Positions 1-60,936 of a stretch of DNA of 60,936 nt are shown one piece after another. The stretch is from a virus. Lineage: Duplodnaviria; Caudoviricetes. A program made the translations under genes and the position numbers. The DNA lies in the IMG/VR virus record IMGVR_UViG_3300028592_000010, positions 1-60,936 of that record; one strand, given 5' to 3'. The notes under the pieces were generated by a model. That model had not been told where the DNA came from. It saw only the letters and a program-made list of their open reading frames with translations, and made no database searches. Numbering within the stretch: position 1 is the first letter of the stretch; every line of letters begins with the position of its first letter.

Positions 1-132
1 CCCCGAGGGGCCCCGGCTGGGGCCCCCTCACTGCATGTGAGGAGGAGTGTGTTGGAACCGGTTCTGGAGCCGTTCATCGGCGACATCCGGGTGCAGGCCT
101 ACACGTTCCCGTCGCTGGCGGGGCGGCTGCCG
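1..132. repeat. Terminal direct repeat, left copy (circular overlap)
   Basis: 1-132 matches 60804-60936 except for a G4 vs G5 run near the start. Confidence 0.95.
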
Positions 133-615
133 AGGCTGGAGCTTCGCTGCGGCGTGCACCCCGACTGGTCCTCCTCCCTGGGGGAGGTGGTGACGCTGCC
201 CGAGTTGCTGGCGGTCGTCGAGACGCACCTGGAGGAACGGCATGGCTAGCCACCGGCGCCGTTCGGTGCCCAGCGCCCCGCCTCTGCCGTACACGGGCCC
301 TGGCCCGGCCGAGCGGAACCTGCTGGCGCGGCTGCACAGCAACGCCACGTACAAGGCCTCGGCGATGGGCTACCGCCTGCTCGACATGCGGGCCTACGAG
401 ATGCTCGACCCCTCTCGGGGGGTGGCCTGGTTCCGGCTGACCTTCGGCAACGTCGTGGTCTGGGCGGACGGGCTGGAGGAGGGGTCGCACTGGTCCGCGA
501 CGCTGGAGGCGGGCGCACAGGAGTACGCCCAGACAAAGGACCGGATCGGGCGCGTGGGGCGCCAGCCCGATGTAGTGTGAGGGCAGACAACATGTCACTG
601 GAAGGACTGACGATC

Positions 616-1911
616 ATGACAGACCGTGGCACGGCAAGCATCGAAGAACTCTTGCGCGCGCTGGAAGACGCGCACTTCACCGTGACCTCGGTGGGCGCAA
701 GGTACCGGGTCACCCACCCTGACGGTGGGCGTCCCACCTTCGTACCCAAGCGGCTGCCCAAGGGCGCCAGCCTCAAGCTGGTCATGGGGTCGCTCATGGA
801 CATCGGGTTCGACACGGACTCGGTGGAGCGGGCCCGGGAGGCGCGGCGTAAGGCGCGCGTCGAGCAGGCCCGCAAGGAGGGCGAACGGCTCAACAACATC
901 GCAGCAGCGGCGGCGGCCCAGCGCACGGCCGAGGCGGCCATCGCGACCGAGGCGGCGCGCGACGAGCGCCTGTACCAGGGCCAGCACAAGCTTCCCGACC
1001 TGCTCATCGAGACCCGGCTGCCCCGCACCGACTTCGTGGAGGTCGACGCCAAGTTCGCCGAGGAGTTGCTGCGGGCGAACCGGTTCTACGAGCCCGGGGC
1101 GACCCATGCGGGCAAGACCAACCGCAAGTTCCGGCCCGAGTTGGCCCGCAGGTACCGCGACCAGATGCTGCGCGGCGAGTGGGACCAGTTCACTCACCAG
1201 GCCATCGGCCTGGACGTGGAGGGCGACCTCGTGGACGGCCAGCACCGGCTGGCCGCCATCGTCCTGGCCGGGGAGGTCAAGCCGGACATCCGCATCCCCA
1301 TGCCGATCACCTACGACCTCCCGGTGGGCTCGTTCGACCGCATCGACCTCGGGCTGAAGCGCTCCCTGGGCGATGTGCTGGCCATGCACGGCTTCACCGA
1401 CGTCAACCACATCGGCGCCGTGCTGCGGTGGGTGGCGCTCTACGACACGCTCATCGGCGACCCGCCCGTGCCGTATGACCTCAGCACCTGGAAGCACTTC
1501 GGGCTCTCCGGTGAGCAGGCGTTGCACATGCTTCGTGATGAGCCCACCGTCCCGGAGAACTCACGCGCGGGTGTGCGGTTCCGCAAGATCATGCTGCCTT
1601 CGGCGGCGGGCACTGCCATCCATCTGCTCAAGCGCTACTGGCGGGCCGACCTGGTGGACGGGTTCGTGGACCGGCTGTACTCGGGCTACGACCTCGCGCC
1701 CCGCTCGGCCCTCGGGGCCCTGCGGGACGCCTACGTGACCCAGGCCTCCAACCGGAAGTACAAGCGGACCACGGTGGAGCAGTTGGCCCTGTGGATCAAG
1801 GGGTGGAACCTGCACCTCACCGGCAAGGAACGGAGCTTGCTGACGTGGCGGTCGCACGAAGAGTTCCCGCTGATCGACCTGCCCAAGAAGCGCGAGCACG
1901 AGCCCCGCTAG
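616..1911 (+). CDS. ParB/DGQHR-like nuclease-domain protein with N-terminal HicA-like segment
   Basis: NRK...GEW...IGLDVEGDLVDGQHRLAAIV motif; GAAGGA RBS at 601-606 before ATG 616. Confidence 0.6.
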   Translation: MTDRGTASIEELLRALEDAHFTVTSVGARYRVTHPDGGRPTFVPKRLPKGASLKLVMGSLMDIGFDTDSVERAREARRKARVEQARKEGERLNNIAAAAAAQRTAEAAIATEAARDERLYQGQHKLPDLLIETRLPRTDFVEVDAKFAEELLRANRFYEPGATHAGKTNRKFRPELARRYRDQMLRGEWDQFTHQAIGLDVEGDLVDGQHRLAAIVLAGEVKPDIRIPMPITYDLPVGSFDRIDLGLKRSLGDVLAMHGFTDVNHIGAVLRWVALYDTLIGDPPVPYDLSTWKHFGLSGEQALHMLRDEPTVPENSRAGVRFRKIMLPSAAGTAIHLLKRYWRADLVDGFVDRLYSGYDLAPRSALGALRDAYVTQASNRKYKRTTVEQLALWIKGWNLHLTGKERSLLTWRSHEEFPLIDLPKKREHEPR

Positions 1912-2855
1912 GGGTCTGGTTCGTCTACCCCGTTCGGGTCGAGGTCGCACCCCGGCCCGAACGGGACGGGCGGGTGCGCCTGGACGTGTGGTGCTTCCAC
2001 CGGCGGAAGTGGACGCTGCACGTCGAGGCGGGCCTGGTGGACTACTGGGTCGCCGACGCCCGCAGCAACCCGTGCCGGATGGCCTCCTGCCCCTTGTGGA
2101 AGCGGTCTTGATCTGTATAGTCAACCGAGACAGGCGGCTCCCGGGGAGACCCTGGGGAGGGCACGAGGGGCCGCCTGTCTCCGCAGGATCGCGTGGGCGT
2201 CCGGAAGATCCCCCGAGGCCCGGACGCTCACCGCGCGAAGGAGGACTGATGGCTTGGTGGACGCGGGCCCTGGCCCTGCGCGGGCAGGACACGACCCCAA
2301 CGACGCGGCGCGAGCCCTCGCCGGATGGCGTGCCTGACGAGTGGGCCGAGGTGGAGCGCCTGCACAACGTCATCAAGGCCGCCCTGGAGACCGTGGACGA
2401 GATGACCGGCCAGGCCAAGATGCTCCCCGGCCTGACCGATGACCTGCTGGACCTGCGCAAGATCCTGATGGAGGGGGAAGCCCATGCGGTACGTCGCCCT
2501 GGCCGCTGAGGCCTTGACCGCCGTACGCCTGTCCGGCCTGCTGGCCGGGCTGGGCCTGATGGGCCTTATGTACCTCGGCGCCCTCGACCGGCTCTACGGC
2601 CCCGGGCGCCACGCCGCTGGGCCTGGCCGCCCGAGTTGCACCGACCCGCGTGCGTGGGTGCGCCGTGTGAGTGACGAGCCCACTATCAGCCTCACCAAGC
2701 CGGCCCCGGGCGCCAAGGTCTACGACCAGTTGGCCCGCACCTCCCGGTTCGCCTCGGCGGTTCGCTCGATGCGCCGCCGCGAGAAGCACTTCACCGAGAT
2801 TGCCACCAGCCCGGCCCCGTGGCTGGTGCCCAACGACGATTGGACCTGATCCCCA

Positions 2856-3500
2856 ATGACCGTGCGTGCCCTGTTCATCACCGACGCCTCGGGCTCGATG
2901 CACCGCCTGGCCTCCGACGTGCGTGGCGGCTACAACTCCTACCTGGACAAGGTCACCGGCGAGAGCCCTGAGGTCCGGGTCACCTCCACCGTGTTCAACA
3001 CCGAGGTCCGCATCCTCGACGAGGACGTGGCCGTGGGCGCCGCGACCCGGTTCGACGACCACACCTACGACCCGCACGGCGCGACCGCCCTGCTCGACGC
3101 CATCGGCAACACGGTGAAGCGGCTGCGCCGCGACGTGGCGTTCATGCCCGGCGACCAGACGCTGCTGTTCATCCAGACGGACGGGCACGAGAACGCCTCC
3201 GTTGAGTGGGACCGCGCGGGCGTGGCCAAGCTGCTGGCCGAGGTCGAGGCGGAGGGCTGGAGCGTCATCTACAGCGGGGTGGGCCCGGACGGCTGGGCCG
3301 AGAAGGCGAGCCTGGGCCGCCAGTTCGGCACCTATTCGCCTGCCTCGGCGCAGGGGGTGGCCAGCACATACCAAGGGTACGAGGTTGTGACCCGCTCGGC
3401 GGCGGGCGGCCAGACACTCAACAGCGGCGTGGCCAACAAGATGTCCCAGGAGGTCATCGACGCGACGCCCGGGGCGAGTGAGCCCGATGTCCAGCCCTGA
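2856..3500 (+). CDS. vWA domain protein
   Basis: MIDAS motif DASGSM, plus TALLDAIG and IQTDGHENAS. Confidence 0.85.
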   Translation: MTVRALFITDASGSMHRLASDVRGGYNSYLDKVTGESPEVRVTSTVFNTEVRILDEDVAVGAATRFDDHTYDPHGATALLDAIGNTVKRLRRDVAFMPGDQTLLFIQTDGHENASVEWDRAGVAKLLAEVEAEGWSVIYSGVGPDGWAEKASLGRQFGTYSPASAQGVASTYQGYEVVTRSAAGGQTLNSGVANKMSQEVIDATPGASEPDVQP

Positions 3501-3779
3501 CCGGGTCGAGCACTTCCGGCGGCGCCGCTACGCCTACTGCCCGCACGAGGGCGTGGCGCGGTTCACGGTCGTCGACTACTGGCTGGCCTACCCGCCGCTG
3601 TACTGGTGCACCGGGTGCGGCTGGTCCTGGGAGCCCGGCGACAAGCCAGTGCCGCCCGAGCCCGGCCAGGGGGCCGTCGCGGCCCGGCGGGCCCACTCCC
3701 TCCTCCCGCCGCTGGACGCGGCGGCGTGGCGCAAGTTCATTCGGCAGATCAGTGAGGACTCAGAGCAGGAGGCAGCAGC

Positions 3780-4466
3780 GTGACCGACCAGCAGGCCAGC
3801 GACCGGGTGACCCACGACCTCAGCGTGGAGTACGTCGACATCGACACGGTGGCCGAGCACCCGGACAACCCCCGGCGCGGCAACACGCAGGTGATCGTTG
3901 AGTCGCTGCGCCGCACCGGTCAGTACCGGCCCCTGATCGTTTCGGCTGCGACGGGCTACGTGGTGGCCGGCAACCACACGCTGCGCGCGGCGCGGCTGCT
4001 CAACTGGGACCGGATCGCGGTCACCTGGCTGCACGGCCTGTCCGAGGAGGCAGAGCACCGCATCCTGGCCGTGGACAACCGGGCTGCCGACCTCGGCGAC
4101 TACGACACCGAGGCACTGATCGCCCTGCTGGACAACCTCGGCGAACTGGAGGGCACCGGCTACTCGGTGGACGACCTGGAGACCTTGCAGGCCCTGGCGG
4201 GCCGCGAGGTCACGTTCGCGGCGGGCGACACCGACGCGCACTACTCGGGCACCGACGCCGAGCGGGCCGAGCGGGCCGAACAGATCGGCAACTACCAGCC
4301 GCTCAAGGCGCAGGGTCTGGCCGAGGTCATCCTGGTGCTCACCGAGGCCAAGAAGACGCAGATGATCGACTGGCTCCAGGTGCTCCGCGCCAAGTGGGGC
4401 GACCAGATGACCAACGGGGAGTTGGTCTACGCGGCCGTGGCTCGCGCGGTGGACGCCGAACAGTGA
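3780..4466 (+). CDS. ParB-N-like domain protein (DNA-modification associated)
   Basis: HPDNPRRG...IVESLRRTGQYRPLIV...VVAGNHTLRAA...DNR. Confidence 0.85.
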   Translation: MTDQQASDRVTHDLSVEYVDIDTVAEHPDNPRRGNTQVIVESLRRTGQYRPLIVSAATGYVVAGNHTLRAARLLNWDRIAVTWLHGLSEEAEHRILAVDNRAADLGDYDTEALIALLDNLGELEGTGYSVDDLETLQALAGREVTFAAGDTDAHYSGTDAERAERAEQIGNYQPLKAQGLAEVILVLTEAKKTQMIDWLQVLRAKWGDQMTNGELVYAAVARAVDAEQ

Positions 4467-5410
4467 CCTCGTACGAGATCGGAGAGCGGGCGGGGCGCAT
4501 CGCCAAGCTGTGGACCCCGGGCGTGATCGACGACTACGCCCGGTTCCACTGGCTCGCCCTGGAGACTGGCGACGTGGACCCGGTCTACCCGGTGCTGCGC
4601 AAGCTGGAGATGGGCGTCAGCGACCTGGTGTGGCTGTCCTTCCTGCACGTCGCCTACTACGACCTCGGCTCGGCCCTGCGCGCCTTCGCCCGGCTGTCGT
4701 GGCGCCCCACCGAGGAGGTCCCCAACGCGGTGCTGCACTACCCGTGCGGCACCGAGCGGCGGGCGCACCGCGACCCGAGCCAGTTGCTGCGCCACCTGGA
4801 ATCCCTGCGGGCGCTGGCCGATCACTTCCAGGGCTTGCACCGTTTTGTGACAAGCGCCACCAGCTACGGGGACCTGTTCGGCAGGGTCATCTCCATCTGG
4901 GGTAACGGCCGGTGGGCCGCCTACAAGACCTGTGAGTTGCTGGCCTACGCGTTGGACCGGCCCGAGTGGGAGCCCACCGACATGGGGCACGCCCACTCCA
5001 CCGGCCCCCGCAAGGGGCTCGCGCTGATCTACGGCGGGCGCCTGCCCGAGGGCAACGGGCCCGCCGCCATTCACACCCTCAACACCTTGTCGGGCTGGCT
5101 CGTCAACGAGTTGGGCCGCCGCGACCTGGTTGCCAGTCAGGCGACCGCCGAGACCACCCTGTGCGACTTCCACTCCCTGGCTGGGGGCCGCTACTACGTG
5201 GGGCACGACATCGACCAGATGGGCATGCAGATCCGGCGCGGGCTGGAGACGGAGCGCCTGCACTACGAGGAGGGCCAGTCCGCCGCCCTGCGGTTCCTGC
5301 TCGACGCCAACCAGCGTGCGAGCGCGACGTTCGCCCATTGGGGCAACGACATCGACAAGGGCCGCCGACAGGTCTACAAGTTGACGGGAGAGATCCTTGA
5401 TCCACGTTGA
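4463..5410 (+). CDS. Amino acid:DNA transferase-like protein (aGPT-Pplase2 family, HhH-glycosylase-like fold)
   Basis: DVDPVY, AYY, GTERRAHR, GRWAAYKxxE, GPRKGL, ETTLCDFHSL..GRYYVGHDID; GTGA overlap with the ParB gene. Confidence 0.75.
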   Translation: MTSYEIGERAGRIAKLWTPGVIDDYARFHWLALETGDVDPVYPVLRKLEMGVSDLVWLSFLHVAYYDLGSALRAFARLSWRPTEEVPNAVLHYPCGTERRAHRDPSQLLRHLESLRALADHFQGLHRFVTSATSYGDLFGRVISIWGNGRWAAYKTCELLAYALDRPEWEPTDMGHAHSTGPRKGLALIYGGRLPEGNGPAAIHTLNTLSGWLVNELGRRDLVASQATAETTLCDFHSLAGGRYYVGHDIDQMGMQIRRGLETERLHYEEGQSAALRFLLDANQRASATFAHWGNDIDKGRRQVYKLTGEILDPR

Positions 5411-6314
5411 GGGGATGGGCTGGTTCGGCGCGGTGACCGCGCTCGCGCTGGAGCGGGCCGGCATCGAGTTCACCTGGTCCGACATCGACTCGCCCACCCA
5501 GGCCTGGAAGGCCTCCACCGGCATCGTCTACCCGGCCGGAGACGACCGCACCGAGCGGGAGCGCCTGTCCTGGACCCGGTGGTGGCTGAGTGACGACTGG
5601 CTGCCCGACCACACGGTGCGGCCCGTCACCTACGGCTTCACCCACAAGGCGCCACCGCATGGCGGCAAGTACGAGTGGGCCCGCTGGTCCTACGTGCCCG
5701 AGGTGAAGATCGCCGCCAAGCACGCCTTCGCGGTCGATGTGCAGGCCATCGTGGTCGAGGCCCGTTCCCGCTTCGCCGAGCGGCGCTGCGAGTACGTGGA
5801 CCCGGCGCGGTCGAAGATTGTCGCTCACGGCGCGCGCCGAGCGGTCGGCTGGGTGTGGGGCTGGAGCCGCAAGGTCAACCTGCGCTGGCCCGGTGGGGTT
5901 GAGGCGGACGGCATGAGCCTGTACGGCAAGGTCCACCGGTTCGGCCTCTGCTACGCCTACCCGGTGGGGGCCCAGCCGGGCTGGTGGTGGGCCGGCTCGG
6001 CCCTGGTCAACGAGAGGCGCCCCCGGGAGCGCGACGGGCGCGAGTTGGCCGACTACTACGAGCGCTGGCGCTCCGACTTCGCCCGGCTCTACCCCGGAGT
6101 GGACGTGGTGGAGTCCGGTCATGAGCCCATCCGGCAGGGCTGGCGGCCCAAGCCAAGCGAGAGCGATCCGGCGCTGCTGGGACTCACCGACACGCGGTGC
6201 GTCTTCCCGGCCCTGTGGCACTCGGGCGTGCGCTGGGCGCCCTCGTTGGTGGAGGGAGCGGTGCAGTGGGCAACTCGCGTGACCTCTTCTACGTCATCGG
6301 CCCTCCAGGCGTAG
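5397..6314 (+). CDS. FAD-dependent oxidoreductase/lyase-like protein
   Basis: N-terminal Rossmann motif IHVEGMGWFG, AWKASTG, GWRP, C-terminal HSGVRWAP (DAO/glycine oxidase-like). Confidence 0.7.
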   Translation: MIHVEGMGWFGAVTALALERAGIEFTWSDIDSPTQAWKASTGIVYPAGDDRTERERLSWTRWWLSDDWLPDHTVRPVTYGFTHKAPPHGGKYEWARWSYVPEVKIAAKHAFAVDVQAIVVEARSRFAERRCEYVDPARSKIVAHGARRAVGWVWGWSRKVNLRWPGGVEADGMSLYGKVHRFGLCYAYPVGAQPGWWWAGSALVNERRPRERDGRELADYYERWRSDFARLYPGVDVVESGHEPIRQGWRPKPSESDPALLGLTDTRCVFPALWHSGVRWAPSLVEGAVQWATRVTSSTSSALQA

Positions 6315-6838
6315 GCAAGTCCTCCCTGATGGCCGCCCTCACGGTGCGCTGCCACCGCTGGCCGAACGCCAAGCCGTTCCGCTACGACCTGCTCCGGGGC
6401 CCCTCGGGCTACGAGTTCGTCGAGTTGGGCGGTCAGCGCATCGGCGGGTTCCCCGGCACGGACGGCATGTCGATGTCGGTCCAGCCCCGGGTGGAGGAGT
6501 GGCTGCACCAGACCCGGGTGCCGCTCGTCCTCGGTGAGGGTGACCGCCTGGGCAACACCAAGTTCTTTGAGGCGGCGGTGCACGCAGGGTGGCGCCTGAA
6601 CGTTGTCGCCCTGATGGCCGACCGTAAAGAGTTGGATCGGCGCTGCCGGGAGCGCGGCTCGGAACAGTCCGAGACGTGGCGCAAGGGCCGGTTCACGAAG
6701 GTGGCCAACGTGACCAACTGGCTGACCACGGCCCATCCCGGCAGCGTCCGGCTGGTCACGGCCGACCGAACCCCGGGCACGCTGGTCGCGGCCCTGCGAC
6801 CGAGCTACCCGGACATCTTCGCCCTGCTGGAGGACTGA
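6266..6838 (+). CDS. P-loop nucleotide kinase
   Basis: Walker A GPPGVGKS, GTDGMSMSVQP, EGDRL, RCRERGSEQ lid; GGAGGG RBS at 6251 before GTG 6266. Confidence 0.8.
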   Translation: MGNSRDLFYVIGPPGVGKSSLMAALTVRCHRWPNAKPFRYDLLRGPSGYEFVELGGQRIGGFPGTDGMSMSVQPRVEEWLHQTRVPLVLGEGDRLGNTKFFEAAVHAGWRLNVVALMADRKELDRRCRERGSEQSETWRKGRFTKVANVTNWLTTAHPGSVRLVTADRTPGTLVAALRPSYPDIFALLED

Positions 6839-9388
6839 TGGAGCACTGGGGATTCTGGGCCCGGGCCATGGTGATCGTGCTCGTCGCCTGGGCGACCTGC
6901 GTGGCGCTGCTGATGGCCATGGTCCGCGTGGCGATGCTCGGCGCGGCGCTGACCTCGCTGGCCGCCCGGTCGGTGCGCGTCTGATGGAACGCCTGCTGCT
7001 CGGCCTCGTCAACGCGCTCATCGTCGTCATGCTGCTGGCCGTCATCCTCATGCTGGGCCTGGCCGTCCACTTCGCCTACACCGAGAGTTGGGGATGCTCG
7101 TGACCACCGTGTTCGTCATGATCGGCAACAGCGACGACAAGCTCTCCCAGGACGACTGGCACCAGTTCTGGGGCGAGACCTCGCAGGTGCTGCTGCCGGT
7201 GATCAAGGCCACGTACGGCGTCTGGTTCTCCGACCCGGTGGCGCGCTACCAGAATGCCTGCTGGGCGTTCGAGCCCTGGCCGCAGCACGAGTCCGAGGCC
7301 AAGGTCCGCCTGGCCCGTCTCGCCAGCAAGTGGGGCCAGGACTCGGTGGCCTGGGCGGAGGCCGAGGACACTGTGTTCCTCGGGCCCGCGTGGCTGTCCC
7401 ACCTCGACCCCGAGGAGGCCGAGGCCCTCGACGACGGGCACGCCTGGGCGGGCCTGGGGACCGAGGAGGGCAAGTGAGCCCACTTCAGGACTTCGACGAG
7501 ACCACCCCGAGGCCCGTGATCATCGTCTGCGAGACCGGCTCGGAGATGGACGGCATCCAGCGGGCGATCCTGCTGCTCATGAAGTACCCGGGCGTGCTCG
7601 CCGAGTCCGCCGCCGGCTGGATGTTGGTGCCCCGCCAGGCGGCCACCCACATCTCCGTTTCACGTGAAACCAAGGAGGAGAAGTGAGGCTGTTCCATCTG
7701 GAGCGCACCGAGGACGTGACGGGCGTGTCGGGCACGGGCGTGGTCGCCCAGGGCGTCGAGTTCGACGACCTCACGGTGGTCATCCGCTGGGGAAGCGCCA
7801 CCCCCTCCACGGTGGTCTGGGACCACATCGGCGACGCGATGGTGGTCCACGGCCACAACGGCCTGACCAAGCTGGTCTGGGACGACCGGGGCGACTGGTC
7901 GTGACCAGCGAGTTCCTCGCCCGGTTCGGCGACGCCCTGGCCGAGCAGGCCGCCAAGCCGCCCAGCGACCCCGTGGCGGCGCTCTCCTACGTCGCCTTCG
8001 CGGCCCTGGCCGTCGCGCTGGGCTGCCCGCCCGAACGGGTCGGAGACCTCCACCGGGACATGCACGCCCTGGCCCTGCCGGCTGGACCGCAGGCGGCGGT
8101 GGACCAGTTCCGCACCCACATCGACCTGTTGAGGGAGGACGGGCTGTGACCGAGCCCGAGGAGGAGTGGGTCCAGTTCGCCAAGGGGACCGTACTGTGCC
8201 CCTGGTGCAACGCCGAGGTGCCCGTGCCGGTGCTCGGGCGCATGTTCAACGACGACGAGGGCCGGCTGGCGATGGCCACCAAGCCCGACCTGACCGAGGT
8301 GTGGGCGCACGCCTGGACCCACGAGGAGGACACCGATGCCTAGCCCAACCGAACGGCTCACCGCCAACCTGACCGACGCCCTCGGGGCAGACGGGGCCCG
8401 GAAGGCGGCCCTCGTCATGGCGGACCTGTTGCTGGAGTTCGCCCAGCACGCCCTGGACCGGGGCAAGGCCTTCGCCCCATTCACCCAGGAGGCGGCCACC
8501 TTCGCCACGCTGTCCGGTTCGTACGTGGGCATGGCCGAGACCATTCACCGAATTGGGTGCGACGCCACCGACTGTGACTTCCTGGTCAACCTGGGGGACC
8601 TCCTCGCCCTGGCCCGCATGTGATGCAGACCCCGTTTCGGGAGACCGACGCCCTCCTGGCCGCCCTCGACAACGACGACGAGGCCCTGCTGGGCCACCTG
8701 GCGAGGATGCACGACGGCGAGGTGAGCAACCTTCGTCGGGCCGCCCTCAACATGGCCTTCGCCGCGCGGGAGGAGTTGGACCGCCGCTGGCAGCAGGCCA
8801 TGCAGGTCAAGCGCGCCATGCAGGTTAAGGCGCTGGACGACGTGGCCGATGACTGACCCACTGCTGGCGGCCCTCGACCGGTGCGAGCACGGGCGCCACC
8901 GGGCCGACCGCTGCTTCGACTGCCCGGACCAGTGGAGCACGGGCAACCTGTTCCTGCCGCCCGGCACCCGGATCGGCACCAACCTGTACGGCGACCCGAT
9001 CGTGGCGCCCGAGCAGGACAATCACGAGCGCGGCCAGCCAGCGAACTGGGTCGAGGGTGGGGCATTCAAGTGACCGACTGGGAAGCGCTGACCGCGCTCC
9101 AGATCATTGACCGGCTGCGCGACACGATCGTGGCCATGGGCCAGTACGTGGCCGGCCTGGAGTCCGAGGCACTGGAGACCGAACGCTCGGTGGCGTTCTG
9201 GACCGAGGAGGCCCGGCGCTACGCGGGCAACGCCGACTACTGGCGGGCGCGGACCACCGAGGCGGAGCGGGTCATACAGGCCGCGCGCGCCATGCCGGGG
9301 CACGAGCCGACCGAGGGGGAGCCCATGTGGTGCTGCCGCCTCCAGGACGCCCTGGCGACCTACGATCAGTGGCGGAAGGGGGGTAGCG

Positions 9389-10270
9389 ATGATCGAGTTG
9401 CGAGTGCGGAGCCGACTTCGCCAGGAGGACCTGCTGCCCAAGACCGGCAAGGTGCTGGGCCCGGCTGACTACGACGTGCTGCTCACCGGCCCCGCCAAGG
9501 TGCTCAAGCCGGACGGCAAGCCACTGTGCGTCTACCTTCCCGGCGCCCTCCGCGAATGGTCGCAGAGTGACACCATCTACGCCATTTTGCACGGGCTACG
9601 CACACACACCACCAACAACCGGGGCATGAGCGGCGGCGCAGGCGTCGACACCTCCCCCAGCGGCAAGCGCTACGCCCAGACCACCGCGTCCACCATCATC
9701 GGCGCCTTCGACCCGAACAGTTACCGCCGCTACTGCCGCCTCACCGCCTGGACCGGGCGCAACCTGCCGCAGTGGGAGGCGCTCCAGCCGTTCCTCGCCG
9801 CCATCGCCGAGCGGATGGCCGAGCACGTTCCCGACCGGCACGGGGCCCAGATGGCCGAGGTCATGCGCACCCAGCCCGAGTGGGTCGTGCCGGGCACCCC
9901 GTTCACCACGGTCACGGTCAACAACACCTACCCGACCGGGATGCACACCGACAAGGGCGACCTCGATGCCGGGTTCTCCACCCTCGCCACACTGCGCCGA
10001 GGCGGCGCGTATACGGGCGGCAACCTGATGTTCCCCGAGTACCGGTGCGCCGTGGACATGCGCGACGGAGACCTGCTGCTCATGGACGCCCACGAGTGGC
10101 ACGCCAACGCCGACATCGTCTGTGCCTGCGGAAACTCCATCCGGGCGATCTGTCCGACGTGCGGGGCGGAGCGCATCTCGGTGGTGAGTTACTTCCGCAC
10201 CGACATGGTCAACTGCAAGGACGCGGCCACCGAGGAACGGCGGGCCGCCGAGTGGTGGGCGAAGCGGTGA
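9389..10270 (+). CDS. TET/JBP-family 2OG-Fe(II) dioxygenase
   Basis: NRG, TPFTTVTVN, HTDKGD (HxD), GGNLMFPEY, HEWHAN (distal H), RISVVSYFR (2OG-binding R). Confidence 0.9.
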   Translation: MIELRVRSRLRQEDLLPKTGKVLGPADYDVLLTGPAKVLKPDGKPLCVYLPGALREWSQSDTIYAILHGLRTHTTNNRGMSGGAGVDTSPSGKRYAQTTASTIIGAFDPNSYRRYCRLTAWTGRNLPQWEALQPFLAAIAERMAEHVPDRHGAQMAEVMRTQPEWVVPGTPFTTVTVNNTYPTGMHTDKGDLDAGFSTLATLRRGGAYTGGNLMFPEYRCAVDMRDGDLLLMDAHEWHANADIVCACGNSIRAICPTCGAERISVVSYFRTDMVNCKDAATEERRAAEWWAKR

Positions 10271-11011
10271 AGTGGCGGGGCTATGTCACTCGGGGTGGGC
10301 TGACCATCGGGTTCGCGTTCCGGGGTTGGCCACGGAAGCGGAGGCGGAGGCGGCGGTGAGAGACTTGGGCCGCGCACTGTGGGTCATGGCCGTGCTGGCC
10401 TACCTGCTGGCCGCCGCCTGCCTGACGGGCGTGCTGGCGCAGGTTCGGCCATGAGGGGCTACTGGCCCGAGCCCGGCGACGAGTTGTACTCACCGCTGAC
10501 GGACTACTGGCTGAACGGGCCCGGCCGGGACCGGCTGGCCTTCCACTGGTCTCGCTACATGCGCAGGGAGCACGCCGCCCGGCTGCTGGGTGAGCCGGCT
10601 GAGCACGTGGCGGTGGTCAACATGGCGGGCGAGGTCGTGCTGGACACCGCGCTTCCGCCGCCGGATGGGCCCTCCTACTCGGCCCGCTGGCGGGCCTACC
10701 TGACCGCTGAGGACCTTGACTGGCTGGCGCGGATGTGGCGTGCGGGCGTAAGACATGAGGTGTGATCGCTGACATGAGGTCATACGTGAGTTGGGACGGC
10801 GGCGGCGCCGAGGTCTGCCTCAAGTGGCTGCCCCGCCACCACTGGGTGCGGGCCTTCATCTCCTGGTCAGGAAACTGTGAGCCCGGTCGGGCGTGGATGT
10901 ACCACGGCATGATCCGCCGCGATGCGTGGCGTGTGGGCCGGCTCGGGTTCGGCCTGTTGCGGATGCCGCGCGTAAGACATCACGTCAGCAATATGATGTA
11001 ACGTCTGACAC

Positions 11012-11197
11012 GTGAGCCTGGAGAAGTCGAGCCCGCTGGACCGCCAGTCTGGCGTCGAGGTGACCCGCGTGACCTTGTGGGTGCCGACCGAGTTGGTGGA
11101 GGAGGTCGACGCCCGGGCGAAGCGGCGCGGCGTGACCCGTTCCGAACTCATGCGGCGCGTTCTCGCCTACGGGCTCGGCGCGACTCGGGGGCAGTGA
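11012..11197 (+). CDS. Ribbon-helix-helix (CopG-like) DNA-binding protein
   Basis: RVTLWVPTELVEEVDARAKRRGVTRSELMRRVL. Confidence 0.8.
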   Translation: MSLEKSSPLDRQSGVEVTRVTLWVPTELVEEVDARAKRRGVTRSELMRRVLAYGLGATRGQ

Positions 11198-12285
11198 TGT
11201 ATGGTCGGGCGAGACTGACGAGAGGGGCGAACGTGACCGCCAGGCGCCGCCAGCAAGGCCTGTACTACGTAACCCGCAGTGGGCTGGAGATCGACCTGCT
11301 CGAACTCGACGCCCTGGACCAGATTCCCTACCCGGAGTGGCCCGGCCTCCAGGCCGCCGCCCGGTGGCTCTCCGACGAGGTGAAGCGGGCCGAGACCGAG
11401 CGGGTGGCGGTGCGCGACGCGGCGTGGAGCGCGGGCCTGCACGACGCCCAGGGCGCCATGGCTCGCCGCCGCCAGCGCCTCGACCCGCTCAACGGCAACT
11501 ACCCGACCGACACACCGAAGCCGTCTGGCTACTACTGCGAAGACTGCCTGGTGTTCGTGCCGGACGGCATCACCCACCCCCGGTGCCAGCCCGAGCTACC
11601 GGCCGAGGTGGGACCGTGACCGAGAGCACCTGGCAGATCCGCCCCAAGCCGGGAATGCCCTCGCTGCATGCCGTCATCAACGACCAGATCTACGACCTCT
11701 CGGAGAACGCCTGGCCGACCGACCCCATGGAGCGCGCCCTGGTGCGGGCCATGGTGATGGAGGTCGCCTCCCGCGCGTCCACGATCCACGTCACCCGGAC
11801 AGCCTGATGGGCGACGTGCTGACCGAGGCGGGCCTGGTGGAGTTGCTGGCCTCCCAGGGCATGGACACCTCCCACCGCACCCCAGCCTGCCGGTGCGAGG
11901 AGTACGAGGAACGCATCGCGGCCCTGGAGGCCGCCGAGGAGTCCTGGGACATCGCGCTGGACGCCAAGGACGACGAGATCAAGCGCCTCCAGGACCGCCT
12001 CCAGGCGGTGGAGAAGTCGCTGCGCGAGATGGCCGAGGCGGCCCGTGGAGACTGACCGGCCCATCACGTGGGTTCGGGCGGGGCCGTTCACCTACAAGGG
12101 GTTGAAGCTGAAGATGGCCCGAGACATGCAGATGACCCATCGGTGCGCGCGGTGCGGCCACGGCACCCCGGCGGGAAGCCTGACCGAGTTGCTGTTCGAG
12201 CCACCTACCGAGTGCCCCAACTGCGGTGGGACGATCAAGGTTCAGGCCTACGTCGGCAAGCCCATCGAGGAGGTGGAGGGGAGCG

Positions 12286-12888
12286 ATGGCCCGGAAGCCA
12301 CCGGAGTATGACGACTCCGACTTGCCCGACATCGGCACCTCGACCACGTCCGAGTTGCGCGGCGCCCTCGGCCTCGTAGCGCAGCCGGACGGACGGACCG
12401 ACAAGGCGTGGCGCAAGCCCAACACCATGAACGCCCGGGAGCTACGCGCGCTGGAGTTGGTGACCGCCGGGGCCACCTACGCCCAGATCGGCGCGGTCAT
12501 GAACATCACCCGGCGCAGCGCCATGGCGCTGGTCGACCGGGCCCTGGGCAAGCGCGCGCTGGAGATCGACTCCCAGACCCGCTCCCAGACCCGGGCTCTG
12601 GTGCTCGACCAGCTTGACCAACTGTGGCGGCGCTGGTGGCCGCTGGCCCTGGGCGACCCGCGCGCCGGCACGCCGCCCGACAAGGACGCGGCCGACGTGG
12701 TGCTGAAGATCCACGACCGGGTGGTGCGCATCCAGGCCCTCGATGCGCCGATCCAGGTCGAGGTCAACGCCGACATCGTGGTCTCCCTGGAGGACCGGGC
12801 CAACCGGCAGGCCAAGATCCTGGCCGACCTGGCCGAGGTGGCAGCCCGCCAGCAGGCGATCGAGGGCGAGTTCCGGGAGGCGTCATGA
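12286..12888 (+). CDS. HTH protein, probable terminase small subunit
   Basis: RALELVTAGATYAQIG HTH followed by QLDQLW..WWP..G...A.DVVLKI.DR..RI..LDAP, an actinophage TerS-like pattern. Confidence 0.55.
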   Translation: MARKPPEYDDSDLPDIGTSTTSELRGALGLVAQPDGRTDKAWRKPNTMNARELRALELVTAGATYAQIGAVMNITRRSAMALVDRALGKRALEIDSQTRSQTRALVLDQLDQLWRRWWPLALGDPRAGTPPDKDAADVVLKIHDRVVRIQALDAPIQVEVNADIVVSLEDRANRQAKILADLAEVAARQQAIEGEFREAS

Positions 12889-13221
12889 GCACCCCGATGT
12901 CGGTGCGCGGGTTCTGCCCGCTCGGCTGCGGCGAGACGCTCGTCCTGCTCGGCGAGGAGGTCATGTGCTTCCAGGCCGAGTGCCCCAACCCGTACGCGGT
13001 CACCGCCATCCTGGGCGACCAGGAGACAGAGCATGTCGTACGGGTGGACGACGGTGGGGCCACCATCCGCCACCCGATCAGGGAACGCATCGAGGACGCT
13101 CTGATGGACTGCCACCTCACCCTCAACTGGCGGGCCCGGCTCAAGCCGTACGGGCTCTACCGGGTGACCGGCGAGGGCACCGGCTGGGAGCGCATTGAGG
13201 GCGTCCACCGGGAGGGCACCG

Positions 13222-13953
13222 ATGACTGAAGCCCTGGCCGAGGCGACCGTCACCGCCCCACCGGCCAACGAAGCCAACGTGCGCATTGGCGTGGTCGCCG
13301 ATGACTCGCCGCTGACCATCACGGTCCAGGACTCCCCGATCGCCTCCCCCGGGTTCCTGTCCGACTGGCGCCCCGTACTCGGCGACAACGTGGCCGTGCT
13401 TCGCCAGGACGAGACGTGGCTGGTCCTGGGGGCGATCCACTCGAACGGCGCCTCCCTGCTCGGACGCGGCGGCACCATCATCGGCGCCAACATCGGCATC
13501 GGCGGCGGCATCCCGGCTAGCTCCGCTGGGGCCGAGGTCGCGTTTCCCTCGGCCAGTTGGGCGGTGGAGTCCACGTACGTGTGGCTGCCTGGCCAGATGT
13601 ACCGGCTGGACTACCAGATGTCCCCCAACTGCTCGGGCGCGGGTGCCCAGTGGGGTGTCTACCGCATCCGTCTTGGTGCACAGTCCACCACCGGCTCGCT
13701 GGTCGGTCAGCACTACGCCCAGTACCCGGCGGGCTTCGCCGACTTCGGCAAGAGTGAGTGGGGCCACCTCTGGCTGTTCAACGCAGGCTCGGTGGCAGTC
13801 TCCAGCAAGCTATCCCTCACAGCCGACTTTGATGTGGGCGTGGGCTCGCTTGGCATCTACGGGGGCGATTCGGACGCCCCCACCTTCATCGTGTGCACCC
13901 ACGTGGGGGCTGTCGCGGACAGCCTGTTCAACGTGGGCTTCCAGGTGGGGTGA
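13222..13953 (+). CDS. Minor tail-like protein (outside the tail module)
   Basis: N-terminal RIGVV..SPLTI...FLSDWRPVLGDNVAVLRQDETWLVLG followed by a beta-rich C-terminus. Confidence 0.5.
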   Translation: MTEALAEATVTAPPANEANVRIGVVADDSPLTITVQDSPIASPGFLSDWRPVLGDNVAVLRQDETWLVLGAIHSNGASLLGRGGTIIGANIGIGGGIPASSAGAEVAFPSASWAVESTYVWLPGQMYRLDYQMSPNCSGAGAQWGVYRIRLGAQSTTGSLVGQHYAQYPAGFADFGKSEWGHLWLFNAGSVAVSSKLSLTADFDVGVGSLGIYGGDSDAPTFIVCTHVGAVADSLFNVGFQVG

Positions 13954-15945
13954 GACACATGGTCGCGTACACCGCAGTTGTCCAGGCCGAGCAGTGGACC
14001 GGCACCCCCGCCGCCCAGCGCGCCATCGAGGACCTCGTGGCCGCCCAGCGGCGAGGCGGGTCCTATGACCAGGTTCAGGTTGCAGGCGAAGACCTTTGGC
14101 TGACGTGCTCGAACCCAAAGCCCAGCGGCATACCTGTCCCGGTCAACGTGCGCATCGGCGAGTGGCTGGTCTATGGGGATGCGCCCCAGCCGGTCGGTCA
14201 CCCGGCGATCTACGACGACACGACGTTCGTTGCCCGCTACGCCCGGGTGCCAGGCGCATGAGCGGCCACCGCCCGTTCCGCGACCTGCGGCTGGACTGGC
14301 CCCAGCCGTTCGAGGTCCTGGAGCAGTTCTACTACGAGCACGCGCGGCGCATGAGCGTGCTGGCCGACATGGGCTGCACGGTGTGCGGCGACCCGGCCAC
14401 GGTGCTGATCGAGTGGCCCAAGCACGTCTTCTCCGTCTCCCTCGACCCTGGCGCCCTGCGCGAGACCCGGACCATCACCATCACCGAGGAGGTGCGGTTC
14501 CTGTGCGAGATGCACGCTCGGGCCTGACCATCCCGGACGACCAGGCCTGGCACGTCCGGGGCATCCCGACCACCCACCGGGGCCCGTTCAACGACTGGGC
14601 CGCCCGCCCGGATGGGCGGCGCCTGCGGTGCGGGCTGATCATCAACGCCACCTACGTGGCCGGCCCCGCTCCGAGTGGTGAGCCGTGCCCGGAGTGCAGC
14701 CGGTGGACCGATGCGTGAGCGTTCGGGTGTGCGCCTGCGCTACCTTCCCCTGGAGGAGGCGACGAGGCCGCCTACGGGCGGGGTGGTCGAGGTCTACACC
14801 GACCGCTGGTGGGCCCATCAGCCCGGCCTGGGCCTGCTGATGTTCGGCAAGGTGCCGCAGTGGACGCCGAACTCATCTACAACTGCGGGGACTACGTATG
14901 ACCGACGATCGCACCCTTCCCGAGGGCCTGACTCGGGCGATGTTTGACGCCATTCGGGACCTGCGCGAGTGGGTCACCCCGCCGCCGGCCCCGGACGCCG
15001 AGGTGCAGGCGTGGCCGCTGTTCAGCGGCTGGGAGTATGGCGGTGTCTACTGCGCCAAGGACGAGTGCGGCTGCGCGGCCGAGGGCAGTGAACTGATCCG
15101 GGGCGACGACCGGATGGGGGACGAGGCCGAGACCTTCACGTTGGCTGACCTCCACCGCCGCATCGGTGGGGCGGGCCGAGGAGGAGGGGGTGTGATGGGG
15201 CGCGGCCAGACCACTGCCGAGTTCGCGGCCAGCCACGGCCCGAACTGGGTCTACGACGGCGGCCTGCCCGGCGATCCCGGCTGGGTGAGCGACGCGGCGC
15301 GCGAGTTCGGGGACCTGCTCGGCCTGGACGCGGAAGCCCTGGACGACGCTGCGGCGGAGCACGGGTGGGAGTTCCATGACCCGGGCTACGACGAGAAGAT
15401 CCAGCAGCTTGCCCTGACGTGGGGCGAACAGTGAGCAGCCCGGCCGACCGCCTGGCGGATGGGCGGGGCAGCCTGCGCGACCTGGCCGAGTTGGACCAGG
15501 CCCGGGCGGCCACCGTCGAGGACCTGAACCGCCTGCTGGTCGGCTACGCCCAGGCCATGCGCGACCTCGGGCCCGACCGGGCCCACTGCGCCTACGTCAC
15601 CGGCCTGCTGCGTGACTGGGACGAGGTCACCATGGCCTGCGCCCTCGTCGAGGCAGTGGAGCGCCTGGTGCGGCGCCTGGACGAGCAGGGGGCGCGCACC
15701 TAGTCTGGTGTCGTGACAGACACGACGGAGCCATACGACCACGACCCGAACTACGACCCGGCGGCGGCCCGCAAGGCCGAGAAGCACGAGGCCTTCGTGG
15801 CCGAGTACCAGACCCGCTACGGCGGCGCCGGGCGTGACGCCGAGTCGGTGGCCAGAGTCTTCGGCCTGGAGGGCGAGCCGCCCAGCAACGAGGTCGAGGT
15901 GGACCCGGACGCCGAGTCGTCCCCCAACGTCGGGCACAAGTAGCC

Positions 15946-16827
15946 ATGACGGGCATCGCGCCCATCTGGGCCGGCTACCCCAAGTCGTACACGCCCGGGC
16001 GCGCGCGAGCCCCCAAGCTGTGCGTCATCCACTACACGGCCGGCAACGCTGGCCCGACCGCCGCCGAGGCGGGCGTGGACTACGACAAGCGGCGCACGGA
16101 CGGCACCTCGTGCCACATCTTCGCCGACTCGCTGGGCACCCCGCTGATGGAGGTGCCGCTGGGCGACCGTTCGCACAGCGCCTACTTTCACGGCAACGAG
16201 ATCGGCGTGCACATCGAGACGTGCGACACGGTGCAGAGCCGAGCCGGCTGGCTGGACGCGGTCAGCTACCCGACCATCGTCAACGCGGCCGGGACGGCCC
16301 GGTGGGTGTGCGACACGCTGGGCCTTCCCTTGCGGCGGATGACGGTGGCCCAGGTGCGGGAGGCGTACTACGGCAGCGACCCGGGCGGCATCTGCGACCA
16401 CTGGGACGTGACCCGGGCGTTCCCCGAGGACGGCGGCAACCACACCGACATGGGGCCCGAGTTCCCGTGGGATGTGTTCATGGAGTTGGTGCTCGACCAG
16501 GACACGAGAAGGGACTACGGCATGCTGCTGTTCGGGAAGTCAGGCGCGGGCCAGTTCGGCGAGGACACCGACCACTCCCGCTGGTGGGTGGGCGACGGCC
16601 TCCACCACACCGAGCGCACCGAGGAACAGGCCAGCCTCCTCCTCGGTGCGGTGAACAAGTACTACGGCCTCAAGCTGGAGATCATGTCGTGGGGCGACAC
16701 CAGCCCCGAGTGGATGCAGGGCATCGTCGGCCCCGTGCCAGCCGGGAGCGGGGGCGTCGGGGGTCTGGGCTTCGCCGAGGTCGTGGAGGCGGCCCGCCAG
16801 GGCGCCGAGAAGGCCGAGGACAGCTAG
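15946..16827 (+). CDS. Endolysin, N-acetylmuramoyl-L-alanine amidase (Amidase_2 type)
   Basis: VIHYTAG, SCHIF, SHSA, IET, DHWDV, NHTDMG zinc-amidase motifs. Confidence 0.85.
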   Translation: MTGIAPIWAGYPKSYTPGRARAPKLCVIHYTAGNAGPTAAEAGVDYDKRRTDGTSCHIFADSLGTPLMEVPLGDRSHSAYFHGNEIGVHIETCDTVQSRAGWLDAVSYPTIVNAAGTARWVCDTLGLPLRRMTVAQVREAYYGSDPGGICDHWDVTRAFPEDGGNHTDMGPEFPWDVFMELVLDQDTRRDYGMLLFGKSGAGQFGEDTDHSRWWVGDGLHHTERTEEQASLLLGAVNKYYGLKLEIMSWGDTSPEWMQGIVGPVPAGSGGVGGLGFAEVVEAARQGAEKAEDS

Positions 16828-16903
16828 CCCGCGCGGGCGCTACGCGCGGTGATCGCTAGCTGGTACGCTGCGCCCAACCGCCCAGCGACCACTGGAGCAT
16901 GCG

Positions 16904-17413
16904 ATGGCCCTCACCACCAGCATCGGCCTGTCCATCTCGGCCGATCTCGTCAAGGCGCTCGACCTCGCCGAGGCGCGCGTACCACTGGTCAAGACCTACA
17001 CGGCGGCCCTCACCAACGGCGTCCTGGCCGGCCAGGCCGACCTCGTCTTCCACGACACCCGCACCATCGCGCCCTCGTCCAACGACGACCTCGACCTGGC
17101 GGGCGTCCTGCTCGACCCGGTGTGCACCCTGCTCACCTTCATCCGAGTCAAGGCCCTGATCGTCGCGGCGGCGGCGGCCAACGCCAACAACGTGGTCATC
17201 GGCGCGGCGGCGGCCAACCCATGGGTCGGCCTGATCAATGCCACCGGCACCATCACCCTCAAGCCCGGTGGGGTGCAGGCCTACTTCGCGGGCCAGGCGG
17301 ACGCGGTGGCCTCTACGGTGATTGCGGCCACCGGCGACATCCTGCGCGTGGCGAACTCGGGCGCCGGCACCAGCGTCACCTACGACATCATCATCATCGG
17401 CGCCTCGGCCTGA
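16904..17413 (+). CDS. Hypothetical Ala/Thr-rich beta protein, possibly virion-associated
   Basis: GGAG RBS, typical codon usage, small hydrophobic beta-rich sequence. Confidence 0.5.
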   Translation: MALTTSIGLSISADLVKALDLAEARVPLVKTYTAALTNGVLAGQADLVFHDTRTIAPSSNDDLDLAGVLLDPVCTLLTFIRVKALIVAAAAANANNVVIGAAAANPWVGLINATGTITLKPGGVQAYFAGQADAVASTVIAATGDILRVANSGAGTSVTYDIIIIGASA

Positions 17414-17414
17414 C

Positions 17415-17624
17415 GTGATCACCAAGCGCAAGAGCAGCCACTCCGCCGAGAGCGCCAACTGCGTTGCGCTGTGGGACTTCGGCGACGAGGTGGCCCTCGG
17501 CGACACCAAGGGCCCCAACTGGCAGATGGCCTGGTTCGACCGGGCGGCCTGGACCGACTTCGTCCAGGCGGTCGGACGGGGCGAGTTCGACCGGCCACGA
17601 GGCCGTGCTGCGCCGTCTCTGTAA
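17415..17624 (+). CDS. DUF397-family protein
   Basis: RKSSHS..ANCVAL...VALGDTK.P...F..AAW..FV.AV..GEF. Confidence 0.8.
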   Translation: MITKRKSSHSAESANCVALWDFGDEVALGDTKGPNWQMAWFDRAAWTDFVQAVGRGEFDRPRGRAAPSL

Positions 17625-17690
17625 GGTGTGAACGCGAGGGCGCCGCCGAGAGGCCCCTAACCCCCACGGCCCACTCCCCTACGGACCAAC

Positions 17691-17727
17691 GAGAACGGCC
17701 CCGAGCTTGATGCTCGGGGCCGTTCTC
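17691..17727. terminator. 16-bp inverted repeat between convergent units (bidirectional terminator)
   Basis: GAGAACGGCCCCGAGC-ttgat-GCTCGGGGCCGTTCTC. Confidence 0.8.
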
Positions 17728-17744
17728 GGTCCATGACGGGAACG

Positions 17745-17815
17745 GGACCGCACGGGGAGTCGAACCCCGCCTAGGCGCTTTAGAGGCGCTTGTGCTGCCG
17801 ACACACCCTGCGGTC
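17745..17815 (-). tRNA. tRNA with CUA anticodon (amber suppressor)
   Basis: Acceptor GACCGCA/TGCGGTC, D stem GTGT/GCAC, anticodon arm AGCGC-CTCTAAA-GCGCC (one mismatch), T arm CGGGG-TTCGACT-CCCCG. Confidence 0.8.
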
Positions 17816-17839
17816 AAGGCGGTGCCCGAGGTCAAGGCG

Positions 17840-17963
17840 GCTCGGCGCCTTGTTCGGCTGCTCTACCGGGCTGAGCTACCCCACTCCCCGAGGGGAGCGT
17901 GGCGGGATTCGAACCCGCGACCTGCCGATTACCTGTGAAGTAAGCCGGGCCTGCGCACCGAGC
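17840..17963 (-). ncRNA. YrlA-like Y RNA (circularly permuted tRNA mimic)
   Basis: T arm precedes a loop-closed acceptor stem and then a D arm; TCGGC/GCCGA stem; terminal helix GCTCGGTGC/GCGCCGAGC. Confidence 0.7.
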
Positions 17964-18096
17964 ACCACCACCGGACGATCGCCGACACGTGCGGGCCAGC
18001 GAGGTTTCCGGGTACCTCTTGAGTTGTGCACCCGGGGCCACCCGAAGGCGATCTTCCCGCAGCGTCCTATCCACGACCACGTGGCCCGGGCCAACT

Positions 18097-18168
18097 TGGG
18101 GCCCTCCGAGAAATTGCACCTCGCCTTCGCCCCCCGAAGGGCGCGTGCTCTGGTTACACCTGAGGGCC
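18097..18168 (-). tRNA. Degenerate tRNA (6-nt anticodon loop TTCGGG, Pro-like)
   Basis: Acceptor GGCCCTC/GAGGGCC followed by CCA, D stem GTGT/GCAC, stem CGCCC/GGGCG, T loop TGCAATT. Confidence 0.55.
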
Positions 18169-18218
18169 ATGGGGGCCGGTCTGGGCCCGGGGCAAGCTAG
18201 CCTCCCAGACCGGCACCG

Positions 18219-18294
18219 AAACGGGAGTCGGATTCGAACCGACGACCTCCAGCTTATGAGGCTGGCGAGCACAACCGAACTGCTCCATCCCGTC
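18219..18294 (-). tRNA. tRNA with CAU anticodon (Met or Ile2)
   Basis: GACGGGA/TCCCGTT acceptor, GAGC/GCTC D stem, CCAGC-CTCATAA-GCTGG, GTCGG-TTCGAAT-CCGAC. Confidence 0.85.
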
Positions 18295-20239
18295 AGGCGC
18301 CCGTGGAGTCGTTACGGTCCTCCTCGGGCGTGTCGACCCTACCATGACAGGACTTCCCGCGCTTGCGATCCACCTCAGCCTTAGTGCGAGAACTAAGGTG
18401 GTAGCCCCCGGCGACCGGGCACCAGTAGACCCGGCCCTCCTCGGTCGGGGGCAGCCGACTCAGCGCGTGCTTGCCCATCTCGTAGGTGCGGTAGGTGTTC
18501 TTGCGGCACCGCTTGCACTTGGCCTTGTGGTTCCGCATGGACTACGACCACCAGATGTCGCGCTTCACGGCCCTCTCCTTCCGTCGTCTCCAGGTGAGCA
18601 CACCGAACAGTGTGCCCAGGGTCGCACCCAGCACGATGAGCATGTAGCCCATCAGGCGAACGACCTCGACGCGGTCCTGCCAGGTCATCGCCACTTCCTC
18701 CACTTTCGTGCCCGCTTAGGCCGCGTGTGCAGGCGCCTCATGGCGTCGAGGTCGGCCGCGAACACTGCGCCCCGGAATGGGCCCCACTCGCGCGACTTGT
18801 CCGTGTCGGTCCAGTGGTAGTGGCCCCGCCCACCGGTGGCCCGGATGCAGGTCCAGGCGCCGTGGCGCCAGCGGTAGCCCCGCCGGTGCATGCGGCGCCC
18901 TTGCATGTCGACGATGAAGACCCGCCGACGACGGGCGCGGCGGCGCTCACCGTGGTCCATCTGCCGGGGCCGCCAGTACTGGTAGCCCTTGCGCCGGCAC
19001 GGCCTGCGGAACCAGCGGTCGCCCAGGCGGGGATCCTCGCGCCACGCCCAGAGCCGCTTGACGTGGGGCGGCGGTTCTGGGTCGTAGGTGAGGTTGTAGC
19101 GGTAGACGATCACCACTTCACCCGCAGCAGGGAGGCTCGGTGCTCCAGCAACATGCGCAGCACCTCGTCCACGGTGCCGCCGGGCAGGGAGGCCAGCAGC
19201 GCGTTGACGATGGCGCGCGCATCCAGCCGGTGCAGCCTGCGCCCATCCGCCCGGTCGAGGTTGTCCGGCATCGGCATGTCGGCCTCGATGCGCAGGTCCT
19301 CCACCTCCTCGGCGCCGTGTGGCTGGGCCTTCCACACCCAGACCGGCTCGGCGCTCATGGCCGCTTCCAGACCCACCGCCCGGGGCGGCGCGGGTCGGGG
19401 TACGGCACCAGGTCCCACGTGTAGACCAGGTAGCCTGCCGAGCCGAACGCCACCAGGATCAGGAACATCCCTCCGGCGACCGGGTAGGCAATGGGCGCCT
19501 CCTCGCCGAACGTCGTGGACAGGGCGTAGCCGAAGAGGCTGAGCATCGACGCGCCGAACATCGCCATGGCGGTGCGGCGAGGGAAGGGGCGGAACCGGCC
19601 GAACACCGACCGCCAGGCGTCCAGCGCGTAGGCCGGGACGCCGATGGTGATGCCCGCCAGCAGCAGGGCCACCCCAACGTCATGCGCGGTCACCTGTCCT
19701 CACCCCTCTTCTTGGCGATGGCGGCTGCGATGAAGAACGCGGAGAGCGCCCAGGCGATGCTGCAAACGAGGGCGACTCCCTCGACGGCCTCGGGCCAGGT
19801 GTCACTTGCCAGGATCACGGAGCGCCTCCTCGTGCTTGGCGGGCCTGATGGGGCGCTCGGTCCTCCTGGACCACTTGATCTCGGGCCCGCTGGCGAGGAA
19901 CACCAGCCCGAGCAACAAGAAGACCACCGACACGATGGCGGTAGCGGCGACGAACGCTTCGGGCCAGTTCATGGGGACCCTCCTACAGGTCGTGGGCGCA
20001 GAACGGGCAGACGTGGATGTCCTCCACCCGCGTGTTGGCAATGAGGAACGGCTTGCTCACCGAGGGCACCACCTCGGCGGCCATCCGCTCAGCGTGGGCC
20101 TCGATGAGGGCCGCCTCGGTGGGGAACCAGTGGAAGCACTCCCCGCACAGGGTGCCGGTGGTGAGGTCGGTCTGGGGCTCGTCCTCGTTGTGGAAGTGGC
20201 AGTGGTCCTGGTCGCAGGCGCGGGTCGGTTCGTGGGGCA

Positions 20240-20482
20240 TCATGACCTCCACTCGATGCGCAGCCGCCCATCGAGGGCGTCCACCAGGCGGACGAGGGTC
20301 AGCGTCTCGGGCACGACCTCTCCCATTTCGATCTCGCTGATGCTGCTCTGGACGATGCCCGAGATGGCCTCCAGTTCCCGCTGGCTCAGGCCGAGCCGCA
20401 GGCGGCGCAGCTTGAGTTGCTGGCCCAGGAGGCGCACTTCGAACTCGTCGGTCGCGAACGACCCGCGCGGACTGCGGGGCAC
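20240..20482 (-). CDS. XRE-family HTH regulator
   Basis: LGQQLKLRRLRLGLSQRELEAISGIVQSSISEIEMG...P...TL.RL..AL. Confidence 0.85.
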   Translation of the reverse strand: MPRSPRGSFATDEFEVRLLGQQLKLRRLRLGLSQRELEAISGIVQSSISEIEMGEVVPETLTLVRLVDALDGRLRIEWRS

Positions 20483-20893
20483 TACTTCAGCCGCCGGGGC
20501 AGCTTGAGCCGCAGGTCCTCGTAGCGGCGGAACGCCTGCCACCGGTGGGCGTGGCTGGAGACGTTGTAGAACACCAACTGCTCGTTGATCCCGGTCGGGA
20601 CGTACAGGGTGGCGTCGATGAGCCACCAGGTGACCGGCAACGTCCGATTCCAGTACTTCAGGTCCATCGCCCACAACTGCACCCCCACGGGCGAGCCCGT
20701 GCCCGGCGCGTCCTCGGCGGCCTGAACCTGCTGCTCCATACGGCACCGGGCCCACTGCACGTTCCACCAGCGCGGCGAGAATGCCGCGTTGCGCAACTGC
20801 GGGTCGACCTCGTCCACGTAGTCCACGAGGATCTGGCGGGCCCACCGACCGGCCTTCGGCCAAGAGGCCATCCGGCCGGTCTCCAGGTAAGCG

Positions 20894-21247
20894 TCAGTCG
20901 TCATACGAGCCCACCCTGGCCAGCCGTGCCTTCCACTGCCGGGTCAACTCGTTGTAGGCCGAGAAGTCCGAGGCCGAGAAGCCGTGCCGGACGGACCATG
21001 AGGTGGAGCCGATCCAGTGGTCGGCGGCCGGCCCGTCGTAGTTCGCGGTCACCCGGTGGTAGGCCCGGGCCCGAATGTCCTCGGTCTTCCCGCCCGAGGC
21101 CCAGCCCAGCACGCAGTTGCACGGCTGCACCAGGTCGAGGTCGTCCATGTGGTCGAGCACGTTGTCCAGCTTGAGCCCGGCCAGGCCGCCGTGCTTGCGC
21201 AGCCAGCGCAGGCCCCGCTCGATCTGCTTGCTGTAGTCGACGCTCAC
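20894..21247 (-). CDS. Hypothetical protein, paralog of the neighbouring gene
   Basis: Shares G..WL, LD, CVLGW.SG, RA.AYH, GF and Y..LT..WKA.LA with 21244-21648. Confidence 0.7.
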   Translation of the reverse strand: MSVDYSKQIERGLRWLRKHGGLAGLKLDNVLDHMDDLDLVQPCNCVLGWASGGKTEDIRARAYHRVTANYDGPAADHWIGSTSWSVRHGFSASDFSAYNELTRQWKARLARVGSYDD

Positions 21248-21648
21248 CGGTGGTCCTCCTCGCACAGCGGCGCCAGGGCCGCCTTCCACTCGGCCGTGAG
21301 GGCCTCGTAGTCGGCCAGGCTGTGGGGCTCGTCGTCGCCGAGGCGGAAGCCCCGGTTCGCCGCCCAGCGGTAGCCGACGCTGCGATCGAAGCCCTGGGCG
21401 CGGATGCGGGCGTGGTAGGCGTGGGCGCGGTCGACCTCACTGCCGAACCCGCTGGACCAGCCGAGCACGCACGACTCGGGCATGTTCACGTCCAACTCGT
21501 CGAGGTGGACGCACAGGTTCTGGAGGAGGTGGTCATGCAAGGGCCCCTCGGTGATGAGCCAGGCGATGCCGGCCTGCACCCGCTCGGCGTAGCTCGCGTC
21601 GGTGTTGGGCCGGTCCTGTTCCGTGTAGACGGCAAGGTCGCTGTCCAT
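21244..21648 (-). CDS. Hypothetical protein, paralog of the neighbouring gene
   Basis: GAAGGGAG RBS; motifs shared with 20894-21247. Confidence 0.7.
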   Translation of the reverse strand: MDSDLAVYTEQDRPNTDASYAERVQAGIAWLITEGPLHDHLLQNLCVHLDELDVNMPESCVLGWSSGFGSEVDRAHAYHARIRAQGFDRSVGYRWAANRGFRLGDDEPHSLADYEALTAEWKAALAPLCEEDHR

Positions 21649-21986
21649 GTCCGTGCTCCCTTCGGTTTGTGTCCCCCGACCATACACGATCCCCCGAAAC
21701 CGATGAAGCCCCCCCACGTCATCTCGCGATGCGTGAGGGGGCTTCATGGTCCTACAGGATGATCGTCGCCTGGACCCGCTTGACCTCCACGAGCCCGTCC
21801 CACTTGCCCGAACCCAGGTAGTTCTCGGTCGTCCGGAGTTCCCGCAGGGCGTCCTTGAGCGCCTCAGCGGTGGTGTTCCAGTGGTACTCGGCCTGCCAGT
21901 CGTCCACGTTCACGTCGAGGTCGAGGGTGACGGTGATCTTCACGGCCGTGCTCCCTTCAGTGCTCCCGCCCGGTAGCGGGGAGACG

Positions 21987-22057
21987 TGGACCCGGCGGGA
22001 TTTGAACCCGCATCCTCCGGCCGATCGCCGGTGCTCTACCAGTGAGCTACGTGGCCC
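21987..22057 (-). ncRNA. tRNA-like element with non-canonical 5-nt anticodon loop
   Basis: TAGCTC-ACTGGTA-GAGC D arm, CCGGC-GATCG-GCCGG, GCGGG-TTCAAAT-CCCGC, bulged acceptor stem. Confidence 0.7.
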
Positions 22058-22381
22058 TGGCCGCCCCCGAGGGGGCGGGTGGTGCTACACCTCGTCCAGC
22101 CAGGACCCGGTGGTCTTGCTGTGCTCGGGCACGACGGCCCAGGAGTTGGCGTCCGTGGTCAGTTCGACCTGGTTGCCGCACTTGGTGCAGATGCGGGTGA
22201 GCGTCCGGTTCGGCACGCGCCGGTCGGCGCTGTCGGTGACCTTGACGCGCCGACCGCCCTGCGTGCACCGTCTGGCCGCCATGTACTCGTCCCGCATCCG
22301 CTGGCCATCGGCGACTACGTCCGACCAGTCCAGGTCTCGCATGATGCGCTCCCTTCGTTGGGCCCTCCGGTAGGGCCTCCG

Positions 22382-22449
22382 CGCCGTCCGAGGTGTCGAA
22401 CCCCGGTGCCTGTCTGGTCTGACCATACACGCACGCACCTGCGACAGCA
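22382..22449 (-). ncRNA. tRNA-like element lacking a D arm
   Basis: Acceptor TGCTGTC/GACGGCG, T arm CGGGG-TTCGACA-CCTCG, single long internal hairpin. Confidence 0.45.
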
Positions 22450-22457
22450 ACCCTCAG

Positions 22458-22646
22458 CTACTTCTTGCCACGGCCACCAACGCCGTAGCCCTCGGTGTCA
22501 GGGTCATCGGTGGAGCGACCCTTGCCGCCCCCCGAGGCCGGCGACTTGCCCGTACCCTTGCCCGGCCGACCGCCCGGCGGGATGTCGCGACCCCGCTTGG
22601 AGTCGTCCGTGTTGCCCACGCCGTAGCCTTCGTGTTCCTGAGCCAT
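22458..22646 (-). CDS. Small Gly/Lys-rich peptide with a repeated EGYGVG motif
   Basis: AAGGGG RBS, ATG 22646; EGYGVG and TDD each occur twice. Confidence 0.55.
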   Translation of the reverse strand: MAQEHEGYGVGNTDDSKRGRDIPPGGRPGKGTGKSPASGGGKGRSTDDPDTEGYGVGGRGKK

Positions 22647-22693
22647 CCGTTGGCCCCTTTCTTCCGTGCTGGGCCAGGCGGCGCCTGGCCTCG

Positions 22694-22739
22694 TCCCCAC
22701 CTCGGGGCTCGAACCCGAAGCGCTCCACCAGCGGTGGGG
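22694..22739 (-). ncRNA. Mini tRNA-like element (acceptor + T arm, no anticodon arm)
   Basis: CCCCACC/GGTGGGG stem, GCT-GGTGG-AGC hairpin, TCGGG-TTCGAGC-CCCGA. Confidence 0.55.
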
Positions 22740-22780
22740 TAGAACCAGGGGCCCGCTGAGCGCGGGCCCCTGGGTTTCGC

Positions 22781-23557
22781 TCACTCCGCCAGTTCCTCTT
22801 CCATCTCGGCGATGGTCGTGGAGGCGTACGTGTCGATGATCCGCTTGGCCGCGTTGCGACCAATACCGCCTGCCGCTGCCAACTGGGCGACGGTAAGACC
22901 CGGGTTCGCCGCGTAGAGGCGGCGCGCGTTCGCTGCGTTGATCCGAGCCTGCTTGGCGCGAGTCCGCTGGGCGGCCTCGCTACTGGCGCTGCTCTCGGTC
23001 GGGGTGGACACCTGCTGAGTGATGCTCAACTCCAGGGCCTCGATCTTGGCGAAATCGGGGTTCTGGGACGCGACCCGCACCGCCTGGCTCATCGGGATCA
23101 GTACGACAGCGACGCCGAACAGAACTCGAATCAGAACAGGCGCGGGAGCCAGGACGTTGACCGCCCCGCTCACGCCAACCGGGAAGAGCATCACGCTGAA
23201 CGCGGTGCGCTTCGCGGTCCTGGACGCGGCCACAGCGGCCATCGTCCGGATGCAAATCAAGATCAGGTAGTCCACTGCGACCGGGATGCCGAAGGCACCA
23301 GCGATCAGAGTGAGCGACTCCAGCCAACCGATCATTACGGCAGCAGCGCCGCCGGTGGTCGGGAAGTGGAGGGGAACCAGACCGAGGATGAACGCGATCT
23401 GGTGAGGCATGCTTACCCCGAGGGCGATCTTGGTGACCGTCTCGGCGTTCCGCGCGTTGCGTCGGATGTTGCTAAGCGACTCTTCGGCGGCCGTCTTCGC
23501 GTGCTCAGCGGCGAAGATCGAAGCCTGCGTGACGTGCTGGCTCATGACGACTCCCAT
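22781..23557 (-). CDS. Membrane protein with C-terminal HTH (DUF2637/Spd-like)
   Basis: About four hydrophobic segments followed by NPGLTVAQLAAAGGIGRNAAKR; more A/T-ending codons than its neighbours. Confidence 0.55.
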   Translation of the reverse strand: MGVVMSQHVTQASIFAAEHAKTAAEESLSNIRRNARNAETVTKIALGVSMPHQIAFILGLVPLHFPTTGGAAAVMIGWLESLTLIAGAFGIPVAVDYLILICIRTMAAVAASRTAKRTAFSVMLFPVGVSGAVNVLAPAPVLIRVLFGVAVVLIPMSQAVRVASQNPDFAKIEALELSITQQVSTPTESSASSEAAQRTRAKQARINAANARRLYAANPGLTVAQLAAAGGIGRNAAKRIIDTYASTTIAEMEEELAE

Positions 23558-23596
23558 TCGTCTTGAGTGCCGATCACCCCGGTAGGTGATCGATCG

Positions 23597-23717
23597 TGAC
23601 CTCGGCGGGACTCGAACCCGCTCCGCTGTCTCGCCCGCCCCGCCGGTACGGGGGGCTTGATTACGGGCCTGGCGCCCGACTGACGTATCTGTGCGGCTGC
23701 AACCTGCTGCCGAAGCC
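23597..23717 (-). ncRNA. Enlarged tRNA-like element
   Basis: Acceptor GGCTTCG/CGAGGTC, T arm GCGGG-TTCGAGT-CCCGC, expanded central domain. Confidence 0.45.
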
Positions 23718-23867
23718 TCGGGCCCGGGGGGAGTTTCCCGGGCAGACCGCGTTCTCTCAGTGGCGCCTGGTGGCTGCTCTCGTGAGGTGGGTGCGGTGAC
23801 CCCTGCGACTGTGAGCGTCGGATCCAGTTGTCAAGATTCAAGTTCCCCCGTTTTGCTGTATACCCTA

Positions 23868-23896
23868 AGTATACAGCCTCCCCATACGCCTGTCAA
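23868..23896 (-). promoter_or_regulatory. Sigma70-type promoter for the leftward unit
   Basis: TTGACA-N17-TATACT on the - strand. Confidence 0.85.
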
Positions 23897-23996
23897 CCCA
23901 GACCAGACAAGGAAGTGTCCAGTTCTGGACAGAACGGTTGCGGCGACCTTGGGGGTTACGCTGCTGGTCAGCACTTAGAACCGAGGGGGCCGCCCG

Positions 23997-25427
23997 GTGA
24001 GTCTGTCTGCCAAGATGCGCCTGGCCCTGCTGCCCCCGGCGCTGCGCCGCGCCTGGCTGTTGGACCAGGAGGAGTGGGTCTTCCTGGACGTGGAGGCTGA
24101 CGCCTGGTGGTGGACGGCCCGGCCCGAGCAGATGGCCCCCGAGGGTGACTGGTTCATCTGGCTGCTACTCACCGGCCGAGGGTTCGGGAAGACCCGCTCG
24201 GGCGCCGAGTGGCTGGTGGAGCAGTTGCTGCGCTATCCCCGCGACCGCCACGGCAACCCGACCGAGTGGGTGGTCATCGGCCACACCCTGACCGACGTGC
24301 GGGCGTTCTGCATCGAGGGCCCCTCGGGGATCCGGGCCTGCCTCAACCGGCGCAAGATCGTGCACCACTACCAGAAGGCGCCCAAGCCGGTCATCCGCAT
24401 CGGCGGTGGGGAACAGGTCATCTGGTTCGAGGGCGCGGACAACGAGGACACGGGCCGTGGCTACACGGCGGCGGGCGCGTGGCTGGACGAGTTGGGGAAG
24501 TGGCGCTACACCGAGGCCGTGTGGCGCGGCGGCATCATGCCCTCACTGCGCGCCGACCTCCCCGGCGGCGGGCGGCCCCGAGCGGTCGTCACCACCACCC
24601 CCAAGTCGATCAAGCTGCTCAAGACGTGGGTGAAGCGCGCACGCGAGGGCGACACCACCATCCGGCTCACCACCGGCTCCACGTTCGAGAACTTCGCCAA
24701 CCTCTCGCCCAGCCAGTTGGCCGAGTTCCGCAAGGAGTACGAGGGCACGACCCTGGGCCGGCAGGAGTTGCACGGTGAACTGCTGGACGAGGTCGAGGGC
24801 GCGCTGTGGTCGCACGCCATCATCGAGAAGTACCGCGTCAAGCGCGACGAGGTGCCCGGGCTGCACAACATCGTGGTGGGCGTAGACCCGGCCGGCACCG
24901 GCACCGGCGACGAGATGGGCCTGGTGGCGGTCGGGCGGGCCGAGAACGACGAGGACTACGTGCTGGCCGACTGGTCGATCCGCATGGCGGGCCGACCGGC
25001 GGCGCGGCGCGCGTGGCGCCTGTTCCGGGCCGTGGACGCCGACCTGCTGGTCTACGAGGACAACCTCGGCAAGGAGTGGCTGACCCAGGTGCTCAGCGAC
25101 GCCTACAAGGAGATGCAGCACGACGGGGAGTTCCCGCCCGGCGGCGCCCCGCCGATGAAGGCGGTTGTGGCCATGAAGGGCAAGCGGCTGCGGGCCCAGC
25201 CAACCGCCATGCGCTACGAGCAGGGCCGCGTGCACCACGTCGGGACGTTCGCCGAACTGGAGGACCAGCAGGCCACCTGGGTGCCCGACGACGACCCCGA
25301 CAGCCCGGACCGGGTGGACGCCCTGGTCCACGCCCAGGCGTACCTGCGCTCCCGGGAGCGCTTCGCCTCGGAGATCCACGAGCCCGAGGGAACGCTGGAG
25401 CGCGCGGGCGCCTACATCGGCGGCTGA
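23997..25427 (+). CDS. terL: Terminase large subunit
   Basis: GRGFGKT Walker A, WLDE Walker B, VTTTP, VGVDPA nuclease motif, SPDRVDA. Confidence 0.95.
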   Translation: MSLSAKMRLALLPPALRRAWLLDQEEWVFLDVEADAWWWTARPEQMAPEGDWFIWLLLTGRGFGKTRSGAEWLVEQLLRYPRDRHGNPTEWVVIGHTLTDVRAFCIEGPSGIRACLNRRKIVHHYQKAPKPVIRIGGGEQVIWFEGADNEDTGRGYTAAGAWLDELGKWRYTEAVWRGGIMPSLRADLPGGGRPRAVVTTTPKSIKLLKTWVKRAREGDTTIRLTTGSTFENFANLSPSQLAEFRKEYEGTTLGRQELHGELLDEVEGALWSHAIIEKYRVKRDEVPGLHNIVVGVDPAGTGTGDEMGLVAVGRAENDEDYVLADWSIRMAGRPAARRAWRLFRAVDADLLVYEDNLGKEWLTQVLSDAYKEMQHDGEFPPGGAPPMKAVVAMKGKRLRAQPTAMRYEQGRVHHVGTFAELEDQQATWVPDDDPDSPDRVDALVHAQAYLRSRERFASEIHEPEGTLERAGAYIGG

Positions 25428-25462
25428 TACCGCCGGCCCCGCTTGATCGCTACCCTGGGCCC

Positions 25463-25783
25463 ATGCCGCTGTGGGTTTCGCTCGTCGTCTACGCACTAGC
25501 GGTGGCCCGCGTGACCGGGCTGATCACCGCCGACCAGGTCACCGCCGATGTACGCGCCTGGGCCGTGAAGCGCCTGATGCCCGAAGCGCAGGCACTTGAG
25601 GTGGGCTGGCGGCGCGAGGTGGTTTACCTGCTCACCTGTGCCTGGTGTGTCTCGATCTACGTGGGTGCAGCCGCCGCGCTGGTGTGGTACACAGTCGGCA
25701 ACCAGCCGGTCCTGATCGTGTGCGCCGTGGCACTGGCCTTCAGCCAGGTTGCCGGGATGCTGTCTGGGGTGGGGAGGGACTGA
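25463..25783 (+). CDS. DUF1360-like membrane protein
   Basis: LAVARVTGLITAD...YLLTCAWCVSIYV; lies between terL and the portal gene. Confidence 0.65.
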   Translation: MPLWVSLVVYALAVARVTGLITADQVTADVRAWAVKRLMPEAQALEVGWRREVVYLLTCAWCVSIYVGAAAALVWYTVGNQPVLIVCAVALAFSQVAGMLSGVGRD

Positions 25784-28759
25784 GTGGCCCGTGCTCGCAC
25801 CAGCGCCATCGCCGTAACGGAGGACCCGGCCCTCACCGCCGCCGCCACCCCGATCGCCCTCGACGGGACCTCGTGGCGCGCGTTCAAGCTCGGCGACCAG
25901 CGCTGGCAGGAGGAGGCCTGGCGCCACTACGACATCTGCGGCGAGTTGCGTTACGCCTCCAACTGGCTCGCGAACGCGGTGAGCCGGTGCCGCCTGTACG
26001 TGGCCGAGGTCGACAAGCGGGGGCGCCCCGGCGAGGAGACCAAGGACGCCGAGGTCCAGATGCTCGCCGAGTCGATGTTCGGCGGACCGGCCATGAAGGC
26101 CGAGGCGCAGCGCCTGCTCGGCATCGGCCTGTACGTGCCCGGTGAGAGCTACATCGTGGCCGAGGACGTTGCCAGCGCCAGCAAGGACATCTGGTACGTG
26201 TGCTCCACGTCCGAGGTGCACCGCGACGGCACCGAGGGGATCTCGGTGGACCGGTCCAACCTGTACGGCGGCGGACGGGTCAAGCTCCGCAAGGGCAAGG
26301 ATCTGCTCATCCGGTGCTGGACCCCGCACCCGCGTCGCTACGACGCGGCCGACTCGTCGGTGCGCGCGGTGCTCCCGGTGTTGCGCGAGATCGAGCAGTT
26401 GACGAAGAAGGTCTTCGCCGAGATCGACTCCCGGCTGGCCGGGGCCGGCATGGTGTTCGTGCCCGAGGAGATGAGCTTCCCGGCCGGCCCGAAGGATCCC
26501 CCGGGCGTGGGCGGGCTGGCCGCCAAGATGATCCGCGCGGCCCAGCAGTCACTCCAGGACCAGTCGTCCGCCTCGGCGCTGGTGCCCCTGTTCGTCACCG
26601 CCCCGGGCGAGTTGCTGGACAAGGTCAAGCACATCACCTTCGCCACGCCCATGCAGGCCGAGACGCTGACCAAGCTGGACAACGCTATCCGCCGCCTGGG
26701 CCTCGGCCTGGACATTCCGCCCGAGGTGCTGCTCGGCCAGGGCGACACCAACCACTGGTCGGCGTGGCAGATCGAAGAGTCGACCATCAAGATCCAGGTC
26801 GAGCCGATCCTGGTGCGCATCTGCCAGGCGCTGACCGAGGGTTACCTCCAGGCCGCCCTGAAGATCGCCGGCAAGGACCCAGAGAAGTACGTCGTCTGGT
26901 ACGACGCGGCGGCCCTGGCCGTGCGGCCCAACCGCGAGGCCGACGCGCGCGAGTTGAACGCCATGGGCGTCGTCTCGGATGAGACCGTGCGCACCGAGGG
27001 CAACTGGGGCGACGAAGCGGCCCCGGACGACGAGGAACGGGCCCGCAAGCTCGCCGAGAAGCTGGTGCTGGCCCAGCCGGCCCTCATCTCCAACAAGGAC
27101 ATCCAGAAGGCTCTCGGGGTGGACTGGGAGATCCAGGACCCCAACGCGGCTCCGGACCAGGGCCTCGGGCCGGACGAGTTCGGGCCCCCCGGGGAGGACA
27201 ACGGCCGGGCACTGCCGCAGTTCCCGGCCGACGAGACCCCCGCCCAGGAGGCGGCGCTGCTCATCGGGGCCGACTTCATCGTGCGTCGCGCGCTGGAGCG
27301 CGCGGGCGCGCGCCTGCTCACGCGCGCGCGCAAGGCTTCCGGTCAGTTCACCTCCACCCCGGCCCTGGAGGTCCACCTCCAGGTGGCCATCCCGGCCGAG
27401 GAGGCGCCCCGCCTGCTGGACGGTGCGTTCGTCTCGGTGCCGGACCTGGCTGGCCGGGTCGGCATGGAGGCGCCCGTCCTGGAGGACATGCTCACCGTCT
27501 ACACGACCGCCCTCCTGGTGCGCAACCAGCCCCACGACTACGAGGGGTTCTGTACCTACGTGGACCAGGCGCTGGAGTTGATCGGCCACCAGCGGTGCGG
27601 CCAGTTCTGTCGCAACCCACTTCACCCCGGACCTTGCAAGGGGTGGCGGCATCAGATGGACGTGGCCCCGGCCGACCGCCGGGACCACACCCCCGACCGC
27701 ACTCGCCAGCGCGACCGCAACCGGGCCATCCGCGAGCAGCGGCGTTCCCAGCGTCAGCAGACCACTACCTCGCCACCCGCCAAGAAGGCTCCGGCCAAGC
27801 GTGCGAGTGAGTCGGCCCGTCACGCCCTGCCCTCCGGGGAGCGGGGTAACGACGGCTTCGAGCCGGCCACCGAGGGCCGCAACCTTGGTGAGCCCGACCG
27901 ACTGGAGCAGGTCTCCCGCTCGATGCAGTCGCTGATGCAGGACTGGTCGCGGGCGGAGCGCGAGCGCATTGATGCGCTGAGCCAGAACATGAACGAAGGC
28001 TGGCCGCGCACCGACGCTGAGCTACCGCCCGGGCCACCCAACAACGGCTACCAGGGCAACGCGGCGATGGCCGCCCAGCAGGGGTTCGACGGACTGCCCC
28101 TGGTGGCTACCGAAGGAGACCTGGACCGGGCGGTGCAGGCCGGTGGCGTCGAGTTCTGGCGTGGCGTGGGCGACGGCTGGGGGGGCTTCGACCAGCGCTT
28201 CTCCCAGCAGGGCCAGTCCACCACCGGCGAACAGATGATCGAGCAGTTGCGCACCGGCACCGCCTACTGGGGCTACGGCGTGTACGGCAACGGCATCTAC
28301 GGCGGAGACGACCAGATCGTGTCCCGGGAGTATGCGGCCGGCACCCGGTTCGGCTACCCCACCGGCGGCCCGGCGACGCGCAACGGGGCCGTGGTGCGGA
28401 TGGTGCTGCGGCCGGGCGCGCGCGTCATCGAGTACGACGACGCCAAGACGGCCCGCCAGGAGTGGATTCGGCGCATGCGCGACGTTCCGGCCCAGCGGCG
28501 CATGACCCCGTCCGAGCGAAGCGACTGGGACACTCACATCCAGCGCACCTCCACCGACCTGGGCGTGTGGGCGGCCATGATGGGCTACGACGCCATCTAT
28601 GCCGATGAGGCCCAGTACGTCCGTTCCGAGGGCGACAACTCACGGCATTGGAACATCCTGAACCGTACGGCGGTCCTGGTGTCCGAACACACCGAAGTGG
28701 TGGAGCGCGGCGTGACCCGCACCCCTGAGGGCGCTAGCCAGCGACGGAGAAGGTACTGA
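25784..28759 (+). CDS. Portal protein with C-terminal extension (Cys/His tag + ART-like domain)
   Basis: WQEEAWRHYD..GELRYA, DSRLAGAG, IRRLGLGLDIPPEVLLG..NHWSAWQI actinophage portal motifs, then about 390 extra aa. Confidence 0.85.
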   Translation: MARARTSAIAVTEDPALTAAATPIALDGTSWRAFKLGDQRWQEEAWRHYDICGELRYASNWLANAVSRCRLYVAEVDKRGRPGEETKDAEVQMLAESMFGGPAMKAEAQRLLGIGLYVPGESYIVAEDVASASKDIWYVCSTSEVHRDGTEGISVDRSNLYGGGRVKLRKGKDLLIRCWTPHPRRYDAADSSVRAVLPVLREIEQLTKKVFAEIDSRLAGAGMVFVPEEMSFPAGPKDPPGVGGLAAKMIRAAQQSLQDQSSASALVPLFVTAPGELLDKVKHITFATPMQAETLTKLDNAIRRLGLGLDIPPEVLLGQGDTNHWSAWQIEESTIKIQVEPILVRICQALTEGYLQAALKIAGKDPEKYVVWYDAAALAVRPNREADARELNAMGVVSDETVRTEGNWGDEAAPDDEERARKLAEKLVLAQPALISNKDIQKALGVDWEIQDPNAAPDQGLGPDEFGPPGEDNGRALPQFPADETPAQEAALLIGADFIVRRALERAGARLLTRARKASGQFTSTPALEVHLQVAIPAEEAPRLLDGAFVSVPDLAGRVGMEAPVLEDMLTVYTTALLVRNQPHDYEGFCTYVDQALELIGHQRCGQFCRNPLHPGPCKGWRHQMDVAPADRRDHTPDRTRQRDRNRAIREQRRSQRQQTTTSPPAKKAPAKRASESARHALPSGERGNDGFEPATEGRNLGEPDRLEQVSRSMQSLMQDWSRAERERIDALSQNMNEGWPRTDAELPPGPPNNGYQGNAAMAAQQGFDGLPLVATEGDLDRAVQAGGVEFWRGVGDGWGGFDQRFSQQGQSTTGEQMIEQLRTGTAYWGYGVYGNGIYGGDDQIVSREYAAGTRFGYPTGGPATRNGAVVRMVLRPGARVIEYDDAKTARQEWIRRMRDVPAQRRMTPSERSDWDTHIQRTSTDLGVWAAMMGYDAIYADEAQYVRSEGDNSRHWNILNRTAVLVSEHTEVVERGVTRTPEGASQRRRRY

Positions 28760-31700
28760 TGGACGTTGCACTGTCGCGCCGGCTGGCGCGAGCCCTCCAG
28801 CACGAGGCCGATATCGAGGAACAGGACTCGGTGGTCGAGGAGGCCCAGCTTGTCGACACCTGGGAGCAGTTGCCCCAGGACATCCGCGAACTGATCGAGG
28901 ACCTGGAGGACCGCCCCTACCGGGAGGGCGTGCCCTACGCCTGGCTGGGCGACCCGCGCGAGACCGAGAAGGCCTGGGCGCTGGAGGCCCAGTCGCACAA
29001 CCGAAGCATGACCGCCTCGGCGGGTGACTACCACGAAGAGTTCTGCCGCAACCCCTTGCACCCGGGCCCGTGCAAGGGGTGGAGGCAGGCGCTGCCCGAG
29101 GGCGACTCCCGGCGGCGGCCCCGCAAGGACGTGGCCCCGGCCGAGTCGTCTCGTCGTCGCAAGCGTGAGGTCACCCAGCGCCTGGACACCAAGGCCGTGG
29201 AGGACGAACTGCGGCGCATCCAGGACACCGCGCCACCGAGCGTGCTCCCACCCGATGCCGCCCAGGCCGCCTATGCCGACCTCCAGGCCGCCGCCGGGGG
29301 CGACACTGGCGCCCAGGAACGCATCACCGCCCTGGCCCGGACCACCTATGAGTACCAGGACGATGGGGTGGACGGGCTCCAGGCAATCGTGCGCAGTGTC
29401 GTGCCGAGCAGGGGGACCTCCAATCGCGGCGCCGGCATGACGGTCAGCGTGGAGATCCTGGACCGGCAGGGCCGCCACGTCGGGATGGCCACCCGTTCCT
29501 GGCGCGTGCCGCCCGGCTCGGACAAGGTGCAGGTACGCCACTCGTCCTTCAGCCTCAACGACAACGTGCAAGGCGGCGGGTTCTCCCGCCGCTACAACGC
29601 TCGGGCCTACCAGGCCTACCGCGAGATGGGCGTGGGCCGAGTCGGCCTCACCGCCGACGATACGGTGGGCGGCGCGGCCTGGGCGCTGGAGGGCTACGAC
29701 TGGACCGACCAGGCCGACCTGGAGGCCGTCGCCAACCGCTGGCGGCGCGTGCACGGTCGGCTCCAGCCGGGGCCGATCCGTGACCAGATCAACGAGTTGC
29801 TGCTGCGCACCCGCCGGGAGGACTGGGATGCGGGCCGGCACCCTTCGCCGTATGAGTTCGCCATGATCGGCTCCGAGTTCACGACCCAGCGGCCCATCCG
29901 GGGCACCAACCGCACCTACACCTCGTGGATCGGCAAGGAGGTCATGGCCCAGACCGAGTGGGAGGGCGCCCTCGGCATCACCGAGCCCAACCGGCCCGAG
30001 GCGAACCCACCGGGGCGCACCGCCGCCGCCGAACCCGACATGGCCGGCTGGGACGAGCGCACCGAGTTCCTGCAAGCGGTCAACGAGTTGGCCCTGGCCT
30101 ACGCCAACACCGTGGCCGAGGACGTTGCCGCCGAGGACCTGTATGACCCACCGGGCGACTACCCAGAGCACCACCACCTGTTCGCCGCCGACGAGGAGAC
30201 CTCGGACGTTTACACCGACCTCGCCGATGACCTGATGTCCGAGTGGGGCCGTGACCAGCCGGACACCGAAGAGGACGACCCGGATGCCCTGGTGGCGCAC
30301 GCGGGCTGCGCCGAGTTCTGTCGCGCGCCCTTGCATCCTGGCCCGTGCCGGGGCTGGCGCTCCCGGCTGCGGCAGAAGAACCCCGAACGGGCCCGCAAGC
30401 TCGACGAGCGCGACCGGGCCCGGCGGGAAGGCCGCACCCCCGCCAAGAAGGCACCCGCCAAGAAGGCCGCCCCGGCGGCACCGACTGAGACTCCCCAGCA
30501 GCGCCAGGCGCGGCTGGACCAGGAGCAGTTGGAGACCGCGCGCCTGGGCGCCGAGGCCCAACGGCAGCGCGAACTCCTGCGTACGCGACCCATGGAGCGG
30601 GTGAGCCCGGAGGGTTACAGCACGGCGCGCTTCCAGGACGACCTCTATGTGGCAGCGCGCGCCCAGAACCCCCGAGGCCTCACCCAAGAGGAACGCACCC
30701 GAGCGGCCGAGGCGAACCAGCGCCTGACCGCCTGGGCGCGAGCCGTCTGGCAGCACGATGACCCACAGAGCGGCCTGCGGGCCGAGGTCCAGTACGTCAC
30801 CGCAAGTGCGCCCTACGGCCAGCCGGACCGGCCGAACATGCAGATCAACCTTGTCATCCGCGATGCTCGTGGCCGACAGGTGGGCACCTCTACGCGCCAG
30901 GTCGGCGTCGGCGTGCTGGCCAGCGGTGGGCGGGACACCTTGCAGGCCTATCACGCCTTCTTGCGGCTCGACCCAAGTGTCCAGGGCGGCGGCTTCGCTG
31001 ACCGTTACAACGCGCGCGCCTACCAGGCGTACGCCGAGATGGGCGTCACCCGCGTCGGTGTCCACGCGGACATCGACGTGGGCGGTTACACCTGGGCGAC
31101 GCAGGGGTTCGACTTCGAGACCAGACGCGACTTGGATGGGTTCGTCAGCCGAGCCACCTCGGTACTGCGTTACGGCAACCCGGACCCGGCGACACGGGCC
31201 GAGGCCCAGCGGCTGATTGACCGTTCGACCGAGGCGCACTGGCGGGCTGGCACTCACCCGACTCCGTACGAGTTCGCCATGTTGGGGCGGGAGCAGGTCA
31301 GCCTGCGCCAGGCTGGGCGGAACCCGGACGGAACGGTGCGGCACATCGTGACGTGGCCCGGCAAGGACATGCTGCTCGGCTCGTCCTGGCACGGGGTTCG
31401 GCCGATCACCTTGCCGGTGCGCCGTGGCGGCCCGTCGCCGTTCACGCGCGCAGGTCGGCCCCGTAAGGCCGCCAAGAAGGCTGTGACGGCGGCGGCGGAG
31501 GCACCCATGGTGGAGGAGTTCCCAGAGGACCCGAGCGGACCGGGCTGGGACGACCGGGCTGGGTTCCTGGACGCGGTGGGCGAGTGGGCCTCGGCGTGGG
31601 CCAACACGGTCGGCGACACCGTGCCGGTACACCAGGAGGACGCGCACCCGAATCGGGACGGGGAGACCGACTACTACGCCAACCAGCACCTCATCTCGGC

Positions 31701-31878
31701 CAGCCCGGCTGAGCAGCAGGCGTTCCTTGACATCGCCGAGGAGGTGCTGGCCGAGTGGGGACGCGACGATCAGGGAGAAATCCCGCTGGAGCCCGAAGCC
31801 GATGAGCAGCCCGGAGGGGTGACGGCTTCGGGCGAGCCCACGGCCCCGTTTCCCGGGCCACCTGACCTTTTGCCGTAA
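28759..31878 (+). CDS. Head-region polyprotein: 2x [Cys/His tag - GNAT-like domain - acidic repeat]
   Basis: Internal duplication; VQGGGF..RYNARAYQAY.EMGV.RVG..AD..VGG..WA..G[YF]D occurs twice. Confidence 0.75.
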   Translation: MDVALSRRLARALQHEADIEEQDSVVEEAQLVDTWEQLPQDIRELIEDLEDRPYREGVPYAWLGDPRETEKAWALEAQSHNRSMTASAGDYHEEFCRNPLHPGPCKGWRQALPEGDSRRRPRKDVAPAESSRRRKREVTQRLDTKAVEDELRRIQDTAPPSVLPPDAAQAAYADLQAAAGGDTGAQERITALARTTYEYQDDGVDGLQAIVRSVVPSRGTSNRGAGMTVSVEILDRQGRHVGMATRSWRVPPGSDKVQVRHSSFSLNDNVQGGGFSRRYNARAYQAYREMGVGRVGLTADDTVGGAAWALEGYDWTDQADLEAVANRWRRVHGRLQPGPIRDQINELLLRTRREDWDAGRHPSPYEFAMIGSEFTTQRPIRGTNRTYTSWIGKEVMAQTEWEGALGITEPNRPEANPPGRTAAAEPDMAGWDERTEFLQAVNELALAYANTVAEDVAAEDLYDPPGDYPEHHHLFAADEETSDVYTDLADDLMSEWGRDQPDTEEDDPDALVAHAGCAEFCRAPLHPGPCRGWRSRLRQKNPERARKLDERDRARREGRTPAKKAPAKKAAPAAPTETPQQRQARLDQEQLETARLGAEAQRQRELLRTRPMERVSPEGYSTARFQDDLYVAARAQNPRGLTQEERTRAAEANQRLTAWARAVWQHDDPQSGLRAEVQYVTASAPYGQPDRPNMQINLVIRDARGRQVGTSTRQVGVGVLASGGRDTLQAYHAFLRLDPSVQGGGFADRYNARAYQAYAEMGVTRVGVHADIDVGGYTWATQGFDFETRRDLDGFVSRATSVLRYGNPDPATRAEAQRLIDRSTEAHWRAGTHPTPYEFAMLGREQVSLRQAGRNPDGTVRHIVTWPGKDMLLGSSWHGVRPITLPVRRGGPSPFTRAGRPRKAAKKAVTAAAEAPMVEEFPEDPSGPGWDDRAGFLDAVGEWASAWANTVGDTVPVHQEDAHPNRDGETDYYANQHLISASPAEQQAFLDIAEEVLAEWGRDDQGEIPLEPEADEQPGGVTASGEPTAPFPGPPDLLP

Positions 31879-32851
31879 TCCTCTCCACCCGGGCCCGTGC
31901 AAGCGCATCTTCGACCGGATCAAGTACCGCAAGCGGCGGCCCCTCACGGGCCATTACACCTTCGGGCGCAGTCGTTGGTGGGATGCGGTTCCCGAGGACG
32001 ACGAGCGGCCGACGCCAGTCAGGGACCTGACCGTGCAGTTGGCGACCCGGGACTACACGATCCGCAACGGCACCGCGTACAAGATCGACGGCGTGGCCTA
32101 CCTGGTGGAGCACGACGACACCCCGGACGGCATCCGGGTGGGTCACGAGGTGCTTCAGCACGTGTTCAACTTGCACCGCGACAGCGTGGGCCCGCACGAC
32201 CCTGGCTACCAGCGGGCCTACCTGGTGGCCGAACGGGAGAGCCCGGCCGAGGCGTTGTACCGCCAGGCAGGCCGGTTCGGCAACGACCCGGACCAGCACC
32301 TCGCCGCAACGGCCGGTGACGGCTCGTCGTCGATCTGGGGCTACACCAGGTCGTGGTTCCGCCACGACCGCCTGGGCCCGGTGCTCCAGCACGAGTACGG
32401 CCACAACGTCGGCGCCCTGGCCCCCCGCATGCCCAGTGGTGAGCGGGTGGACGATTCCCCCGAGTGGCACGCGGCCGGTATGCAGGACGTGCGCGGCGGC
32501 GGCCCGTCACAGCGGGTGAGTAACGGGCGCATCATCCCCGGCACGGCGATGGGCAACCGGGGGCTGTATATCAACGCGGGCGCGATCCCGGGCACCAAGT
32601 ATGAGATCGGGGTCACGCCCTACGGGACCAGCAACCAGCGCGAGGACTTCGGCGAGTCCGTGATGATGTACCTGCACGGACAGATCGGGGTGGGCGTGCC
32701 GCAGGGGCACTCGGGTGAGGTGCCGATCTACTTTCGGGACTTCTTCCCGCACCGGGCCGCCATGCTCGACGCCCTGTTCCCCGATCACGCTACTGAGCAG
32801 TTGGCTCAGATTGCACGAGAGCGGACTTCCCCGACTCAGGGAAGTAGCTGA
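31868..32851 (+). CDS. HExxH zinc-peptidase-like domain with N-terminal Cys/His tag; probable +1 continuation of the upstream gene
   Basis: The frame of ORF 32033 is open upstream and encodes FCRNPLHPGPCK at 31868; LQHEYGH...TPYG..NQREDFGES. Confidence 0.65.
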   Translation, partial: FCRNPLHPGPCKRIFDRIKYRKRRPLTGHYTFGRSRWWDAVPEDDERPTPVRDLTVQLATRDYTIRNGTAYKIDGVAYLVEHDDTPDGIRVGHEVLQHVFNLHRDSVGPHDPGYQRAYLVAERESPAEALYRQAGRFGNDPDQHLAATAGDGSSSIWGYTRSWFRHDRLGPVLQHEYGHNVGALAPRMPSGERVDDSPEWHAAGMQDVRGGGPSQRVSNGRIIPGTAMGNRGLYINAGAIPGTKYEIGVTPYGTSNQREDFGESVMMYLHGQIGVGVPQGHSGEVPIYFRDFFPHRAAMLDALFPDHATEQLAQIARERTSPTQGSS

Positions 32852-32968
32852 TGGAGAACGCCTCGTCGTCCTCGACCTCCACCGACGCGGCAGGCGCGGC
32901 ATCGGTGACCGGCAGGCCGGTCTCGTCGTGGTACTGGACCTCTTCACTCATGACCCTGAGTATGGAGC

Positions 32969-33616
32969 GTGTCGGTGATCCAGAGCACGCACGCCTCCTG
33001 CACTGAGCAGTTCTGCCGCGCGCCGCTGCACCCCGGCCCGTGCAAGGGCTGGAAGCGCCAGCTTGACGTGCCCTCGGCCCAGCGGCGGACCAAGAGGCAC
33101 GAGGCGGACGTGCGGGTGGTTCCGCTGGGACGCGGCGCGGGGCGGCGCGTGCGACCGCCCAGCGGTGTGCGGCGGCGCCCGGACGCGAGCTACCGCGACC
33201 TCCCCGCCGAGGCGCAGGCCCAGGAACGCCAGCGGGTAATCAACGCGGCGCTACCTCATGCGGACCTGGCCGCCCAGATCGACCAGATGGTCCAGAACGG
33301 CGGTAGCGCCCGGGCGCTGCGCCACACCCTGTCGGGCGCCCTGGGCGAGCACCTGAGCACTCGCCAGCGCAACGCGCTGCTCGCGCTGGTGGACCGGCCC
33401 GAGGACCTGCGGGCGGCGGTTCGGGCCCAGGCGGCCCGGGAGGGCGTGGAGGTGCTGGGCCGCACCGAGGACGCGGCGCGGTTCGACCAGCGGCTGCACG
33501 AGTCGATCGGACCAGCCATCGCGCCCGGCGCACCCGTTACCGTGGTGAGACCCGGAGCCCGCCTGTGGATCGGGGAGGACGTGCTGATGCACAGTCGGAT
33601 GCAGGTGCAGGAATGA
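32969..33616 (+). CDS. Cys/His-tagged protein with GrpE-head-like C-terminus
   Basis: CTEQFCRAPLHPGPCKGW; GVEVLG....RFDQRLHESIG.....G.PVTVVRPG. Confidence 0.6.
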   Translation: MSVIQSTHASCTEQFCRAPLHPGPCKGWKRQLDVPSAQRRTKRHEADVRVVPLGRGAGRRVRPPSGVRRRPDASYRDLPAEAQAQERQRVINAALPHADLAAQIDQMVQNGGSARALRHTLSGALGEHLSTRQRNALLALVDRPEDLRAAVRAQAAREGVEVLGRTEDAARFDQRLHESIGPAIAPGAPVTVVRPGARLWIGEDVLMHSRMQVQE

Positions 33617-34494
33617 CCGACCCGTTCGTTAAGGACCAGTGGCTGCCGGACCGCATGGCCGCCCTGGGCATCCTGCTGCCCGGCGAGCGCGACATCTTCC
33701 AGGACTATGTGCGCCTGCTGGACGGGTTCTTTGCGGTGGTGCGGGGCGAGGTGCTCAAGCCGCTACTGAAGATCATCGACCCGTTCGGGGTGTTCCATGG
33801 CGTGGCCACGTTCAACCGGCTGCTCACCGACTTCCTGACCGGCGGCATCTCCAAGATGCTGGAGACCTCCTACGGGCGCGTCCTCGGGGAGCGCTACCCG
33901 TTCACCAACCGGCCCTACGTCGCGCGCCACCTGGAGGAGGTGCGCAACCGAATGGTGCGCATCCCGGAACAGGTGTTCGACCTGGTCCGCACCGAGGTGG
34001 ACGAGGGAATCAACGCGGGCGAGGGCGTGCCCGAACTCGCCAAGCGCATCGACGCCACCCTGCTCAACAGCGGCTCGGAGCGCTGGAAGAACCGGGCCGT
34101 GGTGGTCGCCCGCACCGAGTCCATGGGCGCGTACAACGGGGGCACCCTCGACGCTTTCAAGGTCATCCAGGAGGAGACCGACGAGAAGCTGGAGAAGGTC
34201 TGGCTGGCGACCATGGACACCCGCACCCGGGACACCCACTTCATCGCGGACGGCCAGCGGGTGCCCTTCGCGGCCCCGTTCATCGTGGGCGGCTTCCCGG
34301 GCATGTTCCCGGGCGACCCGACCTTGCCGGCCCAGGAGGTCATCCAGTGCCGGTGCACGTTCCTGGTGGTGGAGCCCGGCGAGGTCACCGACCTGTCCCA
34401 CCGGGGCTGGAAGCCCAACGCCAGCACCTCGGCGGAGGTTGCACGCAGGGCCGCACGTGGGATCATCCGTACGAGCGATCAGGAGGGGACATGA
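33613..34494 (+). CDS. MuF-family minor head protein
   Basis: VARTESMGAYN, KVWLATMDTRTRDTH, PGDP..PAQEVIQCRC. Confidence 0.9.
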   Translation: MTDPFVKDQWLPDRMAALGILLPGERDIFQDYVRLLDGFFAVVRGEVLKPLLKIIDPFGVFHGVATFNRLLTDFLTGGISKMLETSYGRVLGERYPFTNRPYVARHLEEVRNRMVRIPEQVFDLVRTEVDEGINAGEGVPELAKRIDATLLNSGSERWKNRAVVVARTESMGAYNGGTLDAFKVIQEETDEKLEKVWLATMDTRTRDTHFIADGQRVPFAAPFIVGGFPGMFPGDPTLPAQEVIQCRCTFLVVEPGEVTDLSHRGWKPNASTSAEVARRAARGIIRTSDQEGT

Positions 34495-36422
34495 CCGAGG
34501 CGCTGGTAGCGGCGGCTGTGCCGGGCCACATGCCCGAGCGGCTGGCCGAGTACTGGGTCCATGGCAAGGGGGCCCTCAAGATCCGCTGGGGCACCCCGGG
34601 CGACTTCAAGCGGTGCGTGCGCAACCTGCGCAAGTACTTCCCGACCAACCCCGAGGGGCTGTGCAACCGCCTCCACACGCGCGCTCTCGGCGTGCCGCCA
34701 GGCCAGGAGCACGCCCTGGACGGGCTGGAGCCCGGCGGCGTGTTCCGCAACGTGTCCACCGAGGAACGCAAGCGCCTGGCCGAGAAGGGCCACGCCATGC
34801 CGGACGGCTCGTACCCGATCGAGACCGAGGCCGACCTGGCCAACGCCATCCAGGCGGTGGGGCGGGCCAAGCCATCCGACCGGGCCGCCGTGCGTCGGCA
34901 CATCATCAAGCGTGCGCGGGCCCTTGGGGCCGAGGACAAGATCCCCGAGGCCTGGCTGAAGCGCTCCGCCCTGGAGGCCAGCCAGTTCGCCTACTACGAC
35001 GAGATGGCCGAGGACGACCTTTTCGACGAGACGCTGTACGAGGAGGAGGCCGCCCTCGTCCCCATGAAGCGGATGTGGCGCGGTCGCCTGGCCCCGATCG
35101 GCGCCCCGACCGGCGACCGCCGCCGCTTCGCCGAGGGCGGCATCAGCCACCGCGACCTCCCGCTGGCCCTGCTCTACCAGAAGATGACCGGCGAGGGACA
35201 CTCCTCCTCGGTGGTCGTGGGCCGCATCCTCGCTGTAGACGTGCGCCCGGACGAGGCCTACGGGTGGGGCGACTGGTTCGACACCGACGATGCGCGCGAC
35301 GCCCAGGCGCTGACCGACTCGGGCGTGGGCGGGCCCTCAGTCGACCTCGACGACATCGAGTACGAGTTGCGGGTGCCCGGCACCGACCAGCAGTGGCTGG
35401 CCAACGAGCAGTGCTCGGCGGACACGGGCGAGTGCAGCGTGCACGAGTTCGTGGTCACCAAGGGCCGCATCTCCGCCGCGACCATCGTGGCCATCCCGGC
35501 CTTCGCCGAGGCCAAGCTGGAGACGTACGACGCACCCGACGAGGAGGGCCTGCTGGCCGCCTTCGACGCGATGCCGATGGCCGTGGAGGACGACTCGTCG
35601 TGCGGGTGCGGGATGGCCGCCTCGGCCATCGAGGCCTACTGCGTGCCGGCCCCGGCGCTGACGGCGGCGGTCGCCACCACCTTCGCCCCGCCGGGTGCCG
35701 CGTTCACCGACCCCGGGTTCACCGAGTTCGCTGAGGCGATCCGCCTGGACGAGCACAAGTTCCCCGGGTACGTGGCCATCTACGGGCACGTCGCGCCGTG
35801 GCGCCTGCCGCACGTTGGCGTGCGCCAGGAGGCGCCACGCTCCCGTTCCGGGTACGCCTACTTCCACGTGGGCGAGGTCTACACGGCCGAGGGCGACTCG
35901 CTGGCGGTCGGAAAGATCGTGTACGCGGGCAAGCACCCGAGCCTCGACGTGGGGCTGCGCGCGGCGGTTCAGCACTACGACGACACGTCCAAGGCGGTCG
36001 CGGTCGTACGCGCCGGGGAGGACCGGTTCGGGATCTGGGTGGCGGGCGTCCTGCTGCCCTGGGTGGATGACCACACCAAGCTGGACCTGGGTTTGTCGCC
36101 GCTGTCGGGCGACTGGCGCCGGGTGGGTGGCGCGTACGAGATGATCGCCGCTCTGGCCGTGAACTTCCCGGGCTTCCCGGTGGTGCGCGAGCGCATGGAG
36201 GAGGGGCGCGGCGTGGCGCTCGTGGCCTGCGCGGGCACGTACGGGATGTTGGAGGACCCGGGCGAGTGGCGCATCCTGCGGGCCGAGGCGGGCCGTCTCG
36301 TGGTGCGTGACGGGGGGGGCAAGGAGTACCGGCTGGCGTACGAGCCGGTGCCGGTGGAGCCGCCGCCGGTGGACCGGGTGGCGGAGTTGTACGCCCTGTT
36401 CGGGGCGGGCAAGGAGGACTGA
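34491..36422 (+). CDS. Capsid maturation protease-like multidomain protein
   Basis: TGDRRRF, GPSVDLDD, ATIVAIPAF, GHVAPW, SGYAYFH, AGED.FGIWVAG, SGDWR; position in the head module. Confidence 0.7.
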   Translation: MTEALVAAAVPGHMPERLAEYWVHGKGALKIRWGTPGDFKRCVRNLRKYFPTNPEGLCNRLHTRALGVPPGQEHALDGLEPGGVFRNVSTEERKRLAEKGHAMPDGSYPIETEADLANAIQAVGRAKPSDRAAVRRHIIKRARALGAEDKIPEAWLKRSALEASQFAYYDEMAEDDLFDETLYEEEAALVPMKRMWRGRLAPIGAPTGDRRRFAEGGISHRDLPLALLYQKMTGEGHSSSVVVGRILAVDVRPDEAYGWGDWFDTDDARDAQALTDSGVGGPSVDLDDIEYELRVPGTDQQWLANEQCSADTGECSVHEFVVTKGRISAATIVAIPAFAEAKLETYDAPDEEGLLAAFDAMPMAVEDDSSCGCGMAASAIEAYCVPAPALTAAVATTFAPPGAAFTDPGFTEFAEAIRLDEHKFPGYVAIYGHVAPWRLPHVGVRQEAPRSRSGYAYFHVGEVYTAEGDSLAVGKIVYAGKHPSLDVGLRAAVQHYDDTSKAVAVVRAGEDRFGIWVAGVLLPWVDDHTKLDLGLSPLSGDWRRVGGAYEMIAALAVNFPGFPVVRERMEEGRGVALVACAGTYGMLEDPGEWRILRAEAGRLVVRDGGGKEYRLAYEPVPVEPPPVDRVAELYALFGAGKED

Positions 36423-36423
36423 C

Positions 36424-36588
36424 GTGGGTTGCGGATGTGGGGCGGGTGCGGCTGCGGCCGACACGCAGTGGATCATCAAGTTCACTGACGGGTCGCAGAG
36501 CACGACCAAGTACGCGAACGAGACCGAGGCCCGGGTGGCCCTGGCTCGTACCGGAAAGACCGGTATCGTGAGGTCGGTGCCCAAGTAA
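36424..36588 (+). CDS. Small MGCGCG head-module protein
   Basis: GGAGG RBS, GTG start, directly follows the protease gene. Confidence 0.6.
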   Translation: MGCGCGAGAAAADTQWIIKFTDGSQSTTKYANETEARVALARTGKTGIVRSVPK

Positions 36589-36677
36589 GGGTGCCCTCAG
36601 ACCAGTGACCGCGCGAGCTTCCCCCCGTTGCCGCGCGGTCACTGCTGTATGGTGGGCGCAGACATAAAGGGGGGCGC

Positions 36678-37139
36678 ATGGACCAGGCTGAGCTAGTGCT
36701 GGCCGACCTTTACCGCGAGACGATGCCGCTGGTGCACCGCATCGACGTGCTGACGGGTGGGAGCCTCTACGCCGACACGGTCCTGCTCGCGCGCCTGCGC
36801 GGGCTCGCGCGCGCGCTGGCGGACGTGAACCCCTCCCCCGAGGCGGCCTCATGCGTCATGGCCGCCCTGTTCCCATACGCCGACCCGCCACTGTCCTGGT
36901 GGTCGACCAGCGCGGGCCAGGCCGTCGCCCAGGCGATCGGCTACCACCGCTCGGTCTGCCCGGCTGGCCAGGCGGCGGCCATCCTCAACGTGAGCCGCCA
37001 GCGCATCACCCAGTTGGTGGCCGAGGGTCGCCTGGTCGAGGTGGCCTGGTCGCGCATGGCAGTGGCCGCGCCTTCCGTCCGGGATGAGTTGCTCCGGTAC
37101 GGCCGACGCGGCCAGGGGTTGGTCGCTAGATCCTCGTGA
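36678..37139 (+). CDS. HTH DNA-binding protein
   Basis: QAAAILNVSRQRITQLVAEGRL. Confidence 0.7.
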   Translation: MDQAELVLADLYRETMPLVHRIDVLTGGSLYADTVLLARLRGLARALADVNPSPEAASCVMAALFPYADPPLSWWSTSAGQAVAQAIGYHRSVCPAGQAAAILNVSRQRITQLVAEGRLVEVAWSRMAVAAPSVRDELLRYGRRGQGLVARSS

Positions 37140-37269
37140 TGGTGGTAGTGGAGCGCGGGGTGTCCTGCGCCCAGTCGCATGCGACGACCGACAGCAAGAT
37201 GACGCCGACGAGCACGGCCGTCTGGCACCAGGCCGCCAGGATGCGTGTGTTCACGGTCCTAAGCATGGC

Positions 37270-37608
37270 TCAGGCCAGCCCCGGGAGGCGTGCCTTGACC
37301 CAGGCCTCAGCCTCGGCCTCGGAGATGTCCGGCTCGACCTCCACGCGCAGGTACCGAACCTCCTCGTCCTCCATGTGGAGCCAGGTGGCCAGCCGGTAGC
37401 TGATGGCCGTGAGGGCCGCAAACGGGCTCTCGTGCATCTCGGGTGCGGCGTGCGCGTGGACCCTGCTCAGGCCCTCCCCGTAGCTGACCACCGAGCCGCC
37501 CACGGGCTGCATCCAGTCGTGGAGCCGGCTGATCTGTTCCCCCGTGAGGTTGAGCCGCACCTCGATGGTGACGGCCCAACCCCATGGCGCCTGCTCGTTC
37601 ATGGTCAC
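37270..37608 (-). CDS. Putative antitoxin-like partner of HicA
   Basis: Translationally coupled (GTGA) downstream of the hicA-like gene; acidic C-terminus. Confidence 0.4.
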   Translation of the reverse strand: MTMNEQAPWGWAVTIEVRLNLTGEQISRLHDWMQPVGGSVVSYGEGLSRVHAHAAPEMHESPFAALTAISYRLATWLHMEDEEVRYLRVEVEPDISEAEAEAWVKARLPGLA

Positions 37609-37805
37609 TTCCCCTTCCAGGTGAAGCCGGCCCTGCGGAGCACGGCGATCGCGTTCTTGAGGCTGCGCCAGTCGCTCGGGCTGGCCGGCAGGGTGGTGAC
37701 CACCTTGCCGTCTGGTCCCCAGACCAGGTAGTGGCCGCTCCCGGTTCCCCGGTAGGTGAAGCCTTGCCTAGCCAGTTCTCGGAGCAGCTTGTTGATGTCG
37801 CTCAT
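37605..37805 (-). CDS. HicA-like toxin
   Basis: KLLRELARQGF...TGSGHYLVWGPDG...TLPASPSD.RSLKN....LRRAG. Confidence 0.75.
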   Translation of the reverse strand: MSDINKLLRELARQGFTYRGTGSGHYLVWGPDGKVVTTLPASPSDWRSLKNAIAVLRRAGFTWKGK

Positions 37806-38798
37806 GTGAGCCCCCTCGGTCTCGGAACCCCGGTAGGTTCCTGTATGATCCGAGTATACATGTACGGTGCGACAACACAAGGGAGGGCCCGATGGCACGG
37901 CGCGTGGTGCTCGGTGAGGCGGACGAGCGCGAGATGAAGTTACCCGCCTGGGCGCGGGCTGAACTGGCTGCGCTGCGGGCGCGCGTGGGCGCGCTGGAGG
38001 CGGCCCGGCTGGAGGAACGGGCCAAGCTCCCCGTGAACTCCAAGGTCATTCTGGACCGCTACGGGGACTGGGGGCTCAACCTCCCGATCATCGGCCTCGA
38101 CGAGCGGGCTGAGGTCACGTTCTGGCTCGGCCGGACCGGTTCGCCCGACTGGGCCCACCGGGGCGTGGAGAACGAGGTCTCGGTGCGCCTCCAGCGCGAC
38201 CACGAGGACGTCCCGTACGTCAACGTCATCGGCTCGTCGCTCATCACGCTGGAGCCTGCGGCCTCCAACGTGATGCGGGTGAAGCTGGTGGCGCGGTGAT
38301 CGCGGGGGCGCGGCGGCTGCGGTTCTGGCGCTACCGCGAGACCCGCAACAAGGTTGTCTTCCAGGAGGAGTTCCCCCGGGGCGACCGCCCGGTGATCGGG
38401 CAGATCTACGTCGACAAGGACGCCCTGGCAGCGTGGGGCGACCCGACCGAGTTGGAGGTCACGGTGGCCCCGGCTCCGGCGAGTGCGGCGCCCGTGATGC
38501 GGGGCGGGCTGAGCTAGCTGTATCGTGTGATGTGACAGCGTGGGCGTCTGGCTCCCAGACTCCCGAGCGGGCTGGCCGGCACCGGCGGTTACCTGATCTC
38601 CCTTCGGTCGCCGCCGGGCATCAAGCCCGCTGATCGCGTGCTCTGGCATGGGGCGCGCGGTCCGAGACCCCGAGGTCCGGTAACCTCGGGGTCTCGTCAT
38701 GTTCGGGATCTCTCTGTTACGCTGCGCGTGATCGTCGCGGGTGCTGTGCTGTGGGCCGACCGGGCGGATTCTGTCCGTGTCGCTGCCTTGGAGCACCC

Positions 38799-40421
38799 AT
38801 GTTCGAGTTCCCACTCCCGGCGGACTTCGACTTCGCCGCCCTGTCCAGTGTGCAACTGGACGAGTTGGAGGCTGCCGCTCGTGAGGCCGCGCAGCCGATC
38901 ACCCAGACCGAGCCAGGCGAACTGACCGACGAGCAGGTCACCCTGCTGGAGTCGCTGGGCGCCACGGTTCAGTCCGTCGCCGCCGCCCGCACCGTGCTCG
39001 CCGAGCGCGACGCCGAGGCTGCCCGCGCGCTGGCCGAGCGCACCGAGCGCATCTCCAGCCTCGCTACAATCCTGGCCGTTCCGGCCCCCGAGACCACCAC
39101 CACGGCCAGCGCCCCCGGTCAGACCCTGACCGTACGGGTCGGCCAGGTCGCCGCCGTGGCCACCCCGGCTCCCGTGCCGGCCCGCACCGGTCCGGCGCTG
39201 CTCACCTTCGGCGAGCACGTGTTCAACGCCGACGTGGACCGGGAGTTCACCGGCTGGGACGACGTGGCCAAGTACGCCGAGCGGAAGCTGGCCGCGTACT
39301 CGGGCATGTCCGGCTCGGGCCGCTCCAGCATCGCCACCCTGCGCCGCACCTTCGACGACGACCTGCGGCAGTCCTCGGGCGCCTCGGAGGACGACCGCCT
39401 GGTTGCGTTCGCCACCGACCCCTCCCGCCTGCCCGGCGGCGCCCTGACGGCTGCGGCCGGCTGGTGCGCCCCGTCGCAGACCATCTACGACCTGTGCGAA
39501 CTGGAGACCACGGACGGCCTGGTCGACATCCCGGAGATCCAGATTTCACGCGGTGGCCTGCGGTTCACTCCCGGCCCGGACTTCGCCACCATCTTCGGCG
39601 GCGCGGGCTACTTCCACCAGACCGAGGCCCAGGTCATCGCCAGCACGACCAAGCCGTGCATGGAGATCCCCTGCCCCGCCTTCACCGACATTCGCCTGGA
39701 GGTGGAGGGCGTCTGCATCACCGGCTCGATCCTCCAGCGCCGGGGCTACCCCGAGTTGGTGGAGCGGTTCATTCGGGGCGCGATGGTCGCGCACGTGCAC
39801 AAGCTGAACGCCTTCGTCATCGCCCAGATGGTCGCCGGCTCCACGGTGGTCGACCTCAACCCGCCGACCGACATCCCGCTGGACGTCTCGGCCACCTCGC
39901 ACACGCTCTCGGCCGTGGAGATGCAGGCGTGGGACCTGCGCTACCGCAACCGCCTGCGCCAGGACGCCATGCTGGAGGCCGTGTTCCCGGCCTGGAGCAA
40001 GGCCCTGTTCCGGGCCGACCTCTCGCGCCGGCAGGGCCTGCGCGAGTTCGAGGTCACCGACGCGATGCTGGAGGCCTGGTTCAGCCTGCGCGGCGTGCGC
40101 CCGCAGTGGGTGTACGACTGGCAGGACACGTTCAGTGGTCTGGCCACCGGCCCGGGTGGGGCGGTTCCGCTCACCCTGTGGCCCAACTCGTTCTTCTTCC
40201 TCATCTACCCGGCCGGCACCTGGCTGCGCGGCTCGGACGACACGATCCGGCTGGAGACCATTTACGACTCGACCAACCTCGCCACCAACCGCTACACCGC
40301 CCTCTTCACTGAGGAGGGCGTGCTCGTGGCGCAGGTGTGCAACGGTGGATCGCGCATCGTCGAGGTCCAGGCCTGCCCGAACGGCATCACCGCCGCTCCG
40401 GTCGCGTTCGTCTGTGCCTGA
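38799..40421 (+). CDS. Major capsid protein with N-terminal scaffold-like region
   Basis: Coiled-coil N-terminus, ALTAAAGWCAPSQTIYD, PEIQISRGGLRF, RRGYPEL, LFTEEG (mycobacteriophage cluster B-like type). Confidence 0.9.
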   Translation: MFEFPLPADFDFAALSSVQLDELEAAAREAAQPITQTEPGELTDEQVTLLESLGATVQSVAAARTVLAERDAEAARALAERTERISSLATILAVPAPETTTTASAPGQTLTVRVGQVAAVATPAPVPARTGPALLTFGEHVFNADVDREFTGWDDVAKYAERKLAAYSGMSGSGRSSIATLRRTFDDDLRQSSGASEDDRLVAFATDPSRLPGGALTAAAGWCAPSQTIYDLCELETTDGLVDIPEIQISRGGLRFTPGPDFATIFGGAGYFHQTEAQVIASTTKPCMEIPCPAFTDIRLEVEGVCITGSILQRRGYPELVERFIRGAMVAHVHKLNAFVIAQMVAGSTVVDLNPPTDIPLDVSATSHTLSAVEMQAWDLRYRNRLRQDAMLEAVFPAWSKALFRADLSRRQGLREFEVTDAMLEAWFSLRGVRPQWVYDWQDTFSGLATGPGGAVPLTLWPNSFFFLIYPAGTWLRGSDDTIRLETIYDSTNLATNRYTALFTEEGVLVAQVCNGGSRIVEVQACPNGITAAPVAFVCA

Positions 40422-40481
40422 TCCTGACGGACTGGTGCCCGGGCTCGGCCCGGGCACCACGACCCGAGGGAAGGAGGGTCG

Positions 40482-41312
40482 ATGACTACACCGCTGGTCC
40501 CCCCGATGTTGATCGACCCGCCGCCGCCCCCGGGCGTCAACTACGGTCTGCTCACCGTCGCCACCGGGCCGATGGAGTTGCCCGTCCATGCGGCGGGCGG
40601 CGGCCTGGAGTGGATTCCCGACTCGTGCGGCGTGGTGCGGCTGTACCAGAACGTCTGCGACCCCACGCCGCAGGTCAAGACCTTCGACCCCATCGACACC
40701 AAGGCGAACGCGACCCCGTACAAGATCTACTCGACGATCAAGTGCGGCACGCTCGGGTTCTCGTTCGATGAGTTCGAGGGTCGTGTTCGGCGGCGTCTGT
40801 CCTCTGTGGAGCAGGCCGGTATTGAGGCTGCGTTCTGGGGCGCCGAGGTCGGCGACAACCAGGGCTACCTCCAGTCGGCGGCCATCACGGTTACCGACAT
40901 CGGTGCGACGACCACTCCGGTCCAGGCCATCGCGCGCCTGGAGCAGCAACTGGCGACGTGCTACCCGAGCAAGGTGGGCGTCATCCACGCGCGGCCGATC
41001 ATGGCCGCGTACCTGTCCAGCAACCGGCTCATCTACTGGCGCAACGACCGGTGCTACACCTACCGGGGCAACCTCGTCGTCTTCGGTGACGGGTACTCGG
41101 GCCTCGACCCGGCGGGCGTCGCGCCCGACGCCACCCACGAGCACATCTTTGCCACCGGGCGCGTGCTGATCTGGCGCTCCCCCGACGTGTTTGTGCCCGA
41201 CCCACGCCAGACGCTGGACCGTACGCTGAACCAGCAGAACCTGCTCGCCGAGCGGGACGTTGCGGTGGCAGTGGAATGCTGTGCCGCGTTCACGAGGGTG
41301 ACCCTGCCATGA
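40482..41312 (+). CDS. Second capsid protein (pentamer/minor capsid-like)
   Basis: Follows the MCP gene; YGLL, EQAGIEAAFW, GVIHA, GDGY, N...LAER. Confidence 0.65.
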   Translation: MTTPLVPPMLIDPPPPPGVNYGLLTVATGPMELPVHAAGGGLEWIPDSCGVVRLYQNVCDPTPQVKTFDPIDTKANATPYKIYSTIKCGTLGFSFDEFEGRVRRRLSSVEQAGIEAAFWGAEVGDNQGYLQSAAITVTDIGATTTPVQAIARLEQQLATCYPSKVGVIHARPIMAAYLSSNRLIYWRNDRCYTYRGNLVVFGDGYSGLDPAGVAPDATHEHIFATGRVLIWRSPDVFVPDPRQTLDRTLNQQNLLAERDVAVAVECCAAFTRVTLP

Positions 41313-41545
41313 CCGAACGCATCTACCTCGGTAGCGACGAGGACCCGGGCGAGGTCCTGCGCGCCCTGTTCGACATCCTGGGCCCGGAGGCCGACCAGCG
41401 TTCCATCGTCTGGGTGCCCGAGGAGTACGCGGTGGACGTGCCGGACGAGGTCGCGACCGAGTACACCAAGCCCAAGAAGGCCGTGAAGGCCACCAAGGCG
41501 GCCAAGTCCACGCCGCCCCCGCCCCCGGACAAGGAGGAGTGACCT

Positions 41546-42250
41546 ATGAGCACTGAATGCCTCCAGCCGGTCGGCGGCACGGTCATGCGCGCCCTCAAGC
41601 TGGACGCCTGCGGCAACCCGCTCACGGGCGTCGGCTCGTGCAAGGTCGTCTCCGAGGGCTTCATCTCGGTGGAGCGCACGGCCGAGTACGCCGACCCGGA
41701 CCAGTTCATCCAGAAGAACGCTGCCGGCAAGGTGTGCCTCAAGCACCGGACCGCCCCGCAACTGCTCTGGTACACCTACAACATCATGTTCTGTGAGGTC
41801 GACGTGGACCTCTACACGATGCTGTCCGGCTCCCAGGTCGTGCTCGACGACACCCCGGTGACCCCCAACCACATCGGCTGGTCCACCCGGACCAGCCTGA
41901 TCGGCACCACCAACTGGTCGCTGGAGTTGTGGCTGCCGCTCTCCCAGGAGGCGTGCGTCGGCGCGAACGTGCCGTACCTGTACTGGGTCTCCCCGTGGAT
42001 CCACCAGGGCACCATCAGCACCCCGCTGACCGTTGAGAACGGGCCAGTGACCTTCGGGGTCAGCGGCGCCAAGACGCAGTTTCCCTCGCCGTGGGGCGTG
42101 GGGCCCTACAACGTGCAGTACGACCAGTTCGCTGCGCCCGAGAAGCTGTTCACCGCTATCGTCTCGGACGAGGCGGACCGCTTCTTCCGCACCGAACTGG
42201 CGCCACCGACTGCGGCCTGTGGCTGCACCACCGTCACACCGGACGCCTGA
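41546..42250 (+). CDS. Major tail protein
   Basis: MRALKLDACG.P, VVSEGFISV, KNAAGKVC, FCEVD, SLELW. Confidence 0.8.
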   Translation: MSTECLQPVGGTVMRALKLDACGNPLTGVGSCKVVSEGFISVERTAEYADPDQFIQKNAAGKVCLKHRTAPQLLWYTYNIMFCEVDVDLYTMLSGSQVVLDDTPVTPNHIGWSTRTSLIGTTNWSLELWLPLSQEACVGANVPYLYWVSPWIHQGTISTPLTVENGPVTFGVSGAKTQFPSPWGVGPYNVQYDQFAAPEKLFTAIVSDEADRFFRTELAPPTAACGCTTVTPDA

Positions 42251-42261
42251 GGAGGATAGCG

Positions 42262-42807
42262 ATGGCTGGTGGCACGATTCGCGTCGAGGTCGACACCTAC
42301 GGCCAGTTGACGGCTGTGGCGCAGCGCGTGCTGTGCTGGGCGCTGACCGACAAGGGCAAGGTCCGCCTGGACACGCAGGCCAACGTTCCGGCCGTGGTCA
42401 TCCCCGAGGAGATCATGGGCGGCAAGGGCGCGCTGCTGCTCAAGCGGGGCGGCACCGACCTCACCTCTGGCTACGTGGCCGGCACCAACGTGGTCTTCAA
42501 GTTCGGCAACAACGTGCTGCCGATGGGCCAGGACGTGAACACCTGCCCGTCCTCGGCGGCCATGCCGAACTCGACCTCCATCGCCACCAACGTGGGCGGC
42601 AACCCGCTGGCAACCACCCTCACCTACGCCAACGTTGGCGCGGCGGGCACGGTGGACATCTTCTGGGGCGACGGCACCTCCACCCTGGGCGCGGCCGAGT
42701 CGGGCACCTCCAACCACACCTACGCCTACCCTGGGGAGTACACCGTCCTGGTGCGCGACGCTTCCGTCCCGACTGACATCGGGACGGCGGTCGTCCGCGT
42801 TCCCTGA
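42262..42807 (+). CDS. PKD/Ig-domain virion protein
   Basis: IFWGDGTS...HTYAYPGEYTV. Confidence 0.75.
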   Translation: MAGGTIRVEVDTYGQLTAVAQRVLCWALTDKGKVRLDTQANVPAVVIPEEIMGGKGALLLKRGGTDLTSGYVAGTNVVFKFGNNVLPMGQDVNTCPSSAAMPNSTSIATNVGGNPLATTLTYANVGAAGTVDIFWGDGTSTLGAAESGTSNHTYAYPGEYTVLVRDASVPTDIGTAVVRVP

Positions 42808-42822
42808 CCCTGGGAGGCGCCC

Positions 42823-43620
42823 GTGACTGAGCCCTGTGACTGGACGCTCGACACGACGTGCTGTCCCGAGTGGGCTACGACCGACCCGGGGATTCAGGCC
42901 CTGGCCACGTCGTGGTCGAGCTACATCCTGTGGGCCCTCACCGGCCGTCAGTTCGGCCTGTGCGACATCACCGTCCGGCCGTGCTACCGGCGCTGCACGC
43001 CACGCTCGTACGCCACCTTCGGGGTCTGGATGGAGTCCCCGTACGGGTCGGGCAACGGCTGGCTGCCGTTCGTGGACGACGTGGGCGAGTGGCGCAACTG
43101 CGGCTGTTGCGGCGTGTGCTGCTGTGGCGCCTCGTGCGAGGTGTGGCTTCCGGGCCCGGTCGCCTCGGTGACCTCGGTGCTGGTCGACAACGTGGCCGTC
43201 GCCCCGGCGGCGTACCGCATCGACAACATGGACCTCCTGGTGCGCCAGGACGGGAGTTGCTGGCCCGAGTGCAACAACATGGACGTGCCCCCGGCCTCGA
43301 CGGATGGCACGTTCGTGGTCACCTACAAGCGGGGCAAGGCGCTGCCCGTCGCGGCCGAGATGGCCGTGGGTGAACTGGCGTGCGAGATCGCCAAGGGCTG
43401 CTCCGGGGGCGCCTGCGGCATTCCACAGCAGGTCCGCTCCATCAACCGCGCGGGCGTGTCCTTCGAACTGGTCAACCCAAGCGACATCTTCCGCTCGGGC
43501 CTGACCGGGCTGGACAATGTGGACAAGTTCATCCGCGCGGTCAACCCGTACGGGCTGGCCCAGGAGGCCACCGTGCTCAGCCCCGACCTGGTGCAGCCGC
43601 GCCAGCAGACGTGGCCGTGA
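42823..43620 (+). CDS. Head-to-tail adaptor
   Basis: ILWALTGRQFG.C..TVRP, LPGPV, LVRQDG.CWP, LACE..K, TGL..VD.FI..VNP. Confidence 0.75.
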   Translation: MTEPCDWTLDTTCCPEWATTDPGIQALATSWSSYILWALTGRQFGLCDITVRPCYRRCTPRSYATFGVWMESPYGSGNGWLPFVDDVGEWRNCGCCGVCCCGASCEVWLPGPVASVTSVLVDNVAVAPAAYRIDNMDLLVRQDGSCWPECNNMDVPPASTDGTFVVTYKRGKALPVAAEMAVGELACEIAKGCSGGACGIPQQVRSINRAGVSFELVNPSDIFRSGLTGLDNVDKFIRAVNPYGLAQEATVLSPDLVQPRQQTWP

Positions 43621-43623
43621 CCC

Positions 43624-44145
43624 GTGCCCGACATCATCGCCGAGGTCGCCGAGGACCTGTACGCCTGCGTGTGCGCACAGGTGGCGCTGCTGGCTGACCC
43701 GCCCAACCGCTGCTGCCTGCTGGCGGGCGCGACGTTCGAGTTGGGCGTGGCCATCAACGAGGACATGTGCCGGTGCGGCACCGCCTGGGTGCGGGTCGCC
43801 TCGGTGGCGCCCTCGGTGACGTTTCCCTCCGTCCAGGAGGAACCCCGTAACTGCCGGCCTCCGATGTACGCGGTGACGCTGGAGATGGGCGTCGCCCGGT
43901 GTCCGCCGATCGGCACCACCCAGGACCTGCCGACGTGCCCCGACTGGCTGGCCTACAGCCGCAAGGTGCTCGACGACGCGGCGGCCCTGCGCAAGGCCGT
44001 GTTCTGCTGCTTCGGCCCGATGCTCTCGTCCCGGGGTCTGAAGTACGTCCTGGGGGCCTGGGAGCCGTTTGGGCCCGAGGGGCTGTGCGGCGGCGGCATC
44101 CAGAGCGTCACCGTGCCCGTGATGGCGTGCGACGAGTGTGGCTAA
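43624..44145 (+). CDS. Cys-rich head-tail connector/tail terminator-like protein
   Basis: AWVRV, EMGVARC, GPEGLCGGG; position. Confidence 0.55.
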   Translation: MPDIIAEVAEDLYACVCAQVALLADPPNRCCLLAGATFELGVAINEDMCRCGTAWVRVASVAPSVTFPSVQEEPRNCRPPMYAVTLEMGVARCPPIGTTQDLPTCPDWLAYSRKVLDDAAALRKAVFCCFGPMLSSRGLKYVLGAWEPFGPEGLCGGGIQSVTVPVMACDECG

Positions 44146-44551
44146 CATCCGCGTCGACATGAACCGGGCTACCCTCCAGCGGGTGGCCTCGACGGCGGCG
44201 GGGAAGCTGGTCCTGTCCACGACGCGGCGCGTGCTCAACCGGGCGAAGGTCCTGTGCCCAGTGGACACCGGCACCCTGCGGGCGAGCCAGACGATGGAGG
44301 TCCGCACCCTCGCCAGCAAGTCCACCGGGCGCGTCTCCACCTGGATCAACTACGCCCTGCCGGTGCACGAGGGCGTGGATCATCCGGTGGTCATCCGGCC
44401 CCGCCGGGCCAAGGCGCTCCGGTTCGTGATCAACGGCCGGGTCGTGTACGCCAAGAAGGTCACCCTCCCGCCCCGGCGCGGGCGCCCGTGGCTGCGGCGC
44501 GCGCTGATCGAGGTCGCGATCCCAGCCGGGTTCACGGTGACGCGGGTCTAA
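44138..44551 (+). CDS. HK97 gp10-like neck protein
   Basis: AKVLCPVDTGTLRAS, YALPVHEG, RPWLRRAL. Confidence 0.8.
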   Translation: MANIRVDMNRATLQRVASTAAGKLVLSTTRRVLNRAKVLCPVDTGTLRASQTMEVRTLASKSTGRVSTWINYALPVHEGVDHPVVIRPRRAKALRFVINGRVVYAKKVTLPPRRGRPWLRRALIEVAIPAGFTVTRV

Positions 44552-44561
44552 GCTGGCCTGT

Positions 44562-44921
44562 ATGGCAGAGACTGACGACCCCAACGTCCGGAAGATCACC
44601 TGGCGCGACCGGGAGTGGCGGGTGTCCGAGCCCAGCCCCGAGCAGATCGCGGTGATCTACCGCATGAGCCGGCTGCGCCCTGCCGCCGAGACCTCGATGC
44701 CACGCCAGTTGGCGACCCTCAACCGGGTGCCGACCCTGCTGGAGGCGCTGATCGTGGACGAGGCCGACTGGGACGACATCGAGGACGACCTGGCCGCCAA
44801 GCGGGTCACGGTCGGCGAACTGATCGAGCCCATCACCGAGGCCATCCGCGTGTGGGCTGCCCCGGCCAACCGGGCGACCAAACGGGCCGCCGCCAAGAAG
44901 ACCACGGCCCGCGCGCTGTGA
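44562..44921 (+). CDS. Tail assembly chaperone
   Basis: Position before the tape measure gene; NRATKRA C-terminus. Confidence 0.55.
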   Translation: MAETDDPNVRKITWRDREWRVSEPSPEQIAVIYRMSRLRPAAETSMPRQLATLNRVPTLLEALIVDEADWDDIEDDLAAKRVTVGELIEPITEAIRVWAAPANRATKRAAAKKTTARAL

Positions 44922-45466
44922 GCGTCGACCCGCTGGCGTCGCTGCGCGTGCGGCCCATCGGGGTCGCCTGCGGCGGGCGCGAGTGGGTGATCCCGGCACT
45001 GCCAGCCGCCGACTGGTTCGAGGCCGTGCTGGCCGGTGGCTCCCTGCCGATCGTGCCCGGCATGCTCGACCCGGGCGACGAGGAGGAGTTCCTGGACCTC
45101 ATGCTGGCCGGCACCATCACCGAGGCGCAGGCGCTGCGCGCGAACCGGGACGCCCTGGGTGTCGCCTCGGGCTGGAAGTGGTGGGAGGCCGAGCGGCTGA
45201 TCGTGTCCATCGCCCACGACTGGAAGGTGGTCGGCGGCCTGCTGCTCCAGTCGGGCATCGACTTCCAGGCCTCCCCCATCGGTGCCGTGCTCGCCACCAC
45301 GTACTCGCTGGCCGTGCAGAACCTGAGCAAGGAGGACCGCTTCCGCCTCGATGCCCAGTTGACCCGGGCGCCAGTCGAGGCGATGGCGGGCGCCGACTGG
45401 TTCGAGCAGGGCGGATTCGCCGAGTCGTTCCGGGCCCTGGTCTCCTCGGCTTCCACCGGCGGGTAA
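44918..45466 (+). CDS. Second tail assembly chaperone-like protein
   Basis: GTGA-coupled to the previous gene; IPALPAADW, SGWKWWEA.RL. Confidence 0.55.
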   Translation: MSVDPLASLRVRPIGVACGGREWVIPALPAADWFEAVLAGGSLPIVPGMLDPGDEEEFLDLMLAGTITEAQALRANRDALGVASGWKWWEAERLIVSIAHDWKVVGGLLLQSGIDFQASPIGAVLATTYSLAVQNLSKEDRFRLDAQLTRAPVEAMAGADWFEQGGFAESFRALVSSASTGG

Positions 45467-45515
45467 GCGGCTGCACTGCTGGTGGTAGGCCTCGGCCGGC
45501 CCGTACGCTGCCGCT

Positions 45516-47302
45516 GTGACCAACCCGCTCAACCGGGTGGCCAAGGCGTACGTCGAGATCACCGCCGACTACGACAAGTTCCGCGACGAGGCGACCACAA
45601 AGATCAACGCGGCGCTGCGCGATGTCGGGCGGAACCTCCACACCGACGCGGTGCGCGACAAGCTGGGCGACGCTGGGCGCGAAGCGGGCCAGGTGTTCAG
45701 CAAGGAGTTCGACGACACCATCCGCAACGAGTTCCGCACCTCGGCGCGCAACGCGGTGCGGGTCATCTCATCTGAGGCGAATAGTGGCGGCAACCGGTCA
45801 CTGCTGCGCCGCACGTTCGGTGACATCGGCCGCTTCGCCGCCCTGGCCCTCGGTTCCGGGATCGCGGGCGTGATCGGGGGAGGCTCGGGCGTCGGCAAGG
45901 TGTTCGAGGCATTCAAGGCGGGCGGCTCGATTCTTTCGGCCGTGTTCGACTCGCTGGGCTCGGGCTTCGGCCAGTTCCTGATCAAGGCGGGCCTGGGCAT
46001 CGTCATCATCCCGCACCTGGCGGGCGTGATTCTGGTGCTCGTCGCCAACCTGACCTCGCTGATCGGCCTGCTCAACGTCCTGCCCGGGGTGACTGCGCTG
46101 GCCCTCGGCGCGCTCATCCCGTTGATCATCGCCTTCCAGAACTTCGGCGGCGCGCTTCAGGCCGTGATGGAGGGTGACCCGGAGAAGATCAACGAGGCGC
46201 TCAAGAAGCTCGCGCCCTCGGCGCGCGCGGTCGTCAAGGAGTTCCAAGGTCTCCTGCCAGTGTTCCGCGCGATTCAACTCGCCACTCAGCAGGCGTTCTT
46301 CGGCCCACTCCAGGGCGTGCTTTCCGAAGTCATCAGCGTTATCGGCCAGGGCCGCATCACCCAGGGCCTGGTCAACGTCGCCGACGCCTGGGGCAAGTTC
46401 CTGGCCGTCATCCTGCGGGTCGGGGAGAGCCCGGCCTGGATGCGGCTCAACGAGACCATCTTCGGCAACTCGGAGCAGGCGGGTGCCATCGCTCGGGCGC
46501 TCGGCGCTATCGGGCCGCCGCTAGAGCACCTGCTGGAGGCGTTCGCCAACGCGGCCACCACCTCCATGCCAATCATCGAGAAGCTGGTGGCCGCGTTCGG
46601 CCAGGCCATCGACAACTTCGCCGAGTTCATCCAGGGCACCGTCGAGGACGGCTCGTTTAACCAGTTCCTGCGCGACGCGCTTCAGACCACCGGCGACTTG
46701 AAGGATCTGGTGCACGAACTCCTCGCCCTGTTCTACGCGATCTTCCAGGCGACCGACGACGGCGGGGAGCGGTTCCTCCAGAAGGTCACCAAGGCGATCC
46801 ACGAGTTGACGGAGTTCTTCCAGTCGGAGGACGGCAACGGGCCATGGAGGCGATGGTCTCGCTGGCCGAGGCGTTCGCCTACTTCCTGGGCCTGGCCGCC
46901 AAGGCCCTGGCCGGCATCCTGAACCTCCTGGGGAAGGTCAACGAGGCGAGCGGTGGCCGGCTCGGGCCGGCTGCGCTCACCGGGACGCTTGGCGCCCTTG
47001 TCAACTACGGCCGGCAGGCCTTCGCCGAGGGCGGCGTCATCAGCCGCCCCACGTTCTCGCTGATGGGCGAGGCTGGACCCGAGGCGGTCGTGCCGCTCAA
47101 CGACCCGACCCGGGCCGCCCAGGTCATGCAGGAGGCGGGCCTGGTGCCGCTGGCCGAGTCGATGGGCGGCGCGGGCGGGCTGATCGTTCACGTGTACCTG
47201 GGCACGCAGGAGATCACTGACATCCTGGACGCGCGGGTTGACCGCAAGCTGGTCAGCACCGGGCGGGCGATCTTCAACCGGCCGAGGGGAGTGGGTTACT
47301 GA
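45516..47302 (+). CDS. Tape measure protein, split by a frameshift near 46840
   Basis: AYVEITAD N-terminus, EALKKLAPSARA; the C-terminal FAEGGVISRPT..GEAGPEAVVPL is in another frame. Confidence 0.8.
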
Positions 47303-48894
47303 TGCCGACCGTAAGCGCCACCCCGTTCCCGGACTCGGGCCACGTCCTGGTCCAGGTGGTGGCCCCCGACGATGGTGTGGCGTCCTGTGTGCAGGTGCGC
47401 CGCGTGGTCGACGCCACCGGCGAGACCACGCCCCTGCGCCCGTACGTGTGGCCCTGCGCCGAGGCGGGAGAGTACCTGCACCTCTCCGGCGGCCAGGCCT
47501 GGTTCTGGGACACCGAGGCGCCCCTGGATGTGGCGTTCCACTACGAGTTGACCGTGCTGGACGCCCTGCTCAGCCCGCTCATCGTTATCGACACCTTCAC
47601 CCGCTCGGTGGCGGGCGGGTGGGGGACGGCCGACACGGGCCAGGCCTACGACGTTAACGCCGACACCAGCGTGACGAGCAATCAGGGCAGGCTCACCCAC
47701 TCGGCGGTCAACACCTTCATCGAGCAGCACCTCAACACCAGCCTGGGCAACTTCGACCTTGAGATCACCCTGGACCCGATCGTCTCGACCGGTGCGGGGA
47801 CGGGAGCCTACGGTATCCGGGCCCGCATCAACACAGACGCGGCGGGCGACGACTACGTGGAGTTCCGGGTCTTCGATAACCCCGGCTCGGCCTACACGGT
47901 CAACATGCGCGAGGTCGTCAACAGCGTCCAGACGCAGTTCGACCCGAACTTTCCGAGCGTGCCCAACGTGGCTGCGGGCGGGCAGATACGGATTCGCCTC
48001 CAGGTGGATGGGGCCCTCGCGCGCGCGAAGGCGTGGGCCCTGGGGGCGGCGCAGCCCGACGCCTGGATGACCCAACTCACCACGGTCGCCACGACCATCC
48101 CGGGCCGGCCAGCGTTCAACTCGTCCGTGCCAGCCGGCTGGACCAACGTTCCGCCGTTCAGCACCATCTGGGACGACCTCCAGATCAGCAGCCTGACCGA
48201 GACCGACGCGACGATCGCCGTGTCTGGCTCCATCACCCTGTCCAGCGAGGGCGGGTTCTGGCTGCGCGACCCGGTGCGACCCTGCAACGACGTGCGGCTG
48301 GGGCTGTGCTTCGATGACCCCGAGTGCGGTGCCAACGGCGGCGTGTTCTTCGCCGACATCGGCCAGCAGGAGAGTTACGCGAGCAATTCGGTGCTGGCCC
48401 TGCCCACGAACGCCAGGCGGCCCATCGCCCTGTCCCGGGAGCGGCGCGACGCCAGCGCCACCCTGACGGTGGTCAGCGCCACCTTCGCCGACCGGGACGC
48501 GGTGAAGGCCGTCAACCAGCCGGGCTCACCGCTCCAGTTCGTTGCCCCGCCCGCGTATGGCGTGGAGGACCGTTATATGAGCGTGGGCGGCGTGCTCGTA
48601 TCGCGAGGGCTGCCCGACCACACCTTCCAGCCGCGCCTGATTCAGATGCCCTACGACGTGGTGGACCGACCGGTCGGCCCGAGTGAGGGCGTGTGCGGGG
48701 CGCGGTTCGCCGACCAGTGCGACCTGTACGCCACGTGGGCCGCCGCCGACGCGACGGACCTGGCGTGGGCGTCGCTCATCATCGGCACCCCGGGTGCGGA
48801 CGGCTTCCGGACGTGGGGTCAGGTCAACTCGACCTTCGCCAACTGGACCGCCGTTCTCGCTGCCGGCACCTGGCAGGTGATCCGCAGTGCTTGA
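47302..48894 (+). CDS. Minor tail protein
   Basis: DTEAPLD, DTFTRSVAGGWGTADTGQ, WLRDPVRP; follows the tape measure gene. Confidence 0.75.
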   Translation: MPTVSATPFPDSGHVLVQVVAPDDGVASCVQVRRVVDATGETTPLRPYVWPCAEAGEYLHLSGGQAWFWDTEAPLDVAFHYELTVLDALLSPLIVIDTFTRSVAGGWGTADTGQAYDVNADTSVTSNQGRLTHSAVNTFIEQHLNTSLGNFDLEITLDPIVSTGAGTGAYGIRARINTDAAGDDYVEFRVFDNPGSAYTVNMREVVNSVQTQFDPNFPSVPNVAAGGQIRIRLQVDGALARAKAWALGAAQPDAWMTQLTTVATTIPGRPAFNSSVPAGWTNVPPFSTIWDDLQISSLTETDATIAVSGSITLSSEGGFWLRDPVRPCNDVRLGLCFDDPECGANGGVFFADIGQQESYASNSVLALPTNARRPIALSRERRDASATLTVVSATFADRDAVKAVNQPGSPLQFVAPPAYGVEDRYMSVGGVLVSRGLPDHTFQPRLIQMPYDVVDRPVGPSEGVCGARFADQCDLYATWAAADATDLAWASLIIGTPGADGFRTWGQVNSTFANWTAVLAAGTWQVIRSA

Positions 48895-49996
48895 GGGCGG
48901 GCTGGACCTGCTGTACCGCCAGGCCCTGGCGGCCCCGCACGAGCCGTACATGCGCACCGAGGTCTGGTCGGGGGGCACCCGGATCATCGACGACCTCGTG
49001 CTTCAGTCGGGCAACGTCGGGGAGACCCTGACCTCTCGCGTGTCGCGCGTGTATGACTTCACGGTCACCGAGGATCTGTACCCGGTGGACCCGGGCGATG
49101 CGCTGGCCCCGTTCGGCAACCATGTCCAGGCCTACCGGGGCATCCGGTTCGCCGAGGGCACCACGTACTCGTGGCCCGTGTTCCGGGGAAAGATCGACGA
49201 GGTGCACCTGGACGACCAGGGCCTGGTAACCGTGCACTGCGAGGACCGGGCCGCCGAGGTCATTGACGATACGTTCGAGGTGCCGCGCAACTCGGACGTG
49301 GGCGACCTCGCCACGACGCAGGTACGCACCCTGATCGACGAAGCCCTTCCGGATGCGCAGTTCGGCCCGTTCGATGAGTTCTTCAACCGCATGCCGATCC
49401 TGACCTGGGAGCACGACCGGGGCAACGCCCTGGACGAGATCGCGACCTCCCTCGGCGCGTTCTGGTACCCGCTGGCCGATGGGCGCTTCGTGCTGCGGCG
49501 CTACCCCTGGACCGTGCCGGGCACGCCCGTCGTCACGCTGGCGGACGGCCCGGGCGGGACCATCACCGGCTCATCGGCGGTGCGGGACCGGCACCGCATC
49601 TACAACTCGGTGACCGTGACGGGGGAGCGCGCGGACGGCACGCCACCCTCGTTCGCCACCGTCCACGACGACGACCCGACCAGCCCCACGTTCATTGACG
49701 GCCCGTTCGGGCGGCGCAACCTGCTCCGCAAGCTGCGCACGCCGCTGAACAGTGAGGCGTGCCGGGCAGCGGCGCGGCAACTGCTGCACCGGGCGACCGC
49801 CCTCACCGAGGCGTGGACGTTCTCGGCCGTGCCCGACGCGGCGCTGGAGTTGGGCGACGTGATTGCGCTGGACGTGCGGGGTCGCCAGGGCGTTGTGCAG
49901 GTCGTGGCGTCAATCTCGATGCCCATGGACACCAAGGGGATCATGAACGTAGGCTGCCGGGCACTCGTGGTAGGCCAACTGGAGGAGGTCGGATGA
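48887..49996 (+). CDS. Minor tail (hub) protein
   Basis: LAPFGN...YRGI, YNSVTVTGE, D.DPTSPT...GPFG, PDAALELGDVI. Confidence 0.75.
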   Translation: MLEGGLDLLYRQALAAPHEPYMRTEVWSGGTRIIDDLVLQSGNVGETLTSRVSRVYDFTVTEDLYPVDPGDALAPFGNHVQAYRGIRFAEGTTYSWPVFRGKIDEVHLDDQGLVTVHCEDRAAEVIDDTFEVPRNSDVGDLATTQVRTLIDEALPDAQFGPFDEFFNRMPILTWEHDRGNALDEIATSLGAFWYPLADGRFVLRRYPWTVPGTPVVTLADGPGGTITGSSAVRDRHRIYNSVTVTGERADGTPPSFATVHDDDPTSPTFIDGPFGRRNLLRKLRTPLNSEACRAAARQLLHRATALTEAWTFSAVPDAALELGDVIALDVRGRQGVVQVVASISMPMDTKGIMNVGCRALVVGQLEEVG

Positions 49997-50637
49997 CGCT
50001 GGAGACTGCCATCTACGGCCTGCCCTACCAGGAGGCTACCGATGCACCCTGCGACGCGCCCGAGGTCTGGTGCGACCTTGCCAGCCGGGTCAACGAGGTG
50101 ATGACGGGGTCCAAGAATGTGATCGACCGACTGGAGCCCACCGTGCCGCTGGCGGTCGTAACCCGCACCACCCAGCAGGTGTTCGACACCAACACGGGCC
50201 CGATCGTCTGGGACACGGTCGAGGCCGACACGGATGCCATGGTCGACTTCGACGCCTCGGCCGTGTTCGTCTTCCCTCGCCGCACGGGCATCTACGAGGT
50301 GAGCCTATGGGCCCAGGTGTTCAGTTCCACCACCCCGATCGACACCCTGCTCCAATTGTTCATCGTCTCGGCCCTGACCAACTTCCCCACGCCCTTCTCG
50401 GCGTCGGGTTCCGCCAGCCTGTCCGGCCTCGGCCAGGACGACTTCGGCTCGTTCGCCCCGGGCGCCAACAACCGCTACCACATCCGCGCTTTCTCCAGCG
50501 TGCTGGTCGACGACTCGTTCCTTAACCAGAGCGCGTTCAACAGCGGTGGGTTCGGGGCGGCCATCAGCCTGGCCAACGGCGTCACTGTCGTCGAGGCGGC
50601 CCGGCTGTCCGCGTACTACGTGCGGGAGGCGCTCTGA
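49993..50637 (+). CDS. Minor tail protein
   Basis: T..YGLPY N-terminus, RTGIYEV; tail module. Confidence 0.6.
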   Translation: MTLETAIYGLPYQEATDAPCDAPEVWCDLASRVNEVMTGSKNVIDRLEPTVPLAVVTRTTQQVFDTNTGPIVWDTVEADTDAMVDFDASAVFVFPRRTGIYEVSLWAQVFSSTTPIDTLLQLFIVSALTNFPTPFSASGSASLSGLGQDDFGSFAPGANNRYHIRAFSSVLVDDSFLNQSAFNSGGFGAAISLANGVTVVEAARLSAYYVREAL

Positions 50638-51287
50638 TGGACAGCACCGGCCCGAGCTTTGACCTGCCCTGCCCGAGCCCCAACGACTACGCGGCGCTCC
50701 CGCTCTACATGCAGCGCCTGGCCGAAGAGGTTGAGGCGGACCAGGTGGCCCTGCGGTCACGCATCTCGGCGGCCTACCGTCCGCCCATCGCCATCTGGCG
50801 CAGGGCCCCGGCCGGCACGGTCGGGTTCGGAAGCTCCGGCATGGAGATCAGCTTCTCGGCGGCGGACCTGGTGTTCTACAACTACCTGAGCCTGATCAAC
50901 CAACCGCCCCAGATGGACACCTTCGCCCTCAGCGTGACCCGGCCTGGCCTGTGGCGCCTCGGGTGGTTCGCCAACACCCAGGCGACCGGGGCCGTCACGG
51001 CCGGCTCGACCCGCATCCTGGACGTGGGCGTCGGTCGGCAGGATCCGACCGGGAGCAGCAAGACCATCGTGGGCGTGGCCAGCCGCTACGTGCGTGAGAC
51101 GCAGTCCTTCTTCGCCTCGGGCGAGTTCTTTGGTTCGGACACGGGGTTCGTGGTCGACACCGATCCGGACCGCTACAGCGCGGTGTTCCGCTTCACCCAC
51201 GGCAACGCGGCGAGCACGGTTCAGGTCGTGAGCATCACCGCCTGGCTGCGGTTCGTGGGCGCCCCCGAGCCGATCGAGGTGACGTGA
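50637..51287 (+). CDS. Minor tail protein
   Basis: LPCP...D...MQRLAE, RPGLW; tail module. Confidence 0.6.
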   Translation: MDSTGPSFDLPCPSPNDYAALPLYMQRLAEEVEADQVALRSRISAAYRPPIAIWRRAPAGTVGFGSSGMEISFSAADLVFYNYLSLINQPPQMDTFALSVTRPGLWRLGWFANTQATGAVTAGSTRILDVGVGRQDPTGSSKTIVGVASRYVRETQSFFASGEFFGSDTGFVVDTDPDRYSAVFRFTHGNAASTVQVVSITAWLRFVGAPEPIEVT

Positions 51288-51835
51288 TGGCCGGCACCAC
51301 CCCCGTGTTCGGGCTGCCGTATCCGCACATGTCAGATCCGATCGACCCGGCGGCGTTCGCCGCCCTGGCCAGCGCCATCGAGGCCGTGCTGGCCGGCACC
51401 CAGCAGTTGCTCGATCTGCGCCTGCGGCCACCCACCGTGGCGCTCCAAATCTCCTCGGTTGCCGTGATCGCCCCGGCCACGCCCACCACCCTGTCGTTCG
51501 GCAGCGAGTTCTACGACTCGCACGGCATGTGGTCGTCCGGCACGAACGTGACGGTCCAGCTAACCGGCATCTACCACGTGGGCTTCACTGACGCGGTCAT
51601 GGCCGGCTTCGCCACCCACACCAGCACCGAGTTCATCATCCGCGTCAACGGCGTCAACACGCTCACCGAGCGGCGGTTCGCGTCGCTGGCCTCCTCGGAG
51701 AACCTGTCGTTCGGGGGCCTGCTCATTCTCAACGCGGGTGACGTGATCACCGTGCAGTGCCAGTTCTCGGGCACCGGCAACAGCAACTTCCAGGTCGGCC
51801 ACTTCTACGCTGACTTCATCGCTCCACTGGTCTAA
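51284..51835 (+). CDS. Minor tail protein (C1q-like beta domain)
   Basis: TTPVFGLPYP, TGIYHV, LNAGDVI. Confidence 0.6.
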   Translation: MMAGTTPVFGLPYPHMSDPIDPAAFAALASAIEAVLAGTQQLLDLRLRPPTVALQISSVAVIAPATPTTLSFGSEFYDSHGMWSSGTNVTVQLTGIYHVGFTDAVMAGFATHTSTEFIIRVNGVNTLTERRFASLASSENLSFGGLLILNAGDVITVQCQFSGTGNSNFQVGHFYADFIAPLV

Positions 51836-51846
51836 GGAGGACGGCT

Positions 51847-52527
51847 ATGCCAGTGAACTCGGCCGACCAGCAGATCACCACCCCGGTGCTCGGCGACCCG
51901 GCCAACATCGTTACCGCCTTCGGCGACTACACCACCGATGTGGAGCCACGGCTGGTCAAGAAGTACGCCGACGCGGCCGACCGTACGGCCCGCAACGCGG
52001 CGCCCACCAACGGGGAGGTCAGCTTCCTGACCAACCCGGGCCGCTACGAGGTCTGGATGGCGCCGGTGGTTTCGGCCTGGTGGGAGATGCGCAAGCTCTA
52101 CATCACCAAGGCGACGGAGACTCAGGTGGTCAACAACTCGACCGCCCTGGTGAACGACTCGCACCTGCTGCTGCCGTTGCAGATCAACGCCCGGTACGAA
52201 CTCAAGGGCATGATCGTTCTCGACACGGGGACCACCTCGGACTTCAAGTGCGACTGGACCGGCCCGGCCGGCTTCTCCATGCCGCGCTGGCTCACCCAGG
52301 CGCCCGACACGGCGGCCAACGTTAACCGAGGCTCGGCTGCCGCCAGCAACGTGCAGACGGTTAACGGGGCAGGCATCGGCACCTTCCTGTACGTTCCCAT
52401 CACAGGCATCGTCGTCACCGCCGGTACCGCCGGCAACCTCCAGTTCCGCTGGGCCCAGAACACTCTTGAGGCCGTCAACACCCGCGTGAAGACCGACTCC
52501 TACATCGCGCTCACCCGCGTGGGGTGA
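51847..52527 (+). CDS. Minor tail/fibre protein
   Basis: YADAADR.A..AAP..G, NSTALVND, GNLQFRWAQN. Confidence 0.65.
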   Translation: MPVNSADQQITTPVLGDPANIVTAFGDYTTDVEPRLVKKYADAADRTARNAAPTNGEVSFLTNPGRYEVWMAPVVSAWWEMRKLYITKATETQVVNNSTALVNDSHLLLPLQINARYELKGMIVLDTGTTSDFKCDWTGPAGFSMPRWLTQAPDTAANVNRGSAAASNVQTVNGAGIGTFLYVPITGIVVTAGTAGNLQFRWAQNTLEAVNTRVKTDSYIALTRVG

Positions 52528-52591
52528 CTCCCGTAGGGGAGGACCATCTGCCATGATCGCTACAGGACTGCGGCGGGTGGGGAGATGGTGC

Positions 52592-53002
52592 ATGGATGTC
52601 GAAACGGTCGTGGTCGCGGCGTTGAGTGCCATCTTTGGGGGCGGCACCGCTTCGGCGATCACGACAGCGGTCTCTCGCCGTCGCCTGACCAAGGCCGAGG
52701 CTGCCGACTCCCTCACCGACTCGGCCATCGAGTTGCTGAACACCGTCAAAGCCGACGCCCGAGCCGACCTGACCGCGATGCGCACCGAGGTGGCCGAGGC
52801 CCGCCGCGAGACCGCCGAGGCGCGGCGGGAGGCCTCGGAGCTACGCCAGCAACTGCGCCAGGTCTCCATCGACGCCGAGGTGCTGGTCAAGTACCTCAAC
52901 CGGGTGGTGAGTGCCATCCACGACCCGGACATGACCATGGAGCGGCTGCGCCTGCTGGTCGGTTCCGGGCCGCCACCCAACGGGCGTAGCCTGCCAGCAT
53001 GA
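52592..53002 (+). CDS. Membrane-anchored coiled-coil protein (lysis-associated)
   Basis: N-terminal hydrophobic segment with GGG, then a coiled coil. Confidence 0.55.
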   Translation: MDVETVVVAALSAIFGGGTASAITTAVSRRRLTKAEAADSLTDSAIELLNTVKADARADLTAMRTEVAEARRETAEARREASELRQQLRQVSIDAEVLVKYLNRVVSAIHDPDMTMERLRLLVGSGPPPNGRSLPA

Positions 53003-53241
53003 GTGGTGATCTTCTTTCGGTGCGGGCCGACGCCCAGGACCGCAGTTGGCGCACGTTCCTCCAGGGCCTCGGCATCGACCTGGTGACCGCCGCCGTGATC
53101 GTGCTGGCCATGAACATGGCCGACCTCCAGTGGACGGCGGCGTACTGGGCCGTGATCGGGACGACGGTGGCGAAGAGTCTGGTCCAGGCGTTTGTTGCCT
53201 ACTGGATGCGTATGTTCGTCGCGCCCAAGCCGCCCCGTTGA
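52999..53241 (+). CDS. Holin
   Basis: Two transmembrane segments, RSWRTFLQG, basic C-terminus. Confidence 0.7.
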   Translation: MSGDLLSVRADAQDRSWRTFLQGLGIDLVTAAVIVLAMNMADLQWTAAYWAVIGTTVAKSLVQAFVAYWMRMFVAPKPPR

Positions 53242-53293
53242 CCAGGGCAACCCTGTATTGTCGTCTGTGACAACGACTAGGCTAGGAGGGCCG

Positions 53294-53560
53294 ATGCAGG
53301 ATCAACTGGTCGACCTTGCCGGCATTGCTGACCTGCTGGGCGTCGCCTCGGTGACACCGCAGCAGTGGCGCCAGCGCAACCAGTTGCCCGAGCCGGATGT
53401 GCCCGACTTCCCGGACAAGCCCCTGTGGAAGGCTTCCACGATCGTCGCGTGGGCTCGGGCCACCAACCGGTGGCCACCGGGTCGAGCGGCTCGACCGGCC
53501 ATGCAACGTCGCGAGCGACCGCAGCGCAGCGTCGACTTGATCGACACCAACGAAGTGTGA
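53294..53560 (+). CDS. AlpA/MerR-like HTH protein
   Basis: LVDLAGIADLLGV...TPQQWRQR..LPEPD....PLW....I.AWA. Confidence 0.7.
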   Translation: MQDQLVDLAGIADLLGVASVTPQQWRQRNQLPEPDVPDFPDKPLWKASTIVAWARATNRWPPGRAARPAMQRRERPQRSVDLIDTNEV

Positions 53561-53589
53561 CGCCCCACGTCTTGAGAGGGGTAGAGGAA

Positions 53590-54138
53590 ATGAAGCTCAG
53601 AACGAGAATTGGCGCGGTGCTTGTCGCCGCGCTCGTCGGCCTCGGGGTGGCTGCGTCACCGGCCTACGCCGGCTCGTACCTGCACGTGGTGCGGCACTTC
53701 AGCAACGGGTGGTGCCTGGAGGTTCCGTTCGATCCAGCCACCGGCGGCGGCTCGATGGTGATGGGCGAGCAGTTGCGCATGGGTGTCTGCGGTCCGCAGA
53801 CGACGTGGTACCAGAACTTCTGGTTCGAGGACGCGGGAGCGCCGTGGCTGTACTTCCTGCGGCCGGGCCACAACCTGTGGTGCGTGCAGCCCGGCGTGGT
53901 CAGCCTGCAACGCTCAACGCTCATTCAGTGGGCGTGCACCTGGGGCAACGAGCAGAAGTGGCTGCTGGAGCAGGTGGCCCCCGGGTCGTCGGGCTATACG
54001 TTGAGGAACGCCCAGTCGGGAATGTGCCTCACCGTTGAGGACGACAACCTCGGGCAGTACGTCCGGCAGAGCCTCAACTGTGCACACGGGCTCGATCCAC
54101 TGCGGAGCACTTGGCGACTGCCGCTCCCCGGGCACTGA
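53590..54138 (+). CDS. Secreted ricin B-type (beta-trefoil) lectin
   Basis: Sec signal peptide ending SPAYA; NGWCLEV, QNFW, QWAC..GNEQKW, SGMCLTV repeats. Confidence 0.8.
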   Translation: MKLRTRIGAVLVAALVGLGVAASPAYAGSYLHVVRHFSNGWCLEVPFDPATGGGSMVMGEQLRMGVCGPQTTWYQNFWFEDAGAPWLYFLRPGHNLWCVQPGVVSLQRSTLIQWACTWGNEQKWLLEQVAPGSSGYTLRNAQSGMCLTVEDDNLGQYVRQSLNCAHGLDPLRSTWRLPLPGH

Positions 54139-54140
54139 GC

Positions 54141-54182
54141 CACCAACCCAGCCTGTTACAGCCAGGCTGGGTTGGTCTTTTT
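54141..54182 (+). terminator. Intrinsic terminator
   Basis: ACCAACCCAGCCTG...CAGGCTGGGTTGGT followed by a T run. Confidence 0.8.
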
Positions 54183-54693
54183 CCGGGGCCTACCGCCTGG
54201 GCGGCACCGGCGGTATGGTCTCGCCACCAGAGACAGTGCAGCGGCCCCCGGGGGGGCTCGGGGGCCGCTTCGTGGAAGGACTGACGGGTCACTTCGGCAT
54301 TGACCATACCCTCTGCCGTCGCGGCCCGTGTAGGACACGACGAGGAGGGGCGCCTTGCAGTCTGCGTGGACACCGCGTTTCAACGCGCTGGAGCATGGCC
54401 TGTTCCGCTGGGTGGTGGAGCGGGTTGCGATCGACGAGTATCAGTGGAACCGGGCCCGGGCCGAGTCCGGGCTGGTCGGTACATGCCGCCTCTGCGGCGG
54501 CCACCTGCGGCCCCTGCCCACCGAGCCTGAGGGAACCTCGGCCATCGCCTGGCTGGAGGCCCGGTGTGTCCTGTGCGGGCACGAGATTGCCTCCCCCGGG
54601 GGGCGGGTGCTGCGCCGCTCGTCTCGCCGCTCGGAGCAGCCTCCCGGCTGGTGGGAGTGGCGTGAGTCCCAACTGACTGACCGGGACTGATCA

Positions 54694-55602
54694 GTGCCGC
54701 GCTCCCGTGCCATGATCCTGACCACCATCTGGGCAGACGCCGACTTCGTGGCCCTGTCCCCGGACGCCAAGCTGGTCTACCTGCTGCTGCTCTCCCAGCC
54801 CGACCTGAGCCACCTCGGCGTGCTCTCCCTGGCCCAGCACCGGTGGGCGCGGGCGGCGGGTGGCACCCCCGAGTGGGTGGAGGACTGCCTCACCGACCTG
54901 GCCGCCGCGCGGTTCATCGTCCTGGACGTCGAGGCCCAGCAGGTGCTCATCCGCTCGTTTCTGCGCAACGACCAGGTGTGCCGCCAGCCCAACGTGCTCC
55001 GGGCGGCCTGCTCGGCCATCGCCATGGTCGCCTCCCGGCGCATCGCGACCGCCTTGCTGGACGAGGTGGCCCGGATCAGTGCCGAGGAACGCACCGAGAA
55101 GACGGGCCCAGTCCTCGACGAGATGAAGGCGCTGCTTGGAACCCTCGGCGAAGGGTTTCCGGAACCGTTCGGCGAAGGGTTCGCCAAACCCCACGCGAAG
55201 GGTTCGGAGAACCCTTCGGGGAACCCTCTAGGGGATAGGGGAAGGGGTAAGGGGGTTACTGGAGAGGTTGCGGTTCGCGCGCGCGCGCGAGGCAGCCGCA
55301 TCCCCGACCCGTTCCCGATCACCCCGGAGATGGTCGCCTGGGCCCGGGAGCGCGTGCCGCAGGTCGACGGCAAGCGCGAGACCGAGAAGTTCGTGAACTA
55401 CTGGACCGCCAAAACCGGCGCCCAGGCGACCAAGCTGGACTGGCCGGCCACGTGGCGCAACTGGATGCTGGGTGCCGCCGAGAGGTTGCGCAGCCCGGGC
55501 TCGGCCCCGTTGGCTTCGACGACGGACGCGCGGGTGGCGGCGGCCCTGGAGGTCGGGGAGCGCCTGCAACGGCAGATGGAGGGCGGCGGTGAACCTCGCT
55601 GA
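54694..55602 (+). CDS. Replication initiator (RepA/O-like)
   Basis: TIWADADF..LS..AKLVYLLLLSQPDL..LG; C-terminal FVNYW......KLDWPATWRNW. Confidence 0.75.
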   Translation: MPRSRAMILTTIWADADFVALSPDAKLVYLLLLSQPDLSHLGVLSLAQHRWARAAGGTPEWVEDCLTDLAAARFIVLDVEAQQVLIRSFLRNDQVCRQPNVLRAACSAIAMVASRRIATALLDEVARISAEERTEKTGPVLDEMKALLGTLGEGFPEPFGEGFAKPHAKGSENPSGNPLGDRGRGKGVTGEVAVRARARGSRIPDPFPITPEMVAWARERVPQVDGKRETEKFVNYWTAKTGAQATKLDWPATWRNWMLGAAERLRSPGSAPLASTTDARVAAALEVGERLQRQMEGGGEPR

Positions 55603-56041
55603 GGTGGCCCAGGTGCTCGCCAAGGCGGCGGCGTTCGACCGCCGCACGGTGGGCGAGGCCGACGTGATGGCCTGGTGGGAGGCCATCAACGACCTGGACG
55701 TGGCCGATGCCCTCGTGGCGGTCACCCGCTGGTACCGGGACCGACCCGACTGGCTGATGCCCTCGCACCTGCGGGAGGCGGTGCGGCTGGTCGAGGCCGA
55801 CCGGGCGAAGGCCGAGCGGCTGGCCCAGGCCGAGGCCATGGCGGAGTCGGCCATCCTGCCCGCCCAGCGCCCCGCTGGCGGCCCGTTCGCCGAACTCCCG
55901 CCGGATGTGCAGGCCGACCTCTCCGAGGCTTCTAGGGGGCTTCTCCGGGCGGTCCTCGACGAGCGGTTCTCCGAGCCGCCACGTCCGGCGCCCTCCGTCC
56001 TCGATGTGTATGCTCGGCCGAGACAGGAGGGGGAGCGATGA
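55589..56041 (+). CDS. Helicase loader-like protein
   Basis: VLAKAAAFDRRTVGEADVMAW...AV..WY.....LMP; directly follows the rep gene. Confidence 0.6.
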   Translation: MNLAEVAQVLAKAAAFDRRTVGEADVMAWWEAINDLDVADALVAVTRWYRDRPDWLMPSHLREAVRLVEADRAKAERLAQAEAMAESAILPAQRPAGGPFAELPPDVQADLSEASRGLLRAVLDERFSEPPRPAPSVLDVYARPRQEGER

Positions 56042-56306
56042 GCAGGGCAACTGGACTCACGTACGAGCAGCGCACCGGCCGCATGGAGGCCGCGATCGTG
56101 GCCGGCAAGGGGTTCACACCGCGCCAGTGGCGCCGCCACGAGAAGAAGCTCGCCAAGATCATGCACATGGACCGCCCCGGGTGGCGACCGGCGCGACCCG
56201 AGGAGACCCCGGGGCAGATGGGGCCTGAACTGGTCGTGCCGGTGGAGGCCGACACCGTGTACCGGGTCGAGACCCGCTTCGGTGGCCGGCAGGGAGGGCG
56301 GAGCCG

Positions 56307-57410
56307 GTGAGCACCGATGTGGTGCTGCGCCGCTCTGACGTGCCGGGCGACTTCCAGGCCCAGGTCGAGATGGCCAAGTACCTGGCCGGGTCCAGCCTGC
56401 TGCCGGCCCACCTGCGCGGCCAGCCGGCCAACGTGTTCGTGGTGCTCCAGGGGGCGCGCGCGCTCGACGTGAGCGCGTTCTGGGCCCTCCAGTCGATGCA
56501 CGTCATCGACGGCAAGCTGAGCATGGCGGCCGAACTGATGCGGGCCCTGGTGAACCGGGCCGGCCACCGTGTGCGGGTGGTCGAGCGGACCAGCCAGCGG
56601 GCTGTGGTGGAGATCCAGCGCTCCGACCGGGACGAGCCCTACCGGGCCGAGTTCACCTGGGAGGATGCCAAGGCGGCCAAGCTGACCGGCAAGACCAACT
56701 GGCAGGGCTACCCCAAGTCGATGATGGTGGCCCGGGCGACCGCTATCGCGGTTCGGGACGAGTGCCCGGATGTGCTGTTCGGAATGGTCTACACCCCGGA
56801 CGAGTTGGGCGCGATCACCAACGAGGACGGAGAGCCCCTCACCGACGCCGAGGGCAAGCCGATGGTGGACGCCGTGGAGGTCGTGCCGTTCAACGACGAC
56901 GAGGCCCTGGAGGTCGCCGCCGCACTGGCCAACGCCGACCTGGCCGAGGTGGTCGCCACCTGGCAGCGCACCCTCGACCGAGGCTCGGCGCTGGTGCGCG
57001 TGCCCGAAAGCGATCAGTCACTGGCCGACTACTTGTACGCCCGCCTGGCCATCGAGGCCCAGGTGGCCGGCACCAAGGCCGAGGCGCGCGTGTTGTGGGA
57101 CGTGGCCAACCTGTGCAAGGTCGACAACACCGTCACCGTCACCATCGGAGGCGAGGAGTGGGCGTTACGCGCCTACCTGGTGCAGGCCGGCAAGGCCCTG
57201 CCCGAGGTGGCCGAGCCGGAACCGGAGCAGCCGCCCGAGACCGATCACGCGCGCAAGCTCCGGGAGGACGCCGAGGCGTCGTGGGCGACCCAGGAGGCGG
57301 CCAACCGGGAGAAGGCGTTCGACGATCTGGCCGCCCACCGCAAGGAGGCGGCCGAACGGCTCGGGCGCAACCTGCCCGAGCCCGTTGTGGAGGGGGAAGT
57401 CGTTGAGTGA
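56307..57410 (+). CDS. RecT-like single-strand annealing protein
   Basis: SSLLPAHLRGQPANV, HVIDGK, NWQGYPKSMMVARA, PDVLFGMVYTPDE. Confidence 0.8.
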   Translation: MSTDVVLRRSDVPGDFQAQVEMAKYLAGSSLLPAHLRGQPANVFVVLQGARALDVSAFWALQSMHVIDGKLSMAAELMRALVNRAGHRVRVVERTSQRAVVEIQRSDRDEPYRAEFTWEDAKAAKLTGKTNWQGYPKSMMVARATAIAVRDECPDVLFGMVYTPDELGAITNEDGEPLTDAEGKPMVDAVEVVPFNDDEALEVAAALANADLAEVVATWQRTLDRGSALVRVPESDQSLADYLYARLAIEAQVAGTKAEARVLWDVANLCKVDNTVTVTIGGEEWALRAYLVQAGKALPEVAEPEPEQPPETDHARKLREDAEASWATQEAANREKAFDDLAAHRKEAAERLGRNLPEPVVEGEVVE

Positions 57411-58357
57411 GCCGAGCCTGCGCACCCTCACTGAAGAGGCTGCCATCTGGTCCGCCGTGAAGGACGCGGTGCTGAAGCGCTACGCACACGCGCGCAGGGC
57501 CGTCGAGGAGGCGATGCGCGACGTGGGGGCCGAGAAGATGCGCGCCCGGGACGCGGGCGGGGAGGAGATCGGCACGCTCACGATCGGCGAAGGCCGCTAC
57601 GTGGCCGAGATCGAGGACCTCGATGCCCTGGTGAAGTGGGTGGTCCGCAACCGACCGGACGAGGTGCACCAGGTGGTTACGGACACCATCCGCCCGGCCT
57701 ACCTGGCCTGGATCATCACGCAGGCCGAGTCGAACGCGGCCGACCCAGAGGGCCCTGGCCCGGTGGCGGTCGACCGGGAGACGGGTGCGGTCATCCCGGG
57801 CGTGAAGGCCACGTGGCGAGACGGCAGTCTGCGGGTGCTCGCGACCGGGGGCGCCAAGCAACGGGTGGCGGCCATCGTCGAGCGCACCCGTCTCGCCATC
57901 AGCCCCGCCCCGGAGGACGCTGGTGTATGGTCGGACGAGACAACCGACCCCGAGGAGGGACCGTGACCAGTACCGACCTGGCCCAGAACGGCAACGTGCG
58001 CCTCATGCCCCAGCACCCGCTCGGCCGTGGCGTGGGCGTGTCCTACGAGGAGGCCGCCGACTTCGGCGCGCTCGCCGCTGCCGCAGGCCTGGAGCGGGCC
58101 GAGATCACCGGCATCTCGCACGCCATCCAGGAGGCCGCGTTCGAGGTGTGCCAGCGGGTCACGCCCGAGATCCTCAAGCGGGTCAACGCGGCGGCGGCCC
58201 GTCGCCTGGACCGGCTGGCCCAGGCCGTTCGGGTCCTGGCCTCGCCGCAGACCGGCGCGGTGAGCACGCTGTTCAGCGGCTACGCGCGCGACGCGCTGGT
58301 GTCGCGCCAGGAGGTTCTGCTGCTCATCGAGCAGGCCAAGGCGGCCAGTTCGGTCTG

Positions 58358-58747
58358 ATGGAGTGGTACGCGGCCAAGGCCCTGGCCCTCGTGCGGGCAC
58401 ACCAACTGTGCGAGGGCTGCGGGACCGCGTTCGCTGACGACGTGCACCACAGGCAGCCCCGTGGAATGGGTGGAGTCCACGGGGCTGCCGCACGTGAGGC
58501 CCACCGGGGTTACAACCTGCTGGCCCTGTGCCGCCGCTGCCACGACCTCACCGAGGCGGAGCCCGCGCTATGTCGAGCCCAGGGCTGGCTCGTGCCCCAC
58601 CCCATCCAGGTGGCGCTCATCCCGGCGCTCATCGTGCCCATCTACGGGCGGGCCTGGTACTACCTCGATGCCGAGTTCGGCTACCGCCCCTGCAACCAGC
58701 ACCGGGCGAACGGGATCCTGCGCGGCTACGGCCTGGTAGCGCCCTGA
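58358..58747 (+). CDS. HNH endonuclease
   Basis: CEGC, HHRQPRGMGG, NLLALCRRCH. Confidence 0.85.
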   Translation: MEWYAAKALALVRAHQLCEGCGTAFADDVHHRQPRGMGGVHGAAAREAHRGYNLLALCRRCHDLTEAEPALCRAQGWLVPHPIQVALIPALIVPIYGRAWYYLDAEFGYRPCNQHRANGILRGYGLVAP

Positions 58748-59693
58748 TTCCCTTGCGGCAGTGGGGAACCCAACCGGCGGTTCTGTATGTCGAGGGTTGA
58801 CAACGGCATGGTGAACCTCAATCCTTTGTCTGGACACGACAGACAGGAGAGGGGGGCAACCGTGCTGGCAGAGTCGGCTGGCATCGCGGCGGCCATGGGG
58901 GAGCACTGGGCCGAGGTGGGCGTTACGGGATCCGCCGTCTGGCTCGCATACGTAACGCAGTTCCCGTACCACGTTCGGCGGCGCCACGTCGCCAAGGTCA
59001 GGCGGGTCTGGGTGGTCATCGTCGACCGCACCGGGCACCGCGTCCGGTGGCTCTGCTGGCAGGTCACCTACTTCATGCCCGGGCGCGAGCGGCGCCCGTG
59101 GTTCTACCGCGACGACGACTCCGAGGAGGAGTGAGCATGTGCATCATGGAGGTTCGGCCCGAGCAGCACCACGCGACCATCGCGCAGGCCATGGCCCACA
59201 ACACGTCCACCATCGACCGCGACCTGGAGATGTTCGTGGAGGTGCTGCGGGCGCGCTCGCACCACGACCCCGAGGTCATCGCCGCCCTGGACAGCGTCCT
59301 GTCGGCCCAGAGCCAGGTGCATAGGGCCTACGCCCAGTTGCTCACCGTCTTCGGCGAGATGGTCGCGGCGGGCGTCGCCACCACCGAGGGCCACGTTCAC
59401 GAGCACGACCACGGCAACGAGCGCTCGTTTGTCGAGGCGGTCCAGGCCGCGACCCGCCGGGCCCGGCGGTTCGAGACCCGCTGACCCACGAGCCAGTAGC
59501 TGCGCCCGTGCGGCTGGTCGACAAGCTGCGCTATCGGTGGGCCACACCGTGGTGCGGGTTCCTGTTGATCGACTGAAGCGGAAGGGAATTGATCCCCCGG
59601 ACGCACGCGGGACAGCCTGACCGGACGGGTACCCGTCCGGTCAGGCCTCGGGGGCCCCCTAGTCGTACGGCCAAGATTTCTGTATGGCGCGGG

Positions 59694-59723
59694 TTGACAG
59701 GGCCCGGATCCTCCCCGTATGGT
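59694..59723 (+). promoter_or_regulatory. Sigma70-type early promoter
   Basis: TTGACA-N18-TATGGT. Confidence 0.8.
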
Positions 59724-59776
59724 TTAGGCATACACAACGGGCCGCCGGGGCCCGGGAAGACCGAAGGGAAGAGATC

Positions 59777-60799
59777 ATGGCTCACAACCTGGAGATCCGC
59801 GCAGACGGCACCGCCTCGTTCGTTGGCGCTCGCGAGTCCGCATGGCACCGCCTGGGCAAGATCTACGAGGACCGCGATGGCCTGACCATCGCCGAGGTCC
59901 TGAAGGACCTGGACTGCGGCACGATCATGACCGGCCCGGTTCACGGCACCCTCATCACCGAAGATGGCGTGGCCCAGGTTCCCGACTCCACCCGCAAGAT
60001 GACGATGCGTGTGCGCACCGGCGGCGAGATCACTCCGCTCGGCGTGGTCAAGCAGCGCTACCAGGTCGTGCAGGAGTCCGAAGCGTTCGGCTTCATCGAC
60101 GCGGTCGTGGACGCGGGCGAGGGCATCGTCTCCTCGGCCGGCCTGCTCGACGGCGGGCGCCGCGCGTTCTGCTGCCTCAAGCTCCCCAGCAACATCCTCA
60201 TCGGCGGCGTGGACGCGGTCGACATGTACGTCTTCATCGCCACCAGCCACGACGGCACCCTGGCCACGACCGCCGCCGCGACCCCCATCCGGGTGGTCTG
60301 CCAGAACACCCTCACCTACGGCCTCCAGCAGGCCACCCACGTCTGGAAGGTTCGGCACAGCACCAACGCTCTGGGCCGCATCTCCGAGGCGCGGCGCGCG
60401 CTGGACCTGACCTTCAAGTACGAGGAGGCCTGGAAGGTCGAGGCCGAGAAGCTCATCGCCATCAAGATCACCAAGCGGCACTTCGAGCGGATGGCCGGCA
60501 AGCTGTTCCCGGCCCCCAAGGCCGACGCTGCCAAGCTGAGCAAGCTGGCGCACGAGAAGACCATGGACACCCTGATGGGCCTGTGGACCGCCGACACTCA
60601 GGTGGACATCAAGAACACGGCGTGGGGCGCGTTCAACGCTTTCGTCGAGTTCGAGGACTGGTTCACCGGCACCCGGGGCCAGGACGACGCCCTGGCGCAG
60701 CAGTTCTACACCTCGCTGACCTCGGGCCACGGCACGGTCCGCACCAAGGCCGACTTCAAGGACAAGGCCCTGGCCGTGGTCAACGCGGCCACCAAGTAA
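59777..60799 (+). CDS. DUF932-family phage/plasmid protein
   Basis: MAHNLE, AWHRLG, SHDG, TPIRVVCQNTL, RHS, TAWGAFNAFVE. Confidence 0.9.
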   Translation: MAHNLEIRADGTASFVGARESAWHRLGKIYEDRDGLTIAEVLKDLDCGTIMTGPVHGTLITEDGVAQVPDSTRKMTMRVRTGGEITPLGVVKQRYQVVQESEAFGFIDAVVDAGEGIVSSAGLLDGGRRAFCCLKLPSNILIGGVDAVDMYVFIATSHDGTLATTAAATPIRVVCQNTLTYGLQQATHVWKVRHSTNALGRISEARRALDLTFKYEEAWKVEAEKLIAIKITKRHFERMAGKLFPAPKADAAKLSKLAHEKTMDTLMGLWTADTQVDIKNTAWGAFNAFVEFEDWFTGTRGQDDALAQQFYTSLTSGHGTVRTKADFKDKALAVVNAATK

Positions 60800-60803
60800 G
60801 GAC

Positions 60804-60936
60804 CCCCGAGGGGGCCCCGGCTGGGGCCCCCTCACTGCATGTGAGGAGGAGTGTGTTGGAACCGGTTCTGGAGCCGTTCATCGGCGACATCCGGGTGCAG
60901 GCCTACACGTTCCCGTCGCTGGCGGGGCGGCTGCCG
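60804..60936. repeat. Terminal direct repeat, right copy
   Basis: Matches 1-132. Confidence 0.95.

Follow-up and report, generated by a model that had tools for sequence, protein, structure and literature searches.

The complete genome of a soil phage (a virus record of 60.9 kb, rated 100% complete by CheckV and referred to in its entirety as the window) carries a cassette of five genes that probably hypermodifies thymidines in the phage DNA post-replicatively, once copying by the host polymerase is complete. All five genes lie on the + strand. Four of them overlap at 3780–6838 (by 4, 14 and 49 nt) and encode a ParB-like protein (3780–4466), an amino acid:DNA transferase (AADT, formerly aGPT-Pplase2; 4463–5410, in an open reading frame that opens at 4394), a flavoenzyme of DAO/GR2 fold predicted to be an N-alpha-aminoacyl-thymine oxidase or 'lyase' (5397–6314), and a P-loop kinase predicted to act on 5-hydroxymethyluracil (5hmU) in DNA (6266–6838). 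The fifth, at 9389–10270, encodes a TET/JBP-family Fe(II)/2-oxoglutarate dioxygenase predicted to turn thymine into 5hmU on DNA, and starts 2.55 kb after the kinase stop codon. The original prediction for this DNA, which had placed five genes here with the TET/JBP gene 2.5 kb downstream of four overlapping ones, is borne out in both respects.

We envisage the following course of modification. The dioxygenase, acting with the ParB-like protein, would hydroxylate the methyl group of some thymines to give 5hmU, as the family and its context suggest; the kinase, a member of the Ploopntkinase3 family, would phosphorylate the new hydroxyl, yielding 5-phosphomethyl-dU; the transferase would put a free amino acid, attached through its alpha-amino group and taken from precedent to be glycine, in place of the phosphate; and the oxidase would trim the amino-acid adduct, with imine hydrolysis releasing glyoxylate and leaving 5-aminomethyl-2'-deoxyuridine, kept unacetylated as the final base. 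Judging from the literature, such a base would probably shield the phage DNA from host nucleases. A more specific version of this scheme strikes us as possible, if rather more apt to fail than to hold: that aminoacyl-thymine oxidases include a second family, represented by this oxidase and recruited separately from gp47 of phage PaMx11, and that free 5-aminomethyl-dU is the final base of the virion, made from thymine in DNA by way of a kinase family not known to phosphorylate DNA.

A candidate thymine dioxygenase and its ParB-like partner

The product of the TET/JBP gene matches PF12851 (Tet_JBP) with 59.6 bits against a cut-off of 34.9, and with 61.9 bits in a six-frame search. Its true start is the ATG at 9389, which has a ribosome-binding site upstream (GGAAGGGGGG), and its homologs, which span its full length, measure 293–300 aa; the first 94 codons of the open reading frame beginning at 9107 fall outside the gene. 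Across 44 aligned homologs, the Fe(II) triad (H186-x-D188 and H238) and the 2-oxoglutarate-binding R262 never vary; C245, C247, C255 and C258 form a Cys4 insert, and an invariant C276 is followed by a 17-residue tail that is predicted to be helical. Fold search was needed to place the protein among solved structures, a sequence profile having found no match to PDB sequences at E ≤ 0.1. The AF2 model (pLDDT 90.7) has NgTET1, CcTet, human TET2 and CMD1 as its top PDB matches (E 4e-12 to 4e-9), and resembles FTO and AlkB more weakly than the solved TET enzymes (about 1e-7 to 4e-6).

The ParB-like protein scores below the Pfam cut-off for ParB_N (E 1e-3, 19.6 bits against 26.3) and matches PHROG 723, 'ParB-like partition protein', at 4e-38. 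A profile built from 33 homologs matches the N-terminal domains of Spo0J, ParB and Noc (E 2e-6 to 8e-5), and the match is confined to that domain, at profile positions of about 9–117. In its architecture, a ParB/Srx nucleotide-binding domain at the N terminus is followed by a linker and then by a small C-terminal domain; no HTH DNA-binding domain was recognisable by profile comparison. Among the best 80 of 364 relatives in the collection reached via the dioxygenase, a ParB homolog lies beside the TET gene in 69, as it does in 19/21 TET loci reached via the oxidase.

As described in O'Toole 2026 (PMC13229309), phage 5mYOX enzymes linked to ParB make 5hmU from T and require their ParB on dsDNA. 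ParB linkage at 69 of the 80 TET loci is the mark of ParB-dependent phage thymine dioxygenases, which supports the TET protein as the source of 5hmU within DNA, and the ParB-like protein is probably an activator of the dioxygenase, a role that the original prediction did not propose. The window protein resembles 5mYOX176 of that study in its length of about 293 aa and in having a near-terminal conserved Cys (position 280 in 5mYOX176) with a C-terminal tail beyond it, and its ParB homolog resembles ParB176 in combining nucleotide-binding and C-terminal domains with no evident DNA-binding domain. Linked AADT and P-loop kinase genes are likewise described for the ParB-dependent 5mYOX subclass in O'Toole 2026 (PMC13229309). 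Unlike in the 5mYOX176/ParB176 pair, the window ParB gene adjoins the transferase gene rather than the TET gene. In E. coli only about 1–35% of T was oxidised, with some sequence preference, in the experiments reported there (PMC13229309), so modification in the phage may also be partial.

Enzyme families absent from the genome

The complete 60.9-kb record holds no thymidylate-synthase-like enzyme, C5-methyltransferase, dCMP deaminase or DNA polymerase, and no TET-associated glycosyltransferase (TAGT), PLP enzyme or GNAT acetyltransferase. None of these families turned up when 85 ORF models were scanned against Pfam and PHROG, and six-frame searches of the whole record at E ≤ 1 gave 0 matches for PF00145, PF00303, PF00383, PF00476, PF00136, PF20691, PF18748, PF18723, PF00291 and PF00583. 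The claim that the genome lacks a dUMP hydroxymethylase, dCMP deaminase, C5-methyltransferase, glycosyltransferase and DNA polymerase accordingly holds in both kinds of search. The absence of a ThyA-like enzyme, a C5-methyltransferase and a polymerase, together with the ParB linkage in the best 80 of 364 loci, also agrees with the idea that the TET/JBP enzyme makes 5hmU from T on DNA; its preference for T over 5mC is predicted from this context, and a methyltransferase of the host may still be at work. Since the acetyltransferase, the PLP enzyme and the TET-associated glycosyltransferase are all missing, a free amine is the likely final base, and the unacetylated aminomethyl-U proposed earlier is our best guess too, with context in its favour. 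So far, 5-aminomethyl-dU is known solely as a pathway intermediate.

Kinase and transferase

The kinase matches PF18751 (Ploopntkinase3) with 81.7 bits against a cut-off of 27, carries the Walker A motif GPPGVGKS, and likely starts at the GTG at 6266, after GGAGGGAG, rather than at 6197. Among the known counterparts, gp54 of phage M6 matches PF18748 at 65 bits and is partnered by a PF18723 protein, and gp49 of PaMx11 matches PF18748 weakly; neither PF18748 nor its helical partner PF18723 has a match anywhere in the window genome at E ≤ 1. All three kinases nevertheless fall into one remote-homology group, PHROG 800, which suggests that the window kinase belongs to a sister family of the 5hmU DNA kinases and possibly does the same job. 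The view that it replaces the usual 5hmU DNA kinase is therefore right at the level of Pfam (PF18751 versus PF18748/PF18723) and wrong if taken to mean an unrelated kinase. The literature we searched holds no Ploopntkinase3 member shown to phosphorylate 5hmU in DNA. Genes of this family are often annotated 'terminase small subunit' or 'adenylate kinase'.

Gene neighbourhoods tie the kinase to the rest of the cassette. A kinase gene is present in all 21 TET loci reached via the oxidase and in 64 of the best 80 of 364 reached via the dioxygenase; in most of these 64 the TET gene directly abuts it, in contrast to the 2.55 kb between the two in the window. TET, kinase and ParB occur together in 55 of the same 80 loci (32+21+2). 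The transferase was found in 26 of these 80 by an HMM built in this analysis and in a further 10 by Pfam, every time with the kinase, and in 0/10 kinase-less TET loci examined. This confinement of the transferase to kinase-bearing loci agrees with the kinase supplying the leaving group for the transferase.

As for the transferase itself, it matches PF18724 (ADDT) at 1.3e-13 (51.7 bits, cut-off 26.2), and when compared with the active-site residues of PaMx11 gp46 (PUGT) listed in Wen 2024 (PMC11472151) it is identical at 9/12. The residues kept are D39, Y66, E98, W151, K155, E230, T231, C234 and D249; the PUGT positions so conserved include D24, W146, K150, E243, T244 and C247, and thereby both the D, W and K that bind glycine and the E-T-x-x-C motif that clamps metal and base. 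With Pfam score and active site in agreement, 4463–5410 does encode the aGPT-Pplase2 member that had been proposed. The three changed residues (PUGT Y47, K261 and E265, which are H62, H248 and Q252 here) line the putative phosphate pocket, and a His at the PUGT-261 position is found in 11/15 TET-context transferases as against 0/10 classical ones. Under the more specific version of the scheme, such a pocket might further mean that the leaving group made by the kinase differs from that made by 5-HMUDK. While family membership and active site are directly apparent, the substrate is predicted: the family is known to act on phosphorylated 5hmU (PMC8989533; PMC11472151), its published donors are Gly, Ser, putrescine and diaminopropane (PMC8989533; PMC13458397), and glycine is here taken from precedent, as the sequence does not reveal the amino-acid donor.

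At the level of Pfam models, the families assigned earlier hold for the ADDT, Ploopntkinase3 and Tet_JBP proteins, all above their cut-offs, whereas ParB_N falls below its own and the flavoenzyme has no match; NCBIfam gave no useful match for any cassette protein.

A predicted aminoacyl-thymine oxidase

The protein encoded at 5397–6314 matches no Pfam, PHROG or NCBIfam model, and the claim that it is an FAD enzyme, which proves right, is visible by fold only. Its AF2 model (pLDDT 94.5) has the fold of D-amino-acid, glycine and sarcosine oxidases, with Foldseek E-values of about 1e-12 and, in VIA, Z scores of 20–23 and an rmsd of 3.4–4.0 over 274–287 residues. Among the matches listed by the two programs are DAAO, glycine oxidase, CmiS2, IdaA and the FAD domain of MnmC, and the VIA Z score is 23.3 to 1c0k, 22.1 to 4ysh and 21.9 to 6pxs. 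The structure of PaMx11 gp47 (8Z2O/8Z79) is absent from the 50 matches that each program listed, which carries no weight given that cut. When compared with solved structures as a sequence profile, the protein finds 6pxs alone, at E 0.19 and over the Rossmann start. The N-terminal Rossmann motif, GxGxxG, has conserved G6, G8 and G11, and D29 is an invariant acidic residue. The protein is modelled as a two-domain FAD amine oxidase of the DAO/GR2 fold, its use of flavin being predicted.

Three of the fold matches, MnmC, IdaA and CmiS2, are enzymes that remove an N-carboxymethyl group. The oxidase domain of MnmC, which converts cmnm5U to nm5U in tRNA, aligns to the model through its DAO-fold FAD domain (3ps9 266–637) with Z 20.5 and rmsd 3.6 over 280 residues, although many other amine oxidases score within about 3 Z units of this match. 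Both enzymes would carry out the same chemistry, an N-linked carboxymethyl being taken off 5-aminomethyl-uracil, although MnmC acts on tRNA, is fused to a methyltransferase and has 15% sequence identity to the window protein. Lee 2021 (PMC8989533) drew this parallel for gp47.

The oxidase family comprises 218 cluster representatives and is without a Pfam or PHROG model. Its gene adjoins an ADDT gene in 37/38 loci, the lone exception beginning at a contig end. Where TET is missing, 11/14 loci are PaMx11-like clusters with HMUDK markers, 7/11 of which add a thymidylate-synthase-like gene. In the 26 transferase-bearing TET loci (within the best 80 of 364), the gene lying between those for transferase and kinase encodes an oxidase of gp47/NGTO type in 16 and a member of the window's family in 2. 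One homolog (P0299) joins the oxidase and a GNAT acetyltransferase in a single protein, in line with gp47 and gp48 of PaMx11 acting at successive steps as given in Lee 2021 (PMC8989533).

By sequence, the oxidase shows no detectable relationship to PaMx11 gp47: hhalign gives a probability of 25% over 29 columns, at the Rossmann start alone, and the family HMM scores 6 bits on gp47. PaMx11 gp47, Phelemich gp4 and Kozie gp3 have PHROG 16743 in common, and the window family lies outside any PHROG. In a MAFFT alignment at ~15% identity or less, W51, Y180 and R242 of NGTO (base-stacking Trp, wedge Tyr and carboxylate-binding Arg) align with W37 (59/59), Y186 (58/59) and R250 (58/59) of the oxidase family.

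Other readings of the cassette

The same pathway logic could lead to a different end product, a reading that we consider unlikely but far from negligible: the donor would be a non-glycine amino acid or an amine, the base would be other than 5-aminomethyl-dU, or a small ORF would modify the amine further. The several donors known in the transferase family (PMC8989533; PMC13458397) speak for it, as do the departure of H62, H248 and Q252 from the glycine enzyme, with the His at PUGT-261 that marks TET-context transferases, the separation of the oxidase family from gp47, and the ~2 kb of family-less ORFs that the cassette encloses. Yet the transferase retains the D, W and K with which PUGT contacts glycine, the residue that aligns with the carboxylate-binding Arg of NGTO is kept in all but one of the 59 sequences (at the low alignment identity given above), and the GNAT fusion of the oxidase homolog implies a primary-amine product; moreover, oxidative N–C-alpha cleavage of any N-alpha-linked amino acid would leave the same aminomethyl group. 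Somewhat more improbable than the foregoing is that few thymines are marked at specific sites, for packaging, replication timing or gene regulation, instead of being modified in bulk for protection. The sequence preferences (YTY, NTR), partial oxidation and epigenetic-like role discussed in O'Toole 2026 (PMC13229309) would suit such marking; against them stands the nuclease resistance that the account in PMC8989533 ties to every characterised thymidine hypermodification. Its position at the genome end beside the terminase in cultured relatives would suit such marking too, but in the window 17 kb separate the cassette from the terminase gene (at 23997).

We regard it as very improbable that the five genes fail to make up a single thymine pathway, the dioxygenase acting on host-made 5-methylcytosine or the kinase being an ordinary nucleotide kinase. 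It is true that NgTET1, TET2 and CcTet, structurally the nearest solved enzymes, are 5mC oxidases; the genome, however, is without a C5-methyltransferase, and only 6% of the phage 5mYOX neighbourhoods reported in O'Toole 2026 (PMC13229309) contain one. Against the Pfam name of PF18751, 'nucleotide kinase', and the position of the TET gene away from the other four stand the joint occurrence of TET, kinase and ParB in 55 of the best 80 of 364 loci, the confinement of the transferase to kinase loci, and phosphorylated 5hmU as the substrate known for its family (PMC8989533; PMC11472151).

Relation to known systems

Post-replicative hypermodification of thymidine by these five genes is a pathway type that earlier publications had predicted (Lee 2021; O'Toole 2026; phage Tonitrus), and the window is a new example, not a new principle; the original prediction missed both the published scheme and the same five-gene set annotated in cultured actinophages. 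In the literature searched, no TET-initiated thymidine hypermodification pathway has an identified end product: the account in O'Toole 2026 (PMC13229309) ends at 5hmU, and the downstream steps for such contigs are predictions in Lee 2021 (PMC8989533).

The 5-AcNmdU pathway of PaMx11 comprises the glycine:DNA transferase PUGT (gp46), the flavin-dependent N-alpha-GlyT oxidase NGTO (gp47), an acetyltransferase (gp48) and 5-HMUDK (gp49) (PMC8989533; PMC11472151). The predicted order of chemistry in the window is the same, from 5hmU through phosphate ester and amino-acid adduct to oxidative trimming; the transferases belong to one Pfam family and agree in most active-site residues, and an oxidase of the same fold superfamily directly follows the transferase gene. 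The systems differ in that PaMx11 makes 5hmU before replication, with a thymidylate-synthase-like enzyme and its own polymerase, whereas the window has TET/JBP and ParB, a PF18751 kinase lacking the PF18723 helical partner, an oxidase of a different sequence family and no acetyltransferase.

Closer in gene content is the 'five-gene thymidine hypermodification system' of actinophages, which has the same five functions in one operon and is carried by Rhodococcus phage Tonitrus (PMC11955845), seven Gordonia phages such as MakoManhole, and the Mycobacterium phages Phelemich and Reprobate. The window oxidase is 38–45% identical to Gordonia gp5 and Tonitrus gp8, and the transferase 39–43% identical to its actinophage counterparts. 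Gene order differs, though, Phelemich and Kozie carry a gp47-type oxidase, and the window TET is of another subtype: the tblastn matches at E ≤ 1e-5 include no actinophage TET and are to genes of Pelagibacter, Nonlabens and Caulobacter phages, at 30–39% identity. The fifth gene in the Gordonia phages and Tonitrus is annotated 'hypothetical protein' or 'oxidoreductase'. Trypanosome JBP1/2, which carry out the first step of base J synthesis, offer a further parallel, a TET/JBP-family enzyme that turns T into 5hmU in finished DNA and so primes a bulkier modification; base J is glucosylated, unlike the product of the kinase–transferase–oxidase route predicted here, for which no glycosyltransferase was found.

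As a compact and complete gene set without pool-level enzymes or polymerase, the cassette could reveal every step that leads from thymine within DNA to a base bearing an amine. It gives a testable function to the oxidase family, including the 'hypothetical' fifth gene of the Gordonia phages and Tonitrus, and to the Ploopntkinase3 kinase, a member of an often mislabelled family. Labelling of intact dsDNA would also benefit from enzymes that equip its thymines with a primary amine.

Surroundings of the cassette

Between kinase and TET, the + strand carries small ORFs (6984–9073, ~2 kb) that match no Pfam, PHROG or NCBIfam family and stand outside the proposed pathway. A promoter and terminator scan of 1–18000 returned 0 sites of either kind. 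ARAGORN called a 'tRNA-Pyl' (anticodon CTA) that could have extended the TAG-terminated oxidase gene; read-through would add 5 residues, and we discarded the candidate, the tRNA being unconfirmed by Rfam. Four of the small ORFs (7088–7477, 7683–7904, 8336–8623 and 8849–9073) have homologs in the closest relative (L007), and 7683–7904 has a further one in a second relative (L012). The phage is present as contigs in 13 soil-metagenome runs (2019), none of them listed as RNA and all flagged as possible sources.

Organization of the cassette

The record is complete according to CheckV (completeness 100%; 60,936 bp), has a G+C content of ~70% over its whole length and carries a siphovirus-like structural module plus an endolysin in Pfam and PHROG scans, with the terminase gene at 23997, portal at 25784, major head protein at 38751, tape measure at 45516, replication initiator at 54694 and RecT at 56307. 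Four plus-strand genes at 3780-6838 overlap by 4, 14 and 49 nt, and a fifth, also on the plus strand, lies beyond a 2.55-kb block of small ORFs. They encode a ParB-like protein (3780-4466; PHROG 723, 4e-38; Pfam ParB_N at 19.6 bits, under the cut-off), an amino acid:DNA transferase (4463-5410; PF18724, 51.7 bits), a protein matching nothing in Pfam, PHROG or NCBIfam (5397-6314; hereafter, the oxidase), a P-loop kinase (PF18751, 81.7 bits) and a TET/JBP dioxygenase (PF12851, 59.6 bits). The coordinates and families first read from the sequence were right, judging from profile scores for four products and from the fold of the oxidase, but two starts had to be moved. The kinase is best started at GTG 6266, preceded by GGAGGGAG, and the true TET start is ATG 9389, preceded by a strong ribosome-binding site and giving a product of 293 aa (full-length homologs, 293-300 aa). 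Downstream of the kinase, a 73-aa plus-strand ORF of no known family (7683-7904; GC3 0.96) has homologs at the same position in two viral contigs (L007, 49%; L012, 64%) and may be either a sixth gene of the conserved set or merely a common actinophage gene.

The third gene encodes a protein with an amine oxidase fold

A word-indexed protein search returned 101 homologs of the oxidase, and an exhaustive search 218 cluster representatives at E ≤ 1e-3, 197 of them at E ≤ 1e-30; by sequence searching, the family is small and sharply bounded. AF2 modelling from 59 sequences (pLDDT 94.5) gave the fold of FAD amine oxidases. Foldseek matched it at E ~1e-12 to D-aspartate, D-amino-acid, N-methyltryptophan, sarcosine, glycine and iminodiacetate oxidases, and VIA-align gave effectively tied matches (rmsd 3.4-4.0 over 274-287 residues) to 1c0k (Z 23.3), glycine oxidase 4ysh (Z 22.1), CmiS2 and IdaA (both Z 21.9) and the MnmC FAD domain (Z 20.5). 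The family also keeps a GxGxxG motif and an acidic residue after strand 2. The earlier call of an FAD enzyme is therefore borne out by these fold matches and motifs rather than by any family library.

We also compared the oxidase with gp47, the N-alpha-GlyT oxidase of phage PaMx11. In a MAFFT alignment at identity of ~15% or less, Trp51, Tyr180 and Arg242 of gp47 fall on the family-invariant W37, Y186 and R250, and profile methods detect the Rossmann start alone; the residue correspondence is suggestive only. Two homologs are natural fusions. In P0299 a GNAT acetyltransferase lies C-terminal to the oxidase, uniting in one chain what are two consecutive steps in PaMx11, and in P0370 the part after the oxidase matches a P-loop weakly.

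Transferase and kinase

The structures of PaMx11 gp47 and of gp46, the glycine:DNA transferase (PUGT), have been solved with DNA (Wen et al. 2024, PMC11472151), and we compared the window transferase in a 25-sequence alignment with 12 residues named there for gp46. Nine of the 12 are kept, among them the glycine-holding Asp, Trp and Lys and the metal-binding, base-clamping Glu-Thr-x-x-Cys; together with the PF18724 score, this upholds the assignment of 4463-5410 to the aGPT-Pplase2 group. The three differences (Y47H, K261H and E265Q) all lie in the pocket proposed in that work for the leaving phosphate. Among transferases from TET/PF18751 contexts, 11 of 15 have His at the PUGT Lys261 position, against none of 10 from classical HMUDK (5-hmdU DNA kinase) contexts, a correlation with kinase type that comes without an explanation; nine of the same 15 have His in place of Tyr47.

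The kinase had been proposed to stand in for the 5hmU DNA kinase. The reference enzyme, M6 gp54, belongs to PF18748 and has a PF18723 neighbour, and PaMx11 gp49 gives a weak PF18748 match, whereas the kinases of the window and of phages MakoManhole, Tonitrus, Phelemich and Kozie belong to PF18751. The replacement thus stands at the level of Pfam families, but it is by a sister family: PHROG 800, mislabelled 'terminase small subunit', is common to M6 gp54, PaMx11 gp49 and all the PF18751 kinases compared.

5hmU would be made on finished DNA

A phage of this kind might obtain 5hmU either before replication, as a modified nucleotide, or by oxidizing thymine already in DNA. Pfam and PHROG scans of 85 ORF models revealed no enzyme making modified nucleotides before replication. 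Six-frame family searches of the whole record likewise gave no match at E ≤ 1 to C5-methyltransferases, thymidylate synthase/dUMP hydroxymethylase, dCMP deaminase, family A or family B DNA polymerases, TET-associated glycosyltransferases, the classical 5-hmdU DNA kinase or its helical partner, PLP-dependent enzymes or GNAT acetyltransferases; for common families, positive controls gave matches in reference genomes. Since neither modified-nucleotide enzymes nor a DNA polymerase were found, the host polymerase must copy the phage from unmodified dTTP, and thymine could be modified only once the DNA has been made.

The TET is a good candidate for this step. Residues invariant across 44 homologs comprise the Fe(II) triad, the arginine for 2OG, four cysteines within an insert and one cysteine near the terminus, and the AF2 model of the TET (pLDDT 90.7) scores clearly better against NgTET1, CcTet, TET2 and CMD1 than against FTO and AlkB. 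In the ParB family, the N-terminal ParB domain is joined through a variable linker to a C-terminal block that is conserved, and the family's profile matches the N-terminal domain alone of canonical ParB, Spo0J and Noc. [quoted passage not shown] 2026, PMC13229309). With tblastn (1e-5), the window TET matched none of the TETs of cultured actinophages and found relatives at 30-39% identity in phages of Pelagibacter (beside a ParB-like gene), Nonlabens and Caulobacter and in other phages; on this comparison, it is of another subtype than those of the cultured actinophages.

A conserved core with interchangeable tailoring modules

Scanning viral contigs with the oxidase alignment yielded 38 loci, whose ORFs were scored with HMMs from the window and four cultured actinophages. 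The transferase gene adjoins the oxidase in 37 of them, the exception (L013) starting at the oxidase. TET and a PF18751-like kinase co-occur in 21, and the kinase is also present in the truncated L013; a deeper ParB profile placed ParB with TET in 19 of the 21, the others being cut at the TET (L009) or having no ParB (L027). Both TET and kinase are missing in 16 loci, 14 of which were scanned with Pfam (near-copies L038 of L037 and L042 of L040 were omitted). Here the classical markers HMUDK_hel and/or HMUDK_HMUD1 appeared in 11, seven of which also had a thymidylate-synthase-like gene, a layout like that of PaMx11; GNAT was found in none of the 14 (E ≤ 1e-5; ORFs ≥100 aa; -4 to +5 kb of the oxidase). 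In a maximum-likelihood oxidase tree (n = 31; near-copies L011, L020, L021, L022, L034, L038, L041 and L042 omitted), the window's oxidase falls in a strongly supported group of nine, every one of them from a TET context. On the opposite side the two contexts are intermingled, and at least three switches between them occur, so the oxidase and transferase genes have together changed partners between suppliers of 5hmU that act before replication and those that act after it. L024 and L034, the latter from a 327-kb contig, carry two TET and three ParB-like paralogs in tandem, adjoining the transferase, oxidase and kinase genes.

A scan with the TET alignment found 364 relatives in viral contigs. 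Among the best 80 of the 364 loci, ParB is present in 69, the kinase in 64 (in most, directly abutting TET), the transferase in 26 by its own HMM and the window-type oxidase in just two (the same contigs as L007 and L044). An HMM from PaMx11 gp47, Kozie gp3 and Phelemich gp4 detected a gp47-type oxidase in 16 of the 26 transferase-bearing loci, always between transferase and kinase, the slot that the window's own oxidase occupies. For 37 loci with ParB and TET in which the HMM detected no transferase, Pfam analysis of 73 ORFs recovered a divergent ADDT (amino acid:DNA transferase) in 10, a PLP-dependent enzyme (PALP) in 24, a radical SAM/SPASM enzyme in one (L093) and a TET-associated glycosyltransferase, without kinase, in one (L108). 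The commonest layout among the 80 was ParB, divergent ADDT, PLP-dependent enzyme, kinase and TET, which suggests a ViI-like serine/decarboxylation branch fed by the dioxygenase. None of the 10 kinase-less TET loci examined had a transferase, and such strict pairing is consistent with the kinase supplying the leaving group that the transferase displaces. The conserved core is thus ParB, kinase and TET, its tailoring modules are interchangeable, and the window's module is rare.

Relation to earlier work and predicted product

The cassette is real and adds one more example, with an uncommon tailoring module, to a kind of system already described. Such operons were reportedly first predicted by Iyer et al. 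in 2013. In situ formation of 5hmU was proposed by Lee et al. (PMC8989533), the initial step and ParB's role were proven by O'Toole et al. (PMC13229309), and the Tonitrus genome note (PMC11955845) describes the same five genes as a thymidine hypermodification system, the fifth as 'hypothetical'. Seven Gordonia phages also carry the set, at the left genome end. New here are the assignment of the oxidase family by fold and context, the kinase-transferase link, the modular core and the corrected gene starts.

For the pathway as a whole, predicted from families, fold and locus context, the originally proposed route through dioxygenase, kinase, transferase and flavoenzyme is the best supported, and we consider thymidine hypermodification moderately likely. 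Within that pathway, the prediction of free 5-aminomethyl-dU as the end product is about evenly balanced. We found no paper identifying the product in which a TET-initiated route ends, and none testing a PF18751 kinase; supplements of the cited papers may bear on both.

Other features of the genome and its relatives

Misannotations of these families are systematic in GenBank and PHROGs (public records L004, L006 and L045, hits H54-H58): TET appears as 'queuine tRNA-ribosyltransferase' (Phelemich gp2; PHROG 6059) or 'SNF2 DNA repair protein' (Cr30, DLP_6, S-CBWM1), and the DNA kinase as 'terminase small subunit' (M6 gp54, PaMx11 gp49, Phelemich gp5; PHROG 800) or 'adenylate kinase'.

On the minus strand at 17744-17815, ARAGORN calls an amber-reading tRNA (anticodon CTA, 'tRNA-Pyl') beside tRNA-Met and tRNA-Asp(ATC); Rfam confirmed the latter two at gathering score but not the first. 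TAG ends 10 of 69 gene models, including the oxidase gene, which read-through would extend by 5 residues only.

The structural region encodes three very large proteins (25784-36422, +): a 991-aa portal whose PHROG match spans residues 5-587 only, a 1039-aa protein almost without family match and a 927-aa protein whose C-terminal half matches portal/protease-type PHROGs. Weak HicA_toxin Pfam matches, under the cut-off, occur at 37605-37898 (-; E 5e-4), followed by a DUF7239 gene (37892-38299), and at 577-1911 (+; E 1e-2). Tape-measure matches are split over two overlapping plus-strand ORFs (45516-46922, 468 aa; 46844-47302, 152 aa), and the tape measure could be short, or divided by a frameshift or an assembly error. 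The last part of the tail gene block (53365-54138, +) encodes a ricin-type beta-trefoil lectin domain, possibly that of a receptor-binding protein.

Follow-up and report, generated by a model that had tools for sequence, protein, structure and literature searches.

Organisation of the leftward block

The window, by which we mean the whole 60,936-nt stretch of DNA from an uncultured, high-GC phage (Caudoviricetes) that was analysed, carries a leftward block of genes and structured RNAs (Table 1). A promoter had been placed at 23896, upstream of the tRNA-like elements, by a sequence-only reading of this DNA, and a site close to consensus is indeed found there, overlapped by a 9+9 palindrome (23855-23877). 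Relatives of gene 1 are present in contigs L015 and L016. The GC hairpin after gene 4, which was found by reading the sequence and is not called in the consensus scan, is possibly the end of a first unit and the start of a second. Because of this strong hairpin and the -10-like TATGGT boxes, element A may be on another transcript than elements B to E; it sits in a terminal RNA cluster. The proposal that all five elements share one transcript is therefore plausible from E to B and less secure for A. In the terminal cluster the YrlA-like module scores 38.3 bits (E 8.6e-6) against the gathering score of 69 for Rfam RF02553, and a module of the same kind in the related viral contig L006 (3501-3572) scores 39 bits.

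Table 1. Features of the leftward block, in the order in which they are read (window coordinates).
Feature	Position	Strand	Description
Promoter-like site	23868..23896	-	TTGACA-17-TATACT, 11/12 consensus matches; 0.3 sites in shuffles
Element E	23597..23717	-	121-nt cloverleaf-like RNA in leader; discriminator A
Hairpin after E	23570..23593	-	9 bp, UACCGG loop; starts 3 nt past E discriminator; RBS and start codon come after it
Gene 1	22781..23545	-	254 aa, no family match; middle hydrophobic by reading
Hairpin before D	22745..22773	-	12-bp GC, after gene 1 stop codon; ends 5 nt before D
Element D	22694..22739	-	46-nt tRNA top half; discriminator A
Hairpin after D	22672..22690	-	Starts 3 nt past D discriminator; upstream of gene 2 RBS
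Gene 2	22458..22646	-	62 aa, glycine-rich, no family match
Element C	22381..22449	-	69 nt
Hairpin after C	22361..22377	-	6 bp, ACCGG loop; upstream of gene 3 RBS
Gene 3	22085..22342	-	85 aa, cysteine pairs, no family match
Hairpin before B	22061..22078	-	7-bp GC; ends 4 nt before B
Element B	21987..22056	-	Near-complete cloverleaf; Rfam tRNA 52.6 bits; ARAGORN call
Hairpin after B	21965..21980	-	UACCGG loop; upstream of gene 4 RBS
Gene 4	21752..21943	-	63 aa, no family match
GC hairpin after gene 4	21705..21745 (about)	-	Long, strong; then TATGGT box
tRNA-Met (CAU)	18219..18294	-	Canonical, 60.3 bits
Element A	18096..18168	-	tRNA-sized RNA, 7-bp acceptor
YrlA-like module	17834..17948	-	T arm, hairpin, D arm, permuted order
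tRNA, CUA anticodon	17745..17815	-	Amber-suppressor type; 40.1 bits; L006 orthologue 62.6 bits
17-bp perfect hairpin	17690..17728	.	Closes leftward block

Anatomy of the tRNA-like elements

Recomputed coordinates place the five elements where the sequence-only reading had them, all on the minus strand. In element E the acceptor (7 bp) is followed by a small D-like hairpin, a branched middle domain of 75 nt and a canonical T arm. In D the 7-bp acceptor is joined through a 14-nt linker to the T arm, with neither a D arm nor an anticodon arm. C likewise has a 7-bp acceptor and no D arm, and one long irregular hairpin precedes its T arm; the core of this hairpin is a palindrome containing the -10-like TATGGT. 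The ‘anticodon’ loop of B is of 5 nt where the tRNA model expects 7, and two of its acceptor pairs are mismatched, leaving 5/7 paired against 7/7 in E, D and C. In A the D-like arm lacks GG, the anticodon arm is replaced by a UUCG-type hairpin (whose loop is 6 nt in the perfect-stem register), and the T loop is non-canonical, with G at the U55 position. The earlier description, in which acceptor stem and T arm are kept around an altered middle, thus holds for E, D, C and B but for the T arm of A only loosely. In each of these four the acceptor stem stacks on a canonical T arm and carries one discriminator base. The elements encode no CCA; after the discriminator, CG is the usual sequence.

Hairpins of the form N5-TTCRANN-N5′ occur eight times in the 61-kb genome; seven fall within 17753-23621 on the minus strand, all with the tRNA-specific loop consensus TTCRA, and the eighth, elsewhere in the genome, is a poor one. 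Shuffled genomes gave a mean of 0.64 such hairpins and a maximum of 4 (100 shuffles). The motif GGTTCRANNCC has 10 matches in the genome against 1.13 expected, a count reached by none of 100 shuffles, and the three matches outside the leftward block are stemless and read as D-W-F-D/E codons. A chance origin of the T arms is excluded. Outside true tRNA genes, E, D, C and B carry the GGTTCRANYCC motif of the plant mitochondrial t-elements; A lacks it. Full acceptor pairing (7/7) was found beside 19 of the 29 T arms in the window and in contigs L006, L001, L023 and L024, a set that takes in true tRNAs and two YrlA-like modules, as compared with 61 of 609 controls in which the 3′ strand was displaced by 9-69 nt.

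The surroundings of the elements are also regular. A hairpin starts 1-5 nt past the discriminator in all 12 non-tRNA elements (four in the window, five in L006, three in L001), and eleven of them have the next start codon 36-51 nt past the discriminator, the twelfth 72 nt. E, D, B, D′, B′ and D″ are each preceded, at a distance of 0-5 nt, by a hairpin of -18 to -31 kcal/mol. The UACCGG loops and RBS shared by the UTR modules downstream of E, C and B suggest that these modules are paralogous, so that inheritance, and not independent selection, may account for some of the constant spacing.

Conservation in related phages

All five elements have syntenic orthologues in L006, and L001, a third relative, has one element of the D type together with two minihelices that consist of acceptor and T arm only. 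Covariation, which had been suggested as a check, was looked for in these orthologue sets of only two or three sequences each; compensatory changes were found in E, C and D, in which no compared pair is broken. For E (L006 9554-9675) two of 36 pairs are changed on both sides and two on one side, with 114 of 500 shuffles reaching as high, which is a weak control. For C (L006 7888-7956) five of 26 pairs are changed on both sides and three on one, and 18 of 500 shuffles reached as high, a moderate control. The D-type elements (46, 48 and 71 nt; orthologues at L006 8624-8694 and L001 857-904) differ in their acceptor strands, which are still complementary; by reading, four of the 12 acceptor and T-stem pairs are changed on both sides among the three phages and none is broken. 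Acceptor strands up to 89 nt apart co-vary. The hairpin after E has an orthologue at L006 9527-9550 in which the stem is kept via changes on both strands.

Element A is 93.4% identical to its L006 orthologue (3621-3696) over 76 nt, with three one-side changes and no pair broken, whereas the 1.2-kb stretch of leader and gene 1 is 75.3% identical; the ‘anticodon’ loop of A is 6 nt in the window and 4-5 nt in L006. In the B orthologue the stem is the same, the loop is an unrelated 7 nt, and the acceptor is similarly imperfect. Within the middle domain of E two stretches of ~38 and ~36 nt are identical between the phages, with flanks that are ~75% identical. The two L001 minihelices are 32-nt hairpins in which a 7-bp acceptor runs directly into the T arm, followed by A, and GNRA-capped ‘anticodon’ arms are found in L024 (T arm at 9264) and L023 (T arm at 14221). 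The stems are kept while the middle domains have been lost, expanded or closed with UUCG or GNRA tetraloops, a pattern that does not resemble random decay. The structure-preserving substitutions, the bare minihelices and the tetraloop-capped arms support the view that the elements are under selection.

The distribution of the elements varies among relatives. No dispersed elements were found at the equivalent places in G001 (TerL 69%) and G002, so they are dispensable. L006 carries one gene-plus-element cassette more than the window, with homology breaks that fall within the T arm or where it ends, and the palindrome of the C hairpin recurs in L001 without a T arm. The aberrant tRNA-like RNAs of L023 and L024 lie in stretches without a gene in the GC3-filtered ORF list and not between genes; punctuation in cis therefore cannot be the sole role in the wider clade.

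Comparison with known RNAs

Only B passes the gathering score (29 bits) of the tRNA covariance model RF00005. E, D, C and A gave no Rfam tRNA match even at E <= 10, B is the only one of the five called by ARAGORN, and none has a 7-nt U33 anticodon loop conserved between orthologues. No tmRNA was found in the window by ARAGORN or Rfam, and none of the five matches YrlA (RF02553). Ro60/TROVE (PF05731) had no match in the whole genome, in a search to which control genomes respond. No tyrosine or serine recombinase was found in the genome; an attP core derived from a tRNA 3′ half was rejected, as there is no integrase and the elements are several, each with both acceptor strands. The MALAT1 mascRNA/MEN-beta family (RF01684) gave a sole weak match, of 26.9 bits against a gathering score of 42.5, on the tRNA-CUA gene and not on the five elements. 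Those RNAs are similar in that a tRNA-like module in a long transcript serves as an RNase P/Z signal defining its end, but they are eukaryotic and nuclear, with a single module at the 3′ end, unlike the phage series.

In the laboratory, constructed acceptor/T-stem minihelices serve RNase P and the CCA-adding enzyme as model substrates. Their design, a stacked helix of 7 + 5 bp with a T loop and a single-stranded discriminator, is shared by D and by the two minihelices of L001, though the phage ones are natural, conserved and embedded in mRNA.

The t-elements of plant mitochondria were found with the GGTTCRANYCC motif, and according to Forner et al (2007; PMC1920247) their ends coincide with mapped mRNA 5′ and 3′ termini, while the elements themselves are set free as small RNAs with non-encoded C/A. 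They and the phage elements alike are non-decoding, have a GGTTCRANYCC T arm and an acceptor-like stem, and adjoin protein genes on the same strand. The carrier here is instead a bacteriophage genome, where the enzymes would be bacterial. In the phage, four genes in a row are each preceded by an element, which makes the series denser; the elements are also more reduced, down to the bare minihelices of L001, and are paired with conserved flanking hairpins. Known in plant mitochondria, tRNA-like cut signals are apparently new in phages. Chen et al (2014; PMC4201824) describe M. smegmatis YrlA, a tRNA mimic that has T and D arms, as being cleaved by RNase P RNA and given CCA, and a YrlA-like module lies in the same block as the elements; the permuted arm order and the Ro-binding stem are features of YrlA and not of the five elements.

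Discussion

The acceptor/T-arm half, with the discriminator, is the part of a tRNA that is read by RNase P, RNase Z and the CCA-adding enzyme, and to these enzymes the decoding half is dispensable. The predicted anatomy fits processing by RNase P and RNase Z, in that the acceptor/T-arm helix is kept, the distance to the start codon is fixed and hairpins flank the elements. The best explanation, to which we would tentatively give slightly less than an even chance, is that E, D, C and B act within the early leftward mRNA as tRNA-like signals for its processing, in the manner of mitochondrial t-elements, and A less clearly so. Host RNase P would cut at the 5′ side of the acceptor, so that the upstream mRNA would end in the GC hairpin that precedes most elements. 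A cut of RNase Z type past the discriminator would then let the downstream mRNA begin 1-5 nt before the conserved hairpin, RBS and start codon, giving a short, hairpin-protected 5′ UTR. The excised tRNA-shaped RNAs, of 32-121 nt, would be by-products, which may have a role of their own, the best candidate being the 75-nt middle domain of E. The two mismatched acceptor pairs would make B a poor substrate, and part of C may act as DNA, given its -10-like box and the recurrence of its palindrome in L001.

It is conceivable, if somewhat unlikely, that the released RNAs are themselves the product, acting in trans as sponges or decoys for host factors binding the acceptor/T-arm half of tRNA, or as a tRNA frame that scaffolds an insert such as the middle of E. 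Tentative targets would be tRNA-modifying toxins, defence enzymes directed at tRNA ends or machinery of the Ro60/PNPase type. The arrays of L023 and L024 away from listed genes, the identical stretches in the E middle, the YrlA-like module and the retention of T-loop bases even where there is no D loop to pair with them all favour such a role. However, the phage lacks a Ro60/TROVE gene, no partner emerged, the single-stranded conserved parts of E have no above-chance complement in the genome, and the 36-51-nt distance to the start codon and the flanking hairpins would be left unexplained. Decoys for anticodon nucleases, which the sequence-only reading had offered beside processing signals, are excluded in practice: the anticodon loop is precisely the part that is missing or unconserved, and the loops of B in the window (5 nt) and in L006 (7 nt) are unrelated.

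That the hairpins work at the level of DNA or transcription, as attenuators or terminators lacking the U tract, promoter or operator sites or joints for cassette exchange, with a merely historical likeness to tRNA, seems very unlikely. The -10-like TATGGT of C and its palindrome, which is related to that at the main promoter, the extra cassette of L006 with its homology breaks, and the presence or absence of elements among close relatives would agree with this. Yet TTCRA in all seven copies would be of no use to a terminator or a protein-bound palindrome, and acceptor strands as much as 89 nt apart co-vary; no integrase or resolvase was found in a genome rated complete, and the consensus scan calls no terminator at the element sites. 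Highly improbable is the idea that the elements are decaying pseudogenes, the functionless debris of a former tRNA cluster. A and B do resemble tRNAs with small defects, the acceptor of B is mismatched in both the window and L006, and several relatives are without elements. Against this, the compared stems of E, C and A have no broken pair and show compensatory changes, an exact reduction to a perfect 12-bp minihelix is found twice in L001 and D-type top halves in three phages, the elements are better conserved than the adjoining leader and gene 1, and they are placed regularly before start codons.

A wider form of the processing-signal explanation, which we consider quite unlikely, is that for this phage lineage the tRNA frame is a general expression device. 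Host RNase P and an enzyme of RNase Z type would cut the early operon, at minimal tRNA mimics, into hairpin-capped mRNAs that are each stabilised separately, and would thereby also free trans-acting, tRNA-scaffolded small RNAs. These, and E in particular because of its 75-nt insert, which is nearly invariant, would then target tRNA-binding proteins of the host, for which toxins or defence enzymes directed at the acceptor end are candidates. If true, this would be nature’s version of the ‘tRNA scaffold’ used in the laboratory, and phages would have counter-defence RNAs of a new class.

Detection of the tRNA-like elements

The virus record comprises 60,936 bases, is rated complete and has a G+C content of about 70% throughout. 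Most genes run rightward, including those for the terminase large subunit (TerL, from 23997), the portal, the major head and tail proteins and the tape measure. A leftward block, from about 23900 to 17690, contains 16 small genes together with every tRNA-related sequence of the window, and family searches named only one family among its proteins, an HTH regulator.

The five minus-strand elements, A to E, were re-located at the positions where the sequence-only reading had placed them. ARAGORN called three genes in the window, all on the minus strand, and missed E, D, C and A. At the gathering score Rfam reported the tRNA-Met and B only; at E ≤ 10 the CUA tRNA and a YrlA-like match were added, with no match over E, D, C or A. 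A direct scan for T-arm hairpins gave eight in the whole genome, while shuffled sequences averaged 0.64. Seven of these are on the minus strand and the eighth, on the plus strand, is without the GG. Of the motif GGTTCRANNCC there are 10 copies where 1.13 were expected; the three beyond the leftward block are stemless and lie inside coding frames. These counts mark the T arms of E, D, C and B as real features. Element A has a non-canonical T loop, with a G at the U55 position, and a D-like loop without GG.

Coordinates of the tRNA-like elements and neighbouring or related features.
Feature	Sequence	Coordinates	Strand	Remark
Element E	window	23597-23717	-	leader; 75-nt branched middle
Element D	window	22694-22739	-	acceptor and T arm only
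Element C	window	22381-22449	-	no D arm
Element B	window	21986-22056	-	5-nt 'anticodon' loop; ARAGORN 'tRNA-Asp (atc)'
Element A	window	18096-18168	-	
tRNA-Met	window	18218-18294	-	ARAGORN
tRNA(CUA)	window	17744-17815	-	ARAGORN; amber-suppressor type
tRNA(CUA) counterpart	L006	3963-4034	-	
T-arm hairpins	window	17753, 17902, 18227, 21995, 22389, 22702, 23605	-	
T-arm hairpin	window	13922	+	without GG
Genes 1, 2, 3, 4	window	22781-23545, 22458-22646, 22085-22342, 21752-21943	-	
Long hairpin	window	~21705-21745		end of gene 1-4 unit
(U)ACCGG-loop hairpins	window	23570-23593, 22361-22377, 21965-21980, 37824-37841	-	
(U)ACCGG-loop hairpin	window	23638-23653	-	within E
CTGTAT...ACAG palindromes	window	23855-23877, ~22405-22430	-	
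CTGTAT...ACAG palindrome	L001	~805-830	-	
HTH regulator gene	window	20240-20482		
Element X'	L006	6905-6972		additional to A-E counterparts
Extra cassette	L006	6860-7500	-	versus window 21940-22060
Bare minihelices	L001	456-487, 193-224		
tRNA-like RNAs with inserts	L024	8982-9087, 9298-9492	+	34-nt D-loop or ~125-nt anticodon-region insert
tRNA-like RNA with insert	L023	~14500-14630	+	as for L024
YrlA-like module	window	17834-17948	-	Rfam, E ≤ 10
YrlA-like module	L006	3501-3572	-	
YrlA-like module	L034	~4820-4880	+	
'RNase E' (phrog_645)	window	12226-12888	+	220 aa
ParB-like protein	window	3780-4466	+	hypermodification set
Amino acid:DNA transferase	window	4394-5410	+	hypermodification set
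P-loop nucleotide kinase 3	window	6197-6838	+	hypermodification set
Tet/JBP dioxygenase	window	9107-10270	+	hypermodification set
TAG-ended genes in frame with the next	window	15419-15703, 18542-18703, 22085-22342, 37-249		

Placement of the elements

E, gene 1, D, gene 2, C, gene 3, B and gene 4 follow one another in a unit that begins with a near-consensus promoter and ends with a long hairpin. Among public sequencing runs searched with window 17600–24000, none from RNA was listed as carrying this stretch, a result neutral as to transcription. The geometry was measured on 12 non-tRNA elements of the window and of two related contigs, L006 and L001. In 11 of the 12 the discriminator lies 36–51 nt from the next start codon; in the remaining case the distance is 72 nt and a promoter-like palindrome intervenes. 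All 12 have a hairpin that starts 1–5 nt past the discriminator and is followed by a GGGAG-type ribosome-binding site (RBS), the hairpin loop being (U)ACCGG downstream of E, C and B. Another leftward gene is preceded by such a hairpin at 37824–37841. Strong hairpins also terminate 0–5 nt ahead of E, D, B and their counterparts. The discriminator is mostly followed by C then G, a trait that the mimics share with true tRNAs.

The (U)ACCGG hairpins lie 12–25 nt ahead of the RBS in leftward genes and are kept in L006, while the loop in L001 is AACCGG; they could bind a regulator or merely be protective 5′ hairpins. C overlaps a promoter-like palindrome. One palindrome of the CTGTAT...ACAG type overlaps the main promoter's −10, and a related one a −10-like TATGGT within C; the L001 copy of the latter is without a T arm. 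Both resemble operator sites, and the HTH regulator of the block is encoded at 20240–20482.

Related phages

No close cultured phage was found, as TerL identity did not exceed 40% in a tblastn search of 50,697 phage records, and megablast and blastn of the DNA against the same records returned tRNA-Met-like matches only. TerL matches in bacterial and archaeal genomes were limited to relatives of 34–40%, in MAGs of Hyphomicrobiales and Rhodobacteraceae. Searching viral and metagenome contigs with TerL and gene 1 supplied the related loci. L006, a single contig with L015 and with a TerL 76% identical to that of the window, carries a syntenic counterpart for each of the five elements, plus a further one, X′. 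L001 (TerL 75%) has one D-type element and two bare minihelices, in which the T arm directly continues a 7-bp acceptor and an A residue then follows. In the more distant L023 and L024 (TerL 51–54%) the tRNA-like RNAs form rightward arrays with GNRA-capped 'anticodon' arms, a 34-nt D-loop insert and anticodon-region inserts of about 125 nt; the latter insert is common to both loci, with a compensatory change in its inner hairpin. The dispersed elements are absent at the equivalent sites of G001 (TerL 69%) and G002, and G001 carries a cluster of tRNA-Met, tRNA-like and YrlA-like sequences.

An exact-pattern search of viral contigs with the E core found the L006 contig only, and a degenerate minihelix pattern found the L001 contig only, plus one locus that is no minihelix. 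A covariance model trained on the L001 minihelix pair failed at the inserts of the larger elements and yielded no joint alignment that could be used; its top new match, at 10496–10522 of L035, reads like coding sequence. Between its B counterpart and its gene 4 orthologue, L006 has one cassette more, consisting of X′ and a gene for about 170 aa. Homology breaks off within the T arm or at its end, a pattern suggesting that cassettes are gained or lost through recombination between elements.

Conservation of structure

The orthologue sets are tiny. Comparison with L006 left no predicted pair broken in E, C or A. In E (36 predicted pairs) two pairs changed on both sides and two on one side, in C (26 pairs) five and three, and in A (24 pairs) none and three. 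When the partners in E were slid by 1–3 columns, 37–58% of cells paired, with zero double changes. A within-pair shuffle control, weak because it uses two sequences, scored as high in 114 of 500 trials for E and 18 of 500 for C. Among three phages the acceptor strands of D differ at three of seven positions with complementarity kept, and one pair of its T stem changes from U-A to C-G. The acceptor of B is imperfect in the window and L006 alike. Identity between the two is 93.4% in A, compared with 75.3% for a 1.2-kb stretch of leader and gene 1.

Of 29 T arms from five sources, a set that takes in true tRNAs and two YrlA-like modules, 19 adjoin a 7-bp acceptor with all pairs formed, against 61 of 609 displaced controls. 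The fold energy of E has a z-score of only −1.0 relative to shuffles, and in DNA of 70% G+C stability alone is uninformative. The part that is kept is the acceptor/T-arm helix with the T loop and discriminator, while the decoding half varies freely.

Possible functions of the elements

RNase P, RNase Z and the CCA-adding enzyme recognise a tRNA by its acceptor/T-arm part. Since this helix is conserved and the elements have a fixed, hairpin-flanked placement before start codons, the most economical reading, to which we would give a little under an even chance, is that they are t-element-like processing signals in phage mRNA, where we infer cleavage by RNase P and RNase Z. The sequence-only reading had proposed such signals or, alternatively, decoys for anticodon nucleases; the latter have little likelihood, since it is the anticodon loops that are missing or unconserved. 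A role for the released tRNA-like RNAs themselves, to which the L023 and L024 arrays and the near-invariant middle of E could point, is the less likely second reading, and searching the genome for candidate targets of the conserved stretches of E gave no matches beyond chance. Roles at the level of DNA or transcription are improbable, and plain decay of tRNAs more so; both fit more poorly than processing signals or a role for the released RNAs. An attP origin was rejected, no integrase or resolvase having been found.

Two papers offer precedents. Forner et al (PMC1920247) scanned mitochondrial DNA for the same T-arm motif and saw the ends of t-elements fall together with mRNA ends that had been mapped. 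The phage elements resemble plant mitochondrial t-elements in this motif. Chen et al (PMC4201824) showed that RNase P RNA cleaves a bacterial tRNA mimic, which also receives a CCA tail. No CCA enzyme was found encoded by the phage. One rightward gene product matches a family labelled 'RNase E' (E 4.9e-17), with only weak HTH/sigma region 4 matches in Pfam; this putative label would merit attention should the phage tune RNA decay.

If the cuts occur, processing signals of this kind would be a bacterial-virus counterpart of organellar 'tRNA punctuation', and would show how a phage can tune the stability and dosage of individual early mRNAs with no nuclease of its own. The natural series from full cloverleaf to bare minihelix would serve as a deletion series for the requirements of bacterial RNase P and RNase Z in vivo. 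We found no published description of such elements in phage operons in the full-text literature, subscription journals aside. Top-half tRNA mimics are probably under-counted in phage genomes because tRNA finders miss or misname them.

Other features

The YrlA-like module is conserved in three related phages with a permuted order of T arm, UUCG-type hairpin and D arm. A partnership with Ro60 is unsupported, as a TROVE gene is absent from the window genome and Ro60 is not encoded in the phage DNA searched. The tRNA with a CUA anticodon is conserved in L006. TAG is the stop codon of 14 of the 75 predicted genes, and four of these genes share the reading frame of the gene that follows, an arrangement that may be chance in DNA of 70% G+C. 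Between 3780 and 10270 on the plus strand lies a gene set typical of thymidine hypermodification.
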